DNA of 64,000 bases. Source: Rhodospirillales bacterium. GTDB taxonomy: Bacteria; Pseudomonadota; Alphaproteobacteria; CACIAM-22H2. Position numbers and translations under genes: made by a program. Shown in pieces: positions 1-64,000 of the stretch. Positions within the stretch are counted from its first letter, which is position 1. Each line of letters begins with the position of its first letter. The stretch is from NCBI GenBank assembly GCA_016794005.1, contig JAEUKY010000332.1:5029-69028 (forward strand). The letters are read 5' to 3'. The notes below the pieces were generated by a model. That model ran no database searches and was not told the DNA's origin. It saw only the letters and a list, made by a program, of their open reading frames with translations.

Positions 1-950
1 TGCTGGGCTATGTCGCGTGCGGCGCGTTCGTCTGCGCCGAACTGGGCGCGCACGGGCGACGCCGTGTTGCCGAAACGCTCATCGTCACGGCCGTCGCCGT
101 GCTGGCCGTCTACAGCCTCGAGCGCCTGCTTGTGGCATTCGAGGTCATGGACCATCACATGACGACGAATTTCCAGGGCTACTCGGGCAACCGGAACACC
201 TTCTCGTTCCAGATACTCGTCGGGCTCTGCTTCGCGATCGCCTATGCCGAGGCGCGCCGCCGCGCGCGTTCGCTCGCCGGATGGACGGTGCTTGCCGGCG
301 CCCTGGTCCTCGGCCTCTGGCAAACCGGATCGATCGCCGGCCTGCTTGCGGGCGGGCTCGTCGTTGCACTGGCGGCCTGCTTCCGTCCGGCGCAGCGACC
401 GTTTCTCGCGCGCACGGCCGCCGTGGCACTTGCGTTTGCCGTGGCGTGGTGGGCCATCCCGACATATTTGGCACCGGCACGCAGCGCGAAGGTCGCGACC
501 GAGAAGGGTGCGATCTTCGACCCGAGCGAAGTCCTTGCCGGAACCTCGACAGAGGGGCGCCTTCGCAGCGTCGAGGTCGGCCTCGACCTGTTCATGCGGA
601 GCCCGCTTGTCGGTGCCGGGCTCGGAGCCGTCGCGCGGCAAGGCCTCGGGATCGACGGAGCGATCCTGGTCGTGCACTCGACGCCTGTCTGGATCCTCGC
701 CGAATTCGGGCTCGCGGGCGCTGTCGTCGTCGCTTCACTCCCGGTCTGGCTCGTTTGGCGCCGGCGGATGCGACCACCCGATCCGCGCGAGACCGCAGCG
801 ACTGCGGTGGCGCTTCTGCTCGCCTTCTTCGGGGTCTTCTCGCTCGTGCACGACGTCGCTTACCAGCGCATCTGGTGGCTGGCGATGGGGATCGTGACGG
901 CGTCCGCCGTCCGGTTCGCAGACGGAGGCAGGCATGCCGCGGATACGTGA
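1..950 (+). CDS. O-antigen ligase/polymerase-like (Wzy_C-type) polytopic membrane protein, 5' end cut by the window edge
   Basis: Frame 3 is open from nt 3 into ORF 99..950, so the gene begins upstream of the window. The translation is a series of hydrophobic helices (LVLGLWQTGSIAGLLAGGLVVALAA, VWILAEFGLAGAVVVASLPVWLV, AVALLLAFFGVFSLV). The family call rests on overall resemblance only. Confidence 0.5.
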   Translation, partial: LGYVACGAFVCAELGAHGRRRVAETLIVTAVAVLAVYSLERLLVAFEVMDHHMTTNFQGYSGNRNTFSFQILVGLCFAIAYAEARRRARSLAGWTVLAGALVLGLWQTGSIAGLLAGGLVVALAACFRPAQRPFLARTAAVALAFAVAWWAIPTYLAPARSAKVATEKGAIFDPSEVLAGTSTEGRLRSVEVGLDLFMRSPLVGAGLGAVARQGLGIDGAILVVHSTPVWILAEFGLAGAVVVASLPVWLVWRRRMRPPDPRETAATAVALLLAFFGVFSLVHDVAYQRIWWLAMGIVTASAVRFADGGRHAADT

Positions 951-2031
951 GGTTCTTCTCGGCCTCGCCTCCGCCGCTATCGCGACAGGACTGCTGCTCG
1001 GTTCCGTCGAGATGATCCTCCGCTTCCTGCCCGTACGTTCGGCAATGTTGGCCTTGCCAGTCGATGCCGCCACGCCGATCTTCCGGTTGAGCCCGGGTCG
1101 CGAGTTCGACTATTCGCGCGGCTGGGATTTCGACATGGCGAATCGCGGCCGCGTCAATAACGCCGGCTTCGTGAGCGATGTCGAGTACGACCGTGTCGAT
1201 CGCCGGCCGCTCGTCGCGGTCGTGGGTGACTCGTTCGTCGAGGCGTTGATGGTTCCTTATGCCGAGACGCTTCAGGCCCGGCTTGCGGCGATCGTCGGAC
1301 CGGCACGGCGCGTCTATTCCTTCGCGGCATCCGGTGCGCCTTTTTCGCAGTATCTCGTCTGGGCCGAGCACGCGGTCCGCGACTACGGCGCCGACGGTCT
1401 GGTGGTGGTCGTCGTCGGCAACGACTACGCCGAAAGCGTCGTCGCGCACGGCATCAAGCCCGGCTTCCACCAGTATGCGCGCGGATACGACGGCCGCCTG
1501 ACGCTGCAGCGCAACGATTACCAGCCTTCCGCGATGCGCGCGATCGCCGCACGGTCAGCCCTGTTCCGATATGTCTGGCTTAACCTGCAGCTTCCCGATG
1601 CCGTGGCCGCGATCCGCCGGCTCGTGTCGCCGCCTGTGCAGTATGCCGGATTCGAGTCCGCAGCCGTATCGCCGGTCATCGAGACAGATTCGCTCGAGGC
1701 GATCGAGGTGTTTCTCGCCGACCTTGCGACGCGGACCGGATTGGTACCCGGCCGGATCGCGTTCCTGGTCGATGGATTCCGGTATCCCGAAGCCGCGGCC
1801 GGAGCGGGCGACAGCTATTTCGCGCGCCTGCGCACCGCATTCATCGCGCGCGCGCGCGCGGCAGGCTTTACCGCCGTCGATATGGATGAAACCTTCTTCC
1901 CGCTCCATGCTCGGGATGGTCGGCGGTTCGAGTTTCCGAAAGACGGCCATTGGTCGGGCATCGGGCACGAAGCCGCTGCCAAGGCTCTGATGGAATCTGG
2001 CTTTCTCGAGCGCCTGCGCGGCATCGACTGA
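934..2031 (+). CDS. SGNH/GDSL-type hydrolase (glycan O-acyl esterase/transferase-like) with an N-terminal membrane anchor
   Basis: 365-aa ORF with an N-terminal hydrophobic anchor (LLGLASAAIATGLLLGSV). It has VAVVGDSFVE (block I GDS), VVVVGNDY (block III-like) and a C-terminal KDGHWSGIGHEAAAKAL block-V-like motif. The ATG overlaps the upstream gene by 17 nt. Confidence 0.6.
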   Translation: MPRIREVLLGLASAAIATGLLLGSVEMILRFLPVRSAMLALPVDAATPIFRLSPGREFDYSRGWDFDMANRGRVNNAGFVSDVEYDRVDRRPLVAVVGDSFVEALMVPYAETLQARLAAIVGPARRVYSFAASGAPFSQYLVWAEHAVRDYGADGLVVVVVGNDYAESVVAHGIKPGFHQYARGYDGRLTLQRNDYQPSAMRAIAARSALFRYVWLNLQLPDAVAAIRRLVSPPVQYAGFESAAVSPVIETDSLEAIEVFLADLATRTGLVPGRIAFLVDGFRYPEAAAGAGDSYFARLRTAFIARARAAGFTAVDMDETFFPLHARDGRRFEFPKDGHWSGIGHEAAAKALMESGFLERLRGID

Positions 2032-2034
2032 AGC

Positions 2035-3270
2035 CTAGCCGGGCGTGCCGGTCGAGCGCTCCGCCCCGCGGCCGACGATCGTGGCCAGCGTGCCGATGAT
2101 CCACAGCGACGAATACCACCAACCCTGCCACAGCCCGTAGCTGATGCAGGCGACGAAGACTGCCGTCAGGAAAGTCGGCATGACCGCCACGCGGCGTGCC
2201 AGCGATCCGCCCGTGCGTAGCGCCAGTGCCGCGGCGATTGCTGCAGCGAGAATCGCGCCGACCGCGCCGAGCTCCAGCCAGTACTGCAGCGGCGCGTTGT
2301 GCGGATGCAACGGCAGCAGTTCGGTAAACTCGCGCAGGGTGTTGTGGGCGTTAGGGATATTTCGCGAAGCCTCCATGCCCCAGCCGATGAAGGGACGCTC
2401 GGCGATACGCTCAGCGACAAAGCCCCAGATCGCCGCCCGGTGGTAGACCGAGACGGTAATGTCGTGACGCTGCGCCAGTTCCGCCAATACCGGAAGCCGC
2501 GCGACGAACGGCGCGGCCATGAACATGGCGACGATACCGATAGCGGACAGGCGTACCCCGAGCCGGCTGCCCAAGCCCACCGCCGCGACGGCGCCGCCGG
2601 CCGCGACGACGAGCCCCATGGCCGAGGCAAGACTCTCGCCGACGACGAAGACGGCCAGACACGCCGCCGCGATAGCTGCGGCTGCCGCCGGTCCGTGCCG
2701 CCGCCAGCCGACCGAGATCGCGAGCGGAAGCAGAATCGAAAGGATGGTCTTCGAACGGTTGAGGAAGGATTCGATGGCGGCACGCGGGCCGATGAACTGG
2801 ACGAAGAGGGAACTGCCGTTCCCGAAGACCATCTGACTGGCGATTTCTGCGCAGAGGATCGCGAGTCCTGCCGCGTAGCCGGCAAGGAAGAAGCGCTCCG
2901 CCTGTTCGATCTCCGCCGAATCGAGCGCAAGCGCGTGCGAAACGATCGCAAGGCCGGCATAGACCGCAAGAACGAGCCGCGTCAGCGTAAAAGCGGCAAG
3001 CGCCGGGTCGGGTGCCCAGAGCATCGTGACGTATCCCCACGCGAGCAGGCCGACCATCGGCAGCGCCACGACCTTCGGGATACCGGAAAGCCGCCGGGCG
3101 GACGGGTCGCCGGCGATGACCGCCAGCCCCATGACGATGAAAAGGACGGCCAAGCCGTTCGGCGCGGTCGCTGCAACCGGTCCGACAAGTCCAAGGGACC
3201 ATAGAAAAACCCGCCGCGCGACAGGCTGCGCCGAATTGCGCGCCGCTTCGGTCTTCAGGGAAGCTTCCAT
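2035..3270 (-). CDS. O-antigen ligase / O-antigen polymerase family (Wzy_C) membrane protein
   Basis: 411-aa ORF with many hydrophobic segments. LPLHPHNAPLQYWLELGAVGAILAA resembles the conserved His-containing loop and following helix of Wzy_C/WaaL proteins. Confidence 0.7.
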   Translation of the reverse strand: MEASLKTEAARNSAQPVARRVFLWSLGLVGPVAATAPNGLAVLFIVMGLAVIAGDPSARRLSGIPKVVALPMVGLLAWGYVTMLWAPDPALAAFTLTRLVLAVYAGLAIVSHALALDSAEIEQAERFFLAGYAAGLAILCAEIASQMVFGNGSSLFVQFIGPRAAIESFLNRSKTILSILLPLAISVGWRRHGPAAAAAIAAACLAVFVVGESLASAMGLVVAAGGAVAAVGLGSRLGVRLSAIGIVAMFMAAPFVARLPVLAELAQRHDITVSVYHRAAIWGFVAERIAERPFIGWGMEASRNIPNAHNTLREFTELLPLHPHNAPLQYWLELGAVGAILAAAIAAALALRTGGSLARRVAVMPTFLTAVFVACISYGLWQGWWYSSLWIIGTLATIVGRGAERSTGTPG

Positions 3271-3402
3271 CTGACGAAATTTCCGCTCGGTAGGAATGGC
3301 GGCGGATGCTAGTGGAGGGCATTCCCGCCGTCCAGTCGTGCTTTGTCAGTAATCCCGACAGCGTGTAAGAACGGTGAGTCTATCCCTTTTCCGGTTCGGT
3401 CC

Positions 3403-4503
3403 ATGTCGATCAAGAACGTTCTCGTTATCTGCGCCGTCGTCGCTGCGACCGTCGTTGCCGGCGAGCTTGGCGCGCGGATCTGGCTGTGGACGCCCAGCAC
3501 GCTCGGCGCCGAGCCGGCCGGCGACAGGCTCGGCAACTCCCGCTATGCCTTCGCGCCCGACGTGCCGGGCGATCTCGTCCCCGGTCAGGATGGCCATTGG
3601 GTCGTGTGGTGGCGCCGCCCCTACCACGTGGTCACGAACAGTCAGGGTTTTCGTTCGCTCGAGGAGCCGCAACCGGGCTTCCGGCAGATCGTGGCGCTCG
3701 GCGATTCGCAGACCTTCGGTCCCTACGTCGCGACCGAAGACACGTGGCCTGCCTGGGTCCAGTCGGAACTCCGCCGGCAGAAGCTGCTTGGCAGGGTCCA
3801 GGTTCATAACGGCGGCGTTTCCGGTTACACGCTCGCCGACGAGCTCGCGTGGCTTCGCGAGAAGGGGATTGCCCTCAAGCCGGACATGGTCTTGCTTGGC
3901 GTCTTCGAGAACGACATTCTCGACTATCGCCGCATCACGACCGGTCGCGGGCTTCGCCCGGTCTCGTCCACGGACGGCCTCGGCGCGATCGCGACCCTCG
4001 CACGCGAACTGCGTACCGGCTTCCTTCGCGATCTCGCGCTCTACGCGCTTGCTGCCCAACTGCGGCGTCAGTGGGAAATGCGTGCGGCCAACATCGATAT
4101 CGTGCGCGGCGAGGGCGATGCCGCGCGCGAGCGGCCGGAAGTCGAAGCAGCCAGACTGAGACAATACACCGAACTCTACGAGCGAGATTTCCGCGAGTTC
4201 GTGCGCCTGGCGAAAGAATCTGGCATTGCCGTGGCCGTCGTCGCCATTCCGTCGCCGAGCGTGCTTGCGGAAGGTCAGACGGCTGAGGTCGGCCCGCTCG
4301 CCGGTCGTCTCAGTCAGGAACTCGGGGTGCCGTTCCTCGACCTGATGCCGACCTTCGCGGCCGTCGAAGATTCGGCGCAGAGATACTATCTTCTCCATTG
4401 GTCCGTCGAGCTCAACGCGCTGACGGGTAATGGCCATCTGTCGCGCGAGGGGCATTACGAGATCGGTCGCCGTGTTGCGGAGTGGCTCGCTTGGCTCGGC
4501 TAG
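3403..4503 (+). CDS. SGNH/GDSL-type hydrolase with an N-terminal membrane anchor
   Basis: IVALGDSQTFG (block I), GGVSGYT (block II), GVFENDI (block III) and GNGHLSREGHYEIG (block-V-like). The start is placed at the ATG before the anchor MSIKNVLVICAVVAATVVAG. The ORF-track start 3343 remains possible. Confidence 0.65.
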   Translation: MSIKNVLVICAVVAATVVAGELGARIWLWTPSTLGAEPAGDRLGNSRYAFAPDVPGDLVPGQDGHWVVWWRRPYHVVTNSQGFRSLEEPQPGFRQIVALGDSQTFGPYVATEDTWPAWVQSELRRQKLLGRVQVHNGGVSGYTLADELAWLREKGIALKPDMVLLGVFENDILDYRRITTGRGLRPVSSTDGLGAIATLARELRTGFLRDLALYALAAQLRRQWEMRAANIDIVRGEGDAARERPEVEAARLRQYTELYERDFREFVRLAKESGIAVAVVAIPSPSVLAEGQTAEVGPLAGRLSQELGVPFLDLMPTFAAVEDSAQRYYLLHWSVELNALTGNGHLSREGHYEIGRRVAEWLAWLG

Positions 4504-5630
4504 CGAGCCGCAACCACGTTGCCGAATAGTTCGATCTGCCGCGCGACGACTTTTGCTTCGTCGTAGAGGTCGCGTGCCCGGACGAGTCCCGCTTCGCCCA
4601 TCCGCTGCCGCAGTACCGGGTCGTCCGCAAGCCGGCCGAGTGCGGCTGCGAGCGCCGCTGGATCGGCGATTGGCACGAGCAGTCCGGTCTTGCCGTCGAC
4701 GATCTCCTCGCGGCTGCCGCGGATGTCGGTCGCGACGACGGGAAGCCCACTCAGCATGGCTTCGATGATCGAGCGTGGCATCCCTTCGCGATGGGAAGGC
4801 AGGACAAAGATATCGGCGGCGCGCATCAGGTCCGGGACGTCCTGGCGGTAGCCGAGAAGGCGTACCCGCGCCGCAAGGACCGGGTCGACGCGCACGGCGT
4901 CGATTGCGGCGTCGATCGGTCCGGCATGGTCGGATGCCAGGCGTTCGCCGGCAATCCACAACTCGGCATCGATCGCGCGCATCGCCGCCAGCAGTTCGGG
5001 ATAACCCTTCTCGGCGACGAGGCGGCCGACCATCAGGATCACCGGCCGGTCAGGCGGCGTTCCGATCTCCGCGCGCACGCGCGCCTTGTCGCCGCCGCCG
5101 GGCCGGAAGCGCGCCGGATCCGAGCCGTTGCCGATCGCGTGGATCGGCCCGCGTGCGAGGCGGAGGCGGCGCGCGCTTGTCGCATCCTCTTCGGCCTGCG
5201 TCATCAGCAGGTCGGTGACGCGTCCGGCTGCCCATTCCAGCCCGACATGCGCGGCGCGCAACGGCCAGGGCATGCGGTCGTGGAAGTAGAAGCCATGCGC
5301 CGTATACACGATCCGCGGCACGCTCGCCCGCCAGGCGGCGAATCGGCCGGCGAGTGCCGCGACCGGCGTGTGGAAATGGACGACGTCGAACCGTTCCTCC
5401 CGCAGCGCCGCGAGGATCGCGCGATGCGTACGCCATAGCGCGAACGGATTCGCCGAGCGACGGATGTCGATGCCGATCACGCGGAAGCCTTCGGCCTCGA
5501 CCTTTCCGGCGAGCTCGCCGCGCGTGCAGGCACCGACGACGTCGTGCCCGGCTTCGCGCAGGCCGCGCATCAGCGGCAGCAGGAAGTGGTAGAGCGTGAA
5601 GTCCACGGCGCAGAGCTGAAGGATCTTCAT
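4500..5630 (-). CDS. Glycosyltransferase family 4 (GT-B)
   Basis: 376-aa ORF with N-terminus MKILQLCAVDFTLYHF. The C-terminal half has FVLPSHREGMPRSIIEAMLSGLPVVATD, an E-x7-E GT4 signature. Confidence 0.85.
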   Translation of the reverse strand: MKILQLCAVDFTLYHFLLPLMRGLREAGHDVVGACTRGELAGKVEAEGFRVIGIDIRRSANPFALWRTHRAILAALREERFDVVHFHTPVAALAGRFAAWRASVPRIVYTAHGFYFHDRMPWPLRAAHVGLEWAAGRVTDLLMTQAEEDATSARRLRLARGPIHAIGNGSDPARFRPGGGDKARVRAEIGTPPDRPVILMVGRLVAEKGYPELLAAMRAIDAELWIAGERLASDHAGPIDAAIDAVRVDPVLAARVRLLGYRQDVPDLMRAADIFVLPSHREGMPRSIIEAMLSGLPVVATDIRGSREEIVDGKTGLLVPIADPAALAAALGRLADDPVLRQRMGEAGLVRARDLYDEAKVVARQIELFGNVVAAR

Positions 5631-5643
5631 GCGCAGGTTTACC

Positions 5644-7575
5644 TCACGCCCAGCGCTTGCGCCATGCCTGAAACATCAGCACGGTCCACAGCCTGTAGGT
5701 CCGGTCCGCGCCGCCCAGATGGGCGCGCCACGCGTGTGCGACCGGGGCCGGATCGAGGATTCCGTCTGCAACGATGGCTGCGGGTGCGAGCAGGTCTTCG
5801 GCCCATTCGCGCAACGGTCCGCGCAGCCATTCGCCGACCGGAACCGCGAAGCCCATCTTGGGCCGTTCGAACAGGTCGCGCGGGACGTATCGCGACAGGA
5901 CTTCGCGCAGGATCCGCTTGCCCTTGCCGCCGTCGACCTTGAGTTCCGGCGGCAGCGTCCACGCATGCTCGACGACGCGATGGTCGAGGAAGGGATTTCG
6001 CGCCTCGAGAGCCACCGCCATCGTCGCGCGATCAACCTTCGTCAGCACGTCGTCCGGCAGGTAGCCAAGCGTGTCGAGAAGCTGCATGCGCGGGCCGAAC
6101 TCCGGAATCGCCCCCGCGATGCCGGGGTCGTCGGCCGGTCCTGGAGCTTCGCGCGCGCCGGGGACCAGCATGGCCGGATCGGGCCACTGACTCACCAGCT
6201 CGCGATAGAGTGCGTGCGCATCGTCCGCTTCCAGCAGTGCCGCAAGTTTCGCCGCCTTCTCGGCCGGCCGCACCGGTCGCCGCGCGGCCGGGAGCGGCCG
6301 CAGGAGCGCCTCGAGGATTCCGGCCGGTGCTGCACGCAGCGCGCATGCGGCAACCCGGCGCAGCCCGTGCGGCAGACGAACGAGCCGTTCGAGCCGGCTT
6401 GCCCAGACATGCCGGTTGTAGCCCGCGAAGACCTCGTCGCCGCCGTCGCCGGAAAGCGCCACCTTCACATGCGCGCGCGTCATCCGCGCGACGAGGTAGG
6501 TCGGGATCTGCGAAGCGTCGGCGAAGGGTTCGTCGTAAATCTCGGGCAGGTTCTGGATGACGTCGCGCGCGTGCGACGGGTCGACGTGCAGTTCCGTGTG
6601 GTCGGTGCCGAGATGGGCAGCGACGGCTGCAGCGTGACGCGCCTCGTCATAGTCGGTGCGGTCGTAGCCGATCGTGAAAGTGCGCACCGGGCGGCTGCTC
6701 TGCGCCTGCATCAGCGCCACGACCGTCGACGAATCGATGCCGCCGGACAGGAAGGCGCCAAGCGGCACGTCGGCGACCATGCGTCTTGCGACGGCGTCGA
6801 GCAGCAGCTTGTCGAGCGTCTCGACGGTGCTTCCGGGATCGGCGGGGGCGTTCCAGGACGCTCGGCCGCGCTCGGCTACCGCACGGGCGGACCAGTAGGT
6901 CTCCGTCGAAGGTTCGCTTCCTTCGCGCCACACAAGCAGCGTGCCCGGCAGCAGTTTGCGAGACTCCTTGTAGATGGTCGCTGCGCCGGGCACGTTCGCG
7001 TGCCGGAAGTACGAGACAAGCGCATCCCGGTCGATCGACGGGGCGAATCCGGGTGCGGCGCGCAGCGCCTTCAGTTCCGAACCGAAGACGAGGCGCGTTC
7101 CGTCGCAGGCGTAGTAGAGCGGCTTGACGCCCAGCCGGTCGCGCACGAGCCAGAGCGAGCGCTCTTTCCGGTCCCAGAGCGCTATCGCGAACATGCCGAC
7201 GAGCCGCGCCAGCGTTTCGCGCACGCCCCAGCGCGCGATCCCCTCGATCATCACCTCGGTGTCGGATGTGCCACGGAACTGCACGCCGACCCGTACAAGT
7301 TCGGCGCGCAGATCGCTGAAATTGAAGATCTCGCCGTTGTAGGTGACGACCCAACGCCCGTCGGAAGAGTGCATCGGCTGCACGCCGGTCGGCGAAAGGT
7401 CCACGATCGCGAGGCGGCGGTGTGCGAGCGCAATGCCGGCGGCCGCATCTGTCCAGATTCCGTCGCCGTCCGGCCCGCGATGCGCGAGCACGTCGTTCAT
7501 CAAGCGCACCGCGGCGACGAGTGGCTCGTCGGCGAGCCTCGAGCGGCGGTCGAGCAATCCGGTGATGCCACACAT
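5644..7575 (-). CDS. asnB: Asparagine synthase (glutamine-hydrolysing) family amidotransferase, glycan-cluster paralog
   Basis: The start is trimmed to MCGITG (nucleophile Cys directly after Met; cat at 7573-7575 on the plus strand). It has the PP-loop LSGGIDSSTVVALM and is 643 aa after trimming ORF 5644..7677. Confidence 0.85.
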   Translation of the reverse strand: MCGITGLLDRRSRLADEPLVAAVRLMNDVLAHRGPDGDGIWTDAAAGIALAHRRLAIVDLSPTGVQPMHSSDGRWVVTYNGEIFNFSDLRAELVRVGVQFRGTSDTEVMIEGIARWGVRETLARLVGMFAIALWDRKERSLWLVRDRLGVKPLYYACDGTRLVFGSELKALRAAPGFAPSIDRDALVSYFRHANVPGAATIYKESRKLLPGTLLVWREGSEPSTETYWSARAVAERGRASWNAPADPGSTVETLDKLLLDAVARRMVADVPLGAFLSGGIDSSTVVALMQAQSSRPVRTFTIGYDRTDYDEARHAAAVAAHLGTDHTELHVDPSHARDVIQNLPEIYDEPFADASQIPTYLVARMTRAHVKVALSGDGGDEVFAGYNRHVWASRLERLVRLPHGLRRVAACALRAAPAGILEALLRPLPAARRPVRPAEKAAKLAALLEADDAHALYRELVSQWPDPAMLVPGAREAPGPADDPGIAGAIPEFGPRMQLLDTLGYLPDDVLTKVDRATMAVALEARNPFLDHRVVEHAWTLPPELKVDGGKGKRILREVLSRYVPRDLFERPKMGFAVPVGEWLRGPLREWAEDLLAPAAIVADGILDPAPVAHAWRAHLGGADRTYRLWTVLMFQAWRKRWA

Positions 7576-7619
7576 GAGGGATCGGGATTCCCGCTTCAGA
7601 ACCGGCCAGTCAAGCTTCA

Positions 7620-7636
7620 CGTTCATGACATGAACG
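7620..7636. promoter_or_regulatory. Perfect 8-1-8 palindrome CGTTCATG-A-CATGAACG (contains GTTC-N7-GAAC); candidate operator
   Basis: Read directly from the sequence. It lies 45 nt upstream of the asnB start codon (minus strand), in the AT-rich divergent intergenic region 7576-7758. Confidence 0.5.
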
Positions 7637-7699
7637 GCGGCGTCTGTCGACGATAAACCGCAGTTCTGGAATCTCAATAAGATATTGTTTTAATTTAAT

Positions 7700-7714
7700 G
7701 TTCAAATTCCGAAC
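7700..7714. promoter_or_regulatory. GTTC-N7-GAAC inverted repeat (GTTCaaattccGAAC); candidate operator
   Basis: Read directly. It is the second of three identically spaced GTTC-N7-GAAC sites within about 120 bp. Confidence 0.45.
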
Positions 7715-7718
7715 ACGA

Positions 7719-7750
7719 TTGACGTTCACCCAATGAACAGGGTATATACT
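7719..7750 (+). promoter_or_regulatory. Candidate sigma70-type promoter for the wHTH regulator (TTGACG-N18-TATATA), giving a near-leaderless transcript
   Basis: TTGACG lies at 7719-7724 and TATATA at 7743-7748. The ATG at 7759 has no Shine-Dalgarno-like sequence in between. The third GTTC-N7-GAAC site (7724-7738) overlaps the -35 element and spacer. Confidence 0.4.
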
Positions 7751-7758
7751 CAATTTCG

Positions 7759-8436
7759 ATGAATGAGACTCCGTCCACGAAATTCGATCGCGAGTCGTCC
7801 GAGTTGCTGCTCGGCGTCCTGTCGGTGGTCGAGCGCAATTCGAGCGTCACCCAGCGCGGCATGTCGAACCAGTTGGGAATCGCGCTCGGACTTGCAAATG
7901 CCGTACTCAAGCGTTGCGTACGCAAGGGTCTGATCAAGATTTCGACCGCCCCGCTCAACCGCTACGCCTACTACCTGACGCCGACGGGGTTCAGCGAGAA
8001 GGCGCGCCTGACGGCCGAGTACTTGCGCATCTCCTTCGATCTTTTTCGCAATGCACGGCGCCAGTACAACGAGATTTTCGAGGCCCTCGCCGCGCGCGGG
8101 CTCACGCGCATCGTACTTGTGGGGGCTTCCGAACTCGCGGAAGCGGCCCTGCTATCGGCACGCGAGACCCCGGTCGAGGTCGTCGGCTTCGTCGATACGG
8201 CGCGTGCGGGTGAAGACTATCTCGGCCTGCCGGTTGCCGGCTCGCTTGCCGCCTTCAGGGGCCAGTTCGACGCGGTCGCGATGTGCGACGTGCGCGATCC
8301 GCAGATGAACTATATCGCGGCACTCGACGAGGCGGCCGCTCTCCAGATCGATCCGCGGCGCGTTGTCGGCCCCGCGATCCTGCGTCTGCGGCCGCCGGCA
8401 CCGACCGAGGTCGCGGAACTGGCTGGTGGGTCGTGA
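7759..8436 (+). CDS. Winged-helix (MarR/EPS-associated type) transcriptional regulator fused to a C-terminal Rossmann-like domain
   Basis: The N-terminal ~110 aa (LLLGVLSVVERNSSVTQRGMSNQLGIALGLANAVLKRCVRKGLIKI...YYLTPTGFSEKARLTAEYL) resemble EPS-associated MarR-type wHTH proteins. The C-terminal part (RIVLVGASELAEAALL...VVGFVDT...YLGLPVAGSL) resembles the nucleotide-binding-like N-domain of polyprenyl-phosphate sugar transferases. Confidence 0.6.
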   Translation: MNETPSTKFDRESSELLLGVLSVVERNSSVTQRGMSNQLGIALGLANAVLKRCVRKGLIKISTAPLNRYAYYLTPTGFSEKARLTAEYLRISFDLFRNARRQYNEIFEALAARGLTRIVLVGASELAEAALLSARETPVEVVGFVDTARAGEDYLGLPVAGSLAAFRGQFDAVAMCDVRDPQMNYIAALDEAAALQIDPRRVVGPAILRLRPPAPTEVAELAGGS

Positions 8437-8936
8437 GCGGCTGGTTCGTCGTCCATACCCAGCCTTCTTCGGAACTGAGGGCGGAGGCCAATCTCCGCCG
8501 CCAGGGCTACGAGACCTATCTGCCCCTATACCGGCGGCGTCGCTCGCACGCCCGGCGCATCGAATTCGTCGATCGGCCGCTGTTTCCCCGTTACCTATTC
8601 GTCCGCTTCGATCCGTCGGCCGACCGCTGGCGCCCGATCCTCGGAACGTTCGGTGTCTGCGGGCTGGTGCGGTTCGGTGACGTTCCGGTCCCGGTTCCGG
8701 CAGGGATCGTCGATGCCCTGCGCGCCAGCGAAGCGGCGCGGACGTTCGACGATCCGGTCTCGCCGATGCGCAATCTCGGCGTCGGCGCGCAGGTCCGCGT
8801 CATCGCTGGCCCCTTTGCCGATCTGGTCGGCAAGTTCAAGGCTCTCGCAGACATGGAGCGGGTCGTCGTCCTGCTCGACCTGCTGGGGCGCGAAGTATCC
8901 GTCCGTCTGTCCGAGAGGGCGGTCGCGGTGGCCTAG
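8433..8936 (+). CDS. NusG-paralog transcription antiterminator (RfaH/NusG-SP-like)
   Basis: The GTG start overlaps the upstream TGA (GTGA). The N-terminus is NGN-like (WFVVHTQPSSELRAEANLRRQGYETYLPL...RPLFPRYLFVRF) and the C-terminus is KOW-like (GAQVRVIAGPFADLVGKF). Length is 167 aa. Confidence 0.7.
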   Translation: MSGWFVVHTQPSSELRAEANLRRQGYETYLPLYRRRRSHARRIEFVDRPLFPRYLFVRFDPSADRWRPILGTFGVCGLVRFGDVPVPVPAGIVDALRASEAARTFDDPVSPMRNLGVGAQVRVIAGPFADLVGKFKALADMERVVVLLDLLGREVSVRLSERAVAVA

Positions 8937-9007
8937 GCCGCCGGCCCCGAAAGGGCGGGCGTTTCGCGAAGATATCGAAAAGCCGGGCGACATGCGGTCA
9001 CCCGGAG

Positions 9008-9019
9008 TGCGGTAGCCTG
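9008..9019 (+). promoter_or_regulatory. ops-like element TGCGGTAGCCTG (10/12 match to enterobacterial GGCGGTAGCGTG) in the operon leader
   Basis: It sits on the sense strand, about 70 nt after the RfaH-like stop and about 50 nt before the GTG start at 9073. Positional support only; a chance match is not excluded. Confidence 0.4.
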
Positions 9020-9072
9020 CCCGGATTTCGCCAGCAGATCCGCTTCACGTCAGAACGGAAAGTCCCGTCCAG

Positions 9073-10197
9073 GTGCAGTTCATCGACCTTCAGTCCCAGC
9101 GCGCGCGTCTGGGTACCGCTCTCGAGGACGCGATCCTGCGCGTCGTGCGCAGCGGCCAGTACATTCTCGGTCCCGAAGTCGCCACGCTCGAGCGTCAACT
9201 CGAAGCATTCTGCGGTGCGCGTCACGCGCTGACCGTCGCCAACGGCACCGATGCGCTTGCGCTCGCGTTGATGGCGTTCGGTGTGAAGGCCGGCGACGCC
9301 GTACTTGTCCCGTCGTTCACCTTCGCGGCGACCGGCGAAGTCGTCGTCTGGTTCGGCGCGACGCCGATCTTCGTCGACTGCCTGCCGGACACCTTCAACA
9401 TCGATCCGGCCAGCATCGAAGCGGGCATCGCGACCGCGAAGCGGCTCGGCCTGCGGCCCATCGGCGTCATCCCGGTCGATCTTTTCGGACTGCCGGCGGA
9501 TTACGACGCGATCGAAGCGATCTGCGCTGCGAACGCCATGTGGATTCTTGCCGATACCGCGCAGGGCTTCGGTGCTACCTACAAGGGACGGCGCACCGGC
9601 TCGATCGGACGGGTCGCGGCGACGTCGTTCTTTCCGGCGAAGCCGCTCGGCTGCTACGGCGACGGCGGCGCCATCTTCTTCGAAGACGATGCGCTGCTCG
9701 AACCACTCCTCTCGCTCCGCGTGCACGGCCAGGGCGTCGATCGCTATGACAACGTCCGGATCGGCATGAACGGCCGAATGGACACAATCCAGGCGGCCGT
9801 CCTGATCGAGAAGCTCAAGATCTTCCCGGACGAAATCGCCGCGCGCAACCGGATCGCGGAGCGCTATTCCGCAGCGCTTGAAAAGCACGTGATCGTTCCG
9901 CGCATACCGACCGGCCTGACGAGCGTCTGGGCCCAGTACACGATCCGCGTGCCTGACGGAAGGCGCGATGCGGTTGCCGCGAAACTCAAGGAGGCGGGTA
10001 TCCCGTCTGCGATCTACTACGTCAAGCCGATGCACAGGCAGACCGCGTACTCGGAATATCCGGTCGCCGCGAACGGGTTGCCGGTAAGCGACGTGCTCGC
10101 AGGCGAGGTGTTGAGCCTGCCGATGCATCCGTATCTGTCCGAAGCCGATCAGGATCGCATCGCGTCGACCGTGCGCGCGGCGCTCGAGGCGCGATAG
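9073..10197 (+). CDS. DegT/DnrJ/EryC1-family PLP-dependent sugar aminotransferase, WbpE-like
   Basis: MQFIDLQSQ...GQYILGPEVATLERQLEAFCGARHALTVANGTDAL and SFFPAKPLGCYGDGGAIF closely resemble WbpE-type 3-oxo-sugar aminotransferases. The start codon is GTG, with GGAAAG about 10 nt upstream. Confidence 0.85.
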   Translation: MQFIDLQSQRARLGTALEDAILRVVRSGQYILGPEVATLERQLEAFCGARHALTVANGTDALALALMAFGVKAGDAVLVPSFTFAATGEVVVWFGATPIFVDCLPDTFNIDPASIEAGIATAKRLGLRPIGVIPVDLFGLPADYDAIEAICAANAMWILADTAQGFGATYKGRRTGSIGRVAATSFFPAKPLGCYGDGGAIFFEDDALLEPLLSLRVHGQGVDRYDNVRIGMNGRMDTIQAAVLIEKLKIFPDEIAARNRIAERYSAALEKHVIVPRIPTGLTSVWAQYTIRVPDGRRDAVAAKLKEAGIPSAIYYVKPMHRQTAYSEYPVAANGLPVSDVLAGEVLSLPMHPYLSEADQDRIASTVRAALEAR

Positions 10198-10208
10198 GGA
10201 TCAACGCA

Positions 10209-11252
10209 ATGACCGCACTTACAAGGCCGTTCGACAAGCCGTTCCACGATCTGCGCGGCGCGTCGATCCTGATAACCGGCGGTACGGGTTCGTTCGGCCG
10301 CGCGTTCGTCGCGCGCCTACTCGCCCTTCCGACGCCGCCCGATCGTATCGTGATCTTCTCGCGCGACGAGCAGAAGCAGGAAACGATGGCGCGCGAATGG
10401 TCGGGGCGCCCCGACCTGTACGACCGCCTGCGCTTCTTCATCGGCGATGTCCGCGACGCCCAGCGGCTCGAACTCGCCATGCGCGGGGTCGACCACGTGG
10501 TCCACGCGGCGGCCCTCAAGATCGTGCCGATCGCCGAGTACAACCCGTTCGAATGCGTCCTCACGAATGTCCATGGTGCCGAGAACGTCGTCAAGGCGGC
10601 GCTGCGCAACCAGGTGCGCAAGGTGATCGCGCTGTCGACCGACAAGGCCGCCAATCCAGCCAATCTCTACGGTGCGACGAAGCTGGCGTCCGACAAGATC
10701 ATGGTCGCGGCGAACAATCTGTCCGGCGATCTGGGCACGCAGTTCTCGGTCGTCCGGTACGGCAACGTCATCGGCAGCCGCGGTTCCGTCGTGCCGCTCT
10801 TCCGCTCGCTGATCGCGTCGGGCGCCAAGAGCTTGCCGATCACCGACCCGCGCATGACGCGCTTCCTCATCACACTCGAGCAGGGTGTCGCGTTCGTGCT
10901 GTCCAGTTTCGGAACGATGCGGGGCGGCGAGATCTTCGTGCCGAGGATTCCGTCGATGAAGATGGTCGATCTGGCGCGCGCACTGGCCCCTGGTCTGCCG
11001 CACGAGAATGTCGGCATCCGTCCCGGCGAGAAGCTGCACGAAGTGATGATCACCGAGGACGATGCCCGCATGACGCTCTCATTGGGCGACCGCTTTGCGA
11101 TCTGCCCGGCAAACCGGAACTGGACCGATGCGCACCTGCGCGCGCTCGGTGGAATGCCGGTCGACGAAATGTTCCGCTATGGCTCGGACAACAACGACGA
11201 ATGGCTCGATGCGGCCGGCCTCCTCGCGATCGTCGGAGGGTCGAAACCTTGA
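10209..11252 (+). CDS. pseB: UDP-N-acetylglucosamine 4,6-dehydratase (inverting), PseB/FlaA1 type
   Basis: ILITGGTGSFG, FFIGDVRD, VVHAAALKIVPIAEYNPFECVLTNVHGAENV and STDKAANPANLYGATKLASDK are typical of PseB. Confidence 0.9.
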   Translation: MTALTRPFDKPFHDLRGASILITGGTGSFGRAFVARLLALPTPPDRIVIFSRDEQKQETMAREWSGRPDLYDRLRFFIGDVRDAQRLELAMRGVDHVVHAAALKIVPIAEYNPFECVLTNVHGAENVVKAALRNQVRKVIALSTDKAANPANLYGATKLASDKIMVAANNLSGDLGTQFSVVRYGNVIGSRGSVVPLFRSLIASGAKSLPITDPRMTRFLITLEQGVAFVLSSFGTMRGGEIFVPRIPSMKMVDLARALAPGLPHENVGIRPGEKLHEVMITEDDARMTLSLGDRFAICPANRNWTDAHLRALGGMPVDEMFRYGSDNNDEWLDAAGLLAIVGGSKP

Positions 11253-12433
11253 GTGCAGGCATCCTTCCCTACGGCCGGCAGACGATCGAGGACGACGACG
11301 TCGCGGCGATCGCGGCCGCGATGCGGGGCGACTTCCTCACGACCGGGCCGACCGTCGCGAAGTTCGAAGCCGCCTTCGCGACGGCGACCGGTGCGGCACA
11401 TGCCGTCGCGTCGAATTCCGGAACCGCAGCGCTCCATCTGGCGGCACTCGCTCTCGATCTCGGTCCCGGGGATGCGGCCATCGTTCCGAGCGTCACGTTC
11501 CTTGCGACCGCGAATGCGGTGCGCATGACGGGCGCCGACGTCGCGTTCGCCGATGTCGATCCAGAGACCGGCCTGCTGCGGCCGGCCGACATGCTCGATG
11601 CGCTTGCGCGCGCCCGCGCGCGCGGCTGGCGCGTGCGGGCAGCGTTCCCGGTCCATCTCAACGGCCGGATCTGCGACATGCCGGCCCTTGCCGAGGCCGC
11701 ACGGCCGCACGGCATGGCACTCGTCGAGGATGCGTGCCATGCGCTCGGTGCTGCCGATGTCGGGGCCTGCCGGCACTCCTTCGCCGCAGTGTTCTCGACC
11801 CATGCGGTCAAGGCGATCGCGACGGGCGAGGGTGGTGTCACGACGACGGCCGACCGGCAGGCCGCACGCAGGATGGCAGCGCTTCGCTCGCACGGCATGG
11901 AGCGTGACCCGACGGCTTTCGTCGACCGTGCGGCGGCCTTCGACGACAACGTGCCAAACCCCTGGTACTACGAGATGCCGGAAATCGGCTGGAACTACCG
12001 ACTTCCGGATGTGCTCTGCGCGCTGGGCCTGAGCCAGTTGCCTAAGCTCGCGCGCTTCCAGGCGCGCCGGCAAGCGATCGCGGCACTGTACGATCGGCTG
12101 CTGGCACCGCTCGCACCGATGCTGCGCCCGGTGCCGCGCGAAGGGGCGGCGCACGGCCTGCACCTCTTCGCCGTGCTCGTCGACTTCGCGGCACTCGGAA
12201 CCACGCGCCGCCGGTTCGTGGAAGCGCTGCGCGCGGACGGCATCGGCACGCAGGTCCATTACAAGCCCGTCCATACGCAGCCCTATTACGTCGAGCGCTA
12301 CGGCACGCTGACCCTGCCGGGTGCGGACGCATACTACGCGCGCTGTCTGTCGATCCCGTTCTATCCGACACTGTCGGACGCGGATGTCGAGCGCGTGGCC
12401 AACTCGCTCGCCCGGCTCGTGGCGGCCCGGTGA
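11249..12433 (+). CDS. pseC: UDP-4-amino-4,6-dideoxy-N-acetyl-beta-L-altrosamine transaminase, PseC type
   Basis: A TTG start overlaps the pseB TGA. ILPYGRQTIEDDDVAAI...LTTGPTVAKFEAAFA...SNSGTAALHLA...HAVKAIATGEGG follows the PseC N-terminal and Lys-region pattern. The upstream part of ORF 10397..12433 overlaps pseB and was trimmed. Confidence 0.85.
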   Translation: MSAGILPYGRQTIEDDDVAAIAAAMRGDFLTTGPTVAKFEAAFATATGAAHAVASNSGTAALHLAALALDLGPGDAAIVPSVTFLATANAVRMTGADVAFADVDPETGLLRPADMLDALARARARGWRVRAAFPVHLNGRICDMPALAEAARPHGMALVEDACHALGAADVGACRHSFAAVFSTHAVKAIATGEGGVTTTADRQAARRMAALRSHGMERDPTAFVDRAAAFDDNVPNPWYYEMPEIGWNYRLPDVLCALGLSQLPKLARFQARRQAIAALYDRLLAPLAPMLRPVPREGAAHGLHLFAVLVDFAALGTTRRRFVEALRADGIGTQVHYKPVHTQPYYVERYGTLTLPGADAYYARCLSIPFYPTLSDADVERVANSLARLVAAR

Positions 12434-13152
12434 AGACCGCCGTCGTCGTCCAGGCAAGGGTCGGGTCGAGCCGACTGCCCGGTAAGGTCCTGAAGCCGCT
12501 CGGTCCGAGAACCGTGCTGGAAGAAGTGCTGCGCCGCTGCGCCGCCGTGCCGGGTGCGGGCATCGTCGTCTGCGCGATACCCGACGGCGCCGCCGCCGAA
12601 CCCATAGCACGTCTCGCGCAGGCCGCCGGTGCTGTCGTCGTGCGTGGTCCTGAAGCCGACGTGCGCGCGCGCTACTTGCTTGCGGCAGATGCCGTCGGTG
12701 CCGACATTGTCCTGCGCGTGACGTCCGACTGCCCGTTGATCGATCCGGAGCTTTGTGCGGCGGTCCTAGCGACGCGCGCGGCGGCGGGTGCCGATTACTG
12801 CGCCAACAACATGCCGCCGTCGTTCCCGCACGGACTCGACTGCGAGGCCTTCACGACGCCGGCACTGCGACGAGCGGTTGCGTCCGACGGATCCGATGAC
12901 GATCGCGAACACGTCACTCCGTGGCTGCGCCGTTCCGAAGGAATCTCGCGCGCAGCGCTCGTCGGTCCCGGCGGCGCGTTCGCCGGACAGCGCTGGACGC
13001 TTGACTGGCCCGAAGATCTCGATTTCCTGCGCGCCGCAGTCGATCTCGCCGGCGAACGCGATCACTTCGTCCCGTGGTTCGATCTCGCGGCGCGCCTCGC
13101 CGCACGCCCGGACCTGCTTGCGATCAATTCCGTGCGCCAGCAGGCGCGCTGA
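12430..13152 (+). CDS. SpsF/FlmC-type cytidylyltransferase-fold protein (candidate CMP-nonulosonate synthetase)
   Basis: The GTG start overlaps the pseC TGA. VVVQARVGSSRLPGKVLKPL and RVTSDCPLIDPE match the SpsF-like nucleotidyltransferase pattern. Confidence 0.7.
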   Translation: MKTAVVVQARVGSSRLPGKVLKPLGPRTVLEEVLRRCAAVPGAGIVVCAIPDGAAAEPIARLAQAAGAVVVRGPEADVRARYLLAADAVGADIVLRVTSDCPLIDPELCAAVLATRAAAGADYCANNMPPSFPHGLDCEAFTTPALRRAVASDGSDDDREHVTPWLRRSEGISRAALVGPGGAFAGQRWTLDWPEDLDFLRAAVDLAGERDHFVPWFDLAARLAARPDLLAINSVRQQAR

Positions 13153-13165
13153 TTTACGACTTTCC

Positions 13166-13171
13166 AAGGAG
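13166..13171 (+). promoter_or_regulatory. Consensus Shine-Dalgarno AAGGAG 8 nt upstream of the radical SAM gene start
   Basis: Read directly. It lies in the largest intergenic gap (27 nt) of the 23-gene run. Confidence 0.6.
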
Positions 13172-13179
13172 TCCACCCG

Positions 13180-14274
13180 ATGGCCAAACAAGCCGAATCT
13201 GAGTCCGCTGTGGTCGACACGCCCGATCGTCATGTGCCGGAATACATGGCCTCACACGGCCAGGAGACGGTCGAGCAGAAGCTGCTGCGCAACCAGGTGC
13301 CGAAGTTTGGACAGAAATTCGCAGACTATCGCGCGGAGTATTTGCGCAGCCTGAACTACGACAAGGAGGATTACGTCGCAGGCTTCCCGATCACCCTCAA
13401 CATCGAGCTGGTCAACCGCTGCAATCTCTCCTGTATCATGTGCTACACGATCAATCACAAGGGCGAGAAGCACACGCTGTCGCTCGATCAGATGCGAGGG
13501 ATGGCCAAAGAAATCAAGGCCCACAATCTTCCCGCGATGATCGTCGGGTTGGGTTCGGAAGCGCTGCTCTACAAGGATTTCAAGAACGTCCTCGACATCT
13601 GCCTCGAAGCGGGCGTGATGGACCTGATCCTGTACACCAACGGTGTGCTGCTGACGCGCGAAACGTCGGAGTACCTCGTCCGTTCCGGCATTTCGCGCAT
13701 CCACGTCTCTCTCGACGCCGCGACACCGGAAACCTACGTCAAGATTCGCGGTAAGCCGGAACTCGACCGCATCGAGAAGAATATCGAGACGTTTCTCGAA
13801 GTGCGCAAGTCGCTGGGCTCGGAGTTGCCGATTCTGCGCGTCGCGTTCTGCGTCCAAGCGGAAAACCTCCACGAGCGCGAGGCTTTCCGAAAGAAATGGG
13901 AAGGTAAGGCTGATCGCGTCGACTTCCAGCTCATGGCCCCCGAAAAGCACGTCGACGATGTCAAGAATGCGACGCCTGACCTCGCCAAGAAGGTCGGCTT
14001 TTTCCACAAGGAGCTGCTCGACAAGCCGTGGTGCTCGATGCCGTTCAACTCGCTCAGTGTCTGGGCGGACGGTGGAGTGACGCCGTGCTGCTCGTTCATG
14101 GGCAAGAACCTGACGCTCGGCAACATCAAGGAAAGCTCCCTCGAGGAGATCTGGCGCGGCGAGAAGATTGAAAAACTCCGCAACGAGTTCCGCACTGGGA
14201 AGCTGAATCCGTCGTGCGAGCTCTGCATCTCGGGTCGCGATCTCGACTCTTTCCGCAAGCAGCTCGAGGACTGA
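13180..14274 (+). CDS. Radical SAM enzyme with a C-terminal SPASM/twitch-like Cys-rich domain
   Basis: It has a CNLSCIMC (C-x3-C-x2-C) cluster motif after ITLNIELVNR. The C-terminal Cys cluster is WCSMPF...TPCCSF...NPSCELC. G+C is visibly lower than in neighbours (hand counts of 34/60 and 32/60 on lines 13441 and 13501). Confidence 0.85.
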   Translation: MAKQAESESAVVDTPDRHVPEYMASHGQETVEQKLLRNQVPKFGQKFADYRAEYLRSLNYDKEDYVAGFPITLNIELVNRCNLSCIMCYTINHKGEKHTLSLDQMRGMAKEIKAHNLPAMIVGLGSEALLYKDFKNVLDICLEAGVMDLILYTNGVLLTRETSEYLVRSGISRIHVSLDAATPETYVKIRGKPELDRIEKNIETFLEVRKSLGSELPILRVAFCVQAENLHEREAFRKKWEGKADRVDFQLMAPEKHVDDVKNATPDLAKKVGFFHKELLDKPWCSMPFNSLSVWADGGVTPCCSFMGKNLTLGNIKESSLEEIWRGEKIEKLRNEFRTGKLNPSCELCISGRDLDSFRKQLED

Positions 14275-14278
14275 CGCG

Positions 14279-15955
14279 TTGGATCTCGGTCGCGAAATCC
14301 TCCGGGTACGGCGCTTCGCGGGCGAGACGCTCGACCGTTTGCGCGCACTGGGGCCGGCCGCGCGTGCTCGCGCGGCGCGCGTGCAGCGCCTGCGCGATGC
14401 TGGTGACGGACTGATGCGTACACTGTCCGACGGCGCCGTACCCGGCGGCCGCGCGGCGGTCGCCGGGCGCGTGCTTGTGGACGGCACCTGGGACAACGCG
14501 AATTACTGGTTCCGCTTCGCCATGGTCCGCCGCGCGCTCGGCCTCTCTGGCGTCACGATGACCGGTCTCGTCGGCGCGTTCCGCCGTGGGGAAGTCGCTG
14601 CGACGTTCGAGCGTTTTGGCGTGGACGCGCGGATTGATCTGCAGGCGCTATCCCGCATTGAGCCACGCCACCGCACCGCCGCGCGTACGCTACTCGCGCG
14701 CGTGCGAACGGCCGAGGATATCCTGCGGGCCGAGCTTCCTGGTGGGATGCCTGGAGAAATCTTCTATGACGGCGTGTTGAAGCGGCAACGCCGTGGGACC
14801 GCCGATCTCGCCGATCCACTGCTTCCCGACCATGTCGCCGAACAGTTCGCGAGTATAGATGCCGCCGTCCGCGTCCTGGACGAAGTCCGGCCAGATCTCC
14901 TTCTGCTGACACACGGACTCAATTTCTCGTATGGATCGCTTGCATGGGAAGGTATCCGGCGCGGCATCCCGGTGCTGCTGCTCTATGGCGACTTCGGGAC
15001 GACGCGCTTCGTGCGCCTGTTCTCGCGTGGTGACCTGTTCGTCTTCCCGTCACGTCCGAGCCGAGCGGAACTTGCAGGTCTTGCACCGGCAACGCGCGTG
15101 GCGCTGGAGCGTGTGGGTGCCGAGCAGCTCGAGCTTCGCCGCCGCGGCAGGACGAACGATATCGGCGGGCGATACGCCTATCGCGCTGGCGGCAGCGCAC
15201 TGTCGAAGGCCGAGATATGTCGGCGCTACGGATGGGATCCGGCGAAGCCGATCGTGGGCGTCTATGCCTCGAACCCGTTCGATTATCCGCATTGCACGGG
15301 CATGTACCATTTTCGCGACTTCGTCGAATGGAACCGCGAGACGGTCGCCGCTGCGGCACGCAATCCGCATGCGAACTTCCTCTGCAAGCCGCACCCGATC
15401 GACCGCCGATACGGCCTCAAGTACGGGGAAGGTCTTGCCGATGCGGTGATGGCTGTCGCGTCGGCGCATGTCCGGTTGGCGGACGAGGCGTGGTCGGGTG
15501 CTGAGCTGATGCGCTGCCTCGACGGCGCGGTCACGCATCACGGCAGCGTCGGGTTCGAAGCCGCCGCGATGGGCATTCCGGTCATGACCACGGATTGCGC
15601 CTGGTACGACGAGGTCGGCTTCGTCGCGCGTCCGGCCAGCAAGGCCGCGTATCTCGACAAGCTCGCTAGCGAATGGTGGCGCGACTGGCCGACGCAGGAA
15701 GCGATCTCGCTCGCGAATCTTGCCGCTGGGCTTTATTACGGCGTGCCCGATTGGCAGGGGGGCTACATTTTCCGCGACGACTCGGATCAGGATGCGATCT
15801 ACGAGACGCTGCCAGCCTTCATCGCGGATCACGGGGTTGCGATCGAACGCGAGATCGCGACGATCCGCGACTGGTACGATGCGGCGCATCCGTTCTTCCA
15901 CATGTTCAAGATGTTTCGCAGCAGCGGCTTTGGCATCGGCAATGCGACGGATTGA
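14279..15955 (+). CDS. Hypothetical protein; putative GT-B HP-motif transferase (KpsS/KpsC capsule-synthesis-like)
   Basis: 558-aa ORF with a TTG start at 14279 (an ATG alternative lies at 14414). NFLCKPHPIDR (KPHP at 15386-15397) is followed by VTHHGSVGFEAAAMGIPVMTTDCAWYDEVGFV. This resembles the HP motif and nucleotide-binding helix of capsule ulosonic-acid transferases. Assignment is by eye. Confidence 0.4.
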   Translation: MDLGREILRVRRFAGETLDRLRALGPAARARAARVQRLRDAGDGLMRTLSDGAVPGGRAAVAGRVLVDGTWDNANYWFRFAMVRRALGLSGVTMTGLVGAFRRGEVAATFERFGVDARIDLQALSRIEPRHRTAARTLLARVRTAEDILRAELPGGMPGEIFYDGVLKRQRRGTADLADPLLPDHVAEQFASIDAAVRVLDEVRPDLLLLTHGLNFSYGSLAWEGIRRGIPVLLLYGDFGTTRFVRLFSRGDLFVFPSRPSRAELAGLAPATRVALERVGAEQLELRRRGRTNDIGGRYAYRAGGSALSKAEICRRYGWDPAKPIVGVYASNPFDYPHCTGMYHFRDFVEWNRETVAAAARNPHANFLCKPHPIDRRYGLKYGEGLADAVMAVASAHVRLADEAWSGAELMRCLDGAVTHHGSVGFEAAAMGIPVMTTDCAWYDEVGFVARPASKAAYLDKLASEWWRDWPTQEAISLANLAAGLYYGVPDWQGGYIFRDDSDQDAIYETLPAFIADHGVAIEREIATIRDWYDAAHPFFHMFKMFRSSGFGIGNATD

Positions 15956-15968
15956 GGCCGACACTGCG

Positions 15969-16976
15969 ATGATCCCCGCATCCGCCAGCATTGCCCGTCT
16001 CCATGGTCCGGGCGATCTTCGTTTCGAAGACGAAGCGCTGCCTGCCGCGCCGGGGACGGGAGAGATCCTTGCGCGGACGCTCTGGTCCACGATCTCGCCC
16101 GGGACGGAGCTTGCGGCGTTCCAGGGTCTGCCGCCCCTGCGGCCTGGCCGCGTCTACCCGCGCCTCGTCGGCTACTGCAACGTCGCAGAGATTCTCGCGA
16201 TCGGCGTTGGCGTCGAAAGGCTTGTACCGGGTATGCGCGTGTTGACATGGCAGAGCCATCGTAGCGCTTTCATCGTGCCGGTCGCGGACGTACTGGCCAT
16301 CCTGCCGCCGGATGCTGATGCACGCGCAGCCAGTGCGGCCTATCTTTTCCATCTTGGTCTCGATGCCGTCCACCGGACCGGCATATCGCTTGGCCACAGG
16401 GTCGCGGTGCTTGGGATGGGGGTGCTCGGGCTTGGCGCTGCGGCGATGGCAGCACGGGCGGGCGCCGATGTTTCCGCGATCACCGCACGGCCGGAGATCG
16501 CAGGGATTGCGCGCGCGATGGGTGCCTGTGCCGTCGTCGGACCGGACGAAGCCGTCGCCGCGGCGCAGGCGACGGATGTCGGCGGTTTCGACAATGTCGT
16601 TTCGACGAGCAACCGGTGGCCGGACTGGGAGCTCGCCTTGCGTCTGGCGCGCAAAGGCGGAACGGTTTCTGTTCTCGGGTTTCCCGGCAGGGGCGAGCCG
16701 CCGTCGCCGTCCAATCCGCTTGCCTCGCAGTATTTCTACGACAAGCAGCTTCGCCTCGTCGCCTGCGGTCAGCCGGTCGAGCGCGATGCGCCGCCGGACG
16801 AGATTCGGTTCACGCTCAAACGCAACATGGCGGATATCGTCGGGCGCATCGCGCGCGGCGACCTGCCGGCCGGCCGCCTACTGACGGGCGAGTATCCCGC
16901 CGCGTCGCTTGCCGACGCATATCGGGCCCTTGCAGCGCGCCGCCCCGGCGACGTGACCTCCGTGCTCGCATGGTGA
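15969..16976 (+). CDS. Medium-chain dehydrogenase/reductase (zinc-type alcohol dehydrogenase-like) family oxidoreductase
   Basis: ISPGTELAAF, GYCNVAEIL and the Rossmann motif VAVLGMGVLGLGAAAMA are present. The start is taken at ATG 15969 (GAGG about 11 nt upstream). ATG 15942, which overlaps the upstream gene, is also possible. Confidence 0.6.
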   Translation: MIPASASIARLHGPGDLRFEDEALPAAPGTGEILARTLWSTISPGTELAAFQGLPPLRPGRVYPRLVGYCNVAEILAIGVGVERLVPGMRVLTWQSHRSAFIVPVADVLAILPPDADARAASAAYLFHLGLDAVHRTGISLGHRVAVLGMGVLGLGAAAMAARAGADVSAITARPEIAGIARAMGACAVVGPDEAVAAAQATDVGGFDNVVSTSNRWPDWELALRLARKGGTVSVLGFPGRGEPPSPSNPLASQYFYDKQLRLVACGQPVERDAPPDEIRFTLKRNMADIVGRIARGDLPAGRLLTGEYPAASLADAYRALAARRPGDVTSVLAW

Positions 16977-18052
16977 ATGCCGGATTGACGGCGGTCGTCG
17001 TCGGCTGCGGGGCCATGGGTGCATTCACGCGGCCTGGCACGCGCAGCGCGCTGCCACCGGGCTGGCTACCGCTCGCACACGCCGAAGCCGTCGTCGCGAC
17101 ACCCGGCCTCGTACTCATCGGCGTATGCGACAGCGATGCCGCCGTGTGCGAACGGGCATCGGCGCATTACGGCGTACCGGCCTTCGCCGACCACCGGGCG
17201 ATGCTGGCAGAACTGCGGCCTGCGATCGCATGCGTGGCGACGCGCACCGAGCCGCGGGTACGGACGCTCGTCGATTGTGCGAAGGCGGGCGTCAGGGGCA
17301 TGCATGCCGAGAAGCCGCTCAGCCGCTCGATGGAAGATGCACGGTGCGTCGCTGCGGCACTTGTGCAGGCAGGTGCTTCGTTCACCTACGGCGCGCTTCG
17401 TCGCTACCATGCAACCTATCTGCGCGCGGCGGCTCTGGTCGCCGACGGCGCCATCGGCGATCTGCGACAAATCGTCGTCGGGTTCGGGCGCCGGACAGCG
17501 ATGTGGACGCATGCACACTCGCTCGACGCGATGCTGTTCTTCGCCGGTGCGCCGGTGCGCATCGTGCAGGCGCGGATCGCCGTCGATCCCGGGTCCGTCT
17601 GCGAGACCGACGGCATTCCGACGATCGATGCCGATCCGACAATCGAGACCGGCTATGTCGCCTTCGAGAACGGCGTGAGCGGCCAGATCACGCAGCTTGA
17701 CGGATTCGACATCCTGCTTGCCGGCAGCTCCGGCACGCTGCGGATCGCGGCTGACGGCACGCGGATCGATCTTGACCGGACAGGCCCATCGACTGGGGGC
17801 TATTTCACCGCTACGACGAGCGAACCGGCCCTCTCGAGTCAACCGGGCGGAACGGCGCTTGCGCTTGGCCGGCTGTGCGGTTTCGTCGCGTCCGGCAAGC
17901 CGGACCAGACCGCACTCGATGCCGCAGTCGATGGCCAGCGCGCATTGTTCGCGATGCTTCTTTCGGGTTTGCGTGGCGGAATCGAGGTCGCACCCGGCGA
18001 CGTTCCCGACACGATGACCGTTACCGGACGGTCCGGCAACCTGTTCGCGTGA
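16970..18052 (+). CDS. Gfo/Idh/MocA family NAD(P)-dependent sugar oxidoreductase
   Basis: The ATG overlaps the upstream stop (ATGGTGA). It has the N-terminal Rossmann motif AVVVGCGAMGAF and the MHAEKPLS (EKP) motif. The upstream part of ORF 16616..18052 was trimmed. Confidence 0.7.
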   Translation: MVNAGLTAVVVGCGAMGAFTRPGTRSALPPGWLPLAHAEAVVATPGLVLIGVCDSDAAVCERASAHYGVPAFADHRAMLAELRPAIACVATRTEPRVRTLVDCAKAGVRGMHAEKPLSRSMEDARCVAAALVQAGASFTYGALRRYHATYLRAAALVADGAIGDLRQIVVGFGRRTAMWTHAHSLDAMLFFAGAPVRIVQARIAVDPGSVCETDGIPTIDADPTIETGYVAFENGVSGQITQLDGFDILLAGSSGTLRIAADGTRIDLDRTGPSTGGYFTATTSEPALSSQPGGTALALGRLCGFVASGKPDQTALDAAVDGQRALFAMLLSGLRGGIEVAPGDVPDTMTVTGRSGNLFA

Positions 18053-18068
18053 AGGACCGGCAGTACCG

Positions 18069-19478
18069 ATGAGCGTGACGCTCCATTGCGACGCAGGCCC
18101 GGGGATCGGGCTCGGGCACGTGTTGCGCAGTGCCGCACTCGGGGCGGAGTTCGTCCGCACCGGACGTCGTGCGCGCTTGCGCGTGCCGGTCGGTGCGGCG
18201 GTCGGTGTGCCCGATCGAGTGCGGCGTGTCCTACCTGTCGAAGAAGAGGGAATCCCCGCGCCAGCTACCGATATAGCAGTCATCGATTCCTACCGACCGA
18301 CGATGCACACGGTCGACGGGAAGGCGCGTCTGATCGCACTCCACGACGGAGATGGACCCTTGCCAGTCGCTGGCTTTCTGGTGAATGCCGCTGCCACCGA
18401 AAGCGACTATGCCAGCCGTACGACGGCTTCGTGCCGGCTTCTTCTCGGACCCCGCTACGCGTCAGTCGACGCAGCATTCGCCATCCGGCGTGCCGGAGCT
18501 CTGGCCGCGCGCACTTCGTGCGAGGTGCGAAGGGTCCTCGTTTCGTTCGGCGGCGACGATGCGGCCAACGCCACCGGACGCTCGCTCGACGCGCTCGAGG
18601 GGCGATCGGTCGAGATCGACGTCGCGCTCGGATCGGGCGCACGTCACGTTCGCGATATCGCCGCCCGCGCTTCGGCGCGCGTTCGTGTTCATATCGATAC
18701 GCCCGAGATGCCCGCCTTGATGGCGGATGCGGACATCGCGGTCGGAGCGGCTGGTTCGACGGCATGGGAGCGTTGCACTTTGGGACTGCCGACATTGATC
18801 GCGCGCCTTGCGGCAAACCAGAATGGCGTTGCGGACATGCTCGTTGGCGCCGGTGCCGCGGCCGACATCCGGTCGGTCGATGCCGGCTTCGAAACGCGTC
18901 TTGCCGCGGCATTCGACCGCGTGGCAGGAGATCGCGCGCTGCTGGTCTCGATGGCGGCGCAGGCGGCCGCCCTGTGCGATGGGCGCGGGACCAAGCGGAT
19001 CGTTCTTGCCGCCGTCGGCGACGAGACGGATCGGATGGGCCGCCGGATCCGCTTGCGTGCCGTCGAAGCCGCCGATGCGGCGTGGTTTCTCAATCTCCAG
19101 TCGCGGCCGGAGACACGCCGCTACGCACGCAATCCGGCCGTTCCGACGCCCGACGAACATCGGCTGTGGTTTGCGCGGATGCTCGCCAACGCCGCACATA
19201 CGCTGGCGGTAGTCGAGTGTGCGGACGTTCCGGCGGGCTTCGTGCGTCTCGATCCGACTTCTGCGGAAGAGATGCGCTTTGAAGTCTCGATCGCCGTTGA
19301 TCCGGCGTTTCACGGCAAGGGCGTCGGTTCGACCGCATTGCGACTGACGCGCGCCTGCGCGCGCGATGCGGTGCTGGAAGCCGAAGTGCATGAAGACAAT
19401 CGCGCATCCCGAGCGCTGTTCGCAGGCTGCGGCTACCGACCCACCGGGCCGGGCCGCCTGGAAAGCAGGCCCACATGA
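18069..19478 (+). CDS. pseG: Bifunctional PseG (UDP-2,4-diacetamido-2,4,6-trideoxy-beta-L-altropyranose hydrolase) / GNAT N-acetyltransferase (PseH-like) fusion
   Basis: The N-terminus VTLHCDAGPGIGLGHVLRSAALGAEF is PseG-like. The C-terminal ~150 aa (IRLRAVEAADAAWFLNLQ...VDPAFHGKGVGSTAL...NRASRALFAGCGY) are GNAT-like. Confidence 0.8.
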   Translation: MSVTLHCDAGPGIGLGHVLRSAALGAEFVRTGRRARLRVPVGAAVGVPDRVRRVLPVEEEGIPAPATDIAVIDSYRPTMHTVDGKARLIALHDGDGPLPVAGFLVNAAATESDYASRTTASCRLLLGPRYASVDAAFAIRRAGALAARTSCEVRRVLVSFGGDDAANATGRSLDALEGRSVEIDVALGSGARHVRDIAARASARVRVHIDTPEMPALMADADIAVGAAGSTAWERCTLGLPTLIARLAANQNGVADMLVGAGAAADIRSVDAGFETRLAAAFDRVAGDRALLVSMAAQAAALCDGRGTKRIVLAAVGDETDRMGRRIRLRAVEAADAAWFLNLQSRPETRRYARNPAVPTPDEHRLWFARMLANAAHTLAVVECADVPAGFVRLDPTSAEEMRFEVSIAVDPAFHGKGVGSTALRLTRACARDAVLEAEVHEDNRASRALFAGCGYRPTGPGRLESRPT

Positions 19479-20518
19479 CCTTCGCCATCAATGGACGCCG
19501 GATCGGCCCCGAGGCGCCGCCCTACGTCATCGCCGAGCTTTCGGGCAACCACAACGGTTCGCTCGACCGCGCGATCGCTCTGCTCGATGCGGCGCACGAG
19601 GCGGGTGCGGACGCGGTCAAGCTGCAGACTTATACCGCCGACACGCTGACGATCGATCATGACGGACCCGATTTCACCGTGCGCGGTGGCTTGTGGGACG
19701 GATCCACGCTCTACCAGCTCTACCGTCAGGCCCATACGCCGTGGGAATGGCACGAAGCGCTGTTCGCGCGCGGGCGCGAACTCGGCATCACCGTATTCTC
19801 GACGCCGTTCGATGCGACCGCGATCGATCTGCTCGAGCGTCTCGGGGCACCGGCCTACAAGATCGCTTCGTTCGAGGCCGTCGACCTTCCGCTCATCCGC
19901 CGCGTCGCATGCTGCGGCAAGCCGATGATCGTCTCGACCGGAATCAGCGACCTCGCCGAGATCGCCGCTGCGGTCGAAGCAGCCCGCAGCGCAGGCGCCA
20001 CTGATCTGGCGCTGCTGCATTGCGTGAGCGCCTATCCAGCACCACCAGAAGACATGAATCTGCGGACAATAGCGCATCTCGGTGCGACATTTGGCGCCGT
20101 GCCGGGCCTTTCGGACCATACGCTGGGCACGGCGGTCACCGTCGCGGCGGTGGCGCTGGGTGCCTGCGTGATCGAGAAGCACGTCACGCTTCGCAGGGCC
20201 GACGGCGGACCGGATTCCGCATTCTCGCTCGAACCCGAAGAATTCGCAGCACTGGTACGCGACGTGCGGACGGCGCACGCGGCCCTGGGGCGCGTCTCCT
20301 ATGAGCGCGAGCCCAGCGAACGCGGCATGGCGACGTTCCGACGTTCGCTCTATGCGATCGCCGACATCGCGGCAGGCGAGATTCTCACGGAAGCGAATGT
20401 CCGCTCGATCCGTCCGGGTTTTGGCCTGGCGCCCAAGCACTTCGACGCGGTTGTCGGCCGGCGCGCACGCCGGTCGATCGCGCGCGGGACCGCACTCGCG
20501 TGGAGCCTGATCGAGTGA
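19475..20518 (+). CDS. pseI: Pseudaminic acid synthase
   Basis: The start overlaps the upstream stop (ATGA). YVIAELSGNHNGSLDRAIALLDAAHEAGADAVKLQTYTADTLT, KIASFE and LLHCVSAYPAPPEDMNLRTI are typical of PseI/NeuB-family synthases. Confidence 0.9.
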   Translation: MTFAINGRRIGPEAPPYVIAELSGNHNGSLDRAIALLDAAHEAGADAVKLQTYTADTLTIDHDGPDFTVRGGLWDGSTLYQLYRQAHTPWEWHEALFARGRELGITVFSTPFDATAIDLLERLGAPAYKIASFEAVDLPLIRRVACCGKPMIVSTGISDLAEIAAAVEAARSAGATDLALLHCVSAYPAPPEDMNLRTIAHLGATFGAVPGLSDHTLGTAVTVAAVALGACVIEKHVTLRRADGGPDSAFSLEPEEFAALVRDVRTAHAALGRVSYEREPSERGMATFRRSLYAIADIAAGEILTEANVRSIRPGFGLAPKHFDAVVGRRARRSIARGTALAWSLIE

Positions 20519-21246
20519 AGACGGTCGCGACCATCGAGGCGCGCATGACCTCCATGCGGTTGCCCGGCAAGGTGCTCGCCGACGCCGAGGGCGCTCCGAT
20601 GCTCTCGCGGATGATCGACCGACTCTTCCGCGTATCCGGACTCGACGGCGTTGTCGTCGCGACGACGACGAACGCAACCGATGATCCCATCGCCGCTCTC
20701 GCGTCGGAAAAGGGTGTCGGATGCTGGCGCGGCAGCGAGGACGATGTTCTCTCGCGCGTCCTCGAAGCGGCCACGGATGCCGGAGCCGACGTCATCGTCG
20801 AACTGACGGGCGACTGTCCGCTGATCGATCCGGCGATCGTGTCGCAGACGATACGCCACTACTTCTCGACGGGCGCAGATTATGTCTCGAATGTGCTGAC
20901 GCGCAGCTATCCGATCGGCATGGACACGCAGGTATTCTCGCGTCGCATCCTTGCGGACGTGGCAAGTCGTACCGATGATGCGATTGACCATGAGCATGTG
21001 AGCCTTTACATCTACCGCCATCCGGAAATCTACAGCCTTTCCGGCATTGTGGCACCCGCCGGGCTCCACCGTCCTGATGTCCGGCTCACGCTCGATACAC
21101 CCGAAGATCTGGCACTGATCCGCGCCGTGTTTGCGGCTCTGTTGCCACGCGGGATCGATTTCGGCCTTGCCGAGATACTCGCATATCTTGACGCCAATCC
21201 GGTGGTCGCCGCGCTCAACCGGAGCGTGGTGCATCGTCATGTCTGA
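20515..21246 (+). CDS. SpsF/FlmC-type cytidylyltransferase-fold protein, second copy
   Basis: The GTG start overlaps the pseI TGA. ATIEARMTSMRLPGKVL and ELTGDCPLIDPA parallel the gene at 12430. Confidence 0.7.
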   Translation: MKTVATIEARMTSMRLPGKVLADAEGAPMLSRMIDRLFRVSGLDGVVVATTTNATDDPIAALASEKGVGCWRGSEDDVLSRVLEAATDAGADVIVELTGDCPLIDPAIVSQTIRHYFSTGADYVSNVLTRSYPIGMDTQVFSRRILADVASRTDDAIDHEHVSLYIYRHPEIYSLSGIVAPAGLHRPDVRLTLDTPEDLALIRAVFAALLPRGIDFGLAEILAYLDANPVVAALNRSVVHRHV

Positions 21247-22234
21247 ACGGTTGCGTGCGATCGTGCTGGGATGCGGGCGGATCGCGGGTGGGCTCAACCG
21301 GTCGTCAGACGACGCCATGGTTCTGACGCACGCGTTAGCCTACCGCCGCAATCCGCGTTTCACGCTTGTCGCCTGTATCGAAACGGATGCGCATGTACGC
21401 GCGGATTTCGCTGCGCGCTGGGCGCTCGAGAGCGCCTATGTCTCTCTCGACGAGGCATTTGCGAACGGCGCCGTTTACGATGTCGCCAGCGTCTGCGTGC
21501 CGACGGCGGCGCACGTGGCCACACTCGATCGGCTTTTGGATATGCCCGTGCGTGCGGTTTTCGCCGAAAAGCCGCTTGGCGGCGATCCGGCGGCCGCTCG
21601 ACGGATCGTTGAGCGCTTCCGGCGGGCCGGAAAGCCGCTGGCGGTTGCCTATCTTCGGCGCTGGGATCCGGCGATGATGGCGCTGCGCGCGGAGATCGCT
21701 GAAGGGAGATGGGGCGCGTGGCGCGGCGGTGCCGCATTCTACGGCCGCGGCGTCGTCAACAACGGATCCCATGCGATCGACCTGCTGCGGTTCCTGACTG
21801 GCGAGGAGTTCCGGATCGCTGCCACAGCGGGTGCCCGTGCCGACGGCGTTCCGGACGATCCGAGCATCGATGCGATACTGGAGGCGGGCGGCGGGCAACG
21901 CGTTCATCTCGTCGCCTGCGACGGGCGCGACTACGCGTTCTTCGAGATGACACTCGCGTTCGCGCACGGCATCGTCGCGATCGAGGACGGCGGCTTACGC
22001 GTCGTACGCCGCGCGGTGGCGGCGAGCGAACATTTCTTCGGAGTTGATGTTCCCGGGGCAGGTTACGGCGCGTCCACGGGGTATGGCGACGCGTTCGTGC
22101 ATGCGCTTGACGACATCGCGGGTTGCCTCGAACACGGTGGCGAACCGAAGAGCAGCGGGGCGAGCGCGCTCGCCTCGATCGAATTGGCCTGCGCGCTGCG
22201 TGCGGCGGCAACCGAAGCGGAGTCGATCAAGTGA
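21239..22234 (+). CDS. Gfo/Idh/MocA family oxidoreductase (WbpB-like position upstream of an aminotransferase)
   Basis: The ATG overlaps the upstream gene by 8 nt. It has AIVLGCGRIAGG and VFAEKPLGG motifs. Confidence 0.7.
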   Translation: MSERLRAIVLGCGRIAGGLNRSSDDAMVLTHALAYRRNPRFTLVACIETDAHVRADFAARWALESAYVSLDEAFANGAVYDVASVCVPTAAHVATLDRLLDMPVRAVFAEKPLGGDPAAARRIVERFRRAGKPLAVAYLRRWDPAMMALRAEIAEGRWGAWRGGAAFYGRGVVNNGSHAIDLLRFLTGEEFRIAATAGARADGVPDDPSIDAILEAGGGQRVHLVACDGRDYAFFEMTLAFAHGIVAIEDGGLRVVRRAVAASEHFFGVDVPGAGYGASTGYGDAFVHALDDIAGCLEHGGEPKSSGASALASIELACALRAAATEAESIK

Positions 22235-23556
22235 GCGAACTGGCCCTCCTGGGCGGCAAGCCCGTGCGTACAGAGCCCTTTCCGGCCTACCGGTTCATCG
22301 GCGAGGAAGAGAAGGCGGCGGCTATACGAGTCCTCGACTCCGGAATCCTGTCGAGGTTTCTCGGCACATGGCATCCGGATTTCTTCGGCGGACCGGAAGT
22401 GCAGGCGTTCGAGCGGGATTGGGCAGCATCCGCAGGCGTACGGCACGGTGTCTCAATGAATTCGGCGACATCCGGCCTTTATGCCGCGGTCGGTGCCGTG
22501 GGAGCGGGCCCTGGCGACGAAGTGATCGTTTCGCCCTATACGATGATCGCGTCGGCGACGGCAGCGATCGTCTTCAATGCCGTTCCGGTCTTCGCCGACA
22601 TCGATCCGGAGACCTACACCCTCTCCGCCGAGACGATCGAAGCCCGCATCACGTCGCGCACGAAGGCGATCATCGTCGTGCATATCTTCGGCCAGTCCGC
22701 CGACATGGATCCGATCATGGCGCTGGCGCGCCGGCACGGCATCCGGGTGATCGAGGACTGTGCTCAAGCCCCCTTCGCGACCTATAAGGGCCGCTCCGTC
22801 GGGTCGTTGGGCGACATCGGCGTTTTCAGCCTCAACTACCACAAGCATATCCATACCGGCGAAGGGGCAATGTGCACGACCGATGACGACGAACTCGCAG
22901 AGCGGCTGCAACTCATCCGGAATCATGCCGAGGCGGTCGTCGAGAAGAAGGGTGTGACGAATCTCGTCAACATGGTCGGTTTCAATTTCCGGCTTGGCGA
23001 GATCGAGGCGGCGATCGGTCGCGCGCAGTTGCGCAAGGGTCCGGCACTCGTCCAGACGCGCAGGGAGAACGTGCGCTATCTCGAAGCCAAGCTTGCAGGC
23101 ATCCCGGGGCTCGCCATGCCCAAAGTCGGCTCCGGCGGCGATCACGTGTACTATGTGCATGCGCTCGACTATTCCGAGGCGACAACCGGCGTATCGCGCG
23201 ACACGTTCGTCCAAGCAGTGAAGGCCGAGCTGCCGCCGACGGGCTTGCGCGAGCACGAGGGGCCGCTTATGGGGGCTGGCTATGTGCGCCCACTATATAT
23301 GGCCCCGATGTTCCGCCAGATGGTCGGCTACGGGACGAAGCAGTGCCCGTTCCGCTGCCCACATTACGAAGGTACGCCGAACTATTCCAACGGCATCTGC
23401 CCAAACGCGGAAGCGGCGCATTTCGGTCGCGTCATCACGCACGAAATGATGCGACCGCCGATGACCCGACGCGACATCGACGATGTCGCCGCCGCGTTCC
23501 ACAAGGTTGCGGAAAACTTGCACCGCCTGTCAGATCGCGCAGCGTCGAAGGCATAG
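22231..23556 (+). CDS. DegT/DnrJ/EryC1-family PLP-dependent aminotransferase (long form)
   Basis: The GTG start overlaps the upstream TGA. LALLGGKPVR, MNSATSGLYAAV, VIEDCAQA and SLNYHKHIHTGEGA (Lys region) are present. Length is 441 aa. Confidence 0.8.
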   Translation: MSELALLGGKPVRTEPFPAYRFIGEEEKAAAIRVLDSGILSRFLGTWHPDFFGGPEVQAFERDWAASAGVRHGVSMNSATSGLYAAVGAVGAGPGDEVIVSPYTMIASATAAIVFNAVPVFADIDPETYTLSAETIEARITSRTKAIIVVHIFGQSADMDPIMALARRHGIRVIEDCAQAPFATYKGRSVGSLGDIGVFSLNYHKHIHTGEGAMCTTDDDELAERLQLIRNHAEAVVEKKGVTNLVNMVGFNFRLGEIEAAIGRAQLRKGPALVQTRRENVRYLEAKLAGIPGLAMPKVGSGGDHVYYVHALDYSEATTGVSRDTFVQAVKAELPPTGLREHEGPLMGAGYVRPLYMAPMFRQMVGYGTKQCPFRCPHYEGTPNYSNGICPNAEAAHFGRVITHEMMRPPMTRRDIDDVAAAFHKVAENLHRLSDRAASKA

Positions 23557-23558
23557 CC

Positions 23559-24542
23559 GTGGCGACCGCCCTGTTCTTTGCGCGCGATCCTGGCCCGACC
23601 AACCAGATAGCGGCCGCATGGCATCTGTGCGGCGAAGCGGGTCCTTTGGTGCCGGAGGGCGCGGAGAAGTTCCGTGCCGATCTGGCGCCGTTCGCGGCGG
23701 AGCGTCTGGCGCTTGCCCGCGGACCTGCCGTTGCCGCGCTGGCGCGCGCGGGTATCGCAAGCGAAAGCGTCGCGGACGCATTCGGCGCGCCGGGTCCGCG
23801 CGCCGCGCGCGAGGCTGCAGCCGTCTCATTCCTGCGGGCCCGAGGCGTGGGTGTGGTCGTGACAGGCACGAGCGACGTCGACGAGGATCTGGATCGTATC
23901 CTTTGGGCGGCGGCCCGTTCTGCCGGCATCGAGAGTCACGTATTCCTCGATCACCCTGCCAATCTTGCGGCGCGCTTTCGCGACGCGGGCGGCGAACTCT
24001 TGCTTCCGGACAAGCTCTATGCGCCGGACGAGGGATATCGCGCGGCACTTGCGGCGGCGAGCGTGGATTTTCCAGACCTTCGCATCGTCGGACCGATCCA
24101 TGAAAATCGACTTGCCGCCGGCCGCACGGCCGCATTCGCCGCACGCGGAAAACTCCGCGCGTTATGGGGTGCAACGGACTGCGATCACGTCGTGCTGTTC
24201 GCATCCGAATGTGGTCGAGAAATGGAAGCGGTCGGCCGGAAGGCGCCCTACGACGAGATCGTCGAGTTGACGAAGTATACCGAAAATCTTGCCCGAAGCG
24301 GCGCTGGCACCAGGACGATTCTCGTAGTGCGGCCACACCCGCGCGATGCTGCCGGGAAGTACGACGCCTGGAGCAAGGCCGCACCGGCAATGCTGCGGTG
24401 TGTTGTGAGTGCGGCGGGAGCGCCGGCGGAAGCAATACTCGCGGCCGATCTCGTCGTCGGAATGGACTCGACGATGCTGCGCGAGGCACGCGTCCTCGGC
24501 CGGGCGCATCTGTCGGTCGTCGGAGCGACGCTGGCGTTATGA
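23559..24542 (+). CDS. Hypothetical protein; second putative HP-motif GT-B-like protein
   Basis: The GTG start lies 2 nt after the upstream stop. ILVVRPHPRDAAG (RPHP at 24330-24341) is followed by LVVGMDSTMLREARVLGR. I recognised no other motif. Confidence 0.35.
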   Translation: MATALFFARDPGPTNQIAAAWHLCGEAGPLVPEGAEKFRADLAPFAAERLALARGPAVAALARAGIASESVADAFGAPGPRAAREAAAVSFLRARGVGVVVTGTSDVDEDLDRILWAAARSAGIESHVFLDHPANLAARFRDAGGELLLPDKLYAPDEGYRAALAAASVDFPDLRIVGPIHENRLAAGRTAAFAARGKLRALWGATDCDHVVLFASECGREMEAVGRKAPYDEIVELTKYTENLARSGAGTRTILVVRPHPRDAAGKYDAWSKAAPAMLRCVVSAAGAPAEAILAADLVVGMDSTMLREARVLGRAHLSVVGATLAL

Positions 24543-26041
24543 TCGCGAGCGGCGGCATCGACGGTTGCGTGTTTCTCGGTCGCGATCAGGCGACGGGGTT
24601 CGACGTCGGAACGGATGCCCTTCTCGACGGACTCGTGGCAATGGGTGCGGATCGCGTCGTGGCAGTTTCCAGCGCGGCCATCCGTTACGACTGGCGCGAG
24701 GCGAACGCGCGGCTGACGGCGCTCGCGCGCGAAGACATGCGCATCGTGCCAGCTGCGGCGATCCCGCTGCCGGCCTATGACGCGGGCGAAGGAATCGTTA
24801 CACGGCTTCGCGCGGAGAATTTTGCCGCGGTCGCCGTGGTCTCGGACGCAATGGGCTGGTCGCTGCAGGGTCCGGCACTCGATGCACTTGCTCGCGAATG
24901 CGCGGTCGGCGGCATGCCGCTGCTTCTGTGCGCCGCCACCGGACCGGACCTGTCCGCGGCCGAGCGGGCTGCCGCAGCCGGCGGCACTGTCCTATTGCGA
25001 TGGACACGGGCGCACGGATACTTCCGTCTCGCGGACCTGATCGCGACGGCCTACAGACATCCGAACGTGCTGGTGGATATCGGCTCGCAATCGCAGACTG
25101 GAACGATCGAACATCTCGTGGCTCGTCTCGGGCCGGAGCGGCTCTTCGTTTCTTCGGGCGCGCCAGCCGCACACGCCGGTTGTGCATGGTTCATGCTGGC
25201 GGCGGCCGATCTTGATGCGACGGCACGCGCGCAGATCGCAGGGGGAAACCTCACGCGCACGCTTGGGCTTTCGTCGACCGGTGGCTTTCGGGTACCTGTC
25301 GCTTATCGTGCGCTCGTCGATTCGCCGAAGACGGACACGCACTGGCATACCGGTCGCTGGAATCTCATCGAGACGCGCACTGACGTGTCGGATCTACAGA
25401 TCCTTGCCGAACGCGCAGGTGTCTCAGTGTTCGTTTCGTCCTCGATCCGCGCGCTCAGCGACGATCTCGAAGCCGGCAATGCCGAGACGGCTGCCCTGCT
25501 TGCGGCCGATCCGCGCGCGCGTGGCCTCATCGTCATCAACCCGCTGCGGCCCGAAGCCTCGCTCGCCGAGATCGCGCGCTATAGAAATGATCGTCGCTTC
25601 GTCGGCGTCAAGACGATCCAGGATTTCTACGGTCTCGAACTCGACGCCCCACAGTACGACGCGATTTTCGGCAAGCTCGATGCCGGCGACGAGCTGAGCG
25701 TGATGGCGCATCTACCCGGCATGGCGCGCGCGGCGCGGCGCCATCCGCATCTAAAATTCGTCGCCGCCCATGCGACATGGCGCTTCAACGATCTGATCGA
25801 ACTGCCGAATGTGTGGTTCGACATCGCGACTTCATCGCCACGTGTCGTGGAATCCGATATCGCCCGACTGGTCGCGACTGCGGGCGCGAAGCGCGTCGTC
25901 TTCTCGAGCGACGCGCCGCTCATCGATCCAGCGTGGACGCTGGGCAAGCTCGCGAGTGGGGGTTTGGCACAGGCGGATATTGTGCAGATACTCGGACCGT
26001 CGGCACGGGGTGCGTTTGCACGACTTGGGGATGGACGATGA
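24539..26041 (+). CDS. Amidohydrolase-fold (metal-dependent TIM-barrel hydrolase) protein, apparently two tandem domains
   Basis: The start overlaps the upstream stop (ATGA). The second half begins with KTDTHWHTG (D-x-H-x-H, 25334-25348), followed by VMAHLPG, AAHATW, WFDIATS and VFSSDAPL. The first half aligns loosely but has GIDGCVF in place of H-x-H. Confidence 0.5.
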   Translation: MIASGGIDGCVFLGRDQATGFDVGTDALLDGLVAMGADRVVAVSSAAIRYDWREANARLTALAREDMRIVPAAAIPLPAYDAGEGIVTRLRAENFAAVAVVSDAMGWSLQGPALDALARECAVGGMPLLLCAATGPDLSAAERAAAAGGTVLLRWTRAHGYFRLADLIATAYRHPNVLVDIGSQSQTGTIEHLVARLGPERLFVSSGAPAAHAGCAWFMLAAADLDATARAQIAGGNLTRTLGLSSTGGFRVPVAYRALVDSPKTDTHWHTGRWNLIETRTDVSDLQILAERAGVSVFVSSSIRALSDDLEAGNAETAALLAADPRARGLIVINPLRPEASLAEIARYRNDRRFVGVKTIQDFYGLELDAPQYDAIFGKLDAGDELSVMAHLPGMARAARRHPHLKFVAAHATWRFNDLIELPNVWFDIATSSPRVVESDIARLVATAGAKRVVFSSDAPLIDPAWTLGKLASGGLAQADIVQILGPSARGAFARLGDGR

Positions 26042-26589
26042 CCGAAGCGCCTTTCCTGTCGGGCGGCGGCGTTTGCCTGCGGCCGTTGTCTCCGTCCGAC
26101 GCTTCGCCGGCCTACCTCGCCTGGCTCAACGACGCGGAAGTCCTGCGTTGGCGAGGGCCGAAGGCGTTCCCTACTTCTGCGGCGCAACTCGGCGCGTGGC
26201 TCGATGGGCTGGCCTCGCGTGGCGATCTGGTTCTTGCGATCGAGATTGCCGAGACTGGTCGCCATGTCGGCAATATCGCGCTCAACACGATCCTTTGGCA
26301 TCACGGCACGGCGGAGTTGTCGATCATGATCGGCGCCCGCGATGCGTGGGGACGTGGAGTGGGGAGTGCGGCGATCGCGCTTGTTACCGCGCACGCATTC
26401 GATTCGATGGCGCTACGTCGCCTTTGGGCCGAATCGCCCAATCCGGCCTTCAACCGGACGGTCGAGAAGCTTGGCTGGCGCCGCGAAGGCGTCAAGCGGC
26501 AGGCATTCTTCAGCGAAGGCAAGCATCTCGACATCGAATGCTGGGGCCTGCTCGCATCCGAGTGGCGGGAACGGCGGATCTCGAAGTGA
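26038..26589 (+). CDS. GNAT family N-acetyltransferase (RimJ/RimL-like)
   Basis: The start overlaps the upstream stop (ATGA). VCLRPLSPSDASPAYLAWLND...GNIALN...WGRGVGSAAI...NPAFNRTVEKLGWRREG fits the GNAT pattern. Confidence 0.75.
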   Translation: MTEAPFLSGGGVCLRPLSPSDASPAYLAWLNDAEVLRWRGPKAFPTSAAQLGAWLDGLASRGDLVLAIEIAETGRHVGNIALNTILWHHGTAELSIMIGARDAWGRGVGSAAIALVTAHAFDSMALRRLWAESPNPAFNRTVEKLGWRREGVKRQAFFSEGKHLDIECWGLLASEWRERRISK

Positions 26590-27194
26590 TCGTGATCGTC
26601 GGATATGGCCGCGGCAACATCCGCTCGGTCGAGAACGCGCTGGAGCGCGTCGGATGCCGATTCCGTACGGCCGGCAACCCGCGCGAGATCGCGTCGGCCG
26701 ACAAGCTCGTCCTCCCGGGAGTGGGCGCGTTCGGCGAGTGCATGGATCTCTTGCGTGCCAAAGGATTCGAGGCGGCGATCCTCGATCATGTCGCGCGCGG
26801 GAAGCCGCTGCTGGGCATCTGCGTGGGCATGCAGATGCTGGCCGAGACGGGGCATGAGTTTGGTACGCATCGCGGTCTCGGTCTCGTGCGCGGAAAAGTC
26901 GTGCAGATCCCGCGGAAGGACAACAGCCTGCGCCTGCCGCAGGTGGGTTGGAACGAGTTGCGGCCGCGCAAGGATTGCCCGCTGCTGCGCGACCTGCCGG
27001 GCGACCGCACGGCCTATTTCGTCCATAGCTATCATCTTGCCGCGGACGAAGCGGCCGACATCTCGGCCGACGTCGAGTATGGTGGTCCGGTAACGGCGGC
27101 GGTCTCCGTGCCGCCGGTCTATGGGATGCAGTTCCATCCCGAGAAGAGCCAGGAAGTGGGTCTGCGCATTCTCTCGAACTTCGCGGCGCTCTAA
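26586..27194 (+). CDS. hisH: Glutamine amidotransferase, HisH paralog (HisH2/WbuY type) of a glycan acetamidino module
   Basis: The GTG start overlaps the upstream TGA. IVIVGYGRGNIRSVENAL, LPGVGAFG, GICVGMQML (nucleophile Cys) and QFHPEKSQ (His-Glu) are present. Confidence 0.85.
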   Translation: MIVIVGYGRGNIRSVENALERVGCRFRTAGNPREIASADKLVLPGVGAFGECMDLLRAKGFEAAILDHVARGKPLLGICVGMQMLAETGHEFGTHRGLGLVRGKVVQIPRKDNSLRLPQVGWNELRPRKDCPLLRDLPGDRTAYFVHSYHLAADEAADISADVEYGGPVTAAVSVPPVYGMQFHPEKSQEVGLRILSNFAAL

Positions 27195-27198
27195 CCGG

Positions 27199-27999
27199 AT
27201 GCTCAAGATTCGCGTCATCCCCGTCCTGTTCCTGATGAACGGTCTCATCGTCCGCTCGGAACGCTTCGAGGATTTCAAGGTAATAGGCAATCCTTTGGGC
27301 GAACTCGAACGTTACTCCGAATGGCTCGTCGACGAACTCGTCTATTCGGACATCACGCGTGATGGCGACCACGATCTACGCCGCGATGACCACAAGACGA
27401 AGAATCCTGGCGACAAGCTTGCGATCCTGCGCGCGGTTTCGGAATCGGCGCATATGCCGCTCACCTTCGGCGGCCGGATCGGTTCGCTGGAGGAGATCGA
27501 CAGCTATCTTCTGAACGGCGCCGACAAAGTGCTCGTCAACACGCTGGCCTGGCGCGAGCCCGCGACCGTGTCGCGCGCGGCCGAACGTCATGGCGCGCAG
27601 GCGATCATGGCGGGTCTCGACGTGCGCCGGGTCGACGGCCACCCGATCGTCTTCGTCGATCAGGGGCGGGAGTCGACGGGCCAGGCTCCGGACGTCTATG
27701 CCCGGAATCTCGAAAGGGCCGGCGCTGGCGAGATCCTCGTGAACTCCATCGATCGTGACGGTTGTGCCGAAGGCTACGATCTCGAGGTCGTGCGCGCGGT
27801 GGCCGACGCGGTTTCAGTGCCCGTCATCGCGTGCGGCGGAGCCGGCGATTTTTCCGATTTCCGTGCCGCAATCGACGAAGGCGGGGCAAGCGCCGTGGCA
27901 GCGGGAAACCTGTTCCATTTCACCGAGAATTCCTACAAGCGTGCGAAGACGTATCTCAAGGACCGCGCCTACGACGTGCGCTATCCCTATCCAGGCTGA
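27199..27999 (+). CDS. hisF: HisF-like cyclase-fold subunit (HisF2/WbuZ/AglZ type) of a glycan acetamidino module
   Basis: MLKIRVIPVLFLMNGLIVRSERF...VDELVYSDITRDG...TFGGRIGS...VNSIDRDG...ACGGAG fits the HisF fold. It contains an insertion relative to housekeeping HisF. Confidence 0.75.
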   Translation: MLKIRVIPVLFLMNGLIVRSERFEDFKVIGNPLGELERYSEWLVDELVYSDITRDGDHDLRRDDHKTKNPGDKLAILRAVSESAHMPLTFGGRIGSLEEIDSYLLNGADKVLVNTLAWREPATVSRAAERHGAQAIMAGLDVRRVDGHPIVFVDQGRESTGQAPDVYARNLERAGAGEILVNSIDRDGCAEGYDLEVVRAVADAVSVPVIACGGAGDFSDFRAAIDEGGASAVAAGNLFHFTENSYKRAKTYLKDRAYDVRYPYPG

Positions 28000-28012
28000 C
28001 GGAACGACAGAC

Positions 28013-29173
28013 ATGACGAATGAACAACCGCGCGTGCGACCGCCGCGTGTCATCTACTGCACGCGCTGCTGCTACCCGCTTCTCGCCGCGACGCCGATCA
28101 CGCTCGACGCCGATGGCGTGTGCTCCGGCTGCCGGACGCACGACGAGCAGAAGACGATCGACTGGAAGCGCCGCGAGCGCATGTTCCGCGAGCTGTGCGA
28201 TGATTACCGTTCGAAATCAGGAAAGAGCTACGACTGCCTGATCCCGGTCAGCGGTGGCAAGGACAGCTTCTACCAGGTCCATCTGCTGAAGAACGTCTAC
28301 AAGATGAACCCGCTTCTTGTGACGTATAACGAGAACAACGAGACGGATGTCGGCCGGCGCAACATCCAGCGTATGAAGGACGTGTTCGGCTGCGACTACA
28401 TAAACTTCACGCCGTCGGTCGACGTGCTGAAGAAGATGAACCGGATCGGCCTCCGCCGCATGGGCGACCCCGACATGCATGCCCACATGGGCATCAACTC
28501 GGTACCGATCCAGGCTGCGGTCCGCTACGGGGTGCCGCTCGTGATCTGGGGCGAGCACGGCTTCATGAATCTCGGTGGCATGCACTCGTACAAGGACCTC
28601 GTCGAGTACACGGCGCGATACCGGAAGGAGCACCTGCTGCGCGGCTTCGACTGGCCGGATTTCGTCGGCGAAGAGGGGCTCGAGGAGAAGAACCTGCTCT
28701 GGGCGAAGTACCCGGACGATTCCGAGATCGAGCGCGTGGGTGTGCGAGGCATCTTCATCTCCAACTATTTCGGCTGGAACCAGGACGACCATACGGGCCT
28801 GATGGTCCGCGAGTACGGGTTCGAAGTGAACGCGCTGCCGTTCGACCGCACCTACAAGCGTGACTCCAATCTCAACAACGTCCATGACAACGGTATCCAC
28901 GACTACATGAAGTACGTGAAATTCGGCTATGGCCGCTGCACGGATCATGTATGCCGCGACATCCGCAGCGGCGCGATGACCCGCGCTCAGGGCATCGATC
29001 TGGTCCGCCAGTACGATCATGTCGTACCGGGCGATCTGCCGCGCTGGCTCGCCTATGTCGGCATGACGCGCGTCGAGTTCGACGCGATCGCCGACACGTT
29101 CCGCGATCCGCGCGTCTGGGTGAAGAACGAGTACGGCCACTGGATCAAGGACAACATCTGGAACCACAACTGA
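28013..29173 (+). CDS. N-acetyl sugar amidotransferase (WbpG/WbuX/PseA/LfnA family, PP-loop ATPase)
   Basis: It has an N-terminal Cys ribbon (CTRCCYP...CSGC) and the PP-loop CLIPVSGGKDSFY. G+C is low relative to neighbours (hand counts of 30/60 and 33/60 on lines 28261 and 28321). The upstream part of ORF 27755..29173 was trimmed. Confidence 0.85.
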   Translation: MTNEQPRVRPPRVIYCTRCCYPLLAATPITLDADGVCSGCRTHDEQKTIDWKRRERMFRELCDDYRSKSGKSYDCLIPVSGGKDSFYQVHLLKNVYKMNPLLVTYNENNETDVGRRNIQRMKDVFGCDYINFTPSVDVLKKMNRIGLRRMGDPDMHAHMGINSVPIQAAVRYGVPLVIWGEHGFMNLGGMHSYKDLVEYTARYRKEHLLRGFDWPDFVGEEGLEEKNLLWAKYPDDSEIERVGVRGIFISNYFGWNQDDHTGLMVREYGFEVNALPFDRTYKRDSNLNNVHDNGIHDYMKYVKFGYGRCTDHVCRDIRSGAMTRAQGIDLVRQYDHVVPGDLPRWLAYVGMTRVEFDAIADTFRDPRVWVKNEYGHWIKDNIWNHN

Positions 29174-29174
29174 C

Positions 29175-29846
29175 ATGCGCACCGCGCTGCTCTTCCAGGA
29201 CGGAAACTTCGTCGGTCGCGAGTATTTCATGCGCCTCACGGCAGCGGGCCTGGCGCCTGATGTCGTTGCTGCGGTGGGCCGAATGAAGCCCGAGAGTCGC
29301 GAGCGCGAGATCGAACGGACCGGCGGTCTTTGGAACCCTCCCGAGATTCCTGCAGCAGCCGTGCGGAAGTTCGAATCGCTCAAGAATGGCGCGCTCTGGG
29401 ACATGCTGCGTGCGGAGAATATAGACTTGGGGCTTCAGGGCGGAGTCGGCATCCTGACGGCCGACATGCTCGCGGTGCCGCGTATCGGCTTCCTCAATGT
29501 CCATCCCGGACGGTTGCCGGGCTATCGCGGCAACATGTGCCCCGAGCGTGCGGTGCTGAATGGCGACGCGGTTTTCGCGACGGCCCATCTGATCGACGAA
29601 GGGATCGATACCGGTCCCGTCGTCGCCGAACGGGAGTATCCGTTCCGGCTTGAGGGCGGCTATGCGGCGTTCCGTGCGGGGATCTACGCGCACTGCGCCG
29701 CGGTTCTGGGCGAGGCGATCCGCCGGCTGCAGAGGGCCACCGATCCGCGCAATGTCGCGATTCCGCAGGATTCCGCCGGCGCGCGCTACTGGCCGCCGTT
29801 GAGCGACGAGGAATTCCGGCAGATGCGCGCGAAATTCGGGGAATAG
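29175..29846 (+). CDS. Formyltransferase-domain protein (candidate sugar N-formyltransferase)
   Basis: FLNVHPGRLPGYRG (N-x-H motif) and TAHLIDEGIDTGPVV (catalytic Asp region) match the Formyl_trans_N pattern. Confidence 0.7.
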   Translation: MRTALLFQDGNFVGREYFMRLTAAGLAPDVVAAVGRMKPESREREIERTGGLWNPPEIPAAAVRKFESLKNGALWDMLRAENIDLGLQGGVGILTADMLAVPRIGFLNVHPGRLPGYRGNMCPERAVLNGDAVFATAHLIDEGIDTGPVVAEREYPFRLEGGYAAFRAGIYAHCAAVLGEAIRRLQRATDPRNVAIPQDSAGARYWPPLSDEEFRQMRAKFGE

Positions 29847-29850
29847 GCCG

Positions 29851-30675
29851 ATGGCAGGAAATGCGATCAAAGTCGACGTGACGTCCGGTTCGCCCGAGCG
29901 CTTCGGTTACGAGTGGAACCATTACGACGAGCTCAATGCGGATTACGAGGAGCAGTTCCGCCGCTGGACACGCCCGCTTTCCGTCGACGACTGGCGCGAT
30001 CGGACGTTCCTCGACGTCGGTTGCGGCATGGGCCGCAACAGCCTGTGGCCGATGCGCTACGGCGCGCGCGAAGGCCTCTCGATCGACGTCGATGCCCGTT
30101 CGCTGGCGGCGGCGCGGCGGACGCTGGCGGATTGGCCTGCGTCTCGCGTCGAGGAACGCAGCGCCTACGAGATCGGCGAGGTGGACCGGTTCGACATCGC
30201 GTTCTCGATCGGCGTCATCCACCATCTCGAGCATCCCGCACTGGCGCTCGCCCAGATGGCCCGCGCGACGCGGCCGGGCGGGCGGGTGCTGATCTGGGTC
30301 TACGGGCGCGAGAACAACGGCTGGATCGTGCATCTGCTGTCGCCGATGCGGCGCCTGCTCTTCAGCTGGCTGCCGATCGGCCTCGTGCACCATCTCTCGC
30401 TCTATCCGACGGCGCTGCTATGGCTTGCCCTGCGGATTGGGATGGGCCGGATCGAGTATTTCCGCCTTATACGGAAGTTCTCCTTCCGGCACGTGCGCTC
30501 GATCGTGTTCGACCAGATGCTGCCCAAGATCGCCAACTACTGGACGCGGGCCGAGGTCGAGGCACTGATGCGCGATGCGGGTCTCGAGGCAATCGAGCTC
30601 CATTGGATCAACGAGATGTCGTGGACGGCGATCGGCCGCAAGCCGGCTGTCGCCCATGCGCAGGGGGCGGCATGA
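29851..30675 (+). CDS. Class I SAM-dependent methyltransferase
   Basis: FLDVGCGMGRNS (motif I), FDIAFSIGVIHHLEHP and RPGGRVLIWVY are present. Confidence 0.75.
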   Translation: MAGNAIKVDVTSGSPERFGYEWNHYDELNADYEEQFRRWTRPLSVDDWRDRTFLDVGCGMGRNSLWPMRYGAREGLSIDVDARSLAAARRTLADWPASRVEERSAYEIGEVDRFDIAFSIGVIHHLEHPALALAQMARATRPGGRVLIWVYGRENNGWIVHLLSPMRRLLFSWLPIGLVHHLSLYPTALLWLALRIGMGRIEYFRLIRKFSFRHVRSIVFDQMLPKIANYWTRAEVEALMRDAGLEAIELHWINEMSWTAIGRKPAVAHAQGAA

Positions 30676-31667
30676 ATCCGACCGAAACGACGAAGGATAC
30701 CGGACCGCGCATTTCGATCGTGGTGCCGGTCTTCAACGAGGAGGGCAACGTCGAGCTGCTGTGTGCACGCACGGTAGCGGCGATGGAGAGCTTCGGCGTG
30801 CCGTGGGAGATGATCGTCGTCGACGACGGCAGCCGCGACCGGACCTTGCGTCACCTTACCGCCGCAGCCGCGCAGGAACCGCGCATCCGTGTGATCTCGC
30901 TGCGTCGCAACTGCGGCCAGACCGCGGCAATGGCCGCAGGCATTGATCATGCGCAGGGCGAGGTCATCGTGCCGATGGACGGCGACCTGCAGAACGATCC
31001 GGGCGACATCCGTCGACTCGTCGAGAAGCTCGACGAAGGCTACGACGTCGTTTCCGGCTGGCGGCGGGACCGCAAGGACGCCGCGATCAGGCGCAATTTC
31101 GTCAGCCGCGTGGCGAACCGGCTCATCAGCTGGATCAGCGGCGTGCGCCTGCACGACTATGGCTGTTCGCTGAAGGCCTATCGCCGCGACGTGCTGCAGC
31201 ACGTGCGCCTCTACGGCGAGATGCACCGGTTCATACCGATCTATGCGAGCTGGTACGGCAGCAGGGTGACCGAGCTCGAGGTAGCGCATCACCCGCGGGT
31301 CTCCGGGAATTCGAAGTACGGCCTCGAGCGCATCTTCAAGGTGCTGCTCGACCTGATGATGGTGCAGTTTCTGGCGCGCTACCAGACCAAGCCGCTCTAC
31401 GTCTTCGGATTCATGGCGCTGACGATGTTCGCGGGCGCGTTCGTGGCCGGAACGGTGGCGCTGGTGCTGAAGCTGTTCTGGTCGATCTCGTTCATCCTGA
31501 CGCCGCTGCCACTGCTCGTCGTGATGTTCTTCGTGACCGGCGTCATCTGCATGCTGATGGGCATCCTCGCCGAGATGCTGATGCGCGTCTATTTCGAGTC
31601 CCAGGGCAAGGCGATCTACGATATCGCCGAACTCGTCAATTTCAGCGACCGGGAACCGCGCGTCTGA
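30672..31667 (+). CDS. GT2 polyprenyl-phosphate glycosyltransferase (ArnC/GtrB/Dpm1-like) with C-terminal TM helices
   Basis: The start overlaps the upstream stop (ATGA). ISIVVPVFNEE, VVDDGSRD, PMDGDLQNDP (DxD) and two C-terminal hydrophobic helices (FMALTMFAGAFVAGTVALV, LPLLVVMFFVTGVICMLMGIL) are present. Confidence 0.85.
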   Translation: MNPTETTKDTGPRISIVVPVFNEEGNVELLCARTVAAMESFGVPWEMIVVDDGSRDRTLRHLTAAAAQEPRIRVISLRRNCGQTAAMAAGIDHAQGEVIVPMDGDLQNDPGDIRRLVEKLDEGYDVVSGWRRDRKDAAIRRNFVSRVANRLISWISGVRLHDYGCSLKAYRRDVLQHVRLYGEMHRFIPIYASWYGSRVTELEVAHHPRVSGNSKYGLERIFKVLLDLMMVQFLARYQTKPLYVFGFMALTMFAGAFVAGTVALVLKLFWSISFILTPLPLLVVMFFVTGVICMLMGILAEMLMRVYFESQGKAIYDIAELVNFSDREPRV

Positions 31668-33556
31668 TGTGTGGAATCGCCGGATTCGCGGGCGGTATCG
31701 GCGCGACCGAAGCGCCGGCGGTGCTGCGCGCGATGACGGCCGCGATCGCGCATCGCGGGCCGGACGGCGACGGATTCTGGTCGGATCCCGCGGCGGGCGT
31801 GCATCTGGGGCATCTGCGCCTGGCGATCATCGACCGGTCGGGCGGCTATCAGCCGATGTGGGATGCCGGCGAGACGGTCGGCGTCGTCTTCAACGGCGAG
31901 ATATACAACCATCGCGAACTCCGTGCCGAGCTTGAGACAGCCGGCCACCGGTTCCGGTCGGCTGGTTCCGACACCGAGGTGCTGATCCACGGCTGGCGCG
32001 AATGGGGCGAAGGCCTGTTCGCGCGGCTCAACGGAATGTTCGCCTTCGCGCTCTTCGACCGACGCACGGCGGAACTGGTCCTCGCGCGCGACCGGTTCGG
32101 CGAGAAGCCGCTTTACTGGCACGCGCGCGACGGGTTCGTCGCGTTCGCCAGCGAACTGACGGCACTTGTGGCGCATCCCGCCGTGCCCCGGGTTGCCGAT
32201 CGTCGCGCGCTCGCGAAGTTCCTCGCGCACGGATTCTTTCCGGCGCCGAACACGGCACTCAAGGACGTGCGCAAGCTGCCTGCGGGCCACTTCCTGCGAA
32301 TTCCCGTTGCGGGTCGGACGGACCCGACGCCGCGTGCTTATTGGCGCTTCGAGGTGCGTCCGGACGGCGCGCTGGCGCAGCGGCCTGCCGACGACCTTGC
32401 GGCCGAACTGCGCGACCTGCTCGGCCGTGCCGTCCGCCGGCGTCTCGAAAGCGAGGTACCGCTCGGATTCCTGCTTTCGGGCGGCGTGGACAGTTCGGCG
32501 GTCGTGGCGCTGGCGGCGGGTACGCCCGGGCTTCGGCAACCGCAGACCTTCGCGATGGGCTTCGCCGAACCTTCCTACGACGAAAGCGGATGGGCGCGTG
32601 CCGTCGCGGCGGCGGTTGGCAGCAAGCATGCCGAGGAGATCTGCGACCTTGCGGCCGCGCGTGACGAGCTGCCGGGACTGCTCGCGCGCCTCGACGAGCC
32701 GATCGCCGATCCGTCGATCCTGCCGACCTACCAGGTCTGCCGGCACGCGCGCCGGAGCGTGACGGTCGCGCTGTCCGGCGACGGCGGCGACGAGCTGTTC
32801 GCAGGATACGACACGTTCCGCGCGCTCGGTCCGGCCCGGCTCTACCGCACGCTGGTGCCGCGCGGGCTCGATCCGCTGTTCGCCGCGGCCGCCGGCATGC
32901 TGCCGCGCAGCGACGCGAACATGAGTTTCGATTTCAAGATGCGGCGCGCGTTGCGCGGTGCCGCGTTCCCGGCCGAGCTGTGGAACCCGGTCTGGCTCGG
33001 CCCGCTTGGCCCGGACGAGATATCCGACATGATGTCGGCGCCGGCGGACCCGGAGGATCTCTATGCCGAGGCGCTGGCGGCCTGGCGGGGGTCGGAGGCA
33101 GAGGGCACGACGGATCGGACGCTCGAGTTCTATACGCGCTTCTATCTGTCCGACGGCATCCTCGCGAAGACCGATCGGGCGTCGATGCTGAACTCGCTGG
33201 AGCTGCGTGCACCATTCCTCGATCCGGACGTCGCCGATTTCGCGGCCCGGCTGCCGGCCTCCCTCAAGCTGCGCGGCGGGACCGGAAAGTGGCTGCTGAA
33301 GCATGCGCTGCGCGGAATCATTCCGGACGACGTGCTTGCGCGGCCTAAGAAGGGCTTCGGGATTCCGGTTGCGGCCTGGCTGCGCGACCTGACGCCTCCC
33401 GCATCGGACGGTTCCGCCGAAGACGCATGGTTCGCACGGCTCTGGCACGAACATGGCGCCGGCCGCCGGGATGGACGCAACGCGCTCTTCGCGTGGCTGT
33501 CGATGCGCTACTGCCCCGTTCTGGCGCGGCAGGCCGCCGCATCGGAAGCCGCGTGA
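31667..33556 (+). CDS. asnB: Asparagine synthase (glutamine-hydrolysing) family amidotransferase, second paralog
   Basis: MCGIAGF N-terminus, LSGGVDSSAVVALA PP-loop, 629 aa. The ATG shares one nt with the upstream TGA (TGATG). Confidence 0.85.
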   Translation: MCGIAGFAGGIGATEAPAVLRAMTAAIAHRGPDGDGFWSDPAAGVHLGHLRLAIIDRSGGYQPMWDAGETVGVVFNGEIYNHRELRAELETAGHRFRSAGSDTEVLIHGWREWGEGLFARLNGMFAFALFDRRTAELVLARDRFGEKPLYWHARDGFVAFASELTALVAHPAVPRVADRRALAKFLAHGFFPAPNTALKDVRKLPAGHFLRIPVAGRTDPTPRAYWRFEVRPDGALAQRPADDLAAELRDLLGRAVRRRLESEVPLGFLLSGGVDSSAVVALAAGTPGLRQPQTFAMGFAEPSYDESGWARAVAAAVGSKHAEEICDLAAARDELPGLLARLDEPIADPSILPTYQVCRHARRSVTVALSGDGGDELFAGYDTFRALGPARLYRTLVPRGLDPLFAAAAGMLPRSDANMSFDFKMRRALRGAAFPAELWNPVWLGPLGPDEISDMMSAPADPEDLYAEALAAWRGSEAEGTTDRTLEFYTRFYLSDGILAKTDRASMLNSLELRAPFLDPDVADFAARLPASLKLRGGTGKWLLKHALRGIIPDDVLARPKKGFGIPVAAWLRDLTPPASDGSAEDAWFARLWHEHGAGRRDGRNALFAWLSMRYCPVLARQAAASEAA

Positions 33557-35241
33557 AGATCGTAGATCCGCACCGGCGGGCCAAATCCGCTTCGCCCGAA
33601 CCACGTCCAGCTTGGTTCCCGGAATATGAGCGTGCGGCGCATGTCGAGGTCGTAGTCGGCGTCCGGAGCGCTCGCGAACTCGGCAACGACCGTGCCGCAC
33701 GCGGTGAAGTCGGGATACCAATCCGGTGCGCGCCAGTCGCGCAAGGTCGCGAGAACGGCATAGCGCCAACCCTGGGCGCGCAGGAACGCGACGGGGCCGA
33801 TGCCGGCCTTGCGCCACGCAGCGGCGTTGATCTGGTCGAGATCGACATAGGCGACGGGCGGCGGCAGCCGGACCGGGGTCGTCCGGTCGCCGAGTGCCGC
33901 GATCTGACGGTCGCGGTTACGCAGCGCGCCGGGATCGACGGCGGCGATTGCGGCGACGGCGCCGGGCGTGTTGCGGAACCAGATGCCGGGCGCGTGGACG
34001 CCCACGCCCGCCCGCGCCTCGGGCGTCGCCTCGACCCAGCGCCGGGCGGCAAGTCGCGTGTCGGGAGCGGCCATCAACAGTGTGAGCTGAATCGTACAGG
34101 CAGCTGGATAGGCGAGAAGGACCGCTGCAGAGACGGCGACAGCCCGGGGATTGGCGATCTGGCCGAGCAAGGCGGCAAGAGCGAGTGCGAGGATCGGGAC
34201 CTGCGGAAGCGCGTAACGCTCTTCCTTGGGCATGAAGACGTAGAGGAACGCGGCATAGCACAGGACGAAGACGAGGGCGCAAACGGCGATGGCCCGGCGC
34301 TCGCGCCAGCATGCGAGCGTGGCGACGAGAGCGGCAAGCCCGCCCGCTGCGAGAACGGGGTTCGACCAGAGATACGCACGCAGGAAGAACCATGCGTTCG
34401 CGAAAAAGCCTTCGATCGTCTTGGGCTGCGAGACCGGGAGAATGGCCTTGGCGCCGACAAGGCGTTCGATCGCCGGGATGTGCGCGAGCGCGAAAACCGC
34501 GATAAGCGCGCCGGCGATGACGAGAGTTTCGACGGCGGCGCGGTCGACAAGCCCGAAGAGGCGACGCATGCGGATCGCCTGCGCCACGTGCGCGGCGAGC
34601 AATGCCCCCAATCCGAGCCCGCCGATATAGCTTGCGCCGAAGCCAAGCCCGCCGAGCAGGGCGGCCCAGCGGTAGTCGGCGAGCCTTCCGTCGCGCAGGA
34701 CGCGCAGCGAGAACAGGATCGTCGCGCAGATGAAGAAGACCGTCGCCGACCAGTGCCGTGCGGTCGCCGACATCATCAGGTGCGTCGGGTCGACGACGAC
34801 GAGTGCCGCCGCAAAGAGTGCGGCAGGCGTGCCGAAGCGGAGTTCGCGTCCGATCCCGAACACGACAGCCACGGTGGCGACGCCGAACGCGACACTGACC
34901 GTGCGGGCGGCGTACCAGTAGAACTCGGGCGAGAACGACAGTGCGAGCGCCATGTCGGCGAGCGAGACGAAGCCGTTGGACATCCAGAGGGCTGCGGCGA
35001 CGGGAACGATCGCGGCCGCGTAGAGCCACGCGACGAGCGGCGGGTAGTAAAGCGTCTCGGCGAGGAGCGGCGACAGCGTCGGAACCGGATTGCGCAGCTC
35101 GATCATCCGAAGCGCGCCGCCGATCATCACTTCCTCGTCCGAGGCGAGCGGCAGCGGCAGTCCGGCCGTAGCCGCGGCGAGGCGGATCAATGTCGCGACA
35201 ACGAGCAGTGTCGCGAGTGCCTGGATCGAGTTACGCGTCAC
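33508..35241 (-). CDS. GT-C fold polytopic membrane glycosyltransferase (GT39/GT83, ArnT/PMT-like)
   Basis: The GTG start at 35241 overlaps the upstream TGA (GTGA). There are at least 10 hydrophobic segments. SDEE in the first loop after TM1 (LPLPLASDEEVMIGG) resembles the GT-C acidic motif, and a soluble C-terminal domain follows. The upstream part of ORF 33508..35484 overlaps the methyltransferase gene and was trimmed. Confidence 0.55.
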   Translation of the reverse strand: MTRNSIQALATLLVVATLIRLAAATAGLPLPLASDEEVMIGGALRMIELRNPVPTLSPLLAETLYYPPLVAWLYAAAIVPVAAALWMSNGFVSLADMALALSFSPEFYWYAARTVSVAFGVATVAVVFGIGRELRFGTPAALFAAALVVVDPTHLMMSATARHWSATVFFICATILFSLRVLRDGRLADYRWAALLGGLGFGASYIGGLGLGALLAAHVAQAIRMRRLFGLVDRAAVETLVIAGALIAVFALAHIPAIERLVGAKAILPVSQPKTIEGFFANAWFFLRAYLWSNPVLAAGGLAALVATLACWRERRAIAVCALVFVLCYAAFLYVFMPKEERYALPQVPILALALAALLGQIANPRAVAVSAAVLLAYPAACTIQLTLLMAAPDTRLAARRWVEATPEARAGVGVHAPGIWFRNTPGAVAAIAAVDPGALRNRDRQIAALGDRTTPVRLPPPVAYVDLDQINAAAWRKAGIGPVAFLRAQGWRYAVLATLRDWRAPDWYPDFTACGTVVAEFASAPDADYDLDMRRTLIFREPSWTWFGRSGFGPPVRIYDLHAASDAAACRARTGQ

Positions 35242-36176
35242 GGCCGGCGTGCCCGGGCGATGACCGAAAGTCCGGCCCGCCGGAGGCCCGGGAGCCGTGT
35301 CGTCCAGTCGTCGATCCGGGTGGCAAGCCGCGCGATGGCGCGGATGCCGGGAATGAAGCGGAAAAGCCGGTTGAAGACGAGGACGTCGCTGTTCATGAGC
35401 AGGCAGAAACCGAAGAAGCCGTATGTGCGCCAGCGCTCCAGCCTGAGGCCGGCGCGTTCGAGCGGCGGTGCCGTCTCGCGCCACAGGAGCGGGCGCTCGG
35501 TCTCGTGGTCGAGATGCGGCGATATCCTGTAGATCACGGCGCGGATCGCGCGCCAGAGCCAGAAGTCGCTCACCGGTTCGCGGAATACGAAGCAGCCGCC
35601 CGGTTTCAGGATGCGCGCGATCTCGCCGAAAAGGGCGTCGCGGTCGTTGACGTGATGGATCCCGCCGAGCATCAGAACGGTATCGAACGTGGAATCGGCG
35701 ATGGACAGCCTTGTGGCGTCGCCCTGGACGAACAGGTGACGCGACATGCCGGGGCGCCCGGCCGCGGCGGCGAGCATGTTCGCGGAGATGTCGACCCCCA
35801 CGCCGGTCCGGATGCGGTCGCCGAGCAAAGCGAGGCCGTCGGCCTGGCCGCAGCAGATTTCCGCGACGGTATCGAGCGAACAGCCCTCCAGCGCTTCGAA
35901 CAGCGCGCGGTCGAGATAGGCCGAGTATTCCTGAGTATGCGGGTAACCGAGATTTTCGAGGTAAAGCGGCGCAAGCTGGTCGTAGTGGGCCTGCTGGCGC
36001 GCCGCATCGACCGGCAGGCTGCAGGCGCCCATCAGCACGATGCCCGCCTCGTTGATGGGATAGATGTGGCTTCCGTCCGCGGTCGCCAGCGCCCGTCCGC
36101 GCAACTCGACAGGAAGCCCCGTCTCGGGGCAGCGGAGCATGGCGAATCGGTCGTCGTGGCCGGGTGCTTCGGACAT
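35238..36176 (-). CDS. Class I SAM-dependent methyltransferase with an N-terminal Trm112-like mini-domain
   Basis: MLRCPETGLPVEL, then VAEICCGQADG, GVDISANML, FDTVLMLGGIHHV and LKPGGCFVF. The start is taken at MSEAPG (36176); 36227 is possible. Confidence 0.7.
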   Translation of the reverse strand: MSEAPGHDDRFAMLRCPETGLPVELRGRALATADGSHIYPINEAGIVLMGACSLPVDAARQQAHYDQLAPLYLENLGYPHTQEYSAYLDRALFEALEGCSLDTVAEICCGQADGLALLGDRIRTGVGVDISANMLAAAAGRPGMSRHLFVQGDATRLSIADSTFDTVLMLGGIHHVNDRDALFGEIARILKPGGCFVFREPVSDFWLWRAIRAVIYRISPHLDHETERPLLWRETAPPLERAGLRLERWRTYGFFGFCLLMNSDVLVFNRLFRFIPGIRAIARLATRIDDWTTRLPGLRRAGLSVIARARRP

Positions 36177-36369
36177 CTTTCTCGATCGGACGGGAAGGCC
36201 CCGCAGCAGCAATCTCATCGGGGGCAACGGGCGCTCCTCAATAGTCGCAAGGCCCGTTCCGGGTCAAGGCGGCCCTCGGCCGGAACGCGACAAAATGCTC
36301 CCCGGACAGTCCTTTACGGGGTCCGAGGCCTATGTTACTGCGGCCTTCGATCCGGGGCGCCGATTGTGG

Positions 36370-36399
36370 TGAACGCGCGTCGCGTTCCTTGGACTGAAC
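36370..36399. promoter_or_regulatory. Inverted-repeat cluster upstream of the FkbM-type gene: TGAACGCG-cgt-CGCGTTC plus GTTC-N8-GAAC
   Basis: GAACGCG (36371-36377) and CGCGTTC (36381-36387) form 7-bp arms. GTTC at 36384-36387 pairs with GAAC at 36396-36399 at N8 spacing. TGAACG occurs at 36370, 36395 and 36414. Confidence 0.35.
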
Positions 36400-36409
36400 G
36401 GAAAAATCG

Positions 36410-37153
36410 ATGCTGAACGCACTGCGGAACATGATCCGGGCGGCGCTTCCGAAGGTCACGGTGACCGTTCGCCAGCCTGACCGGAATTTCATCAAGCGAT
36501 ATGTCTGCGCCAAGATCCGCCCGGACGGGATAATGGTCGATATCGGCGCCGGCACGGGCACAGGCCCGGAAAGCTTCATCGCGGAAACCGGCCTCTCGCC
36601 GGCGAACTGCGTGTTGATAGAGGCGTGCCCGAGCAATTTCGTGCATCTGGCGGAACGCTGCGGTGGGGCACGGCTGCTTAACGTGGCGATTTCCGACCGC
36701 GACGGGACGGTCCCGTTCCATGTCGCCGACGACCCGAAATGGGAAGGCTCGTCGAAGTCGAACACGATCGTCGACGGCGTCATGGATGCGAAGTACGCAG
36801 GCCGGACGCGGACGATCGAGGTGCCCTCGGTGTCGCTCGCATCGCTCTTTGCGCAGCAGAACCTCGATCAGGTCGAGCTGCTAATGATCAATTGCGAGGG
36901 TGCCGAGTACTTCATCTTCCGCAACGGCATCGACTGCCTCGCGAACACGCGTTTCGTCTGGCTCGAGTTCCACGGCTATTCGCGCGCCTTGAACAGGTTC
37001 ATCGACGAAAAGCGGCGGATTTTCGACCTTTTCGAAGCGGCGGGCTTCACGCGCGTCGCGGGCATGCGGCGCGAAGACATCGCCGATTCGTTCGTGCACA
37101 CAATGGTTCTGTTTGAACGTCTCGGTACAGTCGCCGCCGGCAAGGCCGCCTGA
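36410..37153 (+). CDS. FkbM family methyltransferase
   Basis: MVDIGAGTGTG, NVAISDRDGTVPFHV and LMINCEGAEYFIF are typical FkbM-family blocks. Confidence 0.7.
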   Translation: MLNALRNMIRAALPKVTVTVRQPDRNFIKRYVCAKIRPDGIMVDIGAGTGTGPESFIAETGLSPANCVLIEACPSNFVHLAERCGGARLLNVAISDRDGTVPFHVADDPKWEGSSKSNTIVDGVMDAKYAGRTRTIEVPSVSLASLFAQQNLDQVELLMINCEGAEYFIFRNGIDCLANTRFVWLEFHGYSRALNRFIDEKRRIFDLFEAAGFTRVAGMRREDIADSFVHTMVLFERLGTVAAGKAA

Positions 37154-37161
37154 CGGGAGGC

Positions 37162-38103
37162 ATGGACATGCTTGCTCAGATAAAAAGCCTTGCAGGCGAT
37201 TGGCTCCAGATGCGCGCCATCCGGACGCACGGCTCGCGCGTGGGCTGGAAGATTGCCGGACGCTACACTGACTATTGGAAGAAGGCACAGCGCGATTGTC
37301 CGCGTGCGATGCCGGTCAATCCGGTCATCCGTACCGCAGTCGAACGTTTCCGTGCCGATCGCGTCATGTCCTACCACCTTCCCGAAGCGGCAGGAATCGC
37401 CCGCCGTATCGCACGCAAGCTCGACGAGCGCGAGGCTGCCGGCGAGCGCCTCTGGATCGATCGCGTCGATCTCAACAGCAACGCCAACTACGCCGGCGAC
37501 CTTTGGCTGGACTTTCCCGAGGTGAAGGAAATCCTGCAGGGTCCGCTCGGGCCGTTTCTCGAAGGCTACTTCGGCTCGGCCTACAAGATCTTCTTCGCGA
37601 CGATGTATCTCTCGGTGCACGAGCCGGCCGGCCCCAAAACATCGTCACTTTGGCATTCCGACAGCGGCCCCGGCACCTGCGTCAACGTCATGTTCCACAT
37701 CGACGATACAGTGATCGAGGACGGCACGACCGAAGTGCTTCCCTGGGGCAGCGCTCTTGAGATCTTCGCGCGCGAGCGCCCCGAGATACGCCGAAGGGCG
37801 GCCCGCGAGGGGCGCGAGCTCACCGGAGACTTCCGGCGCGAGTTGCAGTACCGCTGGTACGACGAGGTCATCTCGCAGCTTTATGCCGACCGAATCGTGC
37901 AGGCGACCGGACCCGCGGGCCTGATTTCGGCATTCGCGAACAATACAATCCACCGCGGCGGCTATCCGCAGCCCGGTCACCGCCGCCGCGTCATTATCTT
38001 CCATGCCTATCCGTCGGACCGGCCGACCAACTGGGCTCTTTACGACGAACGCGGCATCAAGAAATCCGGATCGTATCCAGCCGATCCTGCCGCCGAGTTC
38101 TGA
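37162..38103 (+). CDS. Putative Fe(II)/2-oxoglutarate-dependent dioxygenase (PhyH-like)
   Basis: LWHSDSG (H-x-D at 37654-37662) and a distal NNTIHRGGYP (His/Arg) match the facial-triad spacing of PhyH-type oxygenases. Motif-level inference only. Confidence 0.45.
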   Translation: MDMLAQIKSLAGDWLQMRAIRTHGSRVGWKIAGRYTDYWKKAQRDCPRAMPVNPVIRTAVERFRADRVMSYHLPEAAGIARRIARKLDEREAAGERLWIDRVDLNSNANYAGDLWLDFPEVKEILQGPLGPFLEGYFGSAYKIFFATMYLSVHEPAGPKTSSLWHSDSGPGTCVNVMFHIDDTVIEDGTTEVLPWGSALEIFARERPEIRRRAAREGRELTGDFRRELQYRWYDEVISQLYADRIVQATGPAGLISAFANNTIHRGGYPQPGHRRRVIIFHAYPSDRPTNWALYDERGIKKSGSYPADPAAEF

Positions 38104-38105
38104 AA

Positions 38106-38881
38106 ATGCGCAAAATCTTCAACGCGATCGTCCTGCATCTGGCGAAGGCGATATTCTCGCCCGCCGCACCTGCCGTACCGGTACCGTCGCCGTTGCGTTA
38201 TCTCGTCTCCCAGCGCCGGATATTCGATCTCGTGTCGCTCGTCATGCAGGTGCGCTGGCTCGGCGGCGTGCGCCAGCTCGCCACTGCCGAGCCCGGCAGC
38301 GATCCTCATCTCGCGGCCGTACACAACTACAATGCCGGCGTCACCGCCGGAAAAATCATCACGTCGACGCGGCGGCCCGAAACGATCTATCGGATCGCGG
38401 GCCTGCTCGCCCGTCCGCTCGGGCGCGACCGACTGCTGATCGTCGGCCCGCGCAACGTTCAGGAACTTCTCGTCGCCTGGATCCACGGCTTCGCATGGCG
38501 GAACGTCGAGGCGATAGATCTCTATTCGACGCACCCGCGGATCCGCACGATGGACATGCACCGGCTTGAGTATCCGGACGGTTCGTTTGGCGTCGTGACG
38601 ATGGTCAACACGCTCGGATATGCGAGCGACATCCCTGCGGTCGTCGCGGGTGTGGCGCGCATACTTTCGCCTGGCGGACGGTTCTGCTTCAGTCATGCGC
38701 ACGTGCCGCAAAGCGATACGTTCGCCGGTGACCTCGTCCCCATCAAAACCGTCCTGAACGCGTGCCGACAGGCGGGCCTTCGGACCTACTTCCACCAGAT
38801 AGAAGACAAGACCAACAGCCGCGGCCTCCGGCAGTTGTCCCACTATGTCGGCGTAGAAAAGGCAACGGAGGCGACGATCTC

Positions 38882-38885
<4 letters not shown>
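38106..38885 (+). CDS. Putative SAM-dependent methyltransferase (degenerate class I)
   Basis: LLIVGPRNVQEL, YPDGSFGVVTMVNTLGY and ILSPGGRFCF resemble motifs I and post-I-III of type-11 methyltransferases. Motif I is atypical. Confidence 0.45.
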
Positions 38886-40735
<1,850 letters not shown>

Positions 40736-40749
40736 GGAAAGGGCTCTCC

Positions 40750-41766
40750 ATGCTTGAAAAATTTGAGATCGGTGGCCGCGAGGTAGGTGGAAACGCACCG
40801 CTGCTGTTCATCGCCGAAGCCGGCGTGAGCCACTTCGGCGACATGGACCTTGCCGAGCAGCTCGTCGACCTCGCAGCCGACGCGGGTGCCGACGTATTCA
40901 AGACCCAGTTCTTCGACGTTGATATGCTGTTCGCGAAGTCCGCGTCGGCGTGGCGCGACCGGCTGCGCCCGCGCAATCTGACCTTCGATCAGGCCCGTGC
41001 ACTCAAGGATCGCTGCGACCGTCGCGGCATTCTATTCATGTCGACGGCACACGACGAAAGCCGGCTGCGCTGGCTTGCGGATCTCGACGTCCCGGCAATA
41101 AAGGTCGGCTCGGGCGAACGCAACAATACCGGCTTTCTCGAGAAGCTAGCTCGTCTGGGCAAGCCGATGATCGTTTCGACCGGGATGTATCGCGAGGCCG
41201 ACGTCGTCGAGGCGGTCGAGGCCTGCCGTCGTGGCGGATGCGAGCGCGTGGCGCTGCTCCATTGCGTGACGAGCTACCCCGCTCCGGCGGCCGACATCAA
41301 CCTGCGCGCGATGGACCGGATGCGGCAGATCTTTCCCGGCCCGGTCGGTTATTCCGACCATACGGAAGACCATCTTGCGGTACATGCCGCGGCCGCACGC
41401 GGCGCCAAGATCATCGAGAAGCACATCACGATCCTGCGCAACGTGCCCAACGCCCAGGACTGGAAGGTCTCCGCCGGACCCGAGGATCTCGCCAAACTCG
41501 TCGCCGATCTGCGCAGAGTCGAAGCTCTTCTAGGCTCGGGCCGCAAGGAACCTGCGGCGAGCGAGGCGGCGGGCCAGGACTGGGCGCTGAAGGCTCTCGT
41601 CGCCCGACGCAACCTGCCAGCGGGCCACGTCGTCGAAGAAGCCGATATTGTTGCCAAGCGGCCCTCACGCGGCATTCCGCCCAATCGCATCGCCGAAGTG
41701 ATCGGCAAGCGGCTGCCGGCAGCGCTTGCCGCCGACGACCCCTTGCCTGAAGCGTTGATCGGCTGA
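40750..41766 (+). CDS. neuB: NeuB-family nonulosonic acid synthase (N-acetylneuraminate/legionaminate synthase-like)
   Basis: LFIAEAGVSHFGDMDLAEQLVDLAADAGADVFKTQ, IKVGSGE, LLHCVTSYPAPAADINLRAM and a C-terminal SAF-like domain are present. This is a second paralog besides pseI. Confidence 0.8.
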   Translation: MLEKFEIGGREVGGNAPLLFIAEAGVSHFGDMDLAEQLVDLAADAGADVFKTQFFDVDMLFAKSASAWRDRLRPRNLTFDQARALKDRCDRRGILFMSTAHDESRLRWLADLDVPAIKVGSGERNNTGFLEKLARLGKPMIVSTGMYREADVVEAVEACRRGGCERVALLHCVTSYPAPAADINLRAMDRMRQIFPGPVGYSDHTEDHLAVHAAAARGAKIIEKHITILRNVPNAQDWKVSAGPEDLAKLVADLRRVEALLGSGRKEPAASEAAGQDWALKALVARRNLPAGHVVEEADIVAKRPSRGIPPNRIAEVIGKRLPAALAADDPLPEALIG

Positions 41767-41771
41767 CGACG

Positions 41772-42926
41772 ATGCGGAAGGTCGCCATCGCGCTGACAAC
41801 GCGCGGAAACTACGGGAAGATGCTGTCGACGATGCGCGCGATCCGCGCGCGGCCGGATCTCGAACTGCGTCTGATCGTCGGTGGCGGCATCCTGCGCAAT
41901 TCCTTCGGCGATTTCGTGCCGGTCGTGGAAGCGGACGGATTCAAGGTCGATCGCAAGGTTGATTATCTCGAAGGCATGTCCGGCGACGCCGATACGATGC
42001 TGCGCTCGGCCGCGCGTGCGGTTGATGGATTCGGGGCCGTACTGGCGGAACTCGCCCCCGACGTCGTTGTCGTCATCGCCGATCGTTACGAAGCCCTGTC
42101 GATCGCTTTCGCGGCGACATGCCGTTCGATCCCGATCGCGCATCTGGAGGGCGGCGAGATGTCCGGCTCGATTGACGACCGGATCCGGCACGCGATTACG
42201 ATGCTCGCGCAGATCCACCTGCCCGCAAGCCGGTCGGCAGCCGCGCGTCTCGTCGCGATGGGTGAGCGGCGCGAGAGCGTCCATCTCGTGGGCTCGCCGT
42301 CGTTCGATATCATCGGGGCCCTCGACCTTGCCGATCTAGCGCCGCTCGACGCCTTTCAGGCGGTCAACGGCAGTGGGCCGGCGATCGACCATCGCGCGCC
42401 CTTCGTTCTCGTGAGCCAGCACCCCGTGGTCGAGGAAGAAGCACAGGCCGAAGCTCAGACCGTCGAGACGGCTGCCGCCGTGGCGGCGGTCGGCCTGCCG
42501 GTCGTTTGGGTGCAGCCCAACATGGATGCAGGCAGTGTAGGCGTGCGCCGCGCGCTCGCGCGCAGTGCCGCACTTCCCGGTGCGCCGCCGATGCATGTCT
42601 ACGCCTCGCTGCCGCTACCGCTTTATGCGCGCGCGATGAAGGCCTGCCGCTGCATGCTCGGCAACAGTTCAAGCGGAATCCGCGAAGCGGCGTTTCTCGG
42701 TGTGCCGGTCGTGAACGTCGGCACGCGCCAGCGCGGGCGCGAACGTGGTCGCAATGTCGTCGATGTCGGCTATGTCCGCTCCGAGATGGAGGCGGCGATC
42801 CGCCGCCAGCTCGCGCACGGAGCCTACGCGCCCGACGATCTCTATGGCAACGGCCGTTCGGGCGAGCGCATCGCCGAGGTACTCGCAAGCGCACCGCTCG
42901 AACTCGCCAAATGGGGTGCGACGTGA
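41772..42926 (+). CDS. neuC: UDP-N-acetylglucosamine 2-epimerase (hydrolysing), NeuC/LegG type
   Basis: VAIALTTRGNYGKM, VVVIADRYEALS and IAHLEGGEMSGSIDDRIRHAITMLAQIHL are present. Confidence 0.85.
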   Translation: MRKVAIALTTRGNYGKMLSTMRAIRARPDLELRLIVGGGILRNSFGDFVPVVEADGFKVDRKVDYLEGMSGDADTMLRSAARAVDGFGAVLAELAPDVVVVIADRYEALSIAFAATCRSIPIAHLEGGEMSGSIDDRIRHAITMLAQIHLPASRSAAARLVAMGERRESVHLVGSPSFDIIGALDLADLAPLDAFQAVNGSGPAIDHRAPFVLVSQHPVVEEEAQAEAQTVETAAAVAAVGLPVVWVQPNMDAGSVGVRRALARSAALPGAPPMHVYASLPLPLYARAMKACRCMLGNSSSGIREAAFLGVPVVNVGTRQRGRERGRNVVDVGYVRSEMEAAIRRQLAHGAYAPDDLYGNGRSGERIAEVLASAPLELAKWGAT

Positions 42927-43627
42927 GTGCCACCAGATTCCTGGCGATCGTACCCGCGCGCGGCGGGTCGAAGGGCGTGCCGAGAAAGAACCTGCGTATG
43001 GTCGGCGGACGTAGTCTTCTCGCGCGTGCGATCGGGGCCGTACGCGAATCCAGTGCCGCGGACGCAATCGTCGTATCGACGGACGACATCGAGATTGCCG
43101 CCGCAGCACGCACGGCGGGCGCACAGGTCCCGTTCATGCGTTCCGCCGACCTCGCAAGCGACACTGCGACGACGACCGATGTCGTCCGCCATGCGCTTGC
43201 GCAGTGGACGCAGACGACCGGTGCGCCGCCCGAGTGGTTCGTGCTTGCCGAACCAACGAACCCATTCCGGCGGCCGACGACGGTCGCTGCAGCGGTCGCG
43301 CGCGCGCGGGCAGGTGGTGTAGCCAGCGTCATCGCCGTGTGCCCGCTCGAACGCAAGCCGCAGTACATCTTCGCCAAGACGGGTGGCCTCCTTGAGCGCT
43401 ACGTCAAGGAACCTTCCGAGGAATTCGAGCGACGTCAGGATATGGTGCATCTGTGCCGCCTGTCGAACGTCGTCTGGGTCGTCCGGACGGCCGATTTCCT
43501 AGTGCACGGCAAGCTGCTGCTGCCACCGGTCGGATATGTCGAAGTCGACGCCATCGAGGCAATCAACATTGACGATCCTGTCGATCTCGATTTTGCAGAT
43601 TTCCTCGCGCGCCGCGACGGCGCGTGA
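42923..43627 (+). CDS. neuA: Acylneuraminate (CMP-nonulosonate) cytidylyltransferase, NeuA/LegF/PseF family
   Basis: The GTG start overlaps the upstream TGA. LAIVPARGGSKGVPRKNL is the family N-terminal signature, followed by TDD and EPTNPFR. Confidence 0.8.
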   Translation: MSATRFLAIVPARGGSKGVPRKNLRMVGGRSLLARAIGAVRESSAADAIVVSTDDIEIAAAARTAGAQVPFMRSADLASDTATTTDVVRHALAQWTQTTGAPPEWFVLAEPTNPFRRPTTVAAAVARARAGGVASVIAVCPLERKPQYIFAKTGGLLERYVKEPSEEFERRQDMVHLCRLSNVVWVVRTADFLVHGKLLLPPVGYVEVDAIEAINIDDPVDLDFADFLARRDGA

Positions 43628-44700
43628 CTCCAACCCCGCTGGGAGCCCGGAAAGACATGCGCACGAAGTATTTCGAATCCCGTAACGTGCCCGTGAAGCT
43701 CGACTACGACGATGTCTATCTTGGACCGCAGCGCGATCCGGACGGCGTGGTACGCGATCCCTATGCTGAGCGCACCCGCAAGCTCGAGGATCTCGCGCAG
43801 GAAATTGCCTTCGTCAATTCGCTGCCGCCCGGACGGATCCTCGACGTTGGCTGCGGTCTCGGCTTCTTCCTCTCCGGCGTCGTGGCGGACTGGGAAAAGC
43901 ATGGACAGGAAGTCTCGAAGCCCTGCACCGATTATGCGGCGCAGTTCTGCAACACGTTCCGCGGCACGCTTGAGGAGGCGCGCTATCCGGACGACCATTT
44001 CGACGTCGTTGTCTCGATGTCGGTCGTCGAGCACATTCCTGATCCGATGCCGACGATGCGCGAGATGTGGCGCGTCCTGAAGCCGGGTGGCAAGCTGGTC
44101 CTGCGCACGCCGAATTTCGATAGCGGCGTGGCACGCCGGTTCGGCGAACGCTATCGGCTCCTGCAGACGCCTGGCCACGTGACGCTGTTCTCGGATACGT
44201 CGCTCCGGGCGGCCCTGCACGACATCGGTTTCACGGTCGATCGCTGCGAATACCCGTTCTTCGAGACGCGGCATTTCACGATGGAGAATTTTGGCCGGTT
44301 GTTCGATACCTCCAAGGTCAGTCCGGCGTTCTACGGGAACCACATGTGCTTCTATGCGACCAAGCCCCAGACACCTGGACCGGTGGCCTGGGGGCGGCCG
44401 CTGCTGGCCGCGCTCGACGAATGGCTCGGCGTGAATGCTACCGCCATCGAAGCGGCTGCGCGCGCAATTGTCGTGGCGAAGGGCCCGAAAGCAGAGGCGA
44501 TGATGCCGGCGCTTGCGGCACGTGCGGCCGAACTCGCGTCGGCGGCGGGCGGTGGAGCGGGAGCCGGTGCGCCTGCGCGTCTGTCGGCCGGGCGCATCGA
44601 CATCCCGGGGACCGCCACGCTTGAACCGCCCGGCGGCGAAGCCGGGTTCGATTTCGCGCTTGCCGCGCTGCGCGCGGCCTGTGCGGCCGTCCGTGTCTGA
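43624..44700 (+). CDS. Class I SAM-dependent methyltransferase with an Ala/Gly-rich C-terminal extension
   Basis: ILDVGCGLGFF, FDVVVSMSVVEHIPDP and LKPGGKLVLRTPN are present. GTG 43624 overlaps the upstream TGA, and ATG 43657 is an alternative start. Confidence 0.75.
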   Translation: MTPTPLGARKDMRTKYFESRNVPVKLDYDDVYLGPQRDPDGVVRDPYAERTRKLEDLAQEIAFVNSLPPGRILDVGCGLGFFLSGVVADWEKHGQEVSKPCTDYAAQFCNTFRGTLEEARYPDDHFDVVVSMSVVEHIPDPMPTMREMWRVLKPGGKLVLRTPNFDSGVARRFGERYRLLQTPGHVTLFSDTSLRAALHDIGFTVDRCEYPFFETRHFTMENFGRLFDTSKVSPAFYGNHMCFYATKPQTPGPVAWGRPLLAALDEWLGVNATAIEAAARAIVVAKGPKAEAMMPALAARAAELASAAGGGAGAGAPARLSAGRIDIPGTATLEPPGGEAGFDFALAALRAACAAVRV

Positions 44701-44748
44701 GGCCCGACTGCGGAAACAACGGAACAGATCAGAGACTGGAGACAAGAC

Positions 44749-45909
44749 ATGCGCGTGATGATCCTCGGCGGCGACGGCTATCTCGGTTGGCCCACGGCAA
44801 TGCATTTCTCGGCACGTGGCGACGATGTCTATGTCGTCGACAACTTCGCCAAGCGCCAGTGGGAAATGGAGTCGGGCATCGAGCCTCTGCTTCCGATCCC
44901 GCCGCTGCACCGTCGCGTGCGCGCTTGGAAAGAGGTAACAGGCAAGGATATCAGGATTGAGGTTGGTGACCTGTGTAATCACCGCTTCGTCTACATGCTC
45001 ATCGAGCGCTACCGTCCCGAGACGATAATACATTACGGTGAGCAGCCTTCCGCGCCCTATTCGATGCAGTCGCGCACTACGGCAGTCTATTCGCAGGTCA
45101 ACAACGTCGTCGGAAACCTCAACGTCCTCTTCGCGATGAAGCGCTTCGCACCCGAAGCACATCTCGTGAAGCTCGGCACAATGGGCGAGTACGGCACGCC
45201 GAACATCGATATCGAGGAAGGCTGGATCGAGATCGAGCACAATGGCCGCAAGGACCGCATGCTCTATCCCAAGAAGCCCGGCAGCTTCTATCACCTGTCG
45301 AAGGTACACGATTCGGCGAACGTCGAGTTCGCGTGCCGCATCTGGGGCTTCCGCGCCACCGATCTCAACCAGGGCGTGGTCTATGGTATCGACACCGACC
45401 AGACCGTCCAGGGGCCGGACCTGCGCACGTCGTTCCATTACGATGACGTCTTCGGAACCGTGCTGAATCGCTTCCTCGTTCAGGCGGCCGTCGGCGAAAA
45501 GCTGACGGTGTACGGCAAGGGCGGGCAGACGCGCGGATTCCTCAACATCCGCGACACGATCGCCTGCGTGGCGCTGGCGGCCGACAATCCCGCGAAGGCC
45601 GGCGAGTTCCGGGTGTTCAATCAGTTCACCGAACAGTTCTCGGTGCGCGAACTCGCCGACAAGGTCGCCGCGGCCGGCCGGCGTGCGGGTCTCGACACGC
45701 AGATCACTTCGCTACCCAATCCGCGCGTCGAGATGGAGGAGCACTACTACAATGCCAAGCACACGGCCCTGCTCGATCTCGGACTCAAGCCGCACCTGCT
45801 GACGGACGAAGCGCTCGACAAGATGCTCGCCGTCGTCCGCGCGAACTGCGGCCATGTCGAGAAATCGAGCTTCATCCCGCGCATCCGCTGGGACGCCGCC
45901 AAGAAGTAG
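44749..45909 (+). CDS. sqdB: UDP-sulfoquinovose synthase (SQD1/SqdB)
   Basis: Long stretches match the SQD1 pattern: ILGGDGYLGWPTA, HYGEQPSAPYSM, LVKLGTMGEYGTPNIDIEEGW, SFYHLSKVHDS, RATDLNQGVVYG, TVYGKGGQTRGFLNIRDT, EFRVFNQFTEQFSV and NPRVEMEEHYYNAKHT. Confidence 0.9.
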   Translation: MRVMILGGDGYLGWPTAMHFSARGDDVYVVDNFAKRQWEMESGIEPLLPIPPLHRRVRAWKEVTGKDIRIEVGDLCNHRFVYMLIERYRPETIIHYGEQPSAPYSMQSRTTAVYSQVNNVVGNLNVLFAMKRFAPEAHLVKLGTMGEYGTPNIDIEEGWIEIEHNGRKDRMLYPKKPGSFYHLSKVHDSANVEFACRIWGFRATDLNQGVVYGIDTDQTVQGPDLRTSFHYDDVFGTVLNRFLVQAAVGEKLTVYGKGGQTRGFLNIRDTIACVALAADNPAKAGEFRVFNQFTEQFSVRELADKVAAAGRRAGLDTQITSLPNPRVEMEEHYYNAKHTALLDLGLKPHLLTDEALDKMLAVVRANCGHVEKSSFIPRIRWDAAKK

Positions 45910-45914
45910 AGCCG

Positions 45915-47330
45915 ATGACCGAAGGTATCGACGCGCCACCGCTCAAGCGGCGGCCCAAGGCGCTCGTCTTCATCGACTACGACGCTCTGGTCCGCCATTT
46001 TGTGATGAGCGGCGCGTTCGTCGATCTCGAGAAGGCGTTCGACGTCACATATATCGCGCACGACGACCCGGGGCAGCTGAAGAAGGGGCTGACGGTCAAC
46101 CTGCGTGAATTCGGCTGCGCTCGCGTGCGAACCTGCGTCGTTTCACGCCAGCGCATGGGCCTCTGGTATTTTCTCTACATCGTCAATGTGCTCCGCCAGC
46201 ACCGGGGAACCTCCGCCTACGGCCATCGCCGGATGCTGGCCGTTGATCAGGTCGGTGAACGGCGCGTACGCCAGTTTGAGCTTCTTGGTATGCCGGTGAT
46301 TTTCCACCTGTTCCGAGCCGCCTTCATGGCGTGGATGGGCGTCGATGCGGCAGTGGCGCAGCTGCTCGACGAAGAACGTCCGGACGTGGTGGTGCAGCCG
46401 TCGTTCCTGACGGGACCGTTCGTCAACGAGCTCCTGCGTGCAACGCGCGTGCGCGGGATTCCCTACCTGCTGCTGATGAACAGTTGGGACAATCCGGCCG
46501 TGAAGGCCGTGGCGACGGGCGACCCGGACCGTCTCGTCGTCTGGGGCGAGCAGTCGCGACGCCAAGCGATCGAGTACATGGGCGTCGATCCTGCACGGAT
46601 CGTCGCATTCGGCGCTGCGCAGTTCGACGTTTACCGCACGCCGCCGCGCGAGACGCGTGTCGATCTGGCGGCGGAATTCGGCGTGCCCATGGATCGGACG
46701 ATCGTCCTCTATGCGGGATCGGGCGCCGGCTGGCACGAGAGCGCCTATCTCGAGCAGCTCGATGCGATGACCGTTCCCGGCGGCGTCCTCGAGAATTGCC
46801 ACATTCTCTATCGCCCGCATCCGTGGCGCGGCCCGCTCGGGGCCGGCGAGCGCGACTTCTTTGAGATGGGTTTGCGCAACGTGACGATGGACCCGAACAT
46901 GAAGGAGCACTATCTGCGCCAGATCCGCGAGATCGGCGGCCGCGGCATGTATCTCGCCGACTATTCGATCACGAACCGGCTCCTGACGCTCGTCGAAGCG
47001 GTGATTTCGCCACTGTCGACGATCCTGCTGGAAGCGGCGATGAAGGGCCGGCCGCTCCTGATCTTCGCTCCCCCGCGCGACCTGAAGCTCGACGTCGACA
47101 AGAACCAGCCTCATTTCCGCGATTTCGTGACATGGCCCGAGATCAATCGCTGTTTCAACGACGACAGTTTTGAGGACGCGTGCGCATCGCTTCGCCGCCA
47201 GATCGGCGATCCCCGGATCGCTTCAGCGCTGCGCGAGCGCTCGCGCGACTTCGTGGTTTGCGACGGTCCGACCTATTCAGAGCGTTTGGCGGCCGAGGCG
47301 ATGGCTCTCGTCGCGGAGCGGGCGGCATGA
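45915..47330 (+). CDS. Hypothetical protein; third putative HP-motif GT-B-like transferase
   Basis: 471 aa. ILYRPHPWRGPLG (RPHP at 46812-46823) is followed by VISPLSTILLEAAMKGRPLLIFAP. An N-terminal Rossmann-like beta strand (ALVFIDYDAL) is present. I recognised no closer family. Confidence 0.35.
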   Translation: MTEGIDAPPLKRRPKALVFIDYDALVRHFVMSGAFVDLEKAFDVTYIAHDDPGQLKKGLTVNLREFGCARVRTCVVSRQRMGLWYFLYIVNVLRQHRGTSAYGHRRMLAVDQVGERRVRQFELLGMPVIFHLFRAAFMAWMGVDAAVAQLLDEERPDVVVQPSFLTGPFVNELLRATRVRGIPYLLLMNSWDNPAVKAVATGDPDRLVVWGEQSRRQAIEYMGVDPARIVAFGAAQFDVYRTPPRETRVDLAAEFGVPMDRTIVLYAGSGAGWHESAYLEQLDAMTVPGGVLENCHILYRPHPWRGPLGAGERDFFEMGLRNVTMDPNMKEHYLRQIREIGGRGMYLADYSITNRLLTLVEAVISPLSTILLEAAMKGRPLLIFAPPRDLKLDVDKNQPHFRDFVTWPEINRCFNDDSFEDACASLRRQIGDPRIASALRERSRDFVVCDGPTYSERLAAEAMALVAERAA

Positions 47331-48481
47331 CCGGACTTCGCCACCTCTTCCTCTATCCCGGCGAGAGTCGGCGTCGACGGCTCGCCGAGCTCGATAGCGG
47401 TGCGGTTCCGCGCGATTTCTTCTACGGCTATCTGGCACTTGAAGCTGCCGGCCGCACCTGCGAGATCGGCGACACGCGGACCAATCCGCGTGGCCTGCTC
47501 GCGCGGATGGAACTGCGTTGGGAACAGCTGCGTAACCGCTTTCTCGTCTTCGGCATGACTCGCCAGCGCGTGCGTGCCCTAGAGCCGGTCTTCGCGCGCG
47601 CCGACATCGCGCTGAGTTTCACCGACGCGTTCAGCCTGTCGATGGGCTACTGGCGGCCGCGGAGTGGATCGTATCTCGCCGGCGGCTTCCACGGTCTCGC
47701 CGACGTGCATATGCGTGCCCGACCCTGGGCGCGCCCATTGATCCGCCGGCTCATCGGTCGAGCGCTGCACGGTCTCGACCATATGTTTTTCTTCGGTGAC
47801 GTCGATCGCCGCCAGGCGATCGAAATGTACGACCTCGACGCGGCGAAGACGTCGCTATTCCTGTTCGGTGTTGACACAGATTTCTGGATCCCGCCCGAGG
47901 CCATCACGGAAGAACCGCTGGTGTTCGCCGTGGGCTCCGATCCACAGCGCGACTACGCGACGCTCGTGGCGGCGCCTACGGCGGCGAAGATGCGCATCCT
48001 GACGAGCTTGCCGGTCGACGTCCCCGCCGACGGGCGCGTCGAACTCGTGCGCGGCAACCTGTACGGCTCGCCGATTACTGATCTTGTTCTGCGCGATCTC
48101 TACCGTTCGGCCGCGGTCGTTGCCGTTCCGCTCCACGACGTCTACCAGCCCAGCGGCTATTCCGTGACCCTGCAGGCCATGGCCTGCGGCCGCCCGGTCG
48201 TGCTGACGCGCAACCGCGGCCTTTGGGACCCGGAGGTCTTCCGTTCGGGCGAGAACTGCCTGCTCGTACCACCCGGCGATCCTGCGGCGTTCGGTGCGGC
48301 GATCGAGCGCCTGATGGCAGATTCGGCCCTTCGTCGCAGGATTGGCGAAGCCGCGCGTGCGGATGCCGTCCGTCATTTCGGCCTGGCGCGGATGGACCGC
48401 GCAATTTTGGCGCTCGCCGACCGCCTGGCCGCAGAGAAAGCCGCATCGATGCGCGGCCAGCCCCGGGAACAAACGAAATGA
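47327..48481 (+). CDS. GT-B glycosyltransferase (GT1/GT4-like)
   Basis: The start overlaps the upstream stop (ATGA). VFAVGSDPQRDY, VVAVPLHDVYQPSGYSVTLQAMACGRPVVLT and LLVPPGDPAAFGAAI give the C-terminal GT-B nucleotide-sugar domain pattern, with Gln replacing Glu in the E-x7-E region. Confidence 0.65.
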   Translation: MTGLRHLFLYPGESRRRRLAELDSGAVPRDFFYGYLALEAAGRTCEIGDTRTNPRGLLARMELRWEQLRNRFLVFGMTRQRVRALEPVFARADIALSFTDAFSLSMGYWRPRSGSYLAGGFHGLADVHMRARPWARPLIRRLIGRALHGLDHMFFFGDVDRRQAIEMYDLDAAKTSLFLFGVDTDFWIPPEAITEEPLVFAVGSDPQRDYATLVAAPTAAKMRILTSLPVDVPADGRVELVRGNLYGSPITDLVLRDLYRSAAVVAVPLHDVYQPSGYSVTLQAMACGRPVVLTRNRGLWDPEVFRSGENCLLVPPGDPAAFGAAIERLMADSALRRRIGEAARADAVRHFGLARMDRAILALADRLAAEKAASMRGQPREQTK

Positions 48482-49251
48482 TCCGACGACTCGCCGCTCT
48501 CCTTCCTCCCGCACTGCGCGAAGAGCTGCGCACTCTGGTGCGCGGCCCGCGCAAGGAAGGCGAAGAATGGCTGCCCTACCGCACCGCGCTGTTCGACGAG
48601 CTTGTCGCACTGGCGGGTGCGGGGCATTTTGCCGGCAAACGGATCCTCGAGATCGGTCCGCGGGACGGGCTTGACTCGCGCAGGCTGGCGGGGCTCAGGC
48701 CCGCGGAACTCGTGATGCTGGATTTACCCGAAAAGGGAACGGTCAACCGGGAATGGCTCGCCGGTATCGACTGCCCGAAGCGCTATATCGAGGCGAACTA
48801 CCTCTACATGGAAGCGCCCGCCCGCGCGGCTCTCGGACGTTTCGATCTCGTGTGGTTTACCGGCGTGCTCTATCACAATGCCGAGCAACTCCGGATGTTG
48901 CGCCTGCTGTTCCGCCAGCTCGTGCCGGACGGATGGCTGGTGCTCGAAAGCTCGACGCTACGCGGGCCCAAGGCGCTGCGGGACGGCGCTTTCGTCCAGA
49001 TCCACTGGCCGCAGACCTTCCGCGATACCGGGACGATCACGCATCTGCCCAGTGCGGGTGCGGTCCGAGCGTGGCTCGACATGGCCGGCTTCGGCCCGAT
49101 CCACGATAGCAGCTGCTTCCGCAAAACGAATCCCGAACTCGTCGGTCTGCGCTATGCGGCGATCGCGTGGCGTGGGGCCGACGATGCGGGTGGCGCCTAC
49201 TACGCCAAGAGCGGATTGAATCCGGATTACCGACTCGGCGACGCGACTTGA
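48478..49251 (+). CDS. SAM-dependent methyltransferase-like protein (CmoB/DUF1698-like)
   Basis: The start overlaps the upstream stop (ATGA). ILEIGPRDGLDS, FDLVWFTGVLYHNAEQ and LVPDGWLVLES are present. Confidence 0.55.
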   Translation: MIRRLAALLPPALREELRTLVRGPRKEGEEWLPYRTALFDELVALAGAGHFAGKRILEIGPRDGLDSRRLAGLRPAELVMLDLPEKGTVNREWLAGIDCPKRYIEANYLYMEAPARAALGRFDLVWFTGVLYHNAEQLRMLRLLFRQLVPDGWLVLESSTLRGPKALRDGAFVQIHWPQTFRDTGTITHLPSAGAVRAWLDMAGFGPIHDSSCFRKTNPELVGLRYAAIAWRGADDAGGAYYAKSGLNPDYRLGDAT

Positions 49252-49267
49252 CTGCAGGACAGCAGAA

Positions 49268-50296
49268 ATGAAAGTCGCACTCGGCCATCGACTGATGGAA
49301 GGGCCGTGGGGCGGGGGCAACATGTTCGCCCACGCGCTCGCCGACGGGCTCGAGCGTGCCGGGCATGCGGTGCGTTTCGATCTTGCCGACCGCGACATCG
49401 ACGCGATCGTGCTGACCGACCCGCGGTGGCGCAATCCAGCGTCTGCCTTCGGGCCGGGTGCCATCCTGCGGTATCTCTGGCTGCGCAATCCCGACGCGAT
49501 CGTCATCCACCGAATCAACGAATGTGATCTGCGCAAGGGTACGCGGCATGTCGACGCGATGCTGGCGCGCGCGAACTACTGCGCCGACGTAACCGCGTTT
49601 GTCGGCAAATGGCTGACCGAACTACCCGTCTGGCGCGCGAACCGGCGTACGCCTTTCAAGATCCTGCGCAACGGCGCCGACGACGCGATGTTCAATGGTT
49701 CCGGCCAGATTCCGTGGGACGGCACGGGCCCGTTGCGACTCGTGACGCACCACTGGGGCTTCAACGCGATGAAGGGCTTCGACGTCTATTCGGCGATCGA
49801 TGCGCTTCTCGACGCGCCCGAGTGGCGCGCGCGGCTTGCCTTCACTTACGTCGGCAATCTGCCTGCCGGTTTCCGCTTCCGCAATGCATCCTACGTGCCG
49901 CCACTGTCCGGCAAGGCGCTTGCCGACGAACTGCGGCGGCACCATGCCTACGTCACCGCGTCGCAGTTCGAACCCGGCGGCAACCACCAGAACGAGGGGG
50001 CCTGCTGCGGCCTGCCGCTTCTCTACCGCAATAGCGGCTGCCTTCCGGAGTACTGCGCGGGCTTCGGCGAGGTGTTCGACGGCCCGGGTGACTTCGTCGC
50101 GGCGTTCGGGCGGCTGACAGCAGGCTACGCGGCCGCGCACGCGAAGATGCCCGCCTATCCGTGGACCGCACGTCGGATGTGCACGGACTGGCTAGCTGCT
50201 TTCGACGAGATTCTGGCCCGCCGCCGCGAGATTGTCGCCGCGCGTCGCCTGTGGCGTTCGCCCGCGGCCTTCCTTCGCGCGCAAGTGGCGGCGTGA
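49268..50296 (+). CDS. GT-B glycosyltransferase (GT4-like)
   Basis: VTASQFEPGGNHQNEGACCGLPLL contains an E-x7-E motif. The N-terminus MKVALGHRLMEGPWGGGNMF is typical of GT4-like N-domains. Confidence 0.65.
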   Translation: MKVALGHRLMEGPWGGGNMFAHALADGLERAGHAVRFDLADRDIDAIVLTDPRWRNPASAFGPGAILRYLWLRNPDAIVIHRINECDLRKGTRHVDAMLARANYCADVTAFVGKWLTELPVWRANRRTPFKILRNGADDAMFNGSGQIPWDGTGPLRLVTHHWGFNAMKGFDVYSAIDALLDAPEWRARLAFTYVGNLPAGFRFRNASYVPPLSGKALADELRRHHAYVTASQFEPGGNHQNEGACCGLPLLYRNSGCLPEYCAGFGEVFDGPGDFVAAFGRLTAGYAAAHAKMPAYPWTARRMCTDWLAAFDEILARRREIVAARRLWRSPAAFLRAQVAA

Positions 50297-51393
50297 AAGC
50301 GCTTCTTCGCGAATGCGGGCGTACGCTGCTCGCGCAGGCCGGACGCCTGCCGGGTCTGCGGCTGTCGCCCTGTCCAGTGACGTTCGTCGTCGAGCGCAAC
50401 GACTGGTCCATCCGCTGGGACGGCCTCTACATCACGCGTGGGATCGAAGCGCTGAGGCCTGGCACGGCGCGCATCTCGGAGAGCCCGTGGCGGAGTGCCG
50501 GACCAGTCGTGCATTTCGGTTCCCACTTCTTGTGGAACGCGTGGAGCGCCCATCTCCCGATCGGGCCCGCCTATGTCGTGACCTACTTCCACGGAAAGCC
50601 GGACGACGGTCCGGACGCGGCGCGCGACGTCGAAGCCTTCCTTGCGCGCCTGGATCGGGTCGCCTGCGTCGTGACGGCGGCCTCGCTCATGGAGCGACGT
50701 CTCGTCGAATGGGGCGTTCCGAAGGAACGCGTCGTGCGGATACCGATCGGGGTCGACACGCGCCACTTTGTGCCAGCAGATGTCGCACGACGGGCTGCCG
50801 CGCGCGAGTCCTTCGGCATCCCAGATGACGCGATCGCGGTCGGTTCCTTCCAGAAGGACGGCGTGGGCTGGGGCGATGGGAACGAGCCCAAGCTCATCAA
50901 GGGGCCGGACATCTTCGTGGCGGCGATGGCGGCGCTGCGCGCACGCGGCTTGCCGGTGATGGCGCTGTTGACGGGGCCTGCGCGCGGCTACGTCAAGGCC
51001 GGACTCGCGGCGGCCGGCGTCCCATTTCGCCATGTCTTCCTTGACGACTATATGAAGATCGCGGACGCCTACGCGGCACTCGACCTCTATCTGATGACCT
51101 CGCGGGAGGAAGGCGGACCCAAGGCGATCCCGGAAAGCTTCGCCTCCGGCGTTCCGATCGTCGCGGCGGATTGCGGCATGGCATCCGACATGATCCGCGA
51201 TGGCGTCAACGGTGCCCTCGTGCCGGTCGGCGATGTCGGGGCATTCGTGGCGCGGGCGGCCGATGCGCTGGCGAATCCGGCGCATGCGCGCGCATGGACC
51301 GTCGCCGCGCACGCAGACATCGCGGCCTACGACTGGTCGGCTATCTCTGTAGCCCACTGGGAGAAAATCTACTCACCGCTGCTGCGTGGCTGA
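50293..51393 (+). CDS. Glycosyltransferase family 4
   Basis: The GTG start overlaps the upstream TGA. LMTSREEGGPKAIPESFASGVPIVA (E-x7-E) and NGALVPVGD are present. Confidence 0.8.
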   Translation: MKALLRECGRTLLAQAGRLPGLRLSPCPVTFVVERNDWSIRWDGLYITRGIEALRPGTARISESPWRSAGPVVHFGSHFLWNAWSAHLPIGPAYVVTYFHGKPDDGPDAARDVEAFLARLDRVACVVTAASLMERRLVEWGVPKERVVRIPIGVDTRHFVPADVARRAAARESFGIPDDAIAVGSFQKDGVGWGDGNEPKLIKGPDIFVAAMAALRARGLPVMALLTGPARGYVKAGLAAAGVPFRHVFLDDYMKIADAYAALDLYLMTSREEGGPKAIPESFASGVPIVAADCGMASDMIRDGVNGALVPVGDVGAFVARAADALANPAHARAWTVAAHADIAAYDWSAISVAHWEKIYSPLLRG

Positions 51394-52398
51394 CTAGCCG
51401 TGAAGCGGACGTCTGTCCTCTTCGGGTAAACCGCGGAACCAGTCGGTCATCCGGACGAGCCCGTCCCGAAGACCGATTTTCGGCGCCACTTCGCCGATGA
51501 TAGAACGTAGGCGAGTCGAATTTGCCGATTTTACGAAACGCCCTTCGGGCCTCGTCGTGTCGAACACGGTACGCACATTTGCGCCGGTTGCCGCGAGGAT
51601 CGCCGTGACAAGATCGGCCATCGAGATGGTGTCCTCGAAGCCGACATTGACGGTCTGGCCGGCAGCATTTGCCTCCACCAGACGGCGCAGGATCGTCGCG
51701 CAGTCCTTGGCGTGCATGTAGTTACGCCGCTGTCGTCCGCTACCCCAGATGACGACCGGATCCATACCGCTCATGACCTTGTGGACGAGCATCGGAATCG
51801 CCTGACTATTGGTACCGCGCCAGCGATAGCGCTCGCCATAGATGTTGACCGGTCGCGCGATCGCGACCGGCACGCCGGCGACCTGCGAAAGCATCGTGAA
51901 CTTGGTTTCCATGAAGCGCTTCGCCCAGCCATACCCGCTGTTCACGCGCTCCGGCTCGCCGTCATAGACCGGCAATTCGGGAAACGTGTCCGGCCCATCG
52001 TCACGATGCACGCAGGATGACGAAACGGTCAGCACGAACTCCGGCGGTCGGGCGGCCAGGGCTTCAACCATGTTGTTCGTCACGCGCTCGTTGTGCAGGC
52101 ATATCTCCAGATGGCGCTTTGCGCCATAGCCGACGCCGAAAGCGCGGCTGGCCAAGTGGAATACGATCTGCGCGCCGTCGAGGCAACGCGCGGCCACGCC
52201 GGGCGCTTCAAGATCGCCCTCGCGCAATTCGATCCGTCCCGAGACCGCGGCGAGATGCGCCGGCGATCCGGTCGAAAAATCGTCCACGACGACGACTCGC
52301 GCGTCGAGAGCCAGCAGATCTTCGACCAGAAACGACCCAATCAAGCCGGCACCGCCGGTGACGGCTACGGTCTTGCCGCCCAAACTGAGCATCGACAT
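51394..52398 (-). CDS. NAD-dependent epimerase/dehydratase (extended SDR)
   Basis: The start is placed at MSMLSL, preceded by AAGGAA. VAVTGGAGLIGSFLV (Rossmann) and SGYGWAKRF (YxxxK) are present. The stop abuts the convergent GT4 stop with zero intergenic nt. Confidence 0.8.
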   Translation of the reverse strand: MSMLSLGGKTVAVTGGAGLIGSFLVEDLLALDARVVVVDDFSTGSPAHLAAVSGRIELREGDLEAPGVAARCLDGAQIVFHLASRAFGVGYGAKRHLEICLHNERVTNNMVEALAARPPEFVLTVSSSCVHRDDGPDTFPELPVYDGEPERVNSGYGWAKRFMETKFTMLSQVAGVPVAIARPVNIYGERYRWRGTNSQAIPMLVHKVMSGMDPVVIWGSGRQRRNYMHAKDCATILRRLVEANAAGQTVNVGFEDTISMADLVTAILAATGANVRTVFDTTRPEGRFVKSANSTRLRSIIGEVAPKIGLRDGLVRMTDWFRGLPEEDRRPLHG

Positions 52399-52536
52399 GG
52401 GTTCCTTCGGCCGCGTGCGTACGTGCGGCAATGTGCAACGAAACCTGCGAATAACGGCGCCTGTAGCTTGCGTCAAGTCCTACTTGACCAATCGTCCGCC
52501 GTGGTCGAATAAACGGGTCGTCCGGCTTCGCCGGCA

Positions 52537-53358
52537 ATGACAGCGAGCATTTCCATGCGCAAAGACTACATGGTCGTCGAGGCCAAGAGTGCCGCCCAGG
52601 GCGAAGCCGCGTTCGTCGCTGACCATTGGACCAACGTCTGGCGGCAGGAGGGTGGGCCCAAGGCGGCAACCAGCCGCGTACTGCGCCAGGAAGAGTTCCG
52701 CATCATGCAGCGCTACCTGCCGCGGCTGCCCCAGGGTGCACGTCTGCTCGACGGCGGCTGCGGTCTGGGAGAATGGACGGCGTATTTCACGCGTCAAGGG
52801 TACCCGACCGTCGGGCTCGACCTGTCCGCCGAAACGATTGCCCAGCTGCGGATTGTGTTTCCCGACCAGGAATTCCATGTCGGCGACATCCGCGATACCG
52901 GCTTTGCCGACGACACGTTCGACGGCTATTTCTCGTGGGGCACGTTCGAGCATTTCGAAGACGGCATCGACGGCTGCGTGCGCGAGGCATGGCGCATTCT
53001 GAAGCCTGGCGGCTATCTGTTCGTACGAATTCCCTTCGACAATCTGCGCCATGCATTTGCTGCCGCCTTCGCGCGGTCGGTAGCGGCGAAGCACGATTCG
53101 GTTTCCACGCGTTTCTACCAATGGCGGTTCACGCGTGGCGAGCTCCAGCAGGCGCTTACGCGCAACGGGTTCGAGGTCGCGGAGATACGGCTGGTCGCCA
53201 AGCGCCAAGGCGTTCTGCGGTTTCTATCCGTAAATTTCGGATTGCACTGGAGCTGGAAGTTCAGCCGTTATCTGGCCGGCGCCATTGCGCCATTCGTATG
53301 GTCGGGCCTCATCGCGCACAACGTCATGGCCGTGGCGCGCAAGCCCCAAGTTTCATGA
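52537..53358 (+). CDS. Class I SAM-dependent methyltransferase
   Basis: LLDGGCGLGEW, GLDLSAETI, FDGYFSWGTFEHF and LKPGGYLFVRIP are present. Confidence 0.8.
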   Translation: MTASISMRKDYMVVEAKSAAQGEAAFVADHWTNVWRQEGGPKAATSRVLRQEEFRIMQRYLPRLPQGARLLDGGCGLGEWTAYFTRQGYPTVGLDLSAETIAQLRIVFPDQEFHVGDIRDTGFADDTFDGYFSWGTFEHFEDGIDGCVREAWRILKPGGYLFVRIPFDNLRHAFAAAFARSVAAKHDSVSTRFYQWRFTRGELQQALTRNGFEVAEIRLVAKRQGVLRFLSVNFGLHWSWKFSRYLAGAIAPFVWSGLIAHNVMAVARKPQVS

Positions 53359-54452
53359 CTGACGAGCGGCGCAGAATAACGCGCGTCAAGAAACTGGCGC
53401 GCCTCTCGTACGGCATTGCCTTGGGCGCCAGCGCAGTCATCACGGCGCCGTTCTCCGGTCGCCGGGGTGCACCGCGCGTATACTACGGCGGCGCTCTCGT
53501 CGGCGATGTCGGCGGGCCGCTCGTCAAGGTCCGTCGCCTGATCGAGTATTTCCCCGAGCACCAGATTGACTACAACCTCGTATATGCACTCAGCAATGCG
53601 CCGTACCTTCCGGACTTTGCGCTCGCGCTGCTGCGGCTTCGCGGCATTCCGATCGTGCACAACCAGAATGGCCTGTTCTATCCGGCGTGGTATCGCGGCG
53701 ATTGGCGCGGCGAGAATGCGCGAATGGCCCGCACGTACAGGCAGGCGGCGCACGTATTCTGGCAGAGCGAGTTCTGCCGCCGCGGCGCCGATCTCTTTCT
53801 TGGGCCACGCGAAGGGCCGGGCGAGGTGCTCTACAATGCCGTCGACACGTCGCGATTCACGCCTGCTCCCGCGATTCCCGACGGGCCGGTCGTGTTCCTG
53901 ATGACGGGCAAGATGGATGCCCATCTCTACTATCGAATCGAGAATGCTATTCGTGGCTTCGCCAATGTCGTCGCCGGAGGCCTCGACGCGCGGCTGCGAC
54001 TTGCCGGATGGGCTGCGCCGACAGTCGAGGAACGCGCGCGCTCCCTCGCCGAAGCGCTCGGCATTGCGGATCGCCTCGAGTTCAAGGGCCGGTATACGCA
54101 GGCGATCGCGCCTGACATCTATCGCGCCGCGCATATATATATTTCGACCAAACACAACGATGCCTGCCCAAACGCGGTGATTGAAGCGATGGCCTGTGGT
54201 TTGCCGGTCGTGTTCTCGGCCAGCGGTGGCGTGCCGGAGCTTGTCGGCGATGCCGGGATCGGCGTGAAGGTGCCCGAATCCTGGGACGAACCGCAGGTTC
54301 CTGATGAGATTGTGCTCGCGCAGGCAATGCACGACGTCGCGGCCGACAGAGGCAGATTTGGCGCTGCGGCTCGCGAGCGGGCCGCAGCGCATTTCGACAT
54401 AGGCCATTGGATCGCGCGCCATCGAACCGTCTTCGAAAGCCTGACGCGATGA
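53355..54452 (+). CDS. Glycosyltransferase family 4-like (GT-B)
   Basis: The start overlaps the upstream stop (ATGA). VVFLMTGKMD, IYISTKHNDACPNAVIEAMACGLPVVFSASGG and the surrounding C-terminal GT-B pattern are present. Confidence 0.7.
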   Translation: MTDERRRITRVKKLARLSYGIALGASAVITAPFSGRRGAPRVYYGGALVGDVGGPLVKVRRLIEYFPEHQIDYNLVYALSNAPYLPDFALALLRLRGIPIVHNQNGLFYPAWYRGDWRGENARMARTYRQAAHVFWQSEFCRRGADLFLGPREGPGEVLYNAVDTSRFTPAPAIPDGPVVFLMTGKMDAHLYYRIENAIRGFANVVAGGLDARLRLAGWAAPTVEERARSLAEALGIADRLEFKGRYTQAIAPDIYRAAHIYISTKHNDACPNAVIEAMACGLPVVFSASGGVPELVGDAGIGVKVPESWDEPQVPDEIVLAQAMHDVAADRGRFGAAARERAAAHFDIGHWIARHRTVFESLTR

Positions 54453-55222
54453 AGGCCCTATTTCTCAGATTGGCCGATGTCGCTGCGGCGATCTGGGGCG
54501 TGCTGCCGGCCCGCCTGCGCAGAGCCTTGGCGCTCGGTCTTTTCGTTCTCGAAGGGCGCGCCGGTGACCCCCGGACCGGCTTGCGCAATCTCTTCGCGAT
54601 CGAGGATGCACTAGACCTCGCGATCAACGAGCGCGCGACAGCCCTGGGGCGGGGCGAGCATCCCAAGCATCGCCTGACGCGCTATCACGACTTCTTCGTC
54701 GAGCGGATACCCGACGGTTCGTGCGTGCTGGATGTCGGCTGCGGCTACGGAGCGGTGGCACGCTCGATCGCGCGCGCTCGGCCGTCCGCGACGGTCCTGG
54801 GCGTCGAACTCGACAAAAGCCGTCTTTCGGCGGCGCAGGCAGCGGACAACCCGCCCAATCTTTCCTTCGCGCGCGCCGATGCGACGGTCTCGCTGCCCGC
54901 CGGGCCCTGGAACGTCGTGGTCCTCTCGAACGTGCTCGAACACATCGAGAATCGCGTCGGCTTCCTCAAGGCGCTCGTCGCGACGGCACGGCCGGCCACG
55001 ATCCTAGTTCGCGTACCGCTGTTCGAGCGCGACTGGAAGCTGGCCATGCGGCGCGAGGTCGGTGCGAACTGGATGTCGGACCCCGAGCATTTTATCGAAC
55101 ACACGCGGGCGGAATTCGCGGCCGAGATGGCGTCGGCGGGCCTTTCGGTCGTCGAACGGGTGACGCTGTGGGGCGAGATCTGGGCGCAGTGTAGGCCCGA
55201 TGCGGGTGCTGACGATGCCTAG
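54449..55222 (+). CDS. Class I SAM-dependent methyltransferase
   Basis: The start overlaps the upstream stop (ATGA). VLDVGCGYGAVA, GVELDKSRL and VVVLSNVLEHIENR are present. Confidence 0.75.
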   Translation: MKALFLRLADVAAAIWGVLPARLRRALALGLFVLEGRAGDPRTGLRNLFAIEDALDLAINERATALGRGEHPKHRLTRYHDFFVERIPDGSCVLDVGCGYGAVARSIARARPSATVLGVELDKSRLSAAQAADNPPNLSFARADATVSLPAGPWNVVVLSNVLEHIENRVGFLKALVATARPATILVRVPLFERDWKLAMRREVGANWMSDPEHFIEHTRAEFAAEMASAGLSVVERVTLWGEIWAQCRPDAGADDA

Positions 55223-56087
55223 GGTAAGCGTCGTTATCCCTTGCTACAACGCGCACCGCTATCTTACCGAGGTCTTGGCGAGCGTGCGGGCGCAGAGCTT
55301 CGGAGACTACGAGATCATCGTCGTCGACGATGGATCAACCGATCCGGCGACGGCGGCGTTTCTCGAATCGATCGGCGGCGGCGTGCGTCTCGTGCGCAAG
55401 CCGAATGGCGGCCTGTCGTCGGCGCGGAACGCAGGCTTCGCGGCTGCTCGTGGCACCTATGTGCTGCCGCTCGACGCCGACGACGAGATCGCTCCCGACA
55501 TGCTCGCCCTGACGGTTGCTGCACTCGACGCTTCGCCGGACGCAGGCTACGCCTACGCGCAGATCGAGGTTTTCGGCGATGAGCGCGGCGTCGTGCGCAA
55601 GACGTGGAACCTGTTCGAGCAGCTTGCGACGAACCAGCTGCCCTACTGCCTGCTGATGCGGAGGACGGTCTGGACGCAGGCGGGCGGCTACGACGAGACG
55701 ATGCGCGAAGGCTACGAGGACTGGGAATTCAACATCCGCATCTCCAAGCTCGGTGTTCGCGGCATCCAGGTCGAATCGCCCCTGTTCCGGTACCGCCGCC
55801 AGTCGACCGGCATGTTGCAGAGCGTGTCGCAACGGCGCCATGCGGCGCTGTGGCGGCGCATCCGCGCAAAACACGCGGACATCTACTCGTTCGGCGCGCT
55901 TCTCGATCTCTGGCGCAGGTGGCGCGGCCACCCGTCGACCCATCCGCTGGCGCTCGTCTGGGGCCTCCTGCTGGCGACCGCAGTCCTTCCCGACGCGGCA
56001 TTCAATCGGCTATTCTTGGCGCTGCACCGGCTCGGCGCCACGTCGCGCGCCGCCGCCGGAATGCAGGCCGGAACCGGCCGCGTCTAG
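55215..56087 (+). CDS. Glycosyltransferase family 2
   Basis: VSVVIPCYNAHRYL, IIVVDDGSTD and LPLDADDE (DxD) are present. The start is taken at MPRVSVV (55215); ATG 55200 is possible. Confidence 0.85.
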   Translation: MPRVSVVIPCYNAHRYLTEVLASVRAQSFGDYEIIVVDDGSTDPATAAFLESIGGGVRLVRKPNGGLSSARNAGFAAARGTYVLPLDADDEIAPDMLALTVAALDASPDAGYAYAQIEVFGDERGVVRKTWNLFEQLATNQLPYCLLMRRTVWTQAGGYDETMREGYEDWEFNIRISKLGVRGIQVESPLFRYRRQSTGMLQSVSQRRHAALWRRIRAKHADIYSFGALLDLWRRWRGHPSTHPLALVWGLLLATAVLPDAAFNRLFLALHRLGATSRAAAGMQAGTGRV

Positions 56088-56089
56088 GA

Positions 56090-56614
56090 GTGCGAGAATT
56101 GTCCAGCTTCCACCGCCGCCTCACCGCGATGTTCTTCTGCGCGACGCTGCTTGCCGGATGCGGGTTCCAGCCGCTGCTCGGCCGGCAAACGGGCGCCTCG
56201 GTAACCGACAATCTCGCTGCGATTCGCGTCGCGCCGATCCCCGACCGTTCCGGCCAGCTCCTGCGAAACGCGCTGCTCGACAGTCTCACGCCGCGGGGTG
56301 CTGCGGCGGTCGCCGCGCAATACACGCTGTCGATACGCCTGCAGGAGCCTCGCCAGACGATCGCGCTGCGTCGCGACGACGTGATCAGCCGGAGCAGTTA
56401 TTCGGCGGTTGCGATGTTCGATCTTGTTGACCGGCAAGGCCGCAAGATCGCGGCGGGTACCAGTACGTTCACGACGGACTACGAAATCACCGTGTCCGAA
56501 TACGCGACCCGGGCGAGTCTGGAAGATGCGCGCGGCCGCGTCCTGGTGCTGATCGCCGAGGATATCCGAAACCAACTCGCACTCGCACTCAAGCGCCCGG
56601 CGTCGGGCGGCTGA
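56090..56614 (+). CDS. lptE: LPS-assembly lipoprotein LptE
   Basis: The GTG start lies 2 nt after the GT2 stop. The signal peptide has the lipobox TLLAGCGFQPLLG, matching the LptE N-terminal pattern (GCGF-PL-G). It is about 174 aa and lies convergent with lptD. Confidence 0.7.
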   Translation: MRELSSFHRRLTAMFFCATLLAGCGFQPLLGRQTGASVTDNLAAIRVAPIPDRSGQLLRNALLDSLTPRGAAAVAAQYTLSIRLQEPRQTIALRRDDVISRSSYSAVAMFDLVDRQGRKIAAGTSTFTTDYEITVSEYATRASLEDARGRVLVLIAEDIRNQLALALKRPASGG

Positions 56615-56620
56615 TCCGGG

Positions 56621-58813
56621 TCAGAATCCGCGGAGCGAAAGCTCGCCGAGATTCTTCAGCGCGATCCTGAACAGCAATGCCGTGTCGGGCGGAATCTCGG
56701 CCCGGCCGATGTTGCGGCGGGTCAGGTCGAGCCCCCATACGAAGCAGTCGTCCTCGTAGATGAGCGTTCCGCCGGCCACGAGGATGCCGTCGTCGGCGCC
56801 GAGCTGCTGGATGACGCGCCCCTGGAAGCGCCAGTACTCCGAGACGACGGCCGTCACCGCATGGCCGAGCTGGTTGATCGAGGCCTGCGCGGTCGGCTGC
56901 AGGGCGCGATCGATGCGCACGTGCGAGAGCGAGTAGCGCAGCGCCGCCGGTCCGAGCGACATCGAGCTGACCGATCGCAGCAGTTCGCGGTTGGCGCTGT
57001 CGACCTGGAAGCGGTACGTCGCCGAAACCCACGTATGCGGGGCCGCGTTGATGCGGCCGACGAAATCCGAGAACCGGGAATCGATCCCCGAGCCCGCGCT
57101 TGCGGCGGACTCCGTCCGCGTGCGGAACTGCTGGCCGAGGAATACCGAGAAACGCTGGCCGTACACGTTCGAGTATTCCGTGTTGGCGCCGTAGACCGAC
57201 CGTACGCCGCTCTCGAGGCGATCGAAGCCGGAGAAGCGGTTCCGCCGGAACAGGTTCGTATCGTCGAACGTGAATCCGAGGCTGTCCTCGTTGGGCAGGT
57301 AGGCCTGGTTGCCCATGTTCGGCGCGACGTAGACCGCGGCGATGGGTTCGACGAGCATTCGGCCCGACGGCATCTGCCGGACGAGCGGATAGCGCCAGCC
57401 GATCGAGACCTCCGGCATCACGCGCGCGTTCGTGCCGTCTTCTTCCGGACGGAATTCGCGCGTCGTCGAGCCGATGCGGCTCGCGTGGAACAGGTCGCCT
57501 TGAACGGACGCGCCGAGCGAATAGACCTCGCCGCTGTTGGTCGTGTAGGGCAGGAGCCAGCTCGCGACCATCGAGCCGCGCTGCGCGCGCAGACCCTGGC
57601 TGCGGTAGATCGACGCCGAATTGGCCTCGAACGCGAAGCGCCCGCCGGAAGCTCCCGGTTCGCCATACCAGCTGTACTCCGCCGCAGGCAGGACGAGCGG
57701 CGCGGTCGACATGCTGTCTTCCGGGCGCAGGCCCTGGTAGCTGAAGGCGTTCAGGGCGGCGAATCCGCGATCGCGGAAGCCTTCGGTATAGAGCCGGCTT
57801 TCGAGCACGTTCTGGTCGAGGAACGCGAAACGCTGGCGCAGGCGGTAGCGGTCGATGAAGGTCTTGTCCGTCGCGCGCGAACCGTCGAAACCCCATCGCC
57901 AGTCGTTGTCGATATCGAAATTGCCGCGGCCGCTGATGTAGCCGCGATGGTCGCCGAAGCCCTCGCCCTCGCGTCGCGTATTCATGAACGCGCCGCGATA
58001 CTCGATCTGGCCGTTGCGGGCGCGCTCGCGGTATTCGCCGGTCAGCATCGGATAGTCGTTCGACAGGGCGATCGGGGTGATCGTCGCGTCGGCCGACGGG
58101 CCGATCACCCAGTAGTAAGGGACGCCGACCATCGTCCCGACTTGCGACGAAGAGCTGACATCCGGCATCAGGAAGCCGGACTTTCGTTTCTCCGAGCCGT
58201 CCGGGTGCGACATGTAGGGCGTATACGCGACGGGTACGCCGCCGAACTCGATCCAGGCGTTCTTGTAGGTGACTTCCTTTTCGGCCTGGTCGTGCGTGAT
58301 GCGTTCGGCGCGGATCTGCCAGATCGGCGCGCGCGTCGGGTTGTCGGCGCAAGGCTGGCAGGGGCTGTAGGTCGCGCGCCGCATGACCGTGCGCGTGCCG
58401 TCCGAACGCCGCGCGGTCACGGCTGCGAAGCGCGACTGGTCGGCCATCAGCGCGCGGAAGTTCTGCGCGATGCCGTCGCGGAAATCGCCCGTCAGCTCGA
58501 GGAAATCCGAAAAGACGACGGTGCCGTCGGCGTCGACCAGACCGACATTTCCCGTGGCGGTGATGACGCCGGACCGGCGGTTATAGGAAAGCGAGTCCGA
58601 CTTCAGCAGCATCTCGCCTTGCGTCACCTCCACTTTTCCGGTCGCGGTCACGATCCCGAACTCTTCGTCGGACGTGACTTCGTCGGCGGAAATCATCGAC
58701 GGCAGGTCGGGCTTGGGCTGCGCGCCGGCGGACTCCGGCACCGCCGCCGCCAGAACGACGGCGACGACGCCGAAGACGGCGCAAATTACCCGGATGATTG
58801 GTGGCGTCGGCAT
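56621..58813 (-). CDS. lptD: LPS-assembly outer-membrane protein LptD (OstA)
   Basis: 730 aa with signal peptide MPTPPIIRVICAVFGVVAVVLAAAVPESAGA. It has an OstA_N-like N-domain (ADEVTSDEEFGIVTATGKVEVTQGEMLLKSDSLSYN) and a long beta-barrel region ending in an aromatic residue (RGF). Confidence 0.9.
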   Translation of the reverse strand: MPTPPIIRVICAVFGVVAVVLAAAVPESAGAQPKPDLPSMISADEVTSDEEFGIVTATGKVEVTQGEMLLKSDSLSYNRRSGVITATGNVGLVDADGTVVFSDFLELTGDFRDGIAQNFRALMADQSRFAAVTARRSDGTRTVMRRATYSPCQPCADNPTRAPIWQIRAERITHDQAEKEVTYKNAWIEFGGVPVAYTPYMSHPDGSEKRKSGFLMPDVSSSSQVGTMVGVPYYWVIGPSADATITPIALSNDYPMLTGEYRERARNGQIEYRGAFMNTRREGEGFGDHRGYISGRGNFDIDNDWRWGFDGSRATDKTFIDRYRLRQRFAFLDQNVLESRLYTEGFRDRGFAALNAFSYQGLRPEDSMSTAPLVLPAAEYSWYGEPGASGGRFAFEANSASIYRSQGLRAQRGSMVASWLLPYTTNSGEVYSLGASVQGDLFHASRIGSTTREFRPEEDGTNARVMPEVSIGWRYPLVRQMPSGRMLVEPIAAVYVAPNMGNQAYLPNEDSLGFTFDDTNLFRRNRFSGFDRLESGVRSVYGANTEYSNVYGQRFSVFLGQQFRTRTESAASAGSGIDSRFSDFVGRINAAPHTWVSATYRFQVDSANRELLRSVSSMSLGPAALRYSLSHVRIDRALQPTAQASINQLGHAVTAVVSEYWRFQGRVIQQLGADDGILVAGGTLIYEDDCFVWGLDLTRRNIGRAEIPPDTALLFRIALKNLGELSLRGF

Positions 58814-58966
58814 CGGTCGGCGAGGTCGAAATCTCTATTTTTCTCAAGATTTTCAGATACTTAGAAGAATATTCGGCTCATTATAGCGACGGGCAGGCGG
58901 AAAGCCATCTGATAAATGCCGTGCGGCGGTGCTGCGGGCATTCATCCGCCGGAACCAACCTGCTAT

Positions 58967-59680
58967 ATGGACACCCGATTCACACGACTTGCCGGACCGC
59001 CCGAATTGCAGCTTCCCCTTCGCCTTTCACCGTCGATCCTGGCGGCCGATTTCGCCGATCTCGGCAACGAGGTCCGGGCGATTTCGGCGGCGGGCGCGGA
59101 TTACATCCACGTCGACGTGATGGATGGGCATTTCGTTCCGAATCTGACCATCGGGCCGGCCGTCGTCAGGGCCCTGCGGCCGCACACCGACAGGCCGTTC
59201 GACGTGCATCTGATGATCTCGCCTGTCGATCCCTATGTCGCGGCCTTCGCCGAAGCCGGTGCGGACATCATCACCGTGCATCCGGAAGCGGGGCCGCACG
59301 TGCATCGCACGCTGCAGCTCGTGCGCGGCCTCGGCAAGCGCGCGGGGATCGCGATCAATCCGGGCACGCCGGTCGAGTCCGTTTTCCCGCTGCTGCCCGA
59401 CGCTGATCTCGTCCTCGTCATGTCCGTCAATCCGGGCTTCGGCGGGCAAGGCTTCATTCCGGGCGCGCTCGACAAGATCGCCGCCCTGCGCGCGCGCATC
59501 GACGCCCTCTGCGCCGGAACGGAGCGGCGCATCGATCTCGAGGTCGACGGCGGCATCAATCCGCAGACCGCCGCGCGCGTGCGCGCGGCCGGCGCCGACG
59601 TCCTCGTCGCGGGAACGGCCGCGTTCGCGGGCGGGCGCCCGCGCTACGAAGCCAATCTGCGCGCGCTGCGCGGGGCCTAG
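58967..59680 (+). CDS. rpe: Ribulose-phosphate 3-epimerase
   Basis: SPSILAADFADLGNEV...GADYIHVDVMDGHFVPNLTIGP, VHLM, MSVNPGFGGQGF and EVDGGIN are present. The start is trimmed to MDTRF (58967). Confidence 0.9.
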   Translation: MDTRFTRLAGPPELQLPLRLSPSILAADFADLGNEVRAISAAGADYIHVDVMDGHFVPNLTIGPAVVRALRPHTDRPFDVHLMISPVDPYVAAFAEAGADIITVHPEAGPHVHRTLQLVRGLGKRAGIAINPGTPVESVFPLLPDADLVLVMSVNPGFGGQGFIPGALDKIAALRARIDALCAGTERRIDLEVDGGINPQTAARVRAAGADVLVAGTAAFAGGRPRYEANLRALRGA

Positions 59681-59683
59681 CAG

Positions 59684-61318
59684 ATGGTCAGGCGCAGGCG
59701 GCGATCGCGCTGGTCCGATTTCTGGCGCTCGACGCCTTTCTACGGTTTTCTTCTGAAGGGCCGCACGCCGGCGCGTCTGGCGCGTCTGGTGCCCGCACCG
59801 CTCGCGGGATCGGCGGCGCGCGGCGAGTCCATCGTTGGCGGCATGTTGGCATGCGCCGGACGCGGACTTCCGGCCGAACGGCCTGACTGGTTCGCGGCCG
59901 GCATTTCCGACGCCGCGCTCGACGAGCTGAACGCCTTCGAATGGCTCGACGATCTGGCTGCCTGCGGTACGGAAGCCGCGCAATCGCGCGCCCGCGCGCT
60001 GGTCGAGGACTGGATCTACGCGAATCCCGGGTGGCGGCCGGGCGCGTGGGATCCGGCGACGACCGGCCGGCGGCTCGCCGCATGGCTCGCGCACGCGCCG
60101 TTTCTTTCGCGCGGCGAGGGCGACAGGTTCGGTCCGATGTTCCTCGAATCCGCGGCGCGTCAGGCTCGCCATCTCGCGCGCGCGGCGCCTTCCGCCCCGG
60201 CGGGCGTCGCGCGGCTCGCCGCATTGTGCGGACTCGTCTACGCGCAGGCCTGCGGCCTCGTCTCCGGCCGCGATATCGTCGCGACGGCGCAGCGCCTTGG
60301 GATCGAGGCGCGCCGGCAGCTGCTCGACGACGGATTCCACGCGGCACGCGGCGGCGGCGCCCAGTTCGAGGCCCTGACGCTGCTGACGGCCGCGCGCGGC
60401 GCGCTGGAGATCTGCGACGCCGCCGCGCCTGCCGACCTCAATTCCGCGATCGACGCGCTGGTCCCGGCCGTCCGGTTCTTCCGCCACGGCGACGGCGGAT
60501 TCGCGCTTTTCGAGAACACCAACTCGGGCGATCCGCGCCGCATCGACGCGGTCCTTGCCCGCGCGGGCTCCGCCGAACCCGCTCCCGCCAGCGCCCGCGC
60601 CGCCGGATTCGAGCGGGTCGCGGTCGACAGGCTGCTGCTGATCGCGGACTGCGGAGCGCCGCCCGGACCCGGCTTCGACGCGTCCGCGCACGCCGGCGCG
60701 CTTTCGTTCGAGCTGTCGAGCGGCCGCGATCGCATCGTCGTCAATTGCGGCGCCGGTCCCGGCGACAGTTCGGACTGGTCGCTCGCGCTGCGCGCCACGC
60801 CCGCGCATTCGACGCTTACGCTCGAGGACACGAGCTCGAGCGAGCCGATACCGGACGGCCTGACCCGGCGCGTGCCGCATGTGGAAGGCCATCGCGACGA
60901 GGTCGACGGCAACACCTGGCTCGAGATGAAGCACGACGGCTACGCGCGCGATTTCGGCTTCACGCATGTCCGGCGCATCTTCGTCGCGAACGACGGCCGC
61001 GACGTGCGCGGCGAAGACTCGCTCGTTCCCGTCGAAGGCGGGCGGGTCTCGGCAAGCGCCCGTTTCGCGGTCCGTTTCCATCTCGCGCCCGATCTTCAGG
61101 CGTCGATCGTGCAGAACGGGGCGGCGGCGCTGCTGCGTACCCCCAGCGGCCAGGCGTGGCGCCTGCAGGCGGCCGGCGCAGCGCTCGAGATCGGCGAAAG
61201 CGTTTCCTTCGCCGCGCGCGGAATGGCGCGTCGCAGCGAACAGATCGTCGCGGCCGGGACGGCCGACGCGCGGGGAATCTCGGTGAAATGGGCCTTCAAG
61301 CGAGTATCGGACCGGTGA
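59684..61318 (+). CDS. Heparinase II/III-like family protein (conserved alphaproteobacterial protein of unknown role)
   Basis: 544 aa. FEWLDDLAA, WDPATTGRRLAAWL, RFFRHGDGGFALFEN and HAGALSFELS resemble the heparinase II/III-like N and C regions. Its position after rpe is typical of alphaproteobacteria. Confidence 0.65.
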   Translation: MVRRRRRSRWSDFWRSTPFYGFLLKGRTPARLARLVPAPLAGSAARGESIVGGMLACAGRGLPAERPDWFAAGISDAALDELNAFEWLDDLAACGTEAAQSRARALVEDWIYANPGWRPGAWDPATTGRRLAAWLAHAPFLSRGEGDRFGPMFLESAARQARHLARAAPSAPAGVARLAALCGLVYAQACGLVSGRDIVATAQRLGIEARRQLLDDGFHAARGGGAQFEALTLLTAARGALEICDAAAPADLNSAIDALVPAVRFFRHGDGGFALFENTNSGDPRRIDAVLARAGSAEPAPASARAAGFERVAVDRLLLIADCGAPPGPGFDASAHAGALSFELSSGRDRIVVNCGAGPGDSSDWSLALRATPAHSTLTLEDTSSSEPIPDGLTRRVPHVEGHRDEVDGNTWLEMKHDGYARDFGFTHVRRIFVANDGRDVRGEDSLVPVEGGRVSASARFAVRFHLAPDLQASIVQNGAAALLRTPSGQAWRLQAAGAALEIGESVSFAARGMARRSEQIVAAGTADARGISVKWAFKRVSDR

Positions 61319-62307
61319 CCGGAGCTTCGGTCCTCGTCACCGGCGGCGCGGGCTTCGTCGGCGCGCATGTCTGCCGCGCGCTCGCGGGCGCCGGGTTCGT
61401 TCCGGTCGCCTACGACGATCTCAGCGCCGGGCATCGCGAGTTCGCGAAGTGGGGCCCGTTCGTCCGCGCGAAGATCGAAGACGCAGCCGCACTCGACGCG
61501 GCGATCGCCGCGCACGGCGTCGTCGCGTGCGTGCATCTGGCCGGATCGATCGAGGTCGGCCTGTCGGTGCGCGAGCCGGTGCGATTCTGGCAGAACAACG
61601 TTTCGGGCACGCTCGTTCTTCTCGACCGGCTGCGCGCGGCGAAAGTCGGCGCGTTCGTCTTCTCGTCGACCGCGGCGGTCTATGGCGAGCCCGAAACCGT
61701 GCCGATGGCCGAAAGCCATCCCAAGCGGCCGACCAATCCCTACGGCGAAACGAAGCTCGCGGTCGAAGCGGTGTTGGCGGCCGAAGCGCGTTCGCGCGGC
61801 CTGGCCTGGATCGCGTTCCGCTACTTCAACGCCGCCGGTTCCGCATGGGCCGACGGCATCGGCGAAGACCATTCGCCGGAAAGCCACCTGATCCCGCTCG
61901 CCTGCCAGGCGGCGATGGGCACGCGTCCGCCGCTGACGATTTTCGGCGACGACTATCCCACGCCCGACGGCACGGCCCTGCGCGATTATATCCACGTGGT
62001 CGATCTGGGGGCCGCACACGTGCTGGGCATCCGGCGTGCCCTCGCGGGCAGGATCGGCGCACCCTTCAATCTCGGCACCGGCACCGGCTATTCGGTGCGC
62101 CAGGTCGTCGACACGGTCGGCCGCATCGCGGGACGGCCGGTGCCGCATTCGTTCGGCGCGCGCCGGGCGGGGGACAGCCCGGCGCTGGTCGCCGATCCGT
62201 CGTCGGCGATGCGCGAACTGGGCTGGCAGCCGAAATCCTCAGCACTCGACACGATCGTCGCCGACGCGTGGGCCTGGCATAGCAGGCGCCACACGCCTAA
62301 AGCCTGA
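61315..62307 (+). CDS. galE: UDP-glucose 4-epimerase
   Basis: The GTG start overlaps the upstream TGA. VLVTGGAGFVGAHV, FSSTAAVYGEP, NPYGETKLAVE (YxxxK), RYFNAAG and DYPTPDGTALRDYIHVVDL are present. The long upstream part of ORF 59941..62307 was trimmed. Confidence 0.85.
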   Translation: MTGASVLVTGGAGFVGAHVCRALAGAGFVPVAYDDLSAGHREFAKWGPFVRAKIEDAAALDAAIAAHGVVACVHLAGSIEVGLSVREPVRFWQNNVSGTLVLLDRLRAAKVGAFVFSSTAAVYGEPETVPMAESHPKRPTNPYGETKLAVEAVLAAEARSRGLAWIAFRYFNAAGSAWADGIGEDHSPESHLIPLACQAAMGTRPPLTIFGDDYPTPDGTALRDYIHVVDLGAAHVLGIRRALAGRIGAPFNLGTGTGYSVRQVVDTVGRIAGRPVPHSFGARRAGDSPALVADPSSAMRELGWQPKSSALDTIVADAWAWHSRRHTPKA

Positions 62308-63328
62308 GATAAGCCTCGATCTGCCGGCGCGTGACCGCCGCCATGTCGCCGCCCTTGCGCCATTCGGCATACCAGGCGGCCGTCCATTCGACGGCGGGCG
62401 CGAAATCGAGCTTCGGCTTCCAGCCCAGCTCGTCGCGCGCGCGCTCGGCCGATAGGGTCAGGTACGGCGCTTCGGGCGGGATCTCGGCGTTCTCCAGCGT
62501 CCAGCCGGGCTTGCCGGCGAAATGCCGGCCGAACGCGTCGACCAGATCGGCGACGGTGCGCTTCTCGGTTGCCTCGGGCCCGAAATTGAAGGCGTCGTCG
62601 ATCGGGCGTGCGGCCAGCATCAGATAGCCCGCCAGCGGATCGAGCACGTGCTGCCACGGCCGCACGGCGTTGGGCCGGCGCAGGACCAGCGGCTTGCCGG
62701 CTTCCAGTGCCCGCACCGCGTCGGGCAACACGCGGTACGCCGCCCAGTCGCCGCCGCCGATCACGTTGCCGGCGCGCGCGGTCGCAAGCGGCACCTTGCC
62801 GGCGAAGTAGCTTGCCCGGAAGCTGTCGACGACGATCTCGCACGCCGCCTTGCTGGCGGAATAGGGATCGTGCCCGCCCAGCCGGTCGCCTTCCGCGAAC
62901 GCGCGCCCGCCGCCGTCGTTGGCGTAGACCTTGTCGCTGGTGACGACGACGATGCGCGAAACGCCGCCGGCCTTCCGGCACGCGTCGAGCACGCTTGCTG
63001 TGCCGGTCACGTTGGTCGAGAACGTGTCGACCGGATCGTCGAGCGAGGGCAGCACCAGCGGCTGCGCCGCCATATGGATGACGGTCTCCGGCGCGAACTC
63101 GGCGACGATCCGCGCAAGACGCGCGGCGTCGCGGATGTCGCAGATCTCGTGGCGCACGCAGCGTCTGGCGCCGTCGATCAGCGCGAAGAGCGACGGCTTC
63201 GTGGGCGGCTCCAGCGAAATGCCGCACACCTTGGCGCCCAGCATCTCGAGCCAGACGAGCAGCCACGCCCCCTTGAATCCGGTATGTCCGGTCAGAAGAA
63301 CGCGCTTGCCCGCGAAGGAGTCGGCCAT
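62297..63328 (-). CDS. rfbG: CDP-glucose 4,6-dehydratase
   Basis: FAGKRVLLTGHTGFKGAWLLVWLEMLGAKVCGISLEPPTKPSLF, HMAAQPLV, TSDKVY, DPYSASKAACE and RAGNVIGGGDW fit the RfbG pattern. The 3' end overlaps galE by 11 nt (convergent). Confidence 0.85.
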   Translation of the reverse strand: MADSFAGKRVLLTGHTGFKGAWLLVWLEMLGAKVCGISLEPPTKPSLFALIDGARRCVRHEICDIRDAARLARIVAEFAPETVIHMAAQPLVLPSLDDPVDTFSTNVTGTASVLDACRKAGGVSRIVVVTSDKVYANDGGGRAFAEGDRLGGHDPYSASKAACEIVVDSFRASYFAGKVPLATARAGNVIGGGDWAAYRVLPDAVRALEAGKPLVLRRPNAVRPWQHVLDPLAGYLMLAARPIDDAFNFGPEATEKRTVADLVDAFGRHFAGKPGWTLENAEIPPEAPYLTLSAERARDELGWKPKLDFAPAVEWTAAWYAEWRKGGDMAAVTRRQIEAYLRL

Positions 63329-63360
63329 GGGCGGACCCTATCGCGCGACGCGGGGCGCGC

Positions 63361-64000
63361 TCAAGCCCGCCGCACCAGGCGCGCCGCGTAGAATCCGTCC
63401 ATCCCGCCGGCCTCGGCCCAGTGGCAGGGCAGCGTGACGAGATCGCCGTCGCCGGACACGAGCGCCGCGTCGCCGCCGATCTCGGCCGGATCCACCTTCC
63501 GGCGCGCGAACGCCTTGTCGCGCGCAAGGAACGCGGCGACGCGGCTGCGGCCCTCGCGCGGGTCGAGCGAGCACACGGCATAGACGAGCGTGCCGCCCGG
63601 CGCCGTCATCGCCGCCGCGGCGTCGAGCAGGCGGTCCTGCACGCCGACCAGCTTGTCGGCGTCGGCCGGCGACTTCAGGTACGCGATCTCGGGATGTCGG
63701 CGCAGCGTGCCGCTGGCCGTACAGGGCGCGTCGAGCAGCACGTGCCCGACCGGGGCTTCCGGCTTCCACACGGCGACGTCGGCGGCCACGCACGCCGCCG
63801 TCAGGCCCGTGCGCGCGAGATTCTCGCGCAACCGGCCGAGCCGTGCGGCCGACTGATCGACCGCCACGACTCGGGCCCCTGCGGCCGCCAGCTGGAGCGT
63901 CTTGCCGCCGGGTGCGGCGCAAAGATCGAGCACGTCCTTGCCCGACACGTCGCCGAGCAGGCGGGCGGGCAGGGCGGCGGCGGCATCCTGCACCCACCAT
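63361..64000 (-). CDS. rsmB: 16S rRNA (cytosine-C5)-methyltransferase RsmB/Sun family, N-terminus outside the window
   Basis: The frame is open to the window edge (..WWVQDAAAALPA). DLCAAPGGKT (SAM motif I), LLDAPCTASGTLRRHPE (catalytic Cys) and YAVCSL (second Cys) are present. Confidence 0.8.
   Translation of the reverse strand, partial: WWVQDAAAALPARLLGDVSGKDVLDLCAAPGGKTLQLAAAGARVVAVDQSAARLGRLRENLARTGLTAACVAADVAVWKPEAPVGHVLLDAPCTASGTLRRHPEIAYLKSPADADKLVGVQDRLLDAAAAMTAPGGTLVYAVCSLDPREGRSRVAAFLARDKAFARRKVDPAEIGGDAALVSGDGDLVTLPCHWAEAGGMDGFYAARLVRRA

Follow-up and report, generated by a model that had tools for sequence, protein, structure and literature searches.

A twitch-type radical SAM protein from nonulosonate gene clusters and its probable role in modifying nine-carbon sugars

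In the genome of a Rhodospirillales bacterium, a predicted operon for pseudaminic acid (Pse) synthesis includes a gene for a radical SAM protein (rSAM). Because its relatives, which span many bacterial phyla, sit mostly in nonulosonate gene clusters, rSAM probably modifies these sialic-acid-like nine-carbon sugars by radical chemistry that has yet to be described. The gene (13180..14274, + strand) is part of the 64,000-nucleotide stretch of DNA that we analyzed (the window), and it encodes a 364-amino-acid enzyme of the twitch type, as judged from Pfam and from a profile of its family. On balance, we favor the view that rSAM represents a family of widespread twitch enzymes that are dedicated to nonulosonic-acid (Pse/Leg-type) glycan pathways, and, jointly with this, that the gene is an integral and vertically co-inherited part of the Pse operon, not an inserted cassette. 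As to its role, we lean modestly towards a dedicated sugar-tailoring enzyme that acts late and would be an epimerase or a dehydrogenase.

Radical SAM core, twitch domain, and N-terminal extension

By its domains, rSAM is a member of the radical SAM superfamily, with SAM cleavage as its putative activity. It matches Pfam's Radical_SAM model (PF04055) at 65.7 bits (cut-off 29.5) and Pfam's SPASM model at 56.1 bits (cut-off 21.5). The CX3CX2C motif for the radical SAM [4Fe-4S] cluster is C81/C85/C88 (CNLSCIMC, 13420..13443, + strand) and is invariant in the family (245/245 proteins). An earlier note on this DNA had picked out this motif along with three C-terminal cysteine strings, WCSMPF (C285), TPCCSF (C303 and C304), and SCELC (C346 and C349), and all of them are present in the translation. 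A 100% identical protein from a Rhodospirillales MAG is named "radical SAM protein." In NCBIfam, no model matched rSAM at or above its cut-off. The best match was TIGR04317 (101.8 bits vs. a cut-off of 380), and NF033640, which describes twitch proteins, scored 89.8 bits (cut-off 170). We also considered a radical SAM methylase and dropped it, as Pfam finds no B12-binding or HemN-like domain in rSAM.

The C-terminal domain (amino acids 285-349; 14032..14226, + strand) is, from its cysteines, a twitch domain with one putative auxiliary cluster, rather than a seven-cysteine SPASM domain. SPASM domains are defined by seven or eight conserved cysteines in the pattern CX9-15GX4C ... CX2CX5CX3C ... 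C, while twitch enzymes bind one auxiliary cluster via 3-4 cysteines (PMC9477430). In the rSAM family, just five C-terminal cysteines are conserved, as CX12GX4C and then CX2C, without CX5CX3C, and this count rules out a full SPASM domain with two auxiliary clusters. (The Pfam SPASM model gives about 56 bits despite the missing cysteines because it spans the part that is common to twitch domains.) The label "SPASM" in the earlier note is corrected to this extent: the auxiliary-cluster domain is there, but it is of the twitch type.

The four putative ligands (C285, C303, C346, and C349) are 98-100% conserved among the 245 family proteins. C304, an additional conserved cysteine, is present in 231 of the 245 (94%) and is substituted in 6%. 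In the AF2 model of rSAM (pLDDT 88.3), the twitch region has strands at 291-294 and 299-301, and then helices, which fits the beta-hairpin and helix that make up a twitch domain. When the family profile is aligned to BtrN, the four putative ligands match one-to-one with four cysteines of BtrN's twitch region, and C304 falls on a Phe. The BtrN counterparts are C169, C188, C232, and C235, which we take to be its auxiliary-cluster ligands (the printed numbering of chain 4m7t_A is offset from BtrN residue numbers by about 20).

At the other end of the protein, a helical extension (about amino acids 23-65; 13246..13374, + strand) appears to be specific to the family, given its conservation and the helices in the AF2 model (28-43, 45-58, and 60-63, plus one short strand). 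No Pfam domain matched this extension. Its residues Y50 and R51 are found in 242 and 241 of the 245 family proteins, respectively (at least 98%). Most homologs with less than 31% identity align only from about residue 44-75, while those in L048, L064, and L074 extend further towards the N terminus.

The Pse operon

The operon around rSAM is predicted to encode all six canonical Pse functions (PseB, C, H, G, I, and F). The genes discussed next are all on the + strand. The run opens with DegT1 (9073..10197), an extra DegT-family aminotransferase (350.6 bits for the Pfam model; 214 bits for the PseC model, which is below that model's cut-off of 423.5). Next are PseB, the inverting UDP-GlcNAc 4,6-dehydratase (10209..11252; TIGR03589, 486 bits, cut-off 407.75), and the aminotransferase PseC (11249..12433, if translation begins at the TTG at 11249; TIGR03588, 441.2 bits, cut-off 423.5). 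Directly upstream of rSAM is the first of two cytidylyltransferases (12430..13152; CTP_transf_3, 67.7 bits in Pfam), whose start overlaps the stop of PseC by 4 nt and which has an equal position in two related MAGs (loci L001 and L004).

Just 4 nt downstream of rSAM is the gene for a KpsC/KpsS-like (Capsule_synth) protein of 558 amino acids (14279..15955; PF05159, 21.1 bits, cut-off 20). This protein matches KpsC weakly, across the HP-motif region, and it is a candidate for a CMP-ulosonate-dependent transferase. A Capsule_synth-like gene lies immediately 3' of rSAM in the window and in L001, L002, L004, L005, and L025.

Further downstream are a Zn-dependent alcohol-dehydrogenase-like oxidoreductase (15969..16976; ADH_zinc_N, 46.7 bits), a GFO/IDH/MocA oxidoreductase (16970..18052, with an uncertain start at 16970-17015; PF01408, 44.4 bits), and a PseG-like hydrolase that is fused to a GNAT (PseH-like) acetyltransferase (18069..19478). 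The fusion protein scores 138 bits against TIGR03590, just below the cut-off of 153.55, and 66 bits against Acetyltransf_3 at amino acids 326-457. PseI, the pseudaminic acid synthase (19475..20518), belongs to the NeuB family (TIGR03586, 498.7 bits, cut-off 340.25; NeuB and SAF domains in Pfam). It is followed by the second cytidylyltransferase, which is the candidate PseF (20500..21246; CTP_transf_3, 94 bits), a second GFO/IDH/MocA oxidoreductase (21239-22234), and DegT3, the third DegT aminotransferase (22231-23556). L001 also has the GFO and DegT pair after NeuB and CTP_transf_3. The two GFO proteins and the Zn-dependent dehydrogenase, which are NAD-dependent, could cover redox or epimerization steps, and this speaks against dedicated tailoring by rSAM.

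The earlier note had placed a radical SAM protein with a C-terminal auxiliary-cluster domain in a genuine Pse operon, and this holds up, given the Pfam domains and given that PseB, PseC, and PseI all score higher than the cut-offs of their NCBIfam equivalog models. No canonical Pse step needs radical chemistry, so rSAM would be an add-on tailoring step.

Upstream of the operon are an AsnB-type amidotransferase (5644-7677, - strand), a MarR-EPS regulator (7759-8436, + strand), a NusG paralog (8283-8936, + strand), and Wzy_C, GT4, and SGNH genes (99-5630). These genes mark the locus as one of the polysaccharide type rather than flagellar.

Relatives of rSAM and their neighbors

In a library of proteins clustered at 50% identity, 4,598 cluster representatives matched with E ≤ 1e-30. 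We examined nonulosonate context in the ~50 closest loci and in three representatives further away, of which two had informative surroundings. (The third, P0170, lies on a short contig with no context information.) A NeuB homolog was within 10 kb of rSAM in 32 of the 46 loci with at least 31% identity, vs. 0 of 34 loci below 31% (P = 2e-11, Fisher exact test, which takes no account of phylogenetic relatedness among the loci). Of 47 loci, 43 had one or more nonulosonate markers. Within 10 kb in L017, L040, L041, and L043, where rSAM is at 32-45% identity, there were no nonulosonate genes. Homologs below 31% identity, which we used only as a negative control, have mixed contexts (other radical SAMs, DUF2064, NUDIX, and methyltransferases). 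Both of the informative distant representatives are in CTP_transf_3/epimerase sugar clusters, and neither has NeuB; more distant family members in general are found among CTP_transf_3, DegT, epimerase, and Kdo-transferase-like genes.

The orthologs come from Rhodospirillales, Pelagibacteraceae (SAR11), Patescibacteria, Planctomycetota, Rhodocyclaceae, and Clostridia (Firmicutes). Their adjoining genes are repeatedly CTP_transf_3, Capsule_synth-like, or Maf, and in about 12 Rhodospirillales loci, rSAM and a flagellin gene lie side by side and point away from each other. The family occurs both in Pse-type clusters (with PseB) and in clusters that lack PseB, so a single common substrate is not obvious. 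Other neighbors vary across loci (a WbpG-like amidotransferase, an AMP-ligase with an ACP, or DegT), so a role early in the pathway or on the N-acyl group might fit as well.

We also looked to domain fusions for clues to function. Most of the long matches were uninformative and were set aside: P0153, P0168, P0179, P0186, P0192, P0228, and P0257 consist of radical SAM/SPASM repeats in tandem, and the N-terminus of P0183 is without annotation. Only P0105, a DegT-rSAM fusion from the MAG of a Nanoarchaeota (a DPANN archaeon), is suggestive.

We propose that the nonulosonate-cluster-associated twitch family be recognized by at least 31% identity over the full length, including the N-terminal helix region with Y-R, by the PCC motif, and by a NeuB-type cluster nearby. 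The protein from the window has all of these features.

A proposed reaction

In our proposal, the CX3CX2C cluster would cleave SAM to give a 5'-deoxyadenosyl radical, and this radical would attack the nine-carbon sugar at a carbon with a hydroxyl group and remove a hydrogen from that carbon. The likeliest substrate would be the finished or CMP-activated nonulosonate. In the epimerase route, which we slightly favor, the hydrogen would be returned to the opposite face from Cys304, the conserved cysteine that is not a ligand, and the auxiliary cluster would re-reduce the thiyl radical, as in HygY, NeoN, and EpeE. In the dehydrogenase route, the substrate radical would instead be oxidized to a ketone via the auxiliary cluster, as in BtrN. 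The product would then pass to the adjacent CMP-ulosonate-type transferase, which would be the KpsC/S-like protein of 558 amino acids here and Maf in flagellar loci.

Each of the specific activities is individually improbable. An epimerase is the most plausible of them; a dehydrogenase is rather doubtful, and we view other radical chemistry on the pathway sugar or its N-acyl group in the same way. That rSAM is not a sugar enzyme at all seems quite unlikely. As a tentative extension, which we consider plausible but below an even bet, the enzyme might carry out a previously unrecognized, oxygen-independent tailoring step, in which the nonulosonate, once complete or linked to CMP, is altered just ahead of its transfer by Maf or a KpsC/S-like transferase. 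The product would be a stereoisomer of Pse/Leg, or a keto or amino derivative, to which no enzyme has yet been assigned.

C304 could have the role of the hydrogen donor in HygY and NeoN, two radical SAM carbohydrate epimerases from hygromycin B and neomycin biosynthesis, respectively. In each of them, the hydrogen that is abstracted from a carbon of the sugar is given back by an essential cysteine that is not a cluster ligand. We liken rSAM to these enzymes by description, and their substrates are aminoglycosides, which differ from nine-carbon ulosonic acids. Reportedly, going by the title of a paper, HygY is a twitch epimerase that becomes a dehydrogenase when one cysteine is mutated. In NeoN, the H-atom donor is Cys249 (PMC10991966). 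The peptide epimerase EpeE (or YydG) also uses a non-ligand cysteine, Cys223, to donate the H atom, and the thiyl radical that this leaves is proposed to be reduced again by the auxiliary cluster (PMC13012085). The twitch domain of EpeE is of an extended kind and has a single auxiliary cluster (PDB 8AI1-8AI6), and the enzyme resembles rSAM according to Foldseek (E ~2e-8). However, EpeE acts on a peptide and has a dedicated precursor gene, and its sequence similarity to rSAM is confined to the radical SAM core. Other structures that resemble the AF2 model of rSAM in Foldseek are SkfB, SuiB, DesII, BlsE, BtrN, MoaA, and anSME.

Alternatives with other sugar chemistry

BtrN, the 2-deoxy-scyllo-inosamine dehydrogenase of butirosin biosynthesis (PDB 4M7T/4M7S), is the best match in the PDB for the family profile (E = 1.3e-17, through the twitch domain), and this makes the earlier note's comparison to BtrN an apt one. 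Like rSAM, BtrN has a radical SAM core and then a twitch domain (Foldseek TM of 0.67-0.73, normalized on BtrN), and its substrate is an amino-sugar-like small molecule. On the other hand, BtrN is just 16-17% identical to rSAM, lacks the N-terminal helical extension of about 65 amino acids, has Phe where the family has C304, and belongs to aminoglycoside synthesis instead of nonulosonate synthesis. We rejected the idea that rSAM is an ortholog of BtrN, given the low identity, the extra N-terminal domain, and the Pse gene neighbors.

Of the alternatives to our preferred reading, the one that survives best, though we doubt it, is that rSAM works as a BtrN-type dehydrogenase together with an aminotransferase. 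A secondary alcohol of a pathway sugar would be converted to a ketone and then aminated by DegT1, by DegT3, or by an Aminotran_3 enzyme. The logic of BtrN and BtrS in 2-deoxystreptamine synthesis offers a parallel. Besides the match to BtrN's twitch cysteines, this idea would account for the three DegT genes in the operon, as Pse needs only one. A DegT gene directly precedes rSAM in L026, L029, L038, and L046, the two form one protein in P0105, and Aminotran_3, which occurs in six family loci, adjoins a distant member in L084. But in the loci from Patescibacteria and Firmicutes, the upstream DegT comes after PseB, so it is probably the canonical PseC, and many flagellar loci have one aminotransferase or none inside 10 kb. 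Also, the conserved C304 better suits a hydrogen donor, and the operon already encodes NAD-dependent oxidoreductases of the GFO and Zn-ADH types.

It is less likely still, and we think it improbable, that rSAM is a radical lyase that resembles DesII and acts early. The product of PseC (a UDP-4-amino-4,6-dideoxy-hexose) would be deaminated or rearranged to make a second sugar, not a nonulosonate, that is aminated by the extra DegT. The synthesis of desosamine by DesI, DesII, and DesV is a parallel for this. Both DesII (TDP-4-amino-4,6-dideoxyglucose deaminase) and BlsE are radical SAM enzymes that act on nucleotide sugars, and DesII is among the best structural matches for rSAM (E ~1e-10 for both). 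DesII follows a DegT-type 4-aminotransferase, as rSAM does in several loci. Furthermore, the gene order PseB-PseC-rSAM and the DegT-rSAM fusion favor an early role, and DegT1 and PseC have weak matches to the DesI model. Yet HMMER finds similarity between the rSAM family and BtrN and none between the family and DesII, and we know of no twitch auxiliary cluster in DesII. Members of the family are also found in clusters without PseB, far from any DegT, and beside Maf and flagellin. Finally, in the established Pse pathway, an enzyme that took away the amino group at C4 would leave PseI without the precursor it requires.

Base composition and the question of horizontal transfer

The earlier note proposed that the rSAM gene was a horizontally acquired cassette, as it has low G+C content and its own Shine-Dalgarno sequence. 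These observations were accurate. The hand counts of G+C are exact (34/60 at 13441, 32/60 at 13501, 45/60 at 12421, and 44/60 at 14401), and for the whole gene, G+C is 0.579, vs. a mean of 0.662 for the other 47 genes in the window (standard deviation 0.030; z = -2.83), which is the lowest of the 48 genes. Recounting also confirmed that the 27-nt spacer (13153-13179) and its perfect AAGGAG (13166..13171, + strand; 8 nt 5' of the ATG) are unique in the run. The spacer is the longest gap between DegT1 and DegT3, where the remaining gaps are -19 to +16 nt, and no other gene in that run has a full AAGGAG within 20 nt upstream of its likely start. A scan for promoters and terminators across 7600-24600 found nothing above chance near the rSAM gene.

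The conclusion that was drawn from these features does not stand, and recent transfer of the gene into the Pse block is largely refuted. The deficit is at codon positions 1 and 2 (G+C of 0.58 and 0.36; z = -2.5 and -3.6), while GC3 is 0.803, vs. a mean of 0.794 (z = +0.2), and the divergence in synonymous codons is ordinary (12 of 47 genes are more deviant). The low G+C at the first two positions arises because the protein is rich in K, E, and N and poor in A, R, and G (lysine is 8.2%, vs. 1.9%). The deficit, and GC2 of 0.35-0.43, recur in 37 of 46 orthologous loci, irrespective of the host, so low G+C is a family-wide trait that results from amino-acid composition. In both of the related MAGs, the gene order around rSAM is identical, and rSAM has diverged about as much as its neighbors (79% identity to L004, where flanking genes are at 64-84%, and 73% to L001, where flanking genes are at 55-83%). 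The spacer and the Shine-Dalgarno sequence are conserved in both as well (CAAGGAG in L004 and GAGGGAG in L001). Two other observations could be taken to favor transfer: the lysine-rich protein could be a relic of an old donor with low G+C, and the ortholog in L042 (Oscillospiraceae) looks foreign, with GC3 of 0.49 vs. 0.83 for its NeuB. Overall, we consider a recent cassette very unlikely. More broadly, when scanning genomes, a dip in the G+C of a whole gene along with normal GC3 reflects the composition of the protein and not a foreign origin.

Peptide or protein maturation

The least likely alternative is that rSAM, like most SPASM/twitch enzymes, modifies a protein or peptide, such as a RiPP precursor, flagellin, or a neighboring enzyme. 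It is true that the RiPP maturases SkfB and SuiB are the best matches in the PDB for the single sequence and in Foldseek, that the top NCBIfam matches are metalloenzyme maturases (far under their cut-offs), and that rSAM adjoins flagellin in those Rhodospirillales loci. But although SkfB and SuiB share the overall fold of rSAM, the TM is only about 0.5, and they have peptide-recognition domains and precursor peptides, while the context of rSAM is sugar biosynthesis. In the window, the gaps on either side of rSAM are 27 and 4 nt, which leaves no room for a precursor gene beside it. The earlier note had raised the prospect of a peptide-maturase subfamily with a precursor peptide; when we scanned 47 loci for small ORFs within 2.5 kb, none was conserved across clades, and the only shared ones (20-89 amino acids) were shadows of flagellin genes in one clade. 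Also, Pelagibacteraceae and Patescibacteria have rSAM, as do polysaccharide loci that are not flagellar, and the association with nonulosonate genes is lost below 31% identity, where contexts are heterogeneous.

Radical chemistry in nonulosonate synthesis

Flagella, capsules, and LPS carry nonulosonic acids (Pse, Leg, and their epimers), and these sugars shape motility, immune recognition, and susceptibility to phage. To our knowledge, all known steps in their synthesis rely on NAD(P), PLP, acetyl-CoA, PEP, or CTP chemistry. The earlier note's statement that no such radical SAM enzyme had been characterized agrees with the lack of an NCBIfam model at its cut-off and with our literature searches, which turned up no characterized example. 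We did not find "radical SAM" together with "nonulosonic" in the literature searched. A few papers mention radical SAM along with flagellin glycosylation, legionaminic acid, or pseudaminic acid, but they are unrelated, as judged by title and abstract or by the passage itself: in a paper on Plesiomonas, the matching passage concerns HutW, and in a paper on Campylobacter, it only lists two radical SAM genes of C. fetus that are phase-variable.

If rSAM does catalyze a dedicated step, then it would be a new type of reaction in nonulosonate synthesis and the first radical SAM enzyme of the pathway. It could then explain stereoisomers or derivatives that have no assigned enzyme, and would hint at uncharted diversity in surface sugars. 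The carriers in the loci that we examined include abundant uncultured lineages (SAR11, Patescibacteria, and a DPANN archaeon). If rSAM acts as a late tailoring enzyme, then this step would be common among Patescibacteria and among marine Alphaproteobacteria, SAR11 included.

The gene and its operon

The radical SAM gene (13180-14274, + strand) encodes 364 amino acids, with Pfam matches to Radical_SAM at amino acids 75-208 (65.7 bits) and to the SPASM model at amino acids 285-349 (56.1 bits). The cysteine strings quoted in the earlier note are all present in the translation: CNLSCIMC (C81, C85, and C88) and, near the C terminus, WCSMPF (C285), TPCCSF (C303 and C304), and SCELC (C346 and C349). 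The earlier note assigned the protein to the radical SAM/SPASM class. It is a radical SAM protein with a C-terminal set of cysteines, but a full SPASM domain requires seven or eight cysteines, while a twitch domain requires three or four (PMC9477430). Only five C-terminal cysteines are invariant across 34 aligned homologues, which is too few for a full SPASM domain, so we consider the C-terminal domain to be a twitch domain. Among 245 family proteins, C285, C303, C346, and C349 are conserved at 98-100% and C304 at 94%. The family's hallmark is an N-terminal helical extension of about 65 amino acids with an almost invariant Y50-R51.

The best match to the family profile in the PDB is BtrN (E = 1.3e-17). 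C285, C303, C346, and C349 align with four cysteines of BtrN's twitch region, probably C169, C188, C232, and C235; at the position of C304, BtrN has phenylalanine. Confidence in the AF2 model is high (pLDDT 88.3, pTM 0.88), and its top Foldseek matches are SkfB, SuiB, DesII, BlsE, BtrN, MoaA, anSME, and EpeE (for BtrN, TM 0.67-0.73 on the target). The comparison to BtrN in the earlier note was apt: by analogy, the protein may work like the small group of carbohydrate-tailoring twitch radical SAM enzymes that comprises BtrN and, presumably, HygY and SpeY. It is not an orthologue of BtrN, nor, probably, of HygY or SpeY. It is just 16-17% identical to BtrN and differs from it by the extra N-terminal domain, the PCC motif, and the pathway.

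In the surrounding operon (9073-23556), PseB (486 bits), PseC (441 bits), and PseI (499 bits) exceed the NCBIfam equivalog cut-offs. The pathway is completed by two CTP_transf_3 genes and a single 469-amino-acid ORF (18069-19478) that fuses a PseG-like hydrolase (138 bits, just below the cut-off) to a PseH-like GNAT acetyltransferase. The operon exceeds the needs of pseudaminic acid synthesis: besides the two CTP_transf_3 genes, it has three DegT aminotransferases (two of them surplus), two GFO/IDH/MocA oxidoreductases, a Zn-ADH-like oxidoreductase, and the radical SAM gene, which is directly followed by a 558-amino-acid Capsule_synth (KpsC/S)-like protein. This surplus suggests that the product is a nonulosonate with additional modifications, or that a second amino sugar is made. 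A block of NeuB followed by CTP_transf_3, GFO, and DegT is shared with the homologous locus L001.

Upstream of the operon are an AsnB-type amidotransferase, a MarR-family EPS-associated regulator, a NusG paralogue, a GT4 glycosyltransferase, Wzy_C proteins, and SGNH/GDSL acylhydrolases. The locus is of the polysaccharide type, not flagellar. The regulator and the NusG paralogue (7759-8936) lie directly upstream, and the pair also occurs in L001 and L004; the NusG paralogue is possibly an operon-specific antiterminator.

Low G+C content and the case against recent transfer

The earlier note's hand counts of G+C (34, 32, 45, and 44 per 60) are exact, and among the window's 48 probable genes its G+C content, 0.579, is indeed the lowest (mean 0.662, sd 0.030, z = -2.83). 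Separately, the right-hand end of the window (59700-64000) reaches 0.70-0.75, versus an average of 0.66. A 27-nt spacer (13153-13179) precedes the gene, with a Shine-Dalgarno AAGGAG at 13166-13171, 8 nt before the ATG. Both are unique in the run from the first DegT gene (9073-10197) to the third (22231-23556), as had been noted: at the remaining junctions the genes overlap by up to 19 nt or are separated by at most 16 nt, and the full AAGGAG is absent from the 20 nt before the start of every other gene.

These features had been read as signs of a horizontally acquired cassette, and a recent insertion is not supported. Relative to the 47 other genes, the dip is limited to codon positions 1 (0.578, z = -2.5) and 2 (0.356, z = -3.6), while GC3 is native (0.803 versus a mean of 0.794, z = +0.2). 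Synonymous codon usage, which the earlier note proposed to check, is ordinary (12 of 47 genes are more deviant). The dip is caused by amino-acid composition: the protein is rich in K (8.2 vs. 1.9% for the other genes), E (9.3 vs. 4.9%), and N (4.7 vs. 2.2%) and poor in A (6.0 vs. 14.2%) and R (5.8 vs. 9.5%). This is a family trait. Orthologues have lower G+C than their own locus in 37 of 46 loci, and their GC2 is 0.35-0.43 in nearly all hosts with locus G+C of at least 0.54 (the exceptions are L021, L034, L040, L041, and L043, at 0.45-0.53, and L044, at 0.30).

Gene order is also kept in two related MAGs, L004 (Tagaea sp.) and L001. The radical SAM proteins are 79% and 73% identical to ours, and their neighbours are 64-84% and 55-83% identical, with PseGH as the outlier in both (32-33%). 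The spacer and Shine-Dalgarno sequence are kept as well (CAAGGAG in L004, GAGGGAG in L001), so the strong ribosome binding site belongs to the gene's conserved expression signals. Data from one window bear on a recent insertion of this gene, not on older transfer of the whole cluster. In an Oscillospiraceae MAG (L042:10001-10900), the orthologue looks foreign (GC3 of 0.49 vs. 0.83 for the adjacent NeuB), so the family may move horizontally in some lineages.

Association with nonulosonate clusters

In a 90%-clustered collection, about 180 proteins, mostly from alphaproteobacterial MAGs, matched at E ≤ 1e-10; the window's own protein is named merely "radical SAM protein". At a threshold of E ≤ 1e-30, an exhaustive profile search found 4,598 cluster representatives. 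Among the hosts are Rhodospirillales, Pelagibacteraceae, Patescibacteria, Planctomycetota, Rhodocyclaceae, and Clostridia.

Scanning genomes chosen as species representatives gave 78 loci. We used tblastn with the window's Pse proteins to find neighbours within 10 kb, and split distinct loci at 31% identity of the radical SAM protein. A NeuB-family gene was present at 32 of 46 loci with at least 31% identity and at 0 of 34 below (P = 2e-11, although the loci are phylogenetically non-independent). Several NeuB-negative loci sit on truncated contigs, and if any nonulosonate marker is counted, 43 of 47 loci are positive. Clustering the ORFs of 47 loci identified as neighbours NeuB (31 loci), CTP_transf_3 (23), AsnB-type amidotransferase (21), DegT (20), Maf (19), flagellin (17), PseB (14), and Capsule_synth-like and WbpG-like amidotransferase genes (10 each). 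More distant family representatives also lie among CTP_transf_3, DegT, Aminotran_3, epimerase, and Kdo-transferase-like genes; homologues below 31% identity had no such nonulosonate-type neighbours. The association is tight.

The earlier note knew of no characterised example, and this holds: no NCBIfam model reached its cut-off (the best scored 101.8 bits vs. 380), and no paper in the literature searched joined "radical SAM" with "nonulosonic". The papers in that literature that mention radical SAM together with flagellin glycosylation, pseudaminic acid, or legionaminic acid do not concern such an enzyme. In Campylobacter fetus, CFT03427_1545 and CFT03427_1558 are radical SAM genes of the "MoaA/NifB/PqqE/SkfB family"; both are phase-variable and are listed with methyltransferase, SDR, and formyltransferase genes (PMC6321876), and they could be relatives in a cultured organism. 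We interpret the proteins found here as a family, large and unannotated, of predicted sugar-tailoring twitch radical SAM enzymes that is specific to nonulosonate clusters. The family is a well-defined and experimentally tractable lead to new chemistry on bacterial sialic-acid-like sugars.

Possible reactions

The enzyme would abstract hydrogen from a pathway sugar. Directly beside its gene, loci repeatedly carry a cytidylyltransferase gene and the gene of a CMP-ulosonate-consuming transferase, a pattern that would place the enzyme late in the pathway, acting on the sugar once it is complete or CMP-activated. The order CTP_transf_3, radical SAM, KpsC/S-like is found in the window, L001, and L004; a KpsC/S-like gene also follows in L002, L005, and L025; Maf adjoins in several flagellar loci; and in L082 the order is CTP_transf_3, radical SAM, Kdo-transferase-like.

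Epimerisation is a tentative first choice. C304, a well-conserved non-ligand cysteine beside a cluster ligand, would fit the hydrogen-atom donor of radical SAM epimerases, and this slightly favours epimerisation over BtrN-like oxidation. A single cysteine mutation reportedly turns HygY into a dehydrogenase. The donor is Cys249 in NeoN (PMC10991966) and Cys223 in EpeE, where the auxiliary cluster has been proposed to return the thiyl radical to its reduced state (PMC13012085). Oxidation, a somewhat less probable reading, would suit the operon's surplus aminotransferases. A DesII-like reaction on the PseC product is unlikely; in its favour, DegT genes adjoin the radical SAM gene, and in P0105, a partial protein from a Nanoarchaeota MAG, a full-length radical SAM protein carries the C terminus of a DegT aminotransferase as an in-frame fusion (the sole informative fusion found). 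Chemistry on an N-acyl substituent is possible, given the neighbouring WbpG-like genes and the AMP-ligase, ACP, and KAS III genes. A polypeptide substrate is quite improbable: the gaps flanking the gene are too short for a precursor peptide, and the clades share no conserved small ORF, which goes against the peptide-maturase alternative raised in the earlier note.

In the Rhodospirillales flagellar islands L009, L011, L014, L019, L033, and L047, extra genes lie downstream of the radical SAM gene, before NeuB: AMP-ligase, an ACP-like ORF, KAS III-like, SDR, MBL-fold, Antibiotic_NAT acyltransferase, and DUF4910. Together these genes resemble a module that gives the nonulosonate an unusual N-acyl group. 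Two other islands for flagellar glycosylation (L015 and L018, Thalassospiraceae and Rhodospirillales MAGs) each have two twitch radical SAM copies, on opposite strands with an AMP-ligase gene between them. In several nonulosonate-type clusters (L016:1771-3339, L039, and L082:960-2321), the twitch enzyme adjoins a second, unrelated radical enzyme with B12-binding and Radical_SAM domains, which is the architecture of class B methylases. Finally, P0153, P0179, P0186, and P0236 are giant proteins (1,100-1,900 amino acids) in which three or four radical SAM/SPASM units related to those of this family stand in tandem; a B12-binding domain is present in one as well.

Follow-up and report, generated by a model that had tools for sequence, protein, structure and literature searches.

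A clade of SqdB-type enzymes linked to nonulosonic acid genes may serve a new sulfonated surface sugar in place of classical sulfolipid

The open reading frame at 44749-45909 (plus strand) of a 64,000-nucleotide stretch from a Rhodospirillales bacterium, which as a whole is referred to below as the window, is by its sequence a genuine sulfoquinovose-synthase-type enzyme on a separate branch of the family. A clade-specific link between this branch and the nonulosonic acid genes NeuB, NeuC and NeuA is conserved across phyla and in one phage family, which points to a sulfonated surface sugar of a new kind and away from the classical sulfolipid. No description of SqdB coupled to nonulosonic acid genes and no report of a sulfonated nonulosonic acid were found in the literature searched, where sqdB and neuB occurred together in one archaeal genome paper only, which treated both genes separately.

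The predicted protein counts 386 aa from ATG to stop. A ribosome-binding site (GGAGA) lies 8 nt 5' of the start, and the GC3 of 0.82 is usual for coding sequence of this window. A phmmer search against the PDB matched it to Arabidopsis SQD1 (1qrr, 1i24; E 4e-157, 527 bits), residues 2-382 of the query aligning without gaps to chain residues 3-383 at 59% identity. NCBIfam model NF041015 'UDP-sulfoquinovose synthase' was matched from end to end (E 1e-134) with 449 bits, below its curated cut-off of 575. The motifs GxxGxxG (as GGDGYLG), GTMGEYG and FYHLSK (YHxxK) were all retained. The signature of the SQD1 family comprises [ST]MG...Yx3K with a His following the Tyr (T145, M146, Y182, H183 and K186 of SQD1), together with the Glu and Tyr of TMGEY (PMC8987622, PMC4388408), and each of these residues is present in the window protein. 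The identity with SQD1 and the presence of TMGEY and YHxxK bear out the sequence-only reading, which had called this gene a UDP-sulfoquinovose synthase. It is predicted to encode an NAD-dependent UDP-6-deoxy-6-sulfo-hexose synthase, adding sulfite onto a UDP-sugar, of a nonulosonic acid-linked clade.

One active-site position departs from the archaeal enzyme Agl3, in which Arg101 is essential, mutant R101A being inactive (PMC4388408). This Arg is replaced by Pro100, within EQPSAPYS, in the window SqdB, all other catalytic residues being conserved. The same Pro was found throughout the window clade and in part of the other bacterial SqdB clades; it was dropped as a clade marker because it is also common in Actinomycetota SqdB adjoining GT2 genes. 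The signature residues of the clade were K35, N77, P100, S228 and H230, of which K35, S228 and H230 form the usable signature, and the clade residue signature was found in at least 116 of the 120 closest clusters at 90% identity.

The gene is the ninth of a 14-gene plus-strand operon, whose intergenic gaps range from -4 to +48 nt. This tightly packed unit opens with an FkbM-type methyltransferase (36410-37153; Pfam PF05050, E 1.8e-11), which has a syntenic homologue in locus L001 and is separated by 8 nt from the next gene, a conserved protein of 313 aa (37162-38103) that gave no Pfam match and has equally placed homologues in L001 and L003. A SAM-dependent methyltransferase (38106-38885; PF08241) precedes a fused permease/ATPase ABC exporter of the MsbA/PglK type (38882-40735; PF00005, PF00664), a candidate flippase or exporter of a lipid-linked glycan. 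Its start was set at 38882 because of the 4-nt overlap with the upstream stop, and its best NCBIfam matches (MsbA, PglK and HepA) were all below cut-offs; an ABC exporter directly 5' of NeuB was also seen in L001, L002, L083, L084, L085, L165 and the P0009 contig. Next come a NeuB-family nonulosonic acid synthase of 338 aa (40750-41766; PF03102, 6.8e-67), a NeuC-type hydrolysing UDP-sugar 2-epimerase (41772-42926) and a CMP-nonulosonic acid synthetase or cytidylyltransferase, 'NeuA' (42923-43627; PF02348, 7e-20), whose GTG start overlaps the NeuC stop. The exporter and these three genes were absent from the sequence-only reading. A SAM-dependent methyltransferase (43624-44700; PF13489, 3e-24) stands between NeuA and SqdB, a position held in most related loci by a 2-hydroxyacid dehydrogenase or by nothing, so that SqdB follows a cytidylyltransferase/methyltransferase pair and precedes the gene at 45915.

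Downstream of SqdB lie a GT-B fold glycosyltransferase-like protein, p471 (45915-47330), a GT4 glycosyltransferase, GT4a (47327-48481; PF13692, PF00534), whose start overlaps the p471 stop, a further SAM-dependent methyltransferase (48478-49251; PF13489, PF08003) and a conserved protein of 342 aa (49268-50296). The latter had no Pfam match in its window copy; homologues were found in L001, L002, L005, L084 and L085, that of L084 being weakly GT4-like (weak PF13692). A second GT4 glycosyltransferase, GT4b (50293-51393; PF13692, 9e-19; PF00534), closes the operon. The neighbours listed in the earlier reading, i.e. the methyltransferases at 43624 and 48478, the HP-motif GT-B protein at 45915 and the GT4 enzymes at 47327 and 50293, were all recovered, and the polysaccharide locus in which it had placed them proved to be a surface-glycan locus.

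On the minus strand, an extended SDR epimerase/reductase follows (51394-52476; PF01370, 2e-39). Its best NCBIfam matches (GDP-fucose synthase, LegB and GalE) were all far below cut-offs, and it is recurrent in related loci, adjoining SqdB or p471 in L012, L115, L165 and the P0009 contig. The same glycan island holds a separate pathway of the pseudaminic acid type (9073-23556, plus strand), composed by Pfam matches of a PseC-like and a PseB-like protein, cytidylyltransferases, a KpsS-like protein, PseI and a second aminotransferase; PseI at 19475 scored 499 bits with TIGR03586, above the cut-off of 340. A flagellin glycosylation island was also considered, and was dropped because the window has no flagellar genes and because its LptD, Wzy_C, ABC exporter and PMT_2-type GT-C protein indicate that the glycan belongs to the envelope. 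No two-component exporter of the KpsM/KpsT type was seen.

A NeuB with a SAF domain (PF08666), a hydrolysing NeuC-type 2-epimerase and a CMP-sugar synthetase within one operon constitute a nonulosonic acid cassette. NeuC passed the cut-off of TIGR03568 (334 bits, cut-off 236; PF02350, 6.7e-65), while the best NCBIfam match of NeuA was PseF, with 112 bits and below cut-off. NeuB, for which a condensation of PEP and a free 2-acetamido hexose is predicted, fitted neither equivalog, scoring 296 bits with TIGR03569 (Neu5Ac; cut-off 400) and 206 with TIGR03586 (PseI, pseudaminic acid; cut-off 340). The equivalent of Arg314 of N. meningitidis NeuB, a residue associated with N-acetyl substrates, is kept as KRP. 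No residue diagnostic for sulfonate binding was found in NeuB. The residue after the catalytic Glu134, tried as such a marker, is basic (Arg or Lys) in 36 of 49 SqdB-linked NeuB sequences, and was judged not diagnostic because Arg is also present in the SqdB-less loci L093, L094 and L104 and because Val, Leu or Ser occupies the position in other SqdB-linked lineages.

Genomic relatives of the window SqdB were collected with one genome per species, giving 82 loci, and the window clade was delimited at an identity of at least 62-65%. NeuB, NeuC or NeuA was located within 10 kb of SqdB in 17 of the 19 loci of the window clade and in none of the 63 loci of other clades (Fisher p = 1e-15), counts that are not independent, related Alphaproteobacteria having contributed many of the loci. 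Members of the clade occur in Alphaproteobacteria, Rhodocyclaceae, Hyphomicrobiales, Saccharibacteria and Gaiellaceae; two of them, L006 and L020, had no NeuB or NeuC nearby. Two isolate genomes carry the cassette, Thalassospira lohafexi, whose glycan island is flanked by an integrase, and Magnetovibrio sp. PR-2. Reciprocal retrieval of metagenome loci with the window NeuB yielded an SqdB-type gene in 36 of the 40 loci with informative flanks: 29 belonged to the same SqdB clade and 7 were more divergent SqdB-like genes keeping GTMGEYG and YHxxK. SqdB was not found within reach of the close NeuB relatives of three of these 40 loci (L093, L094 and L104). The last of these keeps NeuB-NeuC-dehydrogenase-NeuA and has a TPP enzyme in the SqdB position.

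The order of genes varied. The window has NeuA-SqdB-p471 with a methyltransferase between the first two, L012 has NeuC-PAPS reductase-SqdB-SDR-NeuA-NeuB and L016 has SqdB-NeuA, and SqdB immediately adjoins NeuB in L128, L137 and L140. L013 shows NeuC-methyltransferase-NeuA-PAPS reductase-SqdB-NeuB beside a second NeuC-methyltransferase-NeuA-NeuB cassette without insert. The PAPS reductase (PF01507, 1.7e-44) that adjoins SqdB in L012 and L013, both of candidate-phylum type, is the likely source of sulfite and argues that sulfite is really used. A phage family represented by seven contigs (L167-L170, L174, L177 and L178) has the genes compactly arranged and overlapping in the order NeuC-2-hydroxyacid dehydrogenase-NeuA-SqdB-NeuB. 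Early genes flank this cassette on one side and the replication module on the other, with no glycosyltransferase detected next to it. NeuB was lacking from the vicinity of three viral SqdB genes that show the canonical residue signature.

A His-Pro motif is typical of GT-B glycosyltransferases with CMP- or CDP-linked donors (bacterial sialyltransferases, KpsS/KpsC and TagF). The AlphaFold2 model of p471 (pLDDT 92.9) displays two Rossmann-like domains, and its R300-P301-H302-P303 is invariant in an alignment of 53 sequences, so that the protein combines a GT-B fold with the conserved C-terminal-domain His-Pro of such transferases. Pfam matches were sub-threshold only (PF13439, PF13579 and PF04464). 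An attempt to place p471 by structure in a known family of sialyltransferases or Kdo transferases returned only generic GT-B matches from Foldseek (e.g. MshA, TagF and WecB; TM 0.45-0.54), with no sialyltransferase among the top 50. The p471 family accompanies NeuB/NeuA whether SqdB is present or not (SqdB-less: L084 and L085), and therefore the gene at 45915 is probably a nonulosonic acid transferase and not a sulfolipid synthase. The earlier suggestion that 45915 and/or 47327 form a novel SQDG synthase is consequently disfavoured for 45915, given this distribution and the HP motif. It survives in altered form for GT4 47327 (GT4a), the partner of p471 and a candidate hexosyl or sulfoquinovosyl transferase, which in the latter case may act on a glycan acceptor rather than on diacylglycerol. 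A homologue of GT4a is fused to a p471 homologue in P0239 (29% identity over 355 aa), the L084 homologue shares 44% identity over the C-terminal domain, and GT4a-like genes directly follow SqdB in L139 and L147. GT4a was confined to an alphaproteobacterial subset and occurred in SqdB-less loci as well; no glycosyltransferase family was found to travel with SqdB across phyla.

The explanation we favour, to which we give slightly less than an even chance, is that the cassette forms a single pathway to a CMP-activated 9-deoxy-9-sulfo-nonulosonic acid. SqdB would oxidise C4 of a UDP-hexose, eliminate water across C5-C6, add sulfite onto C6 and re-reduce C4, to give a UDP-6-deoxy-6-sulfo sugar. NeuC would then remove UDP and invert C2 of the sulfosugar, NeuB would condense the free sulfosugar with PEP, and the cytidylyltransferase would activate the resulting 9-deoxy-9-sulfo-nonulosonic acid. 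The HP-motif GT-B protein at 45915 may move the activated sugar onto a heavily methylated glycan, which the GT4 enzymes would build and the ABC protein would export or flip. We infer what the substrate is, that SqdB hands its product to NeuC, and what 45915 and the ABC protein do: SqdB would use UDP-GlcNAc if NeuC and NeuB here still require a 2-acetamido group, as they usually do, and UDP-glucose otherwise. With the same reserve, close to but short of even confidence, the product of NeuC-(2-hydroxyacid dehydrogenase)-NeuA-SqdB-NeuB may represent an undescribed class of sugars, nonulosonic (sialic acid-like) acids whose C9 is bonded to sulfur (9-deoxy-9-sulfo-Neu5Ac or 9-deoxy-9-sulfo-Kdn), SqdB acting upstream of NeuC, possibly on UDP-GlcNAc. 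Its makers would be Alphaproteobacteria, Rhodocyclaceae, Gaiellaceae, Saccharibacteria and one phage family.

Several observations touch this single pathway from either side. The operon structure, the clade-specific linkage in genomes, the outcome of the reciprocal retrieval, the interleaving of SqdB with cassette genes in varied orders, the unusual NeuB, the PAPS reductase, the phage cassette and the tracking of NeuB/NeuA by the 45915 family speak for it. To our knowledge, NeuC-type enzymes are known for 2-acetamido sugars only, a need that speaks against it, as does the Arg314 equivalent retained by the window NeuB, and the gap-free 59% identity to plant SQD1 favours UDP-glucose as substrate, which also counts against this reading. 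The NeuB genes without SqdB (L093, L094 and L104) and the SqdB genes without NeuB/NeuC (L006 and L020) are exceptions to the linkage. The negative outcomes of the search for a sulfonate-binding residue in NeuB and of the literature search for a sulfonated nonulosonic acid also count against it. Finally, 45915 and GT4 47327 resemble a two-activity transferase for an alternating hexose/nonulosonic acid glycan, in which case UDP-sulfoquinovose would be a direct donor, a simpler role.

This last possibility leads to the main competing explanation, which we regard as tenable but doubtful. SqdB would make ordinary UDP-sulfoquinovose, a GT4 enzyme (47327 or 50293) would put sulfoquinovose into the same surface glycan, and NeuB/NeuC/NeuA would separately supply a normal nonulosonic acid, added by 45915. 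The linkage would then reflect a glycan motif in which the two sugars are always found together, e.g. an alternating sulfoquinovose/nonulosonic acid polymer resembling the rhizobial hexose-Kdx K-antigens. The known sulfoquinovosyl transferases SQD2 and SqdX belong to GT4, and the close, gap-free resemblance to SQD1 with all catalytic motifs fits an unaltered product. The overlap of GT4 47327 with the stop of 45915, the fusion of both families in P0239, as in two-domain capsule polymerases, and the GT4a-like genes right after SqdB in L139 and L147 are also consistent with direct transfer, as are the KpsS-like genes and the many methyltransferases, which recall K-antigen loci, and L104, where the NeuB-NeuC-NeuA module exists without SqdB. 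Archaeal Agl3 provides a precedent for sulfoquinovose in a glycan (PMC4388408). Against direct transfer, however, no glycosyltransferase family tracks SqdB across phyla, GT4a being limited to its alphaproteobacterial subset and shared with SqdB-less loci. Moreover, in the phage cassette, and likewise in the blocks of L012 and L013, SqdB is set among NeuA/NeuB and no adjoining transferase was detected, and the window-type NeuB lineage almost never occurs without SqdB.

Three other explanations were considered far less probable. SqdB might supply UDP-sulfoquinovose from which SQDG or a similar membrane sulfolipid is made, with the transferase being 47327, 50293, the GT2 at 55200 or an sqdX/sqdD elsewhere, and the location in a glycan island being incidental. 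SQDG is the classical fate of bacterial UDP-sulfoquinovose, synthesised in the SqdB-SqdX scheme, and sqdB and sqdX are unlinked in some cyanobacteria, so that absence from the window is no proof of absence from the genome (PMC13436972). The sequence-only reading had reported no sqdD or sqdC and no clear sqdX, and our data agreed, as no canonical sulfolipid partner lies in the window: no SqdD-type GT8 domain was found in about 60 ORFs scanned, and the window GT4 proteins bear only a remote, partial-length resemblance (E 1e-6 to 1e-7) to the SqdB-adjacent GT4 of Chloroflexaceae (Chloroflexota) loci, taken as a stand-in for SqdX. A sulfolipid leaves the clade-specific NeuB/NeuC linkage in three independent collections unexplained, and the clade is present also in Saccharibacteria and phages, which makes this fate very unlikely. 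We consider it equally improbable that sulfite is not added in vivo and that the enzyme acts as a 5,6-dehydratase (yielding UDP-hexose-5,6-ene) or with another nucleophile, leading to an unsaturated or otherwise C9-modified nonulosonic acid. Agl3 without sulfite does form UDP-glucose-5,6-ene (PMC4388408, PMC8987622), and its essential Arg101 is Pro throughout the window clade. Yet the remaining catalytic residues are conserved, Pro at this position is shared with many SqdB of other clades, and a PAPS reductase adjoins SqdB in L012 and L013. Least probable of all appears the absence of any functional link, i.e. inherited synteny or hitch-hiking in mobile glycan islands, with neither pathway nor glycan in common. 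Glycan islands are mosaic, that of T. lohafexi is bordered by an integrase, and many loci belong to related Alphaproteobacteria, but the linkage survives changes of gene order in distant phyla and phages, and the second, divergent SqdB-like lineage shows it too.

In the literature, e.g. in a 2026 review (PMC13436972), sulfoquinovose synthases are taken to mark sulfolipid synthesis and the sulfoquinovose branch of the sulfur cycle. The present clade is large, phylogenetically wide and tied to nonulosonic acid genes, not to sulfolipid, and therefore many metagenome sqdB matches may be misread as sulfolipid genes. If the single pathway holds true, a C-sulfonated member with a permanent second negative charge would join the sialic acid family. 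Sulfatases would probably leave such a sugar intact, and sialidases might do so too; the sugar would have a bearing on phage receptors, immune mimicry and surface charge, and its synthesis would represent a new sulfite sink. Should direct transfer hold true, this would be the first bacterial surface glycan with sulfoquinovose, as far as the literature searched shows.

Compared with SQD1/SqdB of the SQDG pathway (plants, cyanobacteria, Rhodobacter and Sinorhizobium), the window enzyme is alike in fold, length, NAD site, TMGEY and YHxxK. It differs by forming a distinct clade (K35, N77, S228, H230 and Pro for Arg101) and by the location of its gene in a NeuB/NeuC/NeuA cassette, without an SqdD, SqdC or SqdX partner in the window. 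Agl3 of Sulfolobus acidocaldarius is likewise an SQD1-family enzyme whose product enters a glycoconjugate, the archaeal N-glycan, and not a lipid (PMC4388408), and the same fate is proposed here. In contrast to Agl3, the window enzyme is bacterial, has Pro in place of the essential Arg101 and is linked to nonulosonic acid genes, a linkage not described for Agl3.

As regards the two-activity capsule polymerases and the rhizobial K-antigens (hexose-Kdx), 45915 has no specific match among solved sialyltransferases or Kdo transferases, and polymer formation is putative here. The likeness to them lies in the adjacency of 45915 and GT4 47327 with overlapping stop and start, in the fusion of their families in P0239, and in the KpsS-like genes, ABC exporter and many methyltransferases. 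The legionaminic acid pathway uses the SDR dehydratase LegB, LegC/LegH, the NeuC-like LegG, the NeuB-like LegI and LegF. The logic proposed for the single pathway would be similar, with an SDR altering C6 of a nucleotide sugar before NeuC-type release and epimerisation, NeuB-type addition of PEP and activation by a cytidylyltransferase. The SDR here, however, is a sulfite adder of the SQD1 type and not a plain 4,6-dehydratase (the LegB match reached 19.5 bits), the cassette comprises neither aminotransferase nor N-acetyltransferase, and the product would bear a C-sulfonate at C9 instead of being 9-deoxy.

The reading frame at 44749-45909 (plus strand, ATG to stop, 386 aa) is preceded at 8 nt by a ribosome-binding-type GGAGA, and its GC3 of 0.82 matches the third-position bias of real genes in a window of 65% GC. 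The top match among solved structures was Arabidopsis SQD1 (1qrr, 1i24; 527 bits), to which residues 2-382 align without gaps (SQD1 residues 3-383, 59% identity). The GxxGxxG NAD motif, GTMGEYG and FYHLSK are kept; GxxGxxG, TMGEY-type and YHxxK-type motifs are family signatures (PMC8987622, PMC4388408). The NCBIfam UDP-sulfoquinovose synthase model was matched end to end at 449 bits, below its cut-off of 575, and the active-site Arg101 of SQD1 and Agl3, whose replacement by Ala inactivates Agl3, is Pro in this protein. Since the SQD1 alignment and motifs are intact, assignment to the SQD1/SqdB family is, on sequence grounds, sound, as the sequence-only reading had proposed.

SqdB is the ninth of 14 genes in a plus-strand operon (36410-51393) with intergenic gaps of -4 to +48 nt. 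Upstream lie genes for an FkbM methyltransferase (36410), a product-unassigned ORF (37162), a methyltransferase (38106), an MsbA/PglK-like ABC exporter (38882), a NeuB-family nonulosonic-acid synthase (40750), the UDP-sugar 2-epimerase NeuC (41772; TIGR03568, above cut-off), a CMP-sugar synthetase (NeuA, 42923) and another methyltransferase (43624). A 471-aa protein (45915), a GT4 (47327), a methyltransferase (48478), a product-unassigned ORF (49268) and a second GT4 (50293) follow. The methyltransferases, HP-motif GT-B protein and GT4s had been recognised earlier, but the upstream ABC/NeuB/NeuC/NeuA cassette had been missed. The reported absence of a nearby sqdD was confirmed, as no GT8 was found among about 60 window ORFs scanned.

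Taken as a whole, the window forms a single large island of envelope-glycan genes, which also include two asparagine-synthase-like genes and those for a GT2, LptD, Wzy_C proteins and a PMT_2-type GT-C. Outer-membrane and LPS functions frame it, with two Wzy_C (O-antigen ligase/polymerase-like) proteins at the left end (99-3270) and LptD with a heparinase II/III-like protein at the right (56621-61318). A second, separate nonulosonic-acid pathway of pseudaminic type occupies 9073-23556, with a PseC-like aminotransferase (9073), a PseB-like dehydratase (10209), cytidylyltransferases (12430, 20500), a radical SAM/SPASM protein (13180), a KpsS-like protein (14279), PseI (19475; 499 bits, above the equivalog cut-off), a second aminotransferase (22123) and GFO/IDH oxidoreductases; two nonulosonic-acid cassettes per locus also occur in L012, L013, L126 and L165. 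Across the segment 24164-26300 (about 2 kb), none of the ORFs shows the GC-rich third positions usual here. The longest of them (24164-26041, 625 aa) lacks an NCBIfam match, and the segment could be degraded or foreign. The region 27755-35484 encodes a WbuX-type N-acetyl sugar amidotransferase (328 bits, above cut-off), a formyltransferase-like gene, a methyltransferase, an asparagine-synthase-like amidotransferase and, on the minus strand, a PMT_2-type GT-C protein; this set of genes points to sugars with acetamidino or amide groups and to transfer from a lipid-linked intermediate.

The main result is that SqdB belongs to a conserved cassette together with nonulosonic-acid genes. In three close relatives (79-88% identity), ABC-NeuB-NeuC-(2-hydroxyacid dehydrogenase)-NeuA, SqdB and a 470-aa protein are grouped in varying order. 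A genome scan (one genome per species) returned 80 loci, and in a neighbour-joining tree the sequences sharing at least 62-65% identity with the window SqdB fell into one clade, with members in Alphaproteobacteria, Rhodocyclaceae, Hyphomicrobiales, one Saccharibacteria and one Gaiellaceae genome. NeuB, NeuC or NeuA lay within 10 kb of SqdB at 17 of the 19 loci of this clade, against none of 63 from other clades (Actinomycetota, Chloroflexota, Acidobacteriota; Fisher p = 1e-15). Its signature residues (K35, N77, S228, H230) recurred in at least 116 of the 120 closest 90%-identity clusters of a large protein database. The isolate genomes of Thalassospira lohafexi and Magnetovibrio sp. PR-2 carry the cassette. 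In the latter (L083), an AMP-ligase/acetyltransferase fusion, a PALP enzyme, an aldehyde dehydrogenase and a split TPP decarboxylase laid out like sulfopyruvate or phosphonopyruvate decarboxylase lie upstream (1-5000) and a sulfotransferase downstream (14757-15602); this neighbourhood hints that the same glycan carries further sulfonate or sulfate decorations.

Reciprocally, 79 metagenome loci were retrieved with the window NeuB, and counts were made for the 40 relatives that share at least 44% identity with it and whose flanks are informative. The same SqdB clade was present in 29. Seven had a more divergent gene of SqdB type (46-53% identity) that conserves GTMGEYG and YHxxK and in most cases immediately precedes NeuB; one had another SDR and three of the 40 no SqdB-type gene. 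In the divergent lineage (L141, L144, L145, L148, L151, L103, L108) the YHLSK motif reads YHTTK or YHWSK. The commonest order was NeuB-NeuC-2-hydroxyacid dehydrogenase-NeuA-SqdB, followed by a KpsS-like protein or a 45915 homologue. NeuB proteins from similar SqdB-less loci (L084, L085, L162) were only 25-33% identical to that of the window. In L084, otherwise a similar nonulosonic-acid locus, a TPP-dependent enzyme (13369-14934) adjoins the 2-hydroxyacid dehydrogenase; this enzyme and its L104 counterpart (14099-15733) may represent an alternative modification route.

More compact arrangements were also found. An uncultured bacterium (L012, 41% GC) has the order TagF-like GT, NeuC, PAPS reductase (PF01507, 1.7e-44), SqdB, SDR, NeuA, NeuB, Wzy_C/TPR protein. 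The Saccharibacteria locus (L013) reads NeuC-methyltransferase-NeuA-PAPS reductase-SqdB-NeuB and is immediately adjoined by a second cassette, NeuC-methyltransferase-NeuA-NeuB, without the PAPS reductase-SqdB insert. The SqdB-side NeuC and NeuB of the two loci are orthologues (42-46% identity). Among 12 SqdB relatives from viral contigs, seven belong to one phage family (L167-L170, L174, L177, L178), all with the clade signature; three others have the canonical signature and no NeuB nearby. The phage order is HTH/small genes, NeuC, 2-hydroxyacid dehydrogenase, NeuA, SqdB and NeuB (no SAF domain), then ribonucleotide reductase, PD-(D/E)XK nuclease, AAA_24, DUF669, ParB/methylase and UDG/DNA polymerase A. 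The cassette genes of L170 overlap one another. Next to the cassette, no glycosyltransferase could be detected on any of the seven contigs. The cassette directly adjoins nucleotide-metabolism and replication genes. Its sugar might decorate the surface of the host, the phage particle or perhaps the DNA.

The 45915 protein is identical (100%) to 'hypothetical protein JNL71_16235' and belongs to a small family (239 database matches, annotated 'hypothetical'). Its AlphaFold2 model has a GT-B fold (pLDDT 92.9), and among its generic GT-B structural matches (MshA, TagF, UDP-GlcNAc 2-epimerases) no specific transferase family stands out. R300-P301-H302-P303 is invariant in a 53-sequence alignment; an HP motif at such a position marks GT-B enzymes with CMP- or CDP-linked donors. 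Homologues adjoin NeuB/NeuA in SqdB-bearing loci (L083, L165) as well as in SqdB-less ones (L084, L085), and the family therefore tracks nonulosonic acid rather than sulfosugar. The start of GT4 47327 overlaps the 45915 stop, members of the two families are joined in one protein, P0239, and the 47327 family is also present in SqdB-less L084, which suggests that the two form a paired transferase. P0239 (L085, 10001-12460) is a natural fusion of a 45915-type GT-B protein with a GT4 domain related to 47327. Its locus encodes NeuA, a HAD phosphatase and a NeuB fused to a cupin, but neither NeuC nor SqdB. The extended SDR at 51394-52476 (minus strand) recurs beside SqdB or 45915 (L012, L115, L165) and could be a 4-epimerase making a galacto-configured sulfosugar of the sulfofucose type; no biosynthetic route to sulfofucose is known.

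Two readings fit the coupling. We tentatively favour, at somewhat under an even chance, a single pathway in which SqdB would modify C6 of a nucleotide sugar and NeuC, NeuB and NeuA would then convert the sulfosugar to a CMP-activated 9-deoxy-9-sulfo-nonulosonic acid. It accounts best for the way SqdB is interleaved with the cassette genes, for the paired L013 cassettes and the phage cassette, and for the near-exclusive pairing of the window NeuB lineage with SqdB. Since the window NeuB keeps the equivalent of Arg314, linked to an N-acetyl substrate, the single pathway would probably require SqdB to accept UDP-GlcNAc. About one chance in three is given to direct transfer, in which a GT4 uses UDP-sulfoquinovose as such and the glycan also contains nonulosonic acid; it is chemically more conventional and fits how strongly SqdB is conserved with respect to SQD1 of plants, the pairing of 45915 with a GT4, and L104, where a TPP enzyme takes the SqdB position while NeuB-NeuC-dehydrogenase-NeuA is kept.

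A sulfolipid role is very improbable. The glycan-locus setting without SQDG partners, noted earlier, stands, but the accompanying suggestion of 45915 as an SQDG synthase is disfavoured, its family following NeuB/NeuA without SqdB. A sulfite-independent dehydratase role for SqdB is equally improbable, and pure hitch-hiking without functional link slightly more so. Elsewhere in the family (L022-L082), Actinomycetota SqdB genes neighbour a GtrA-like protein and a membrane-bound GT2, a pair resembling a set for polyprenyl-phosphate sugar synthesis. In Acidobacteriota the neighbours are an asparagine synthase, a PMT_2 protein and an enzyme of GT21 type. Among these other-clade loci the expected GT4 lies beside SqdB only in Chloroflexota, and in these phyla, too, sulfoquinovose may therefore serve purposes other than SQDG.

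Literature searches found no paper joining sulfoquinovose with nonulosonic acid, and nothing relevant on related combinations. A 2026 review places SqdB solely in the SqdB-SqdX sulfolipid scheme (PMC13436972), and there is one earlier mention of UDP-sulfoquinovose synthase in a virus, as an auxiliary gene. Sulfoquinovose and sulfofucose are the sulfosugars known so far. So far as these searches show, the single pathway and direct transfer would both, if true, be new for bacteria; the single pathway, as proposed, parallels legionaminic acid synthesis in placing the C6 change before the NeuC, NeuB and NeuA steps.
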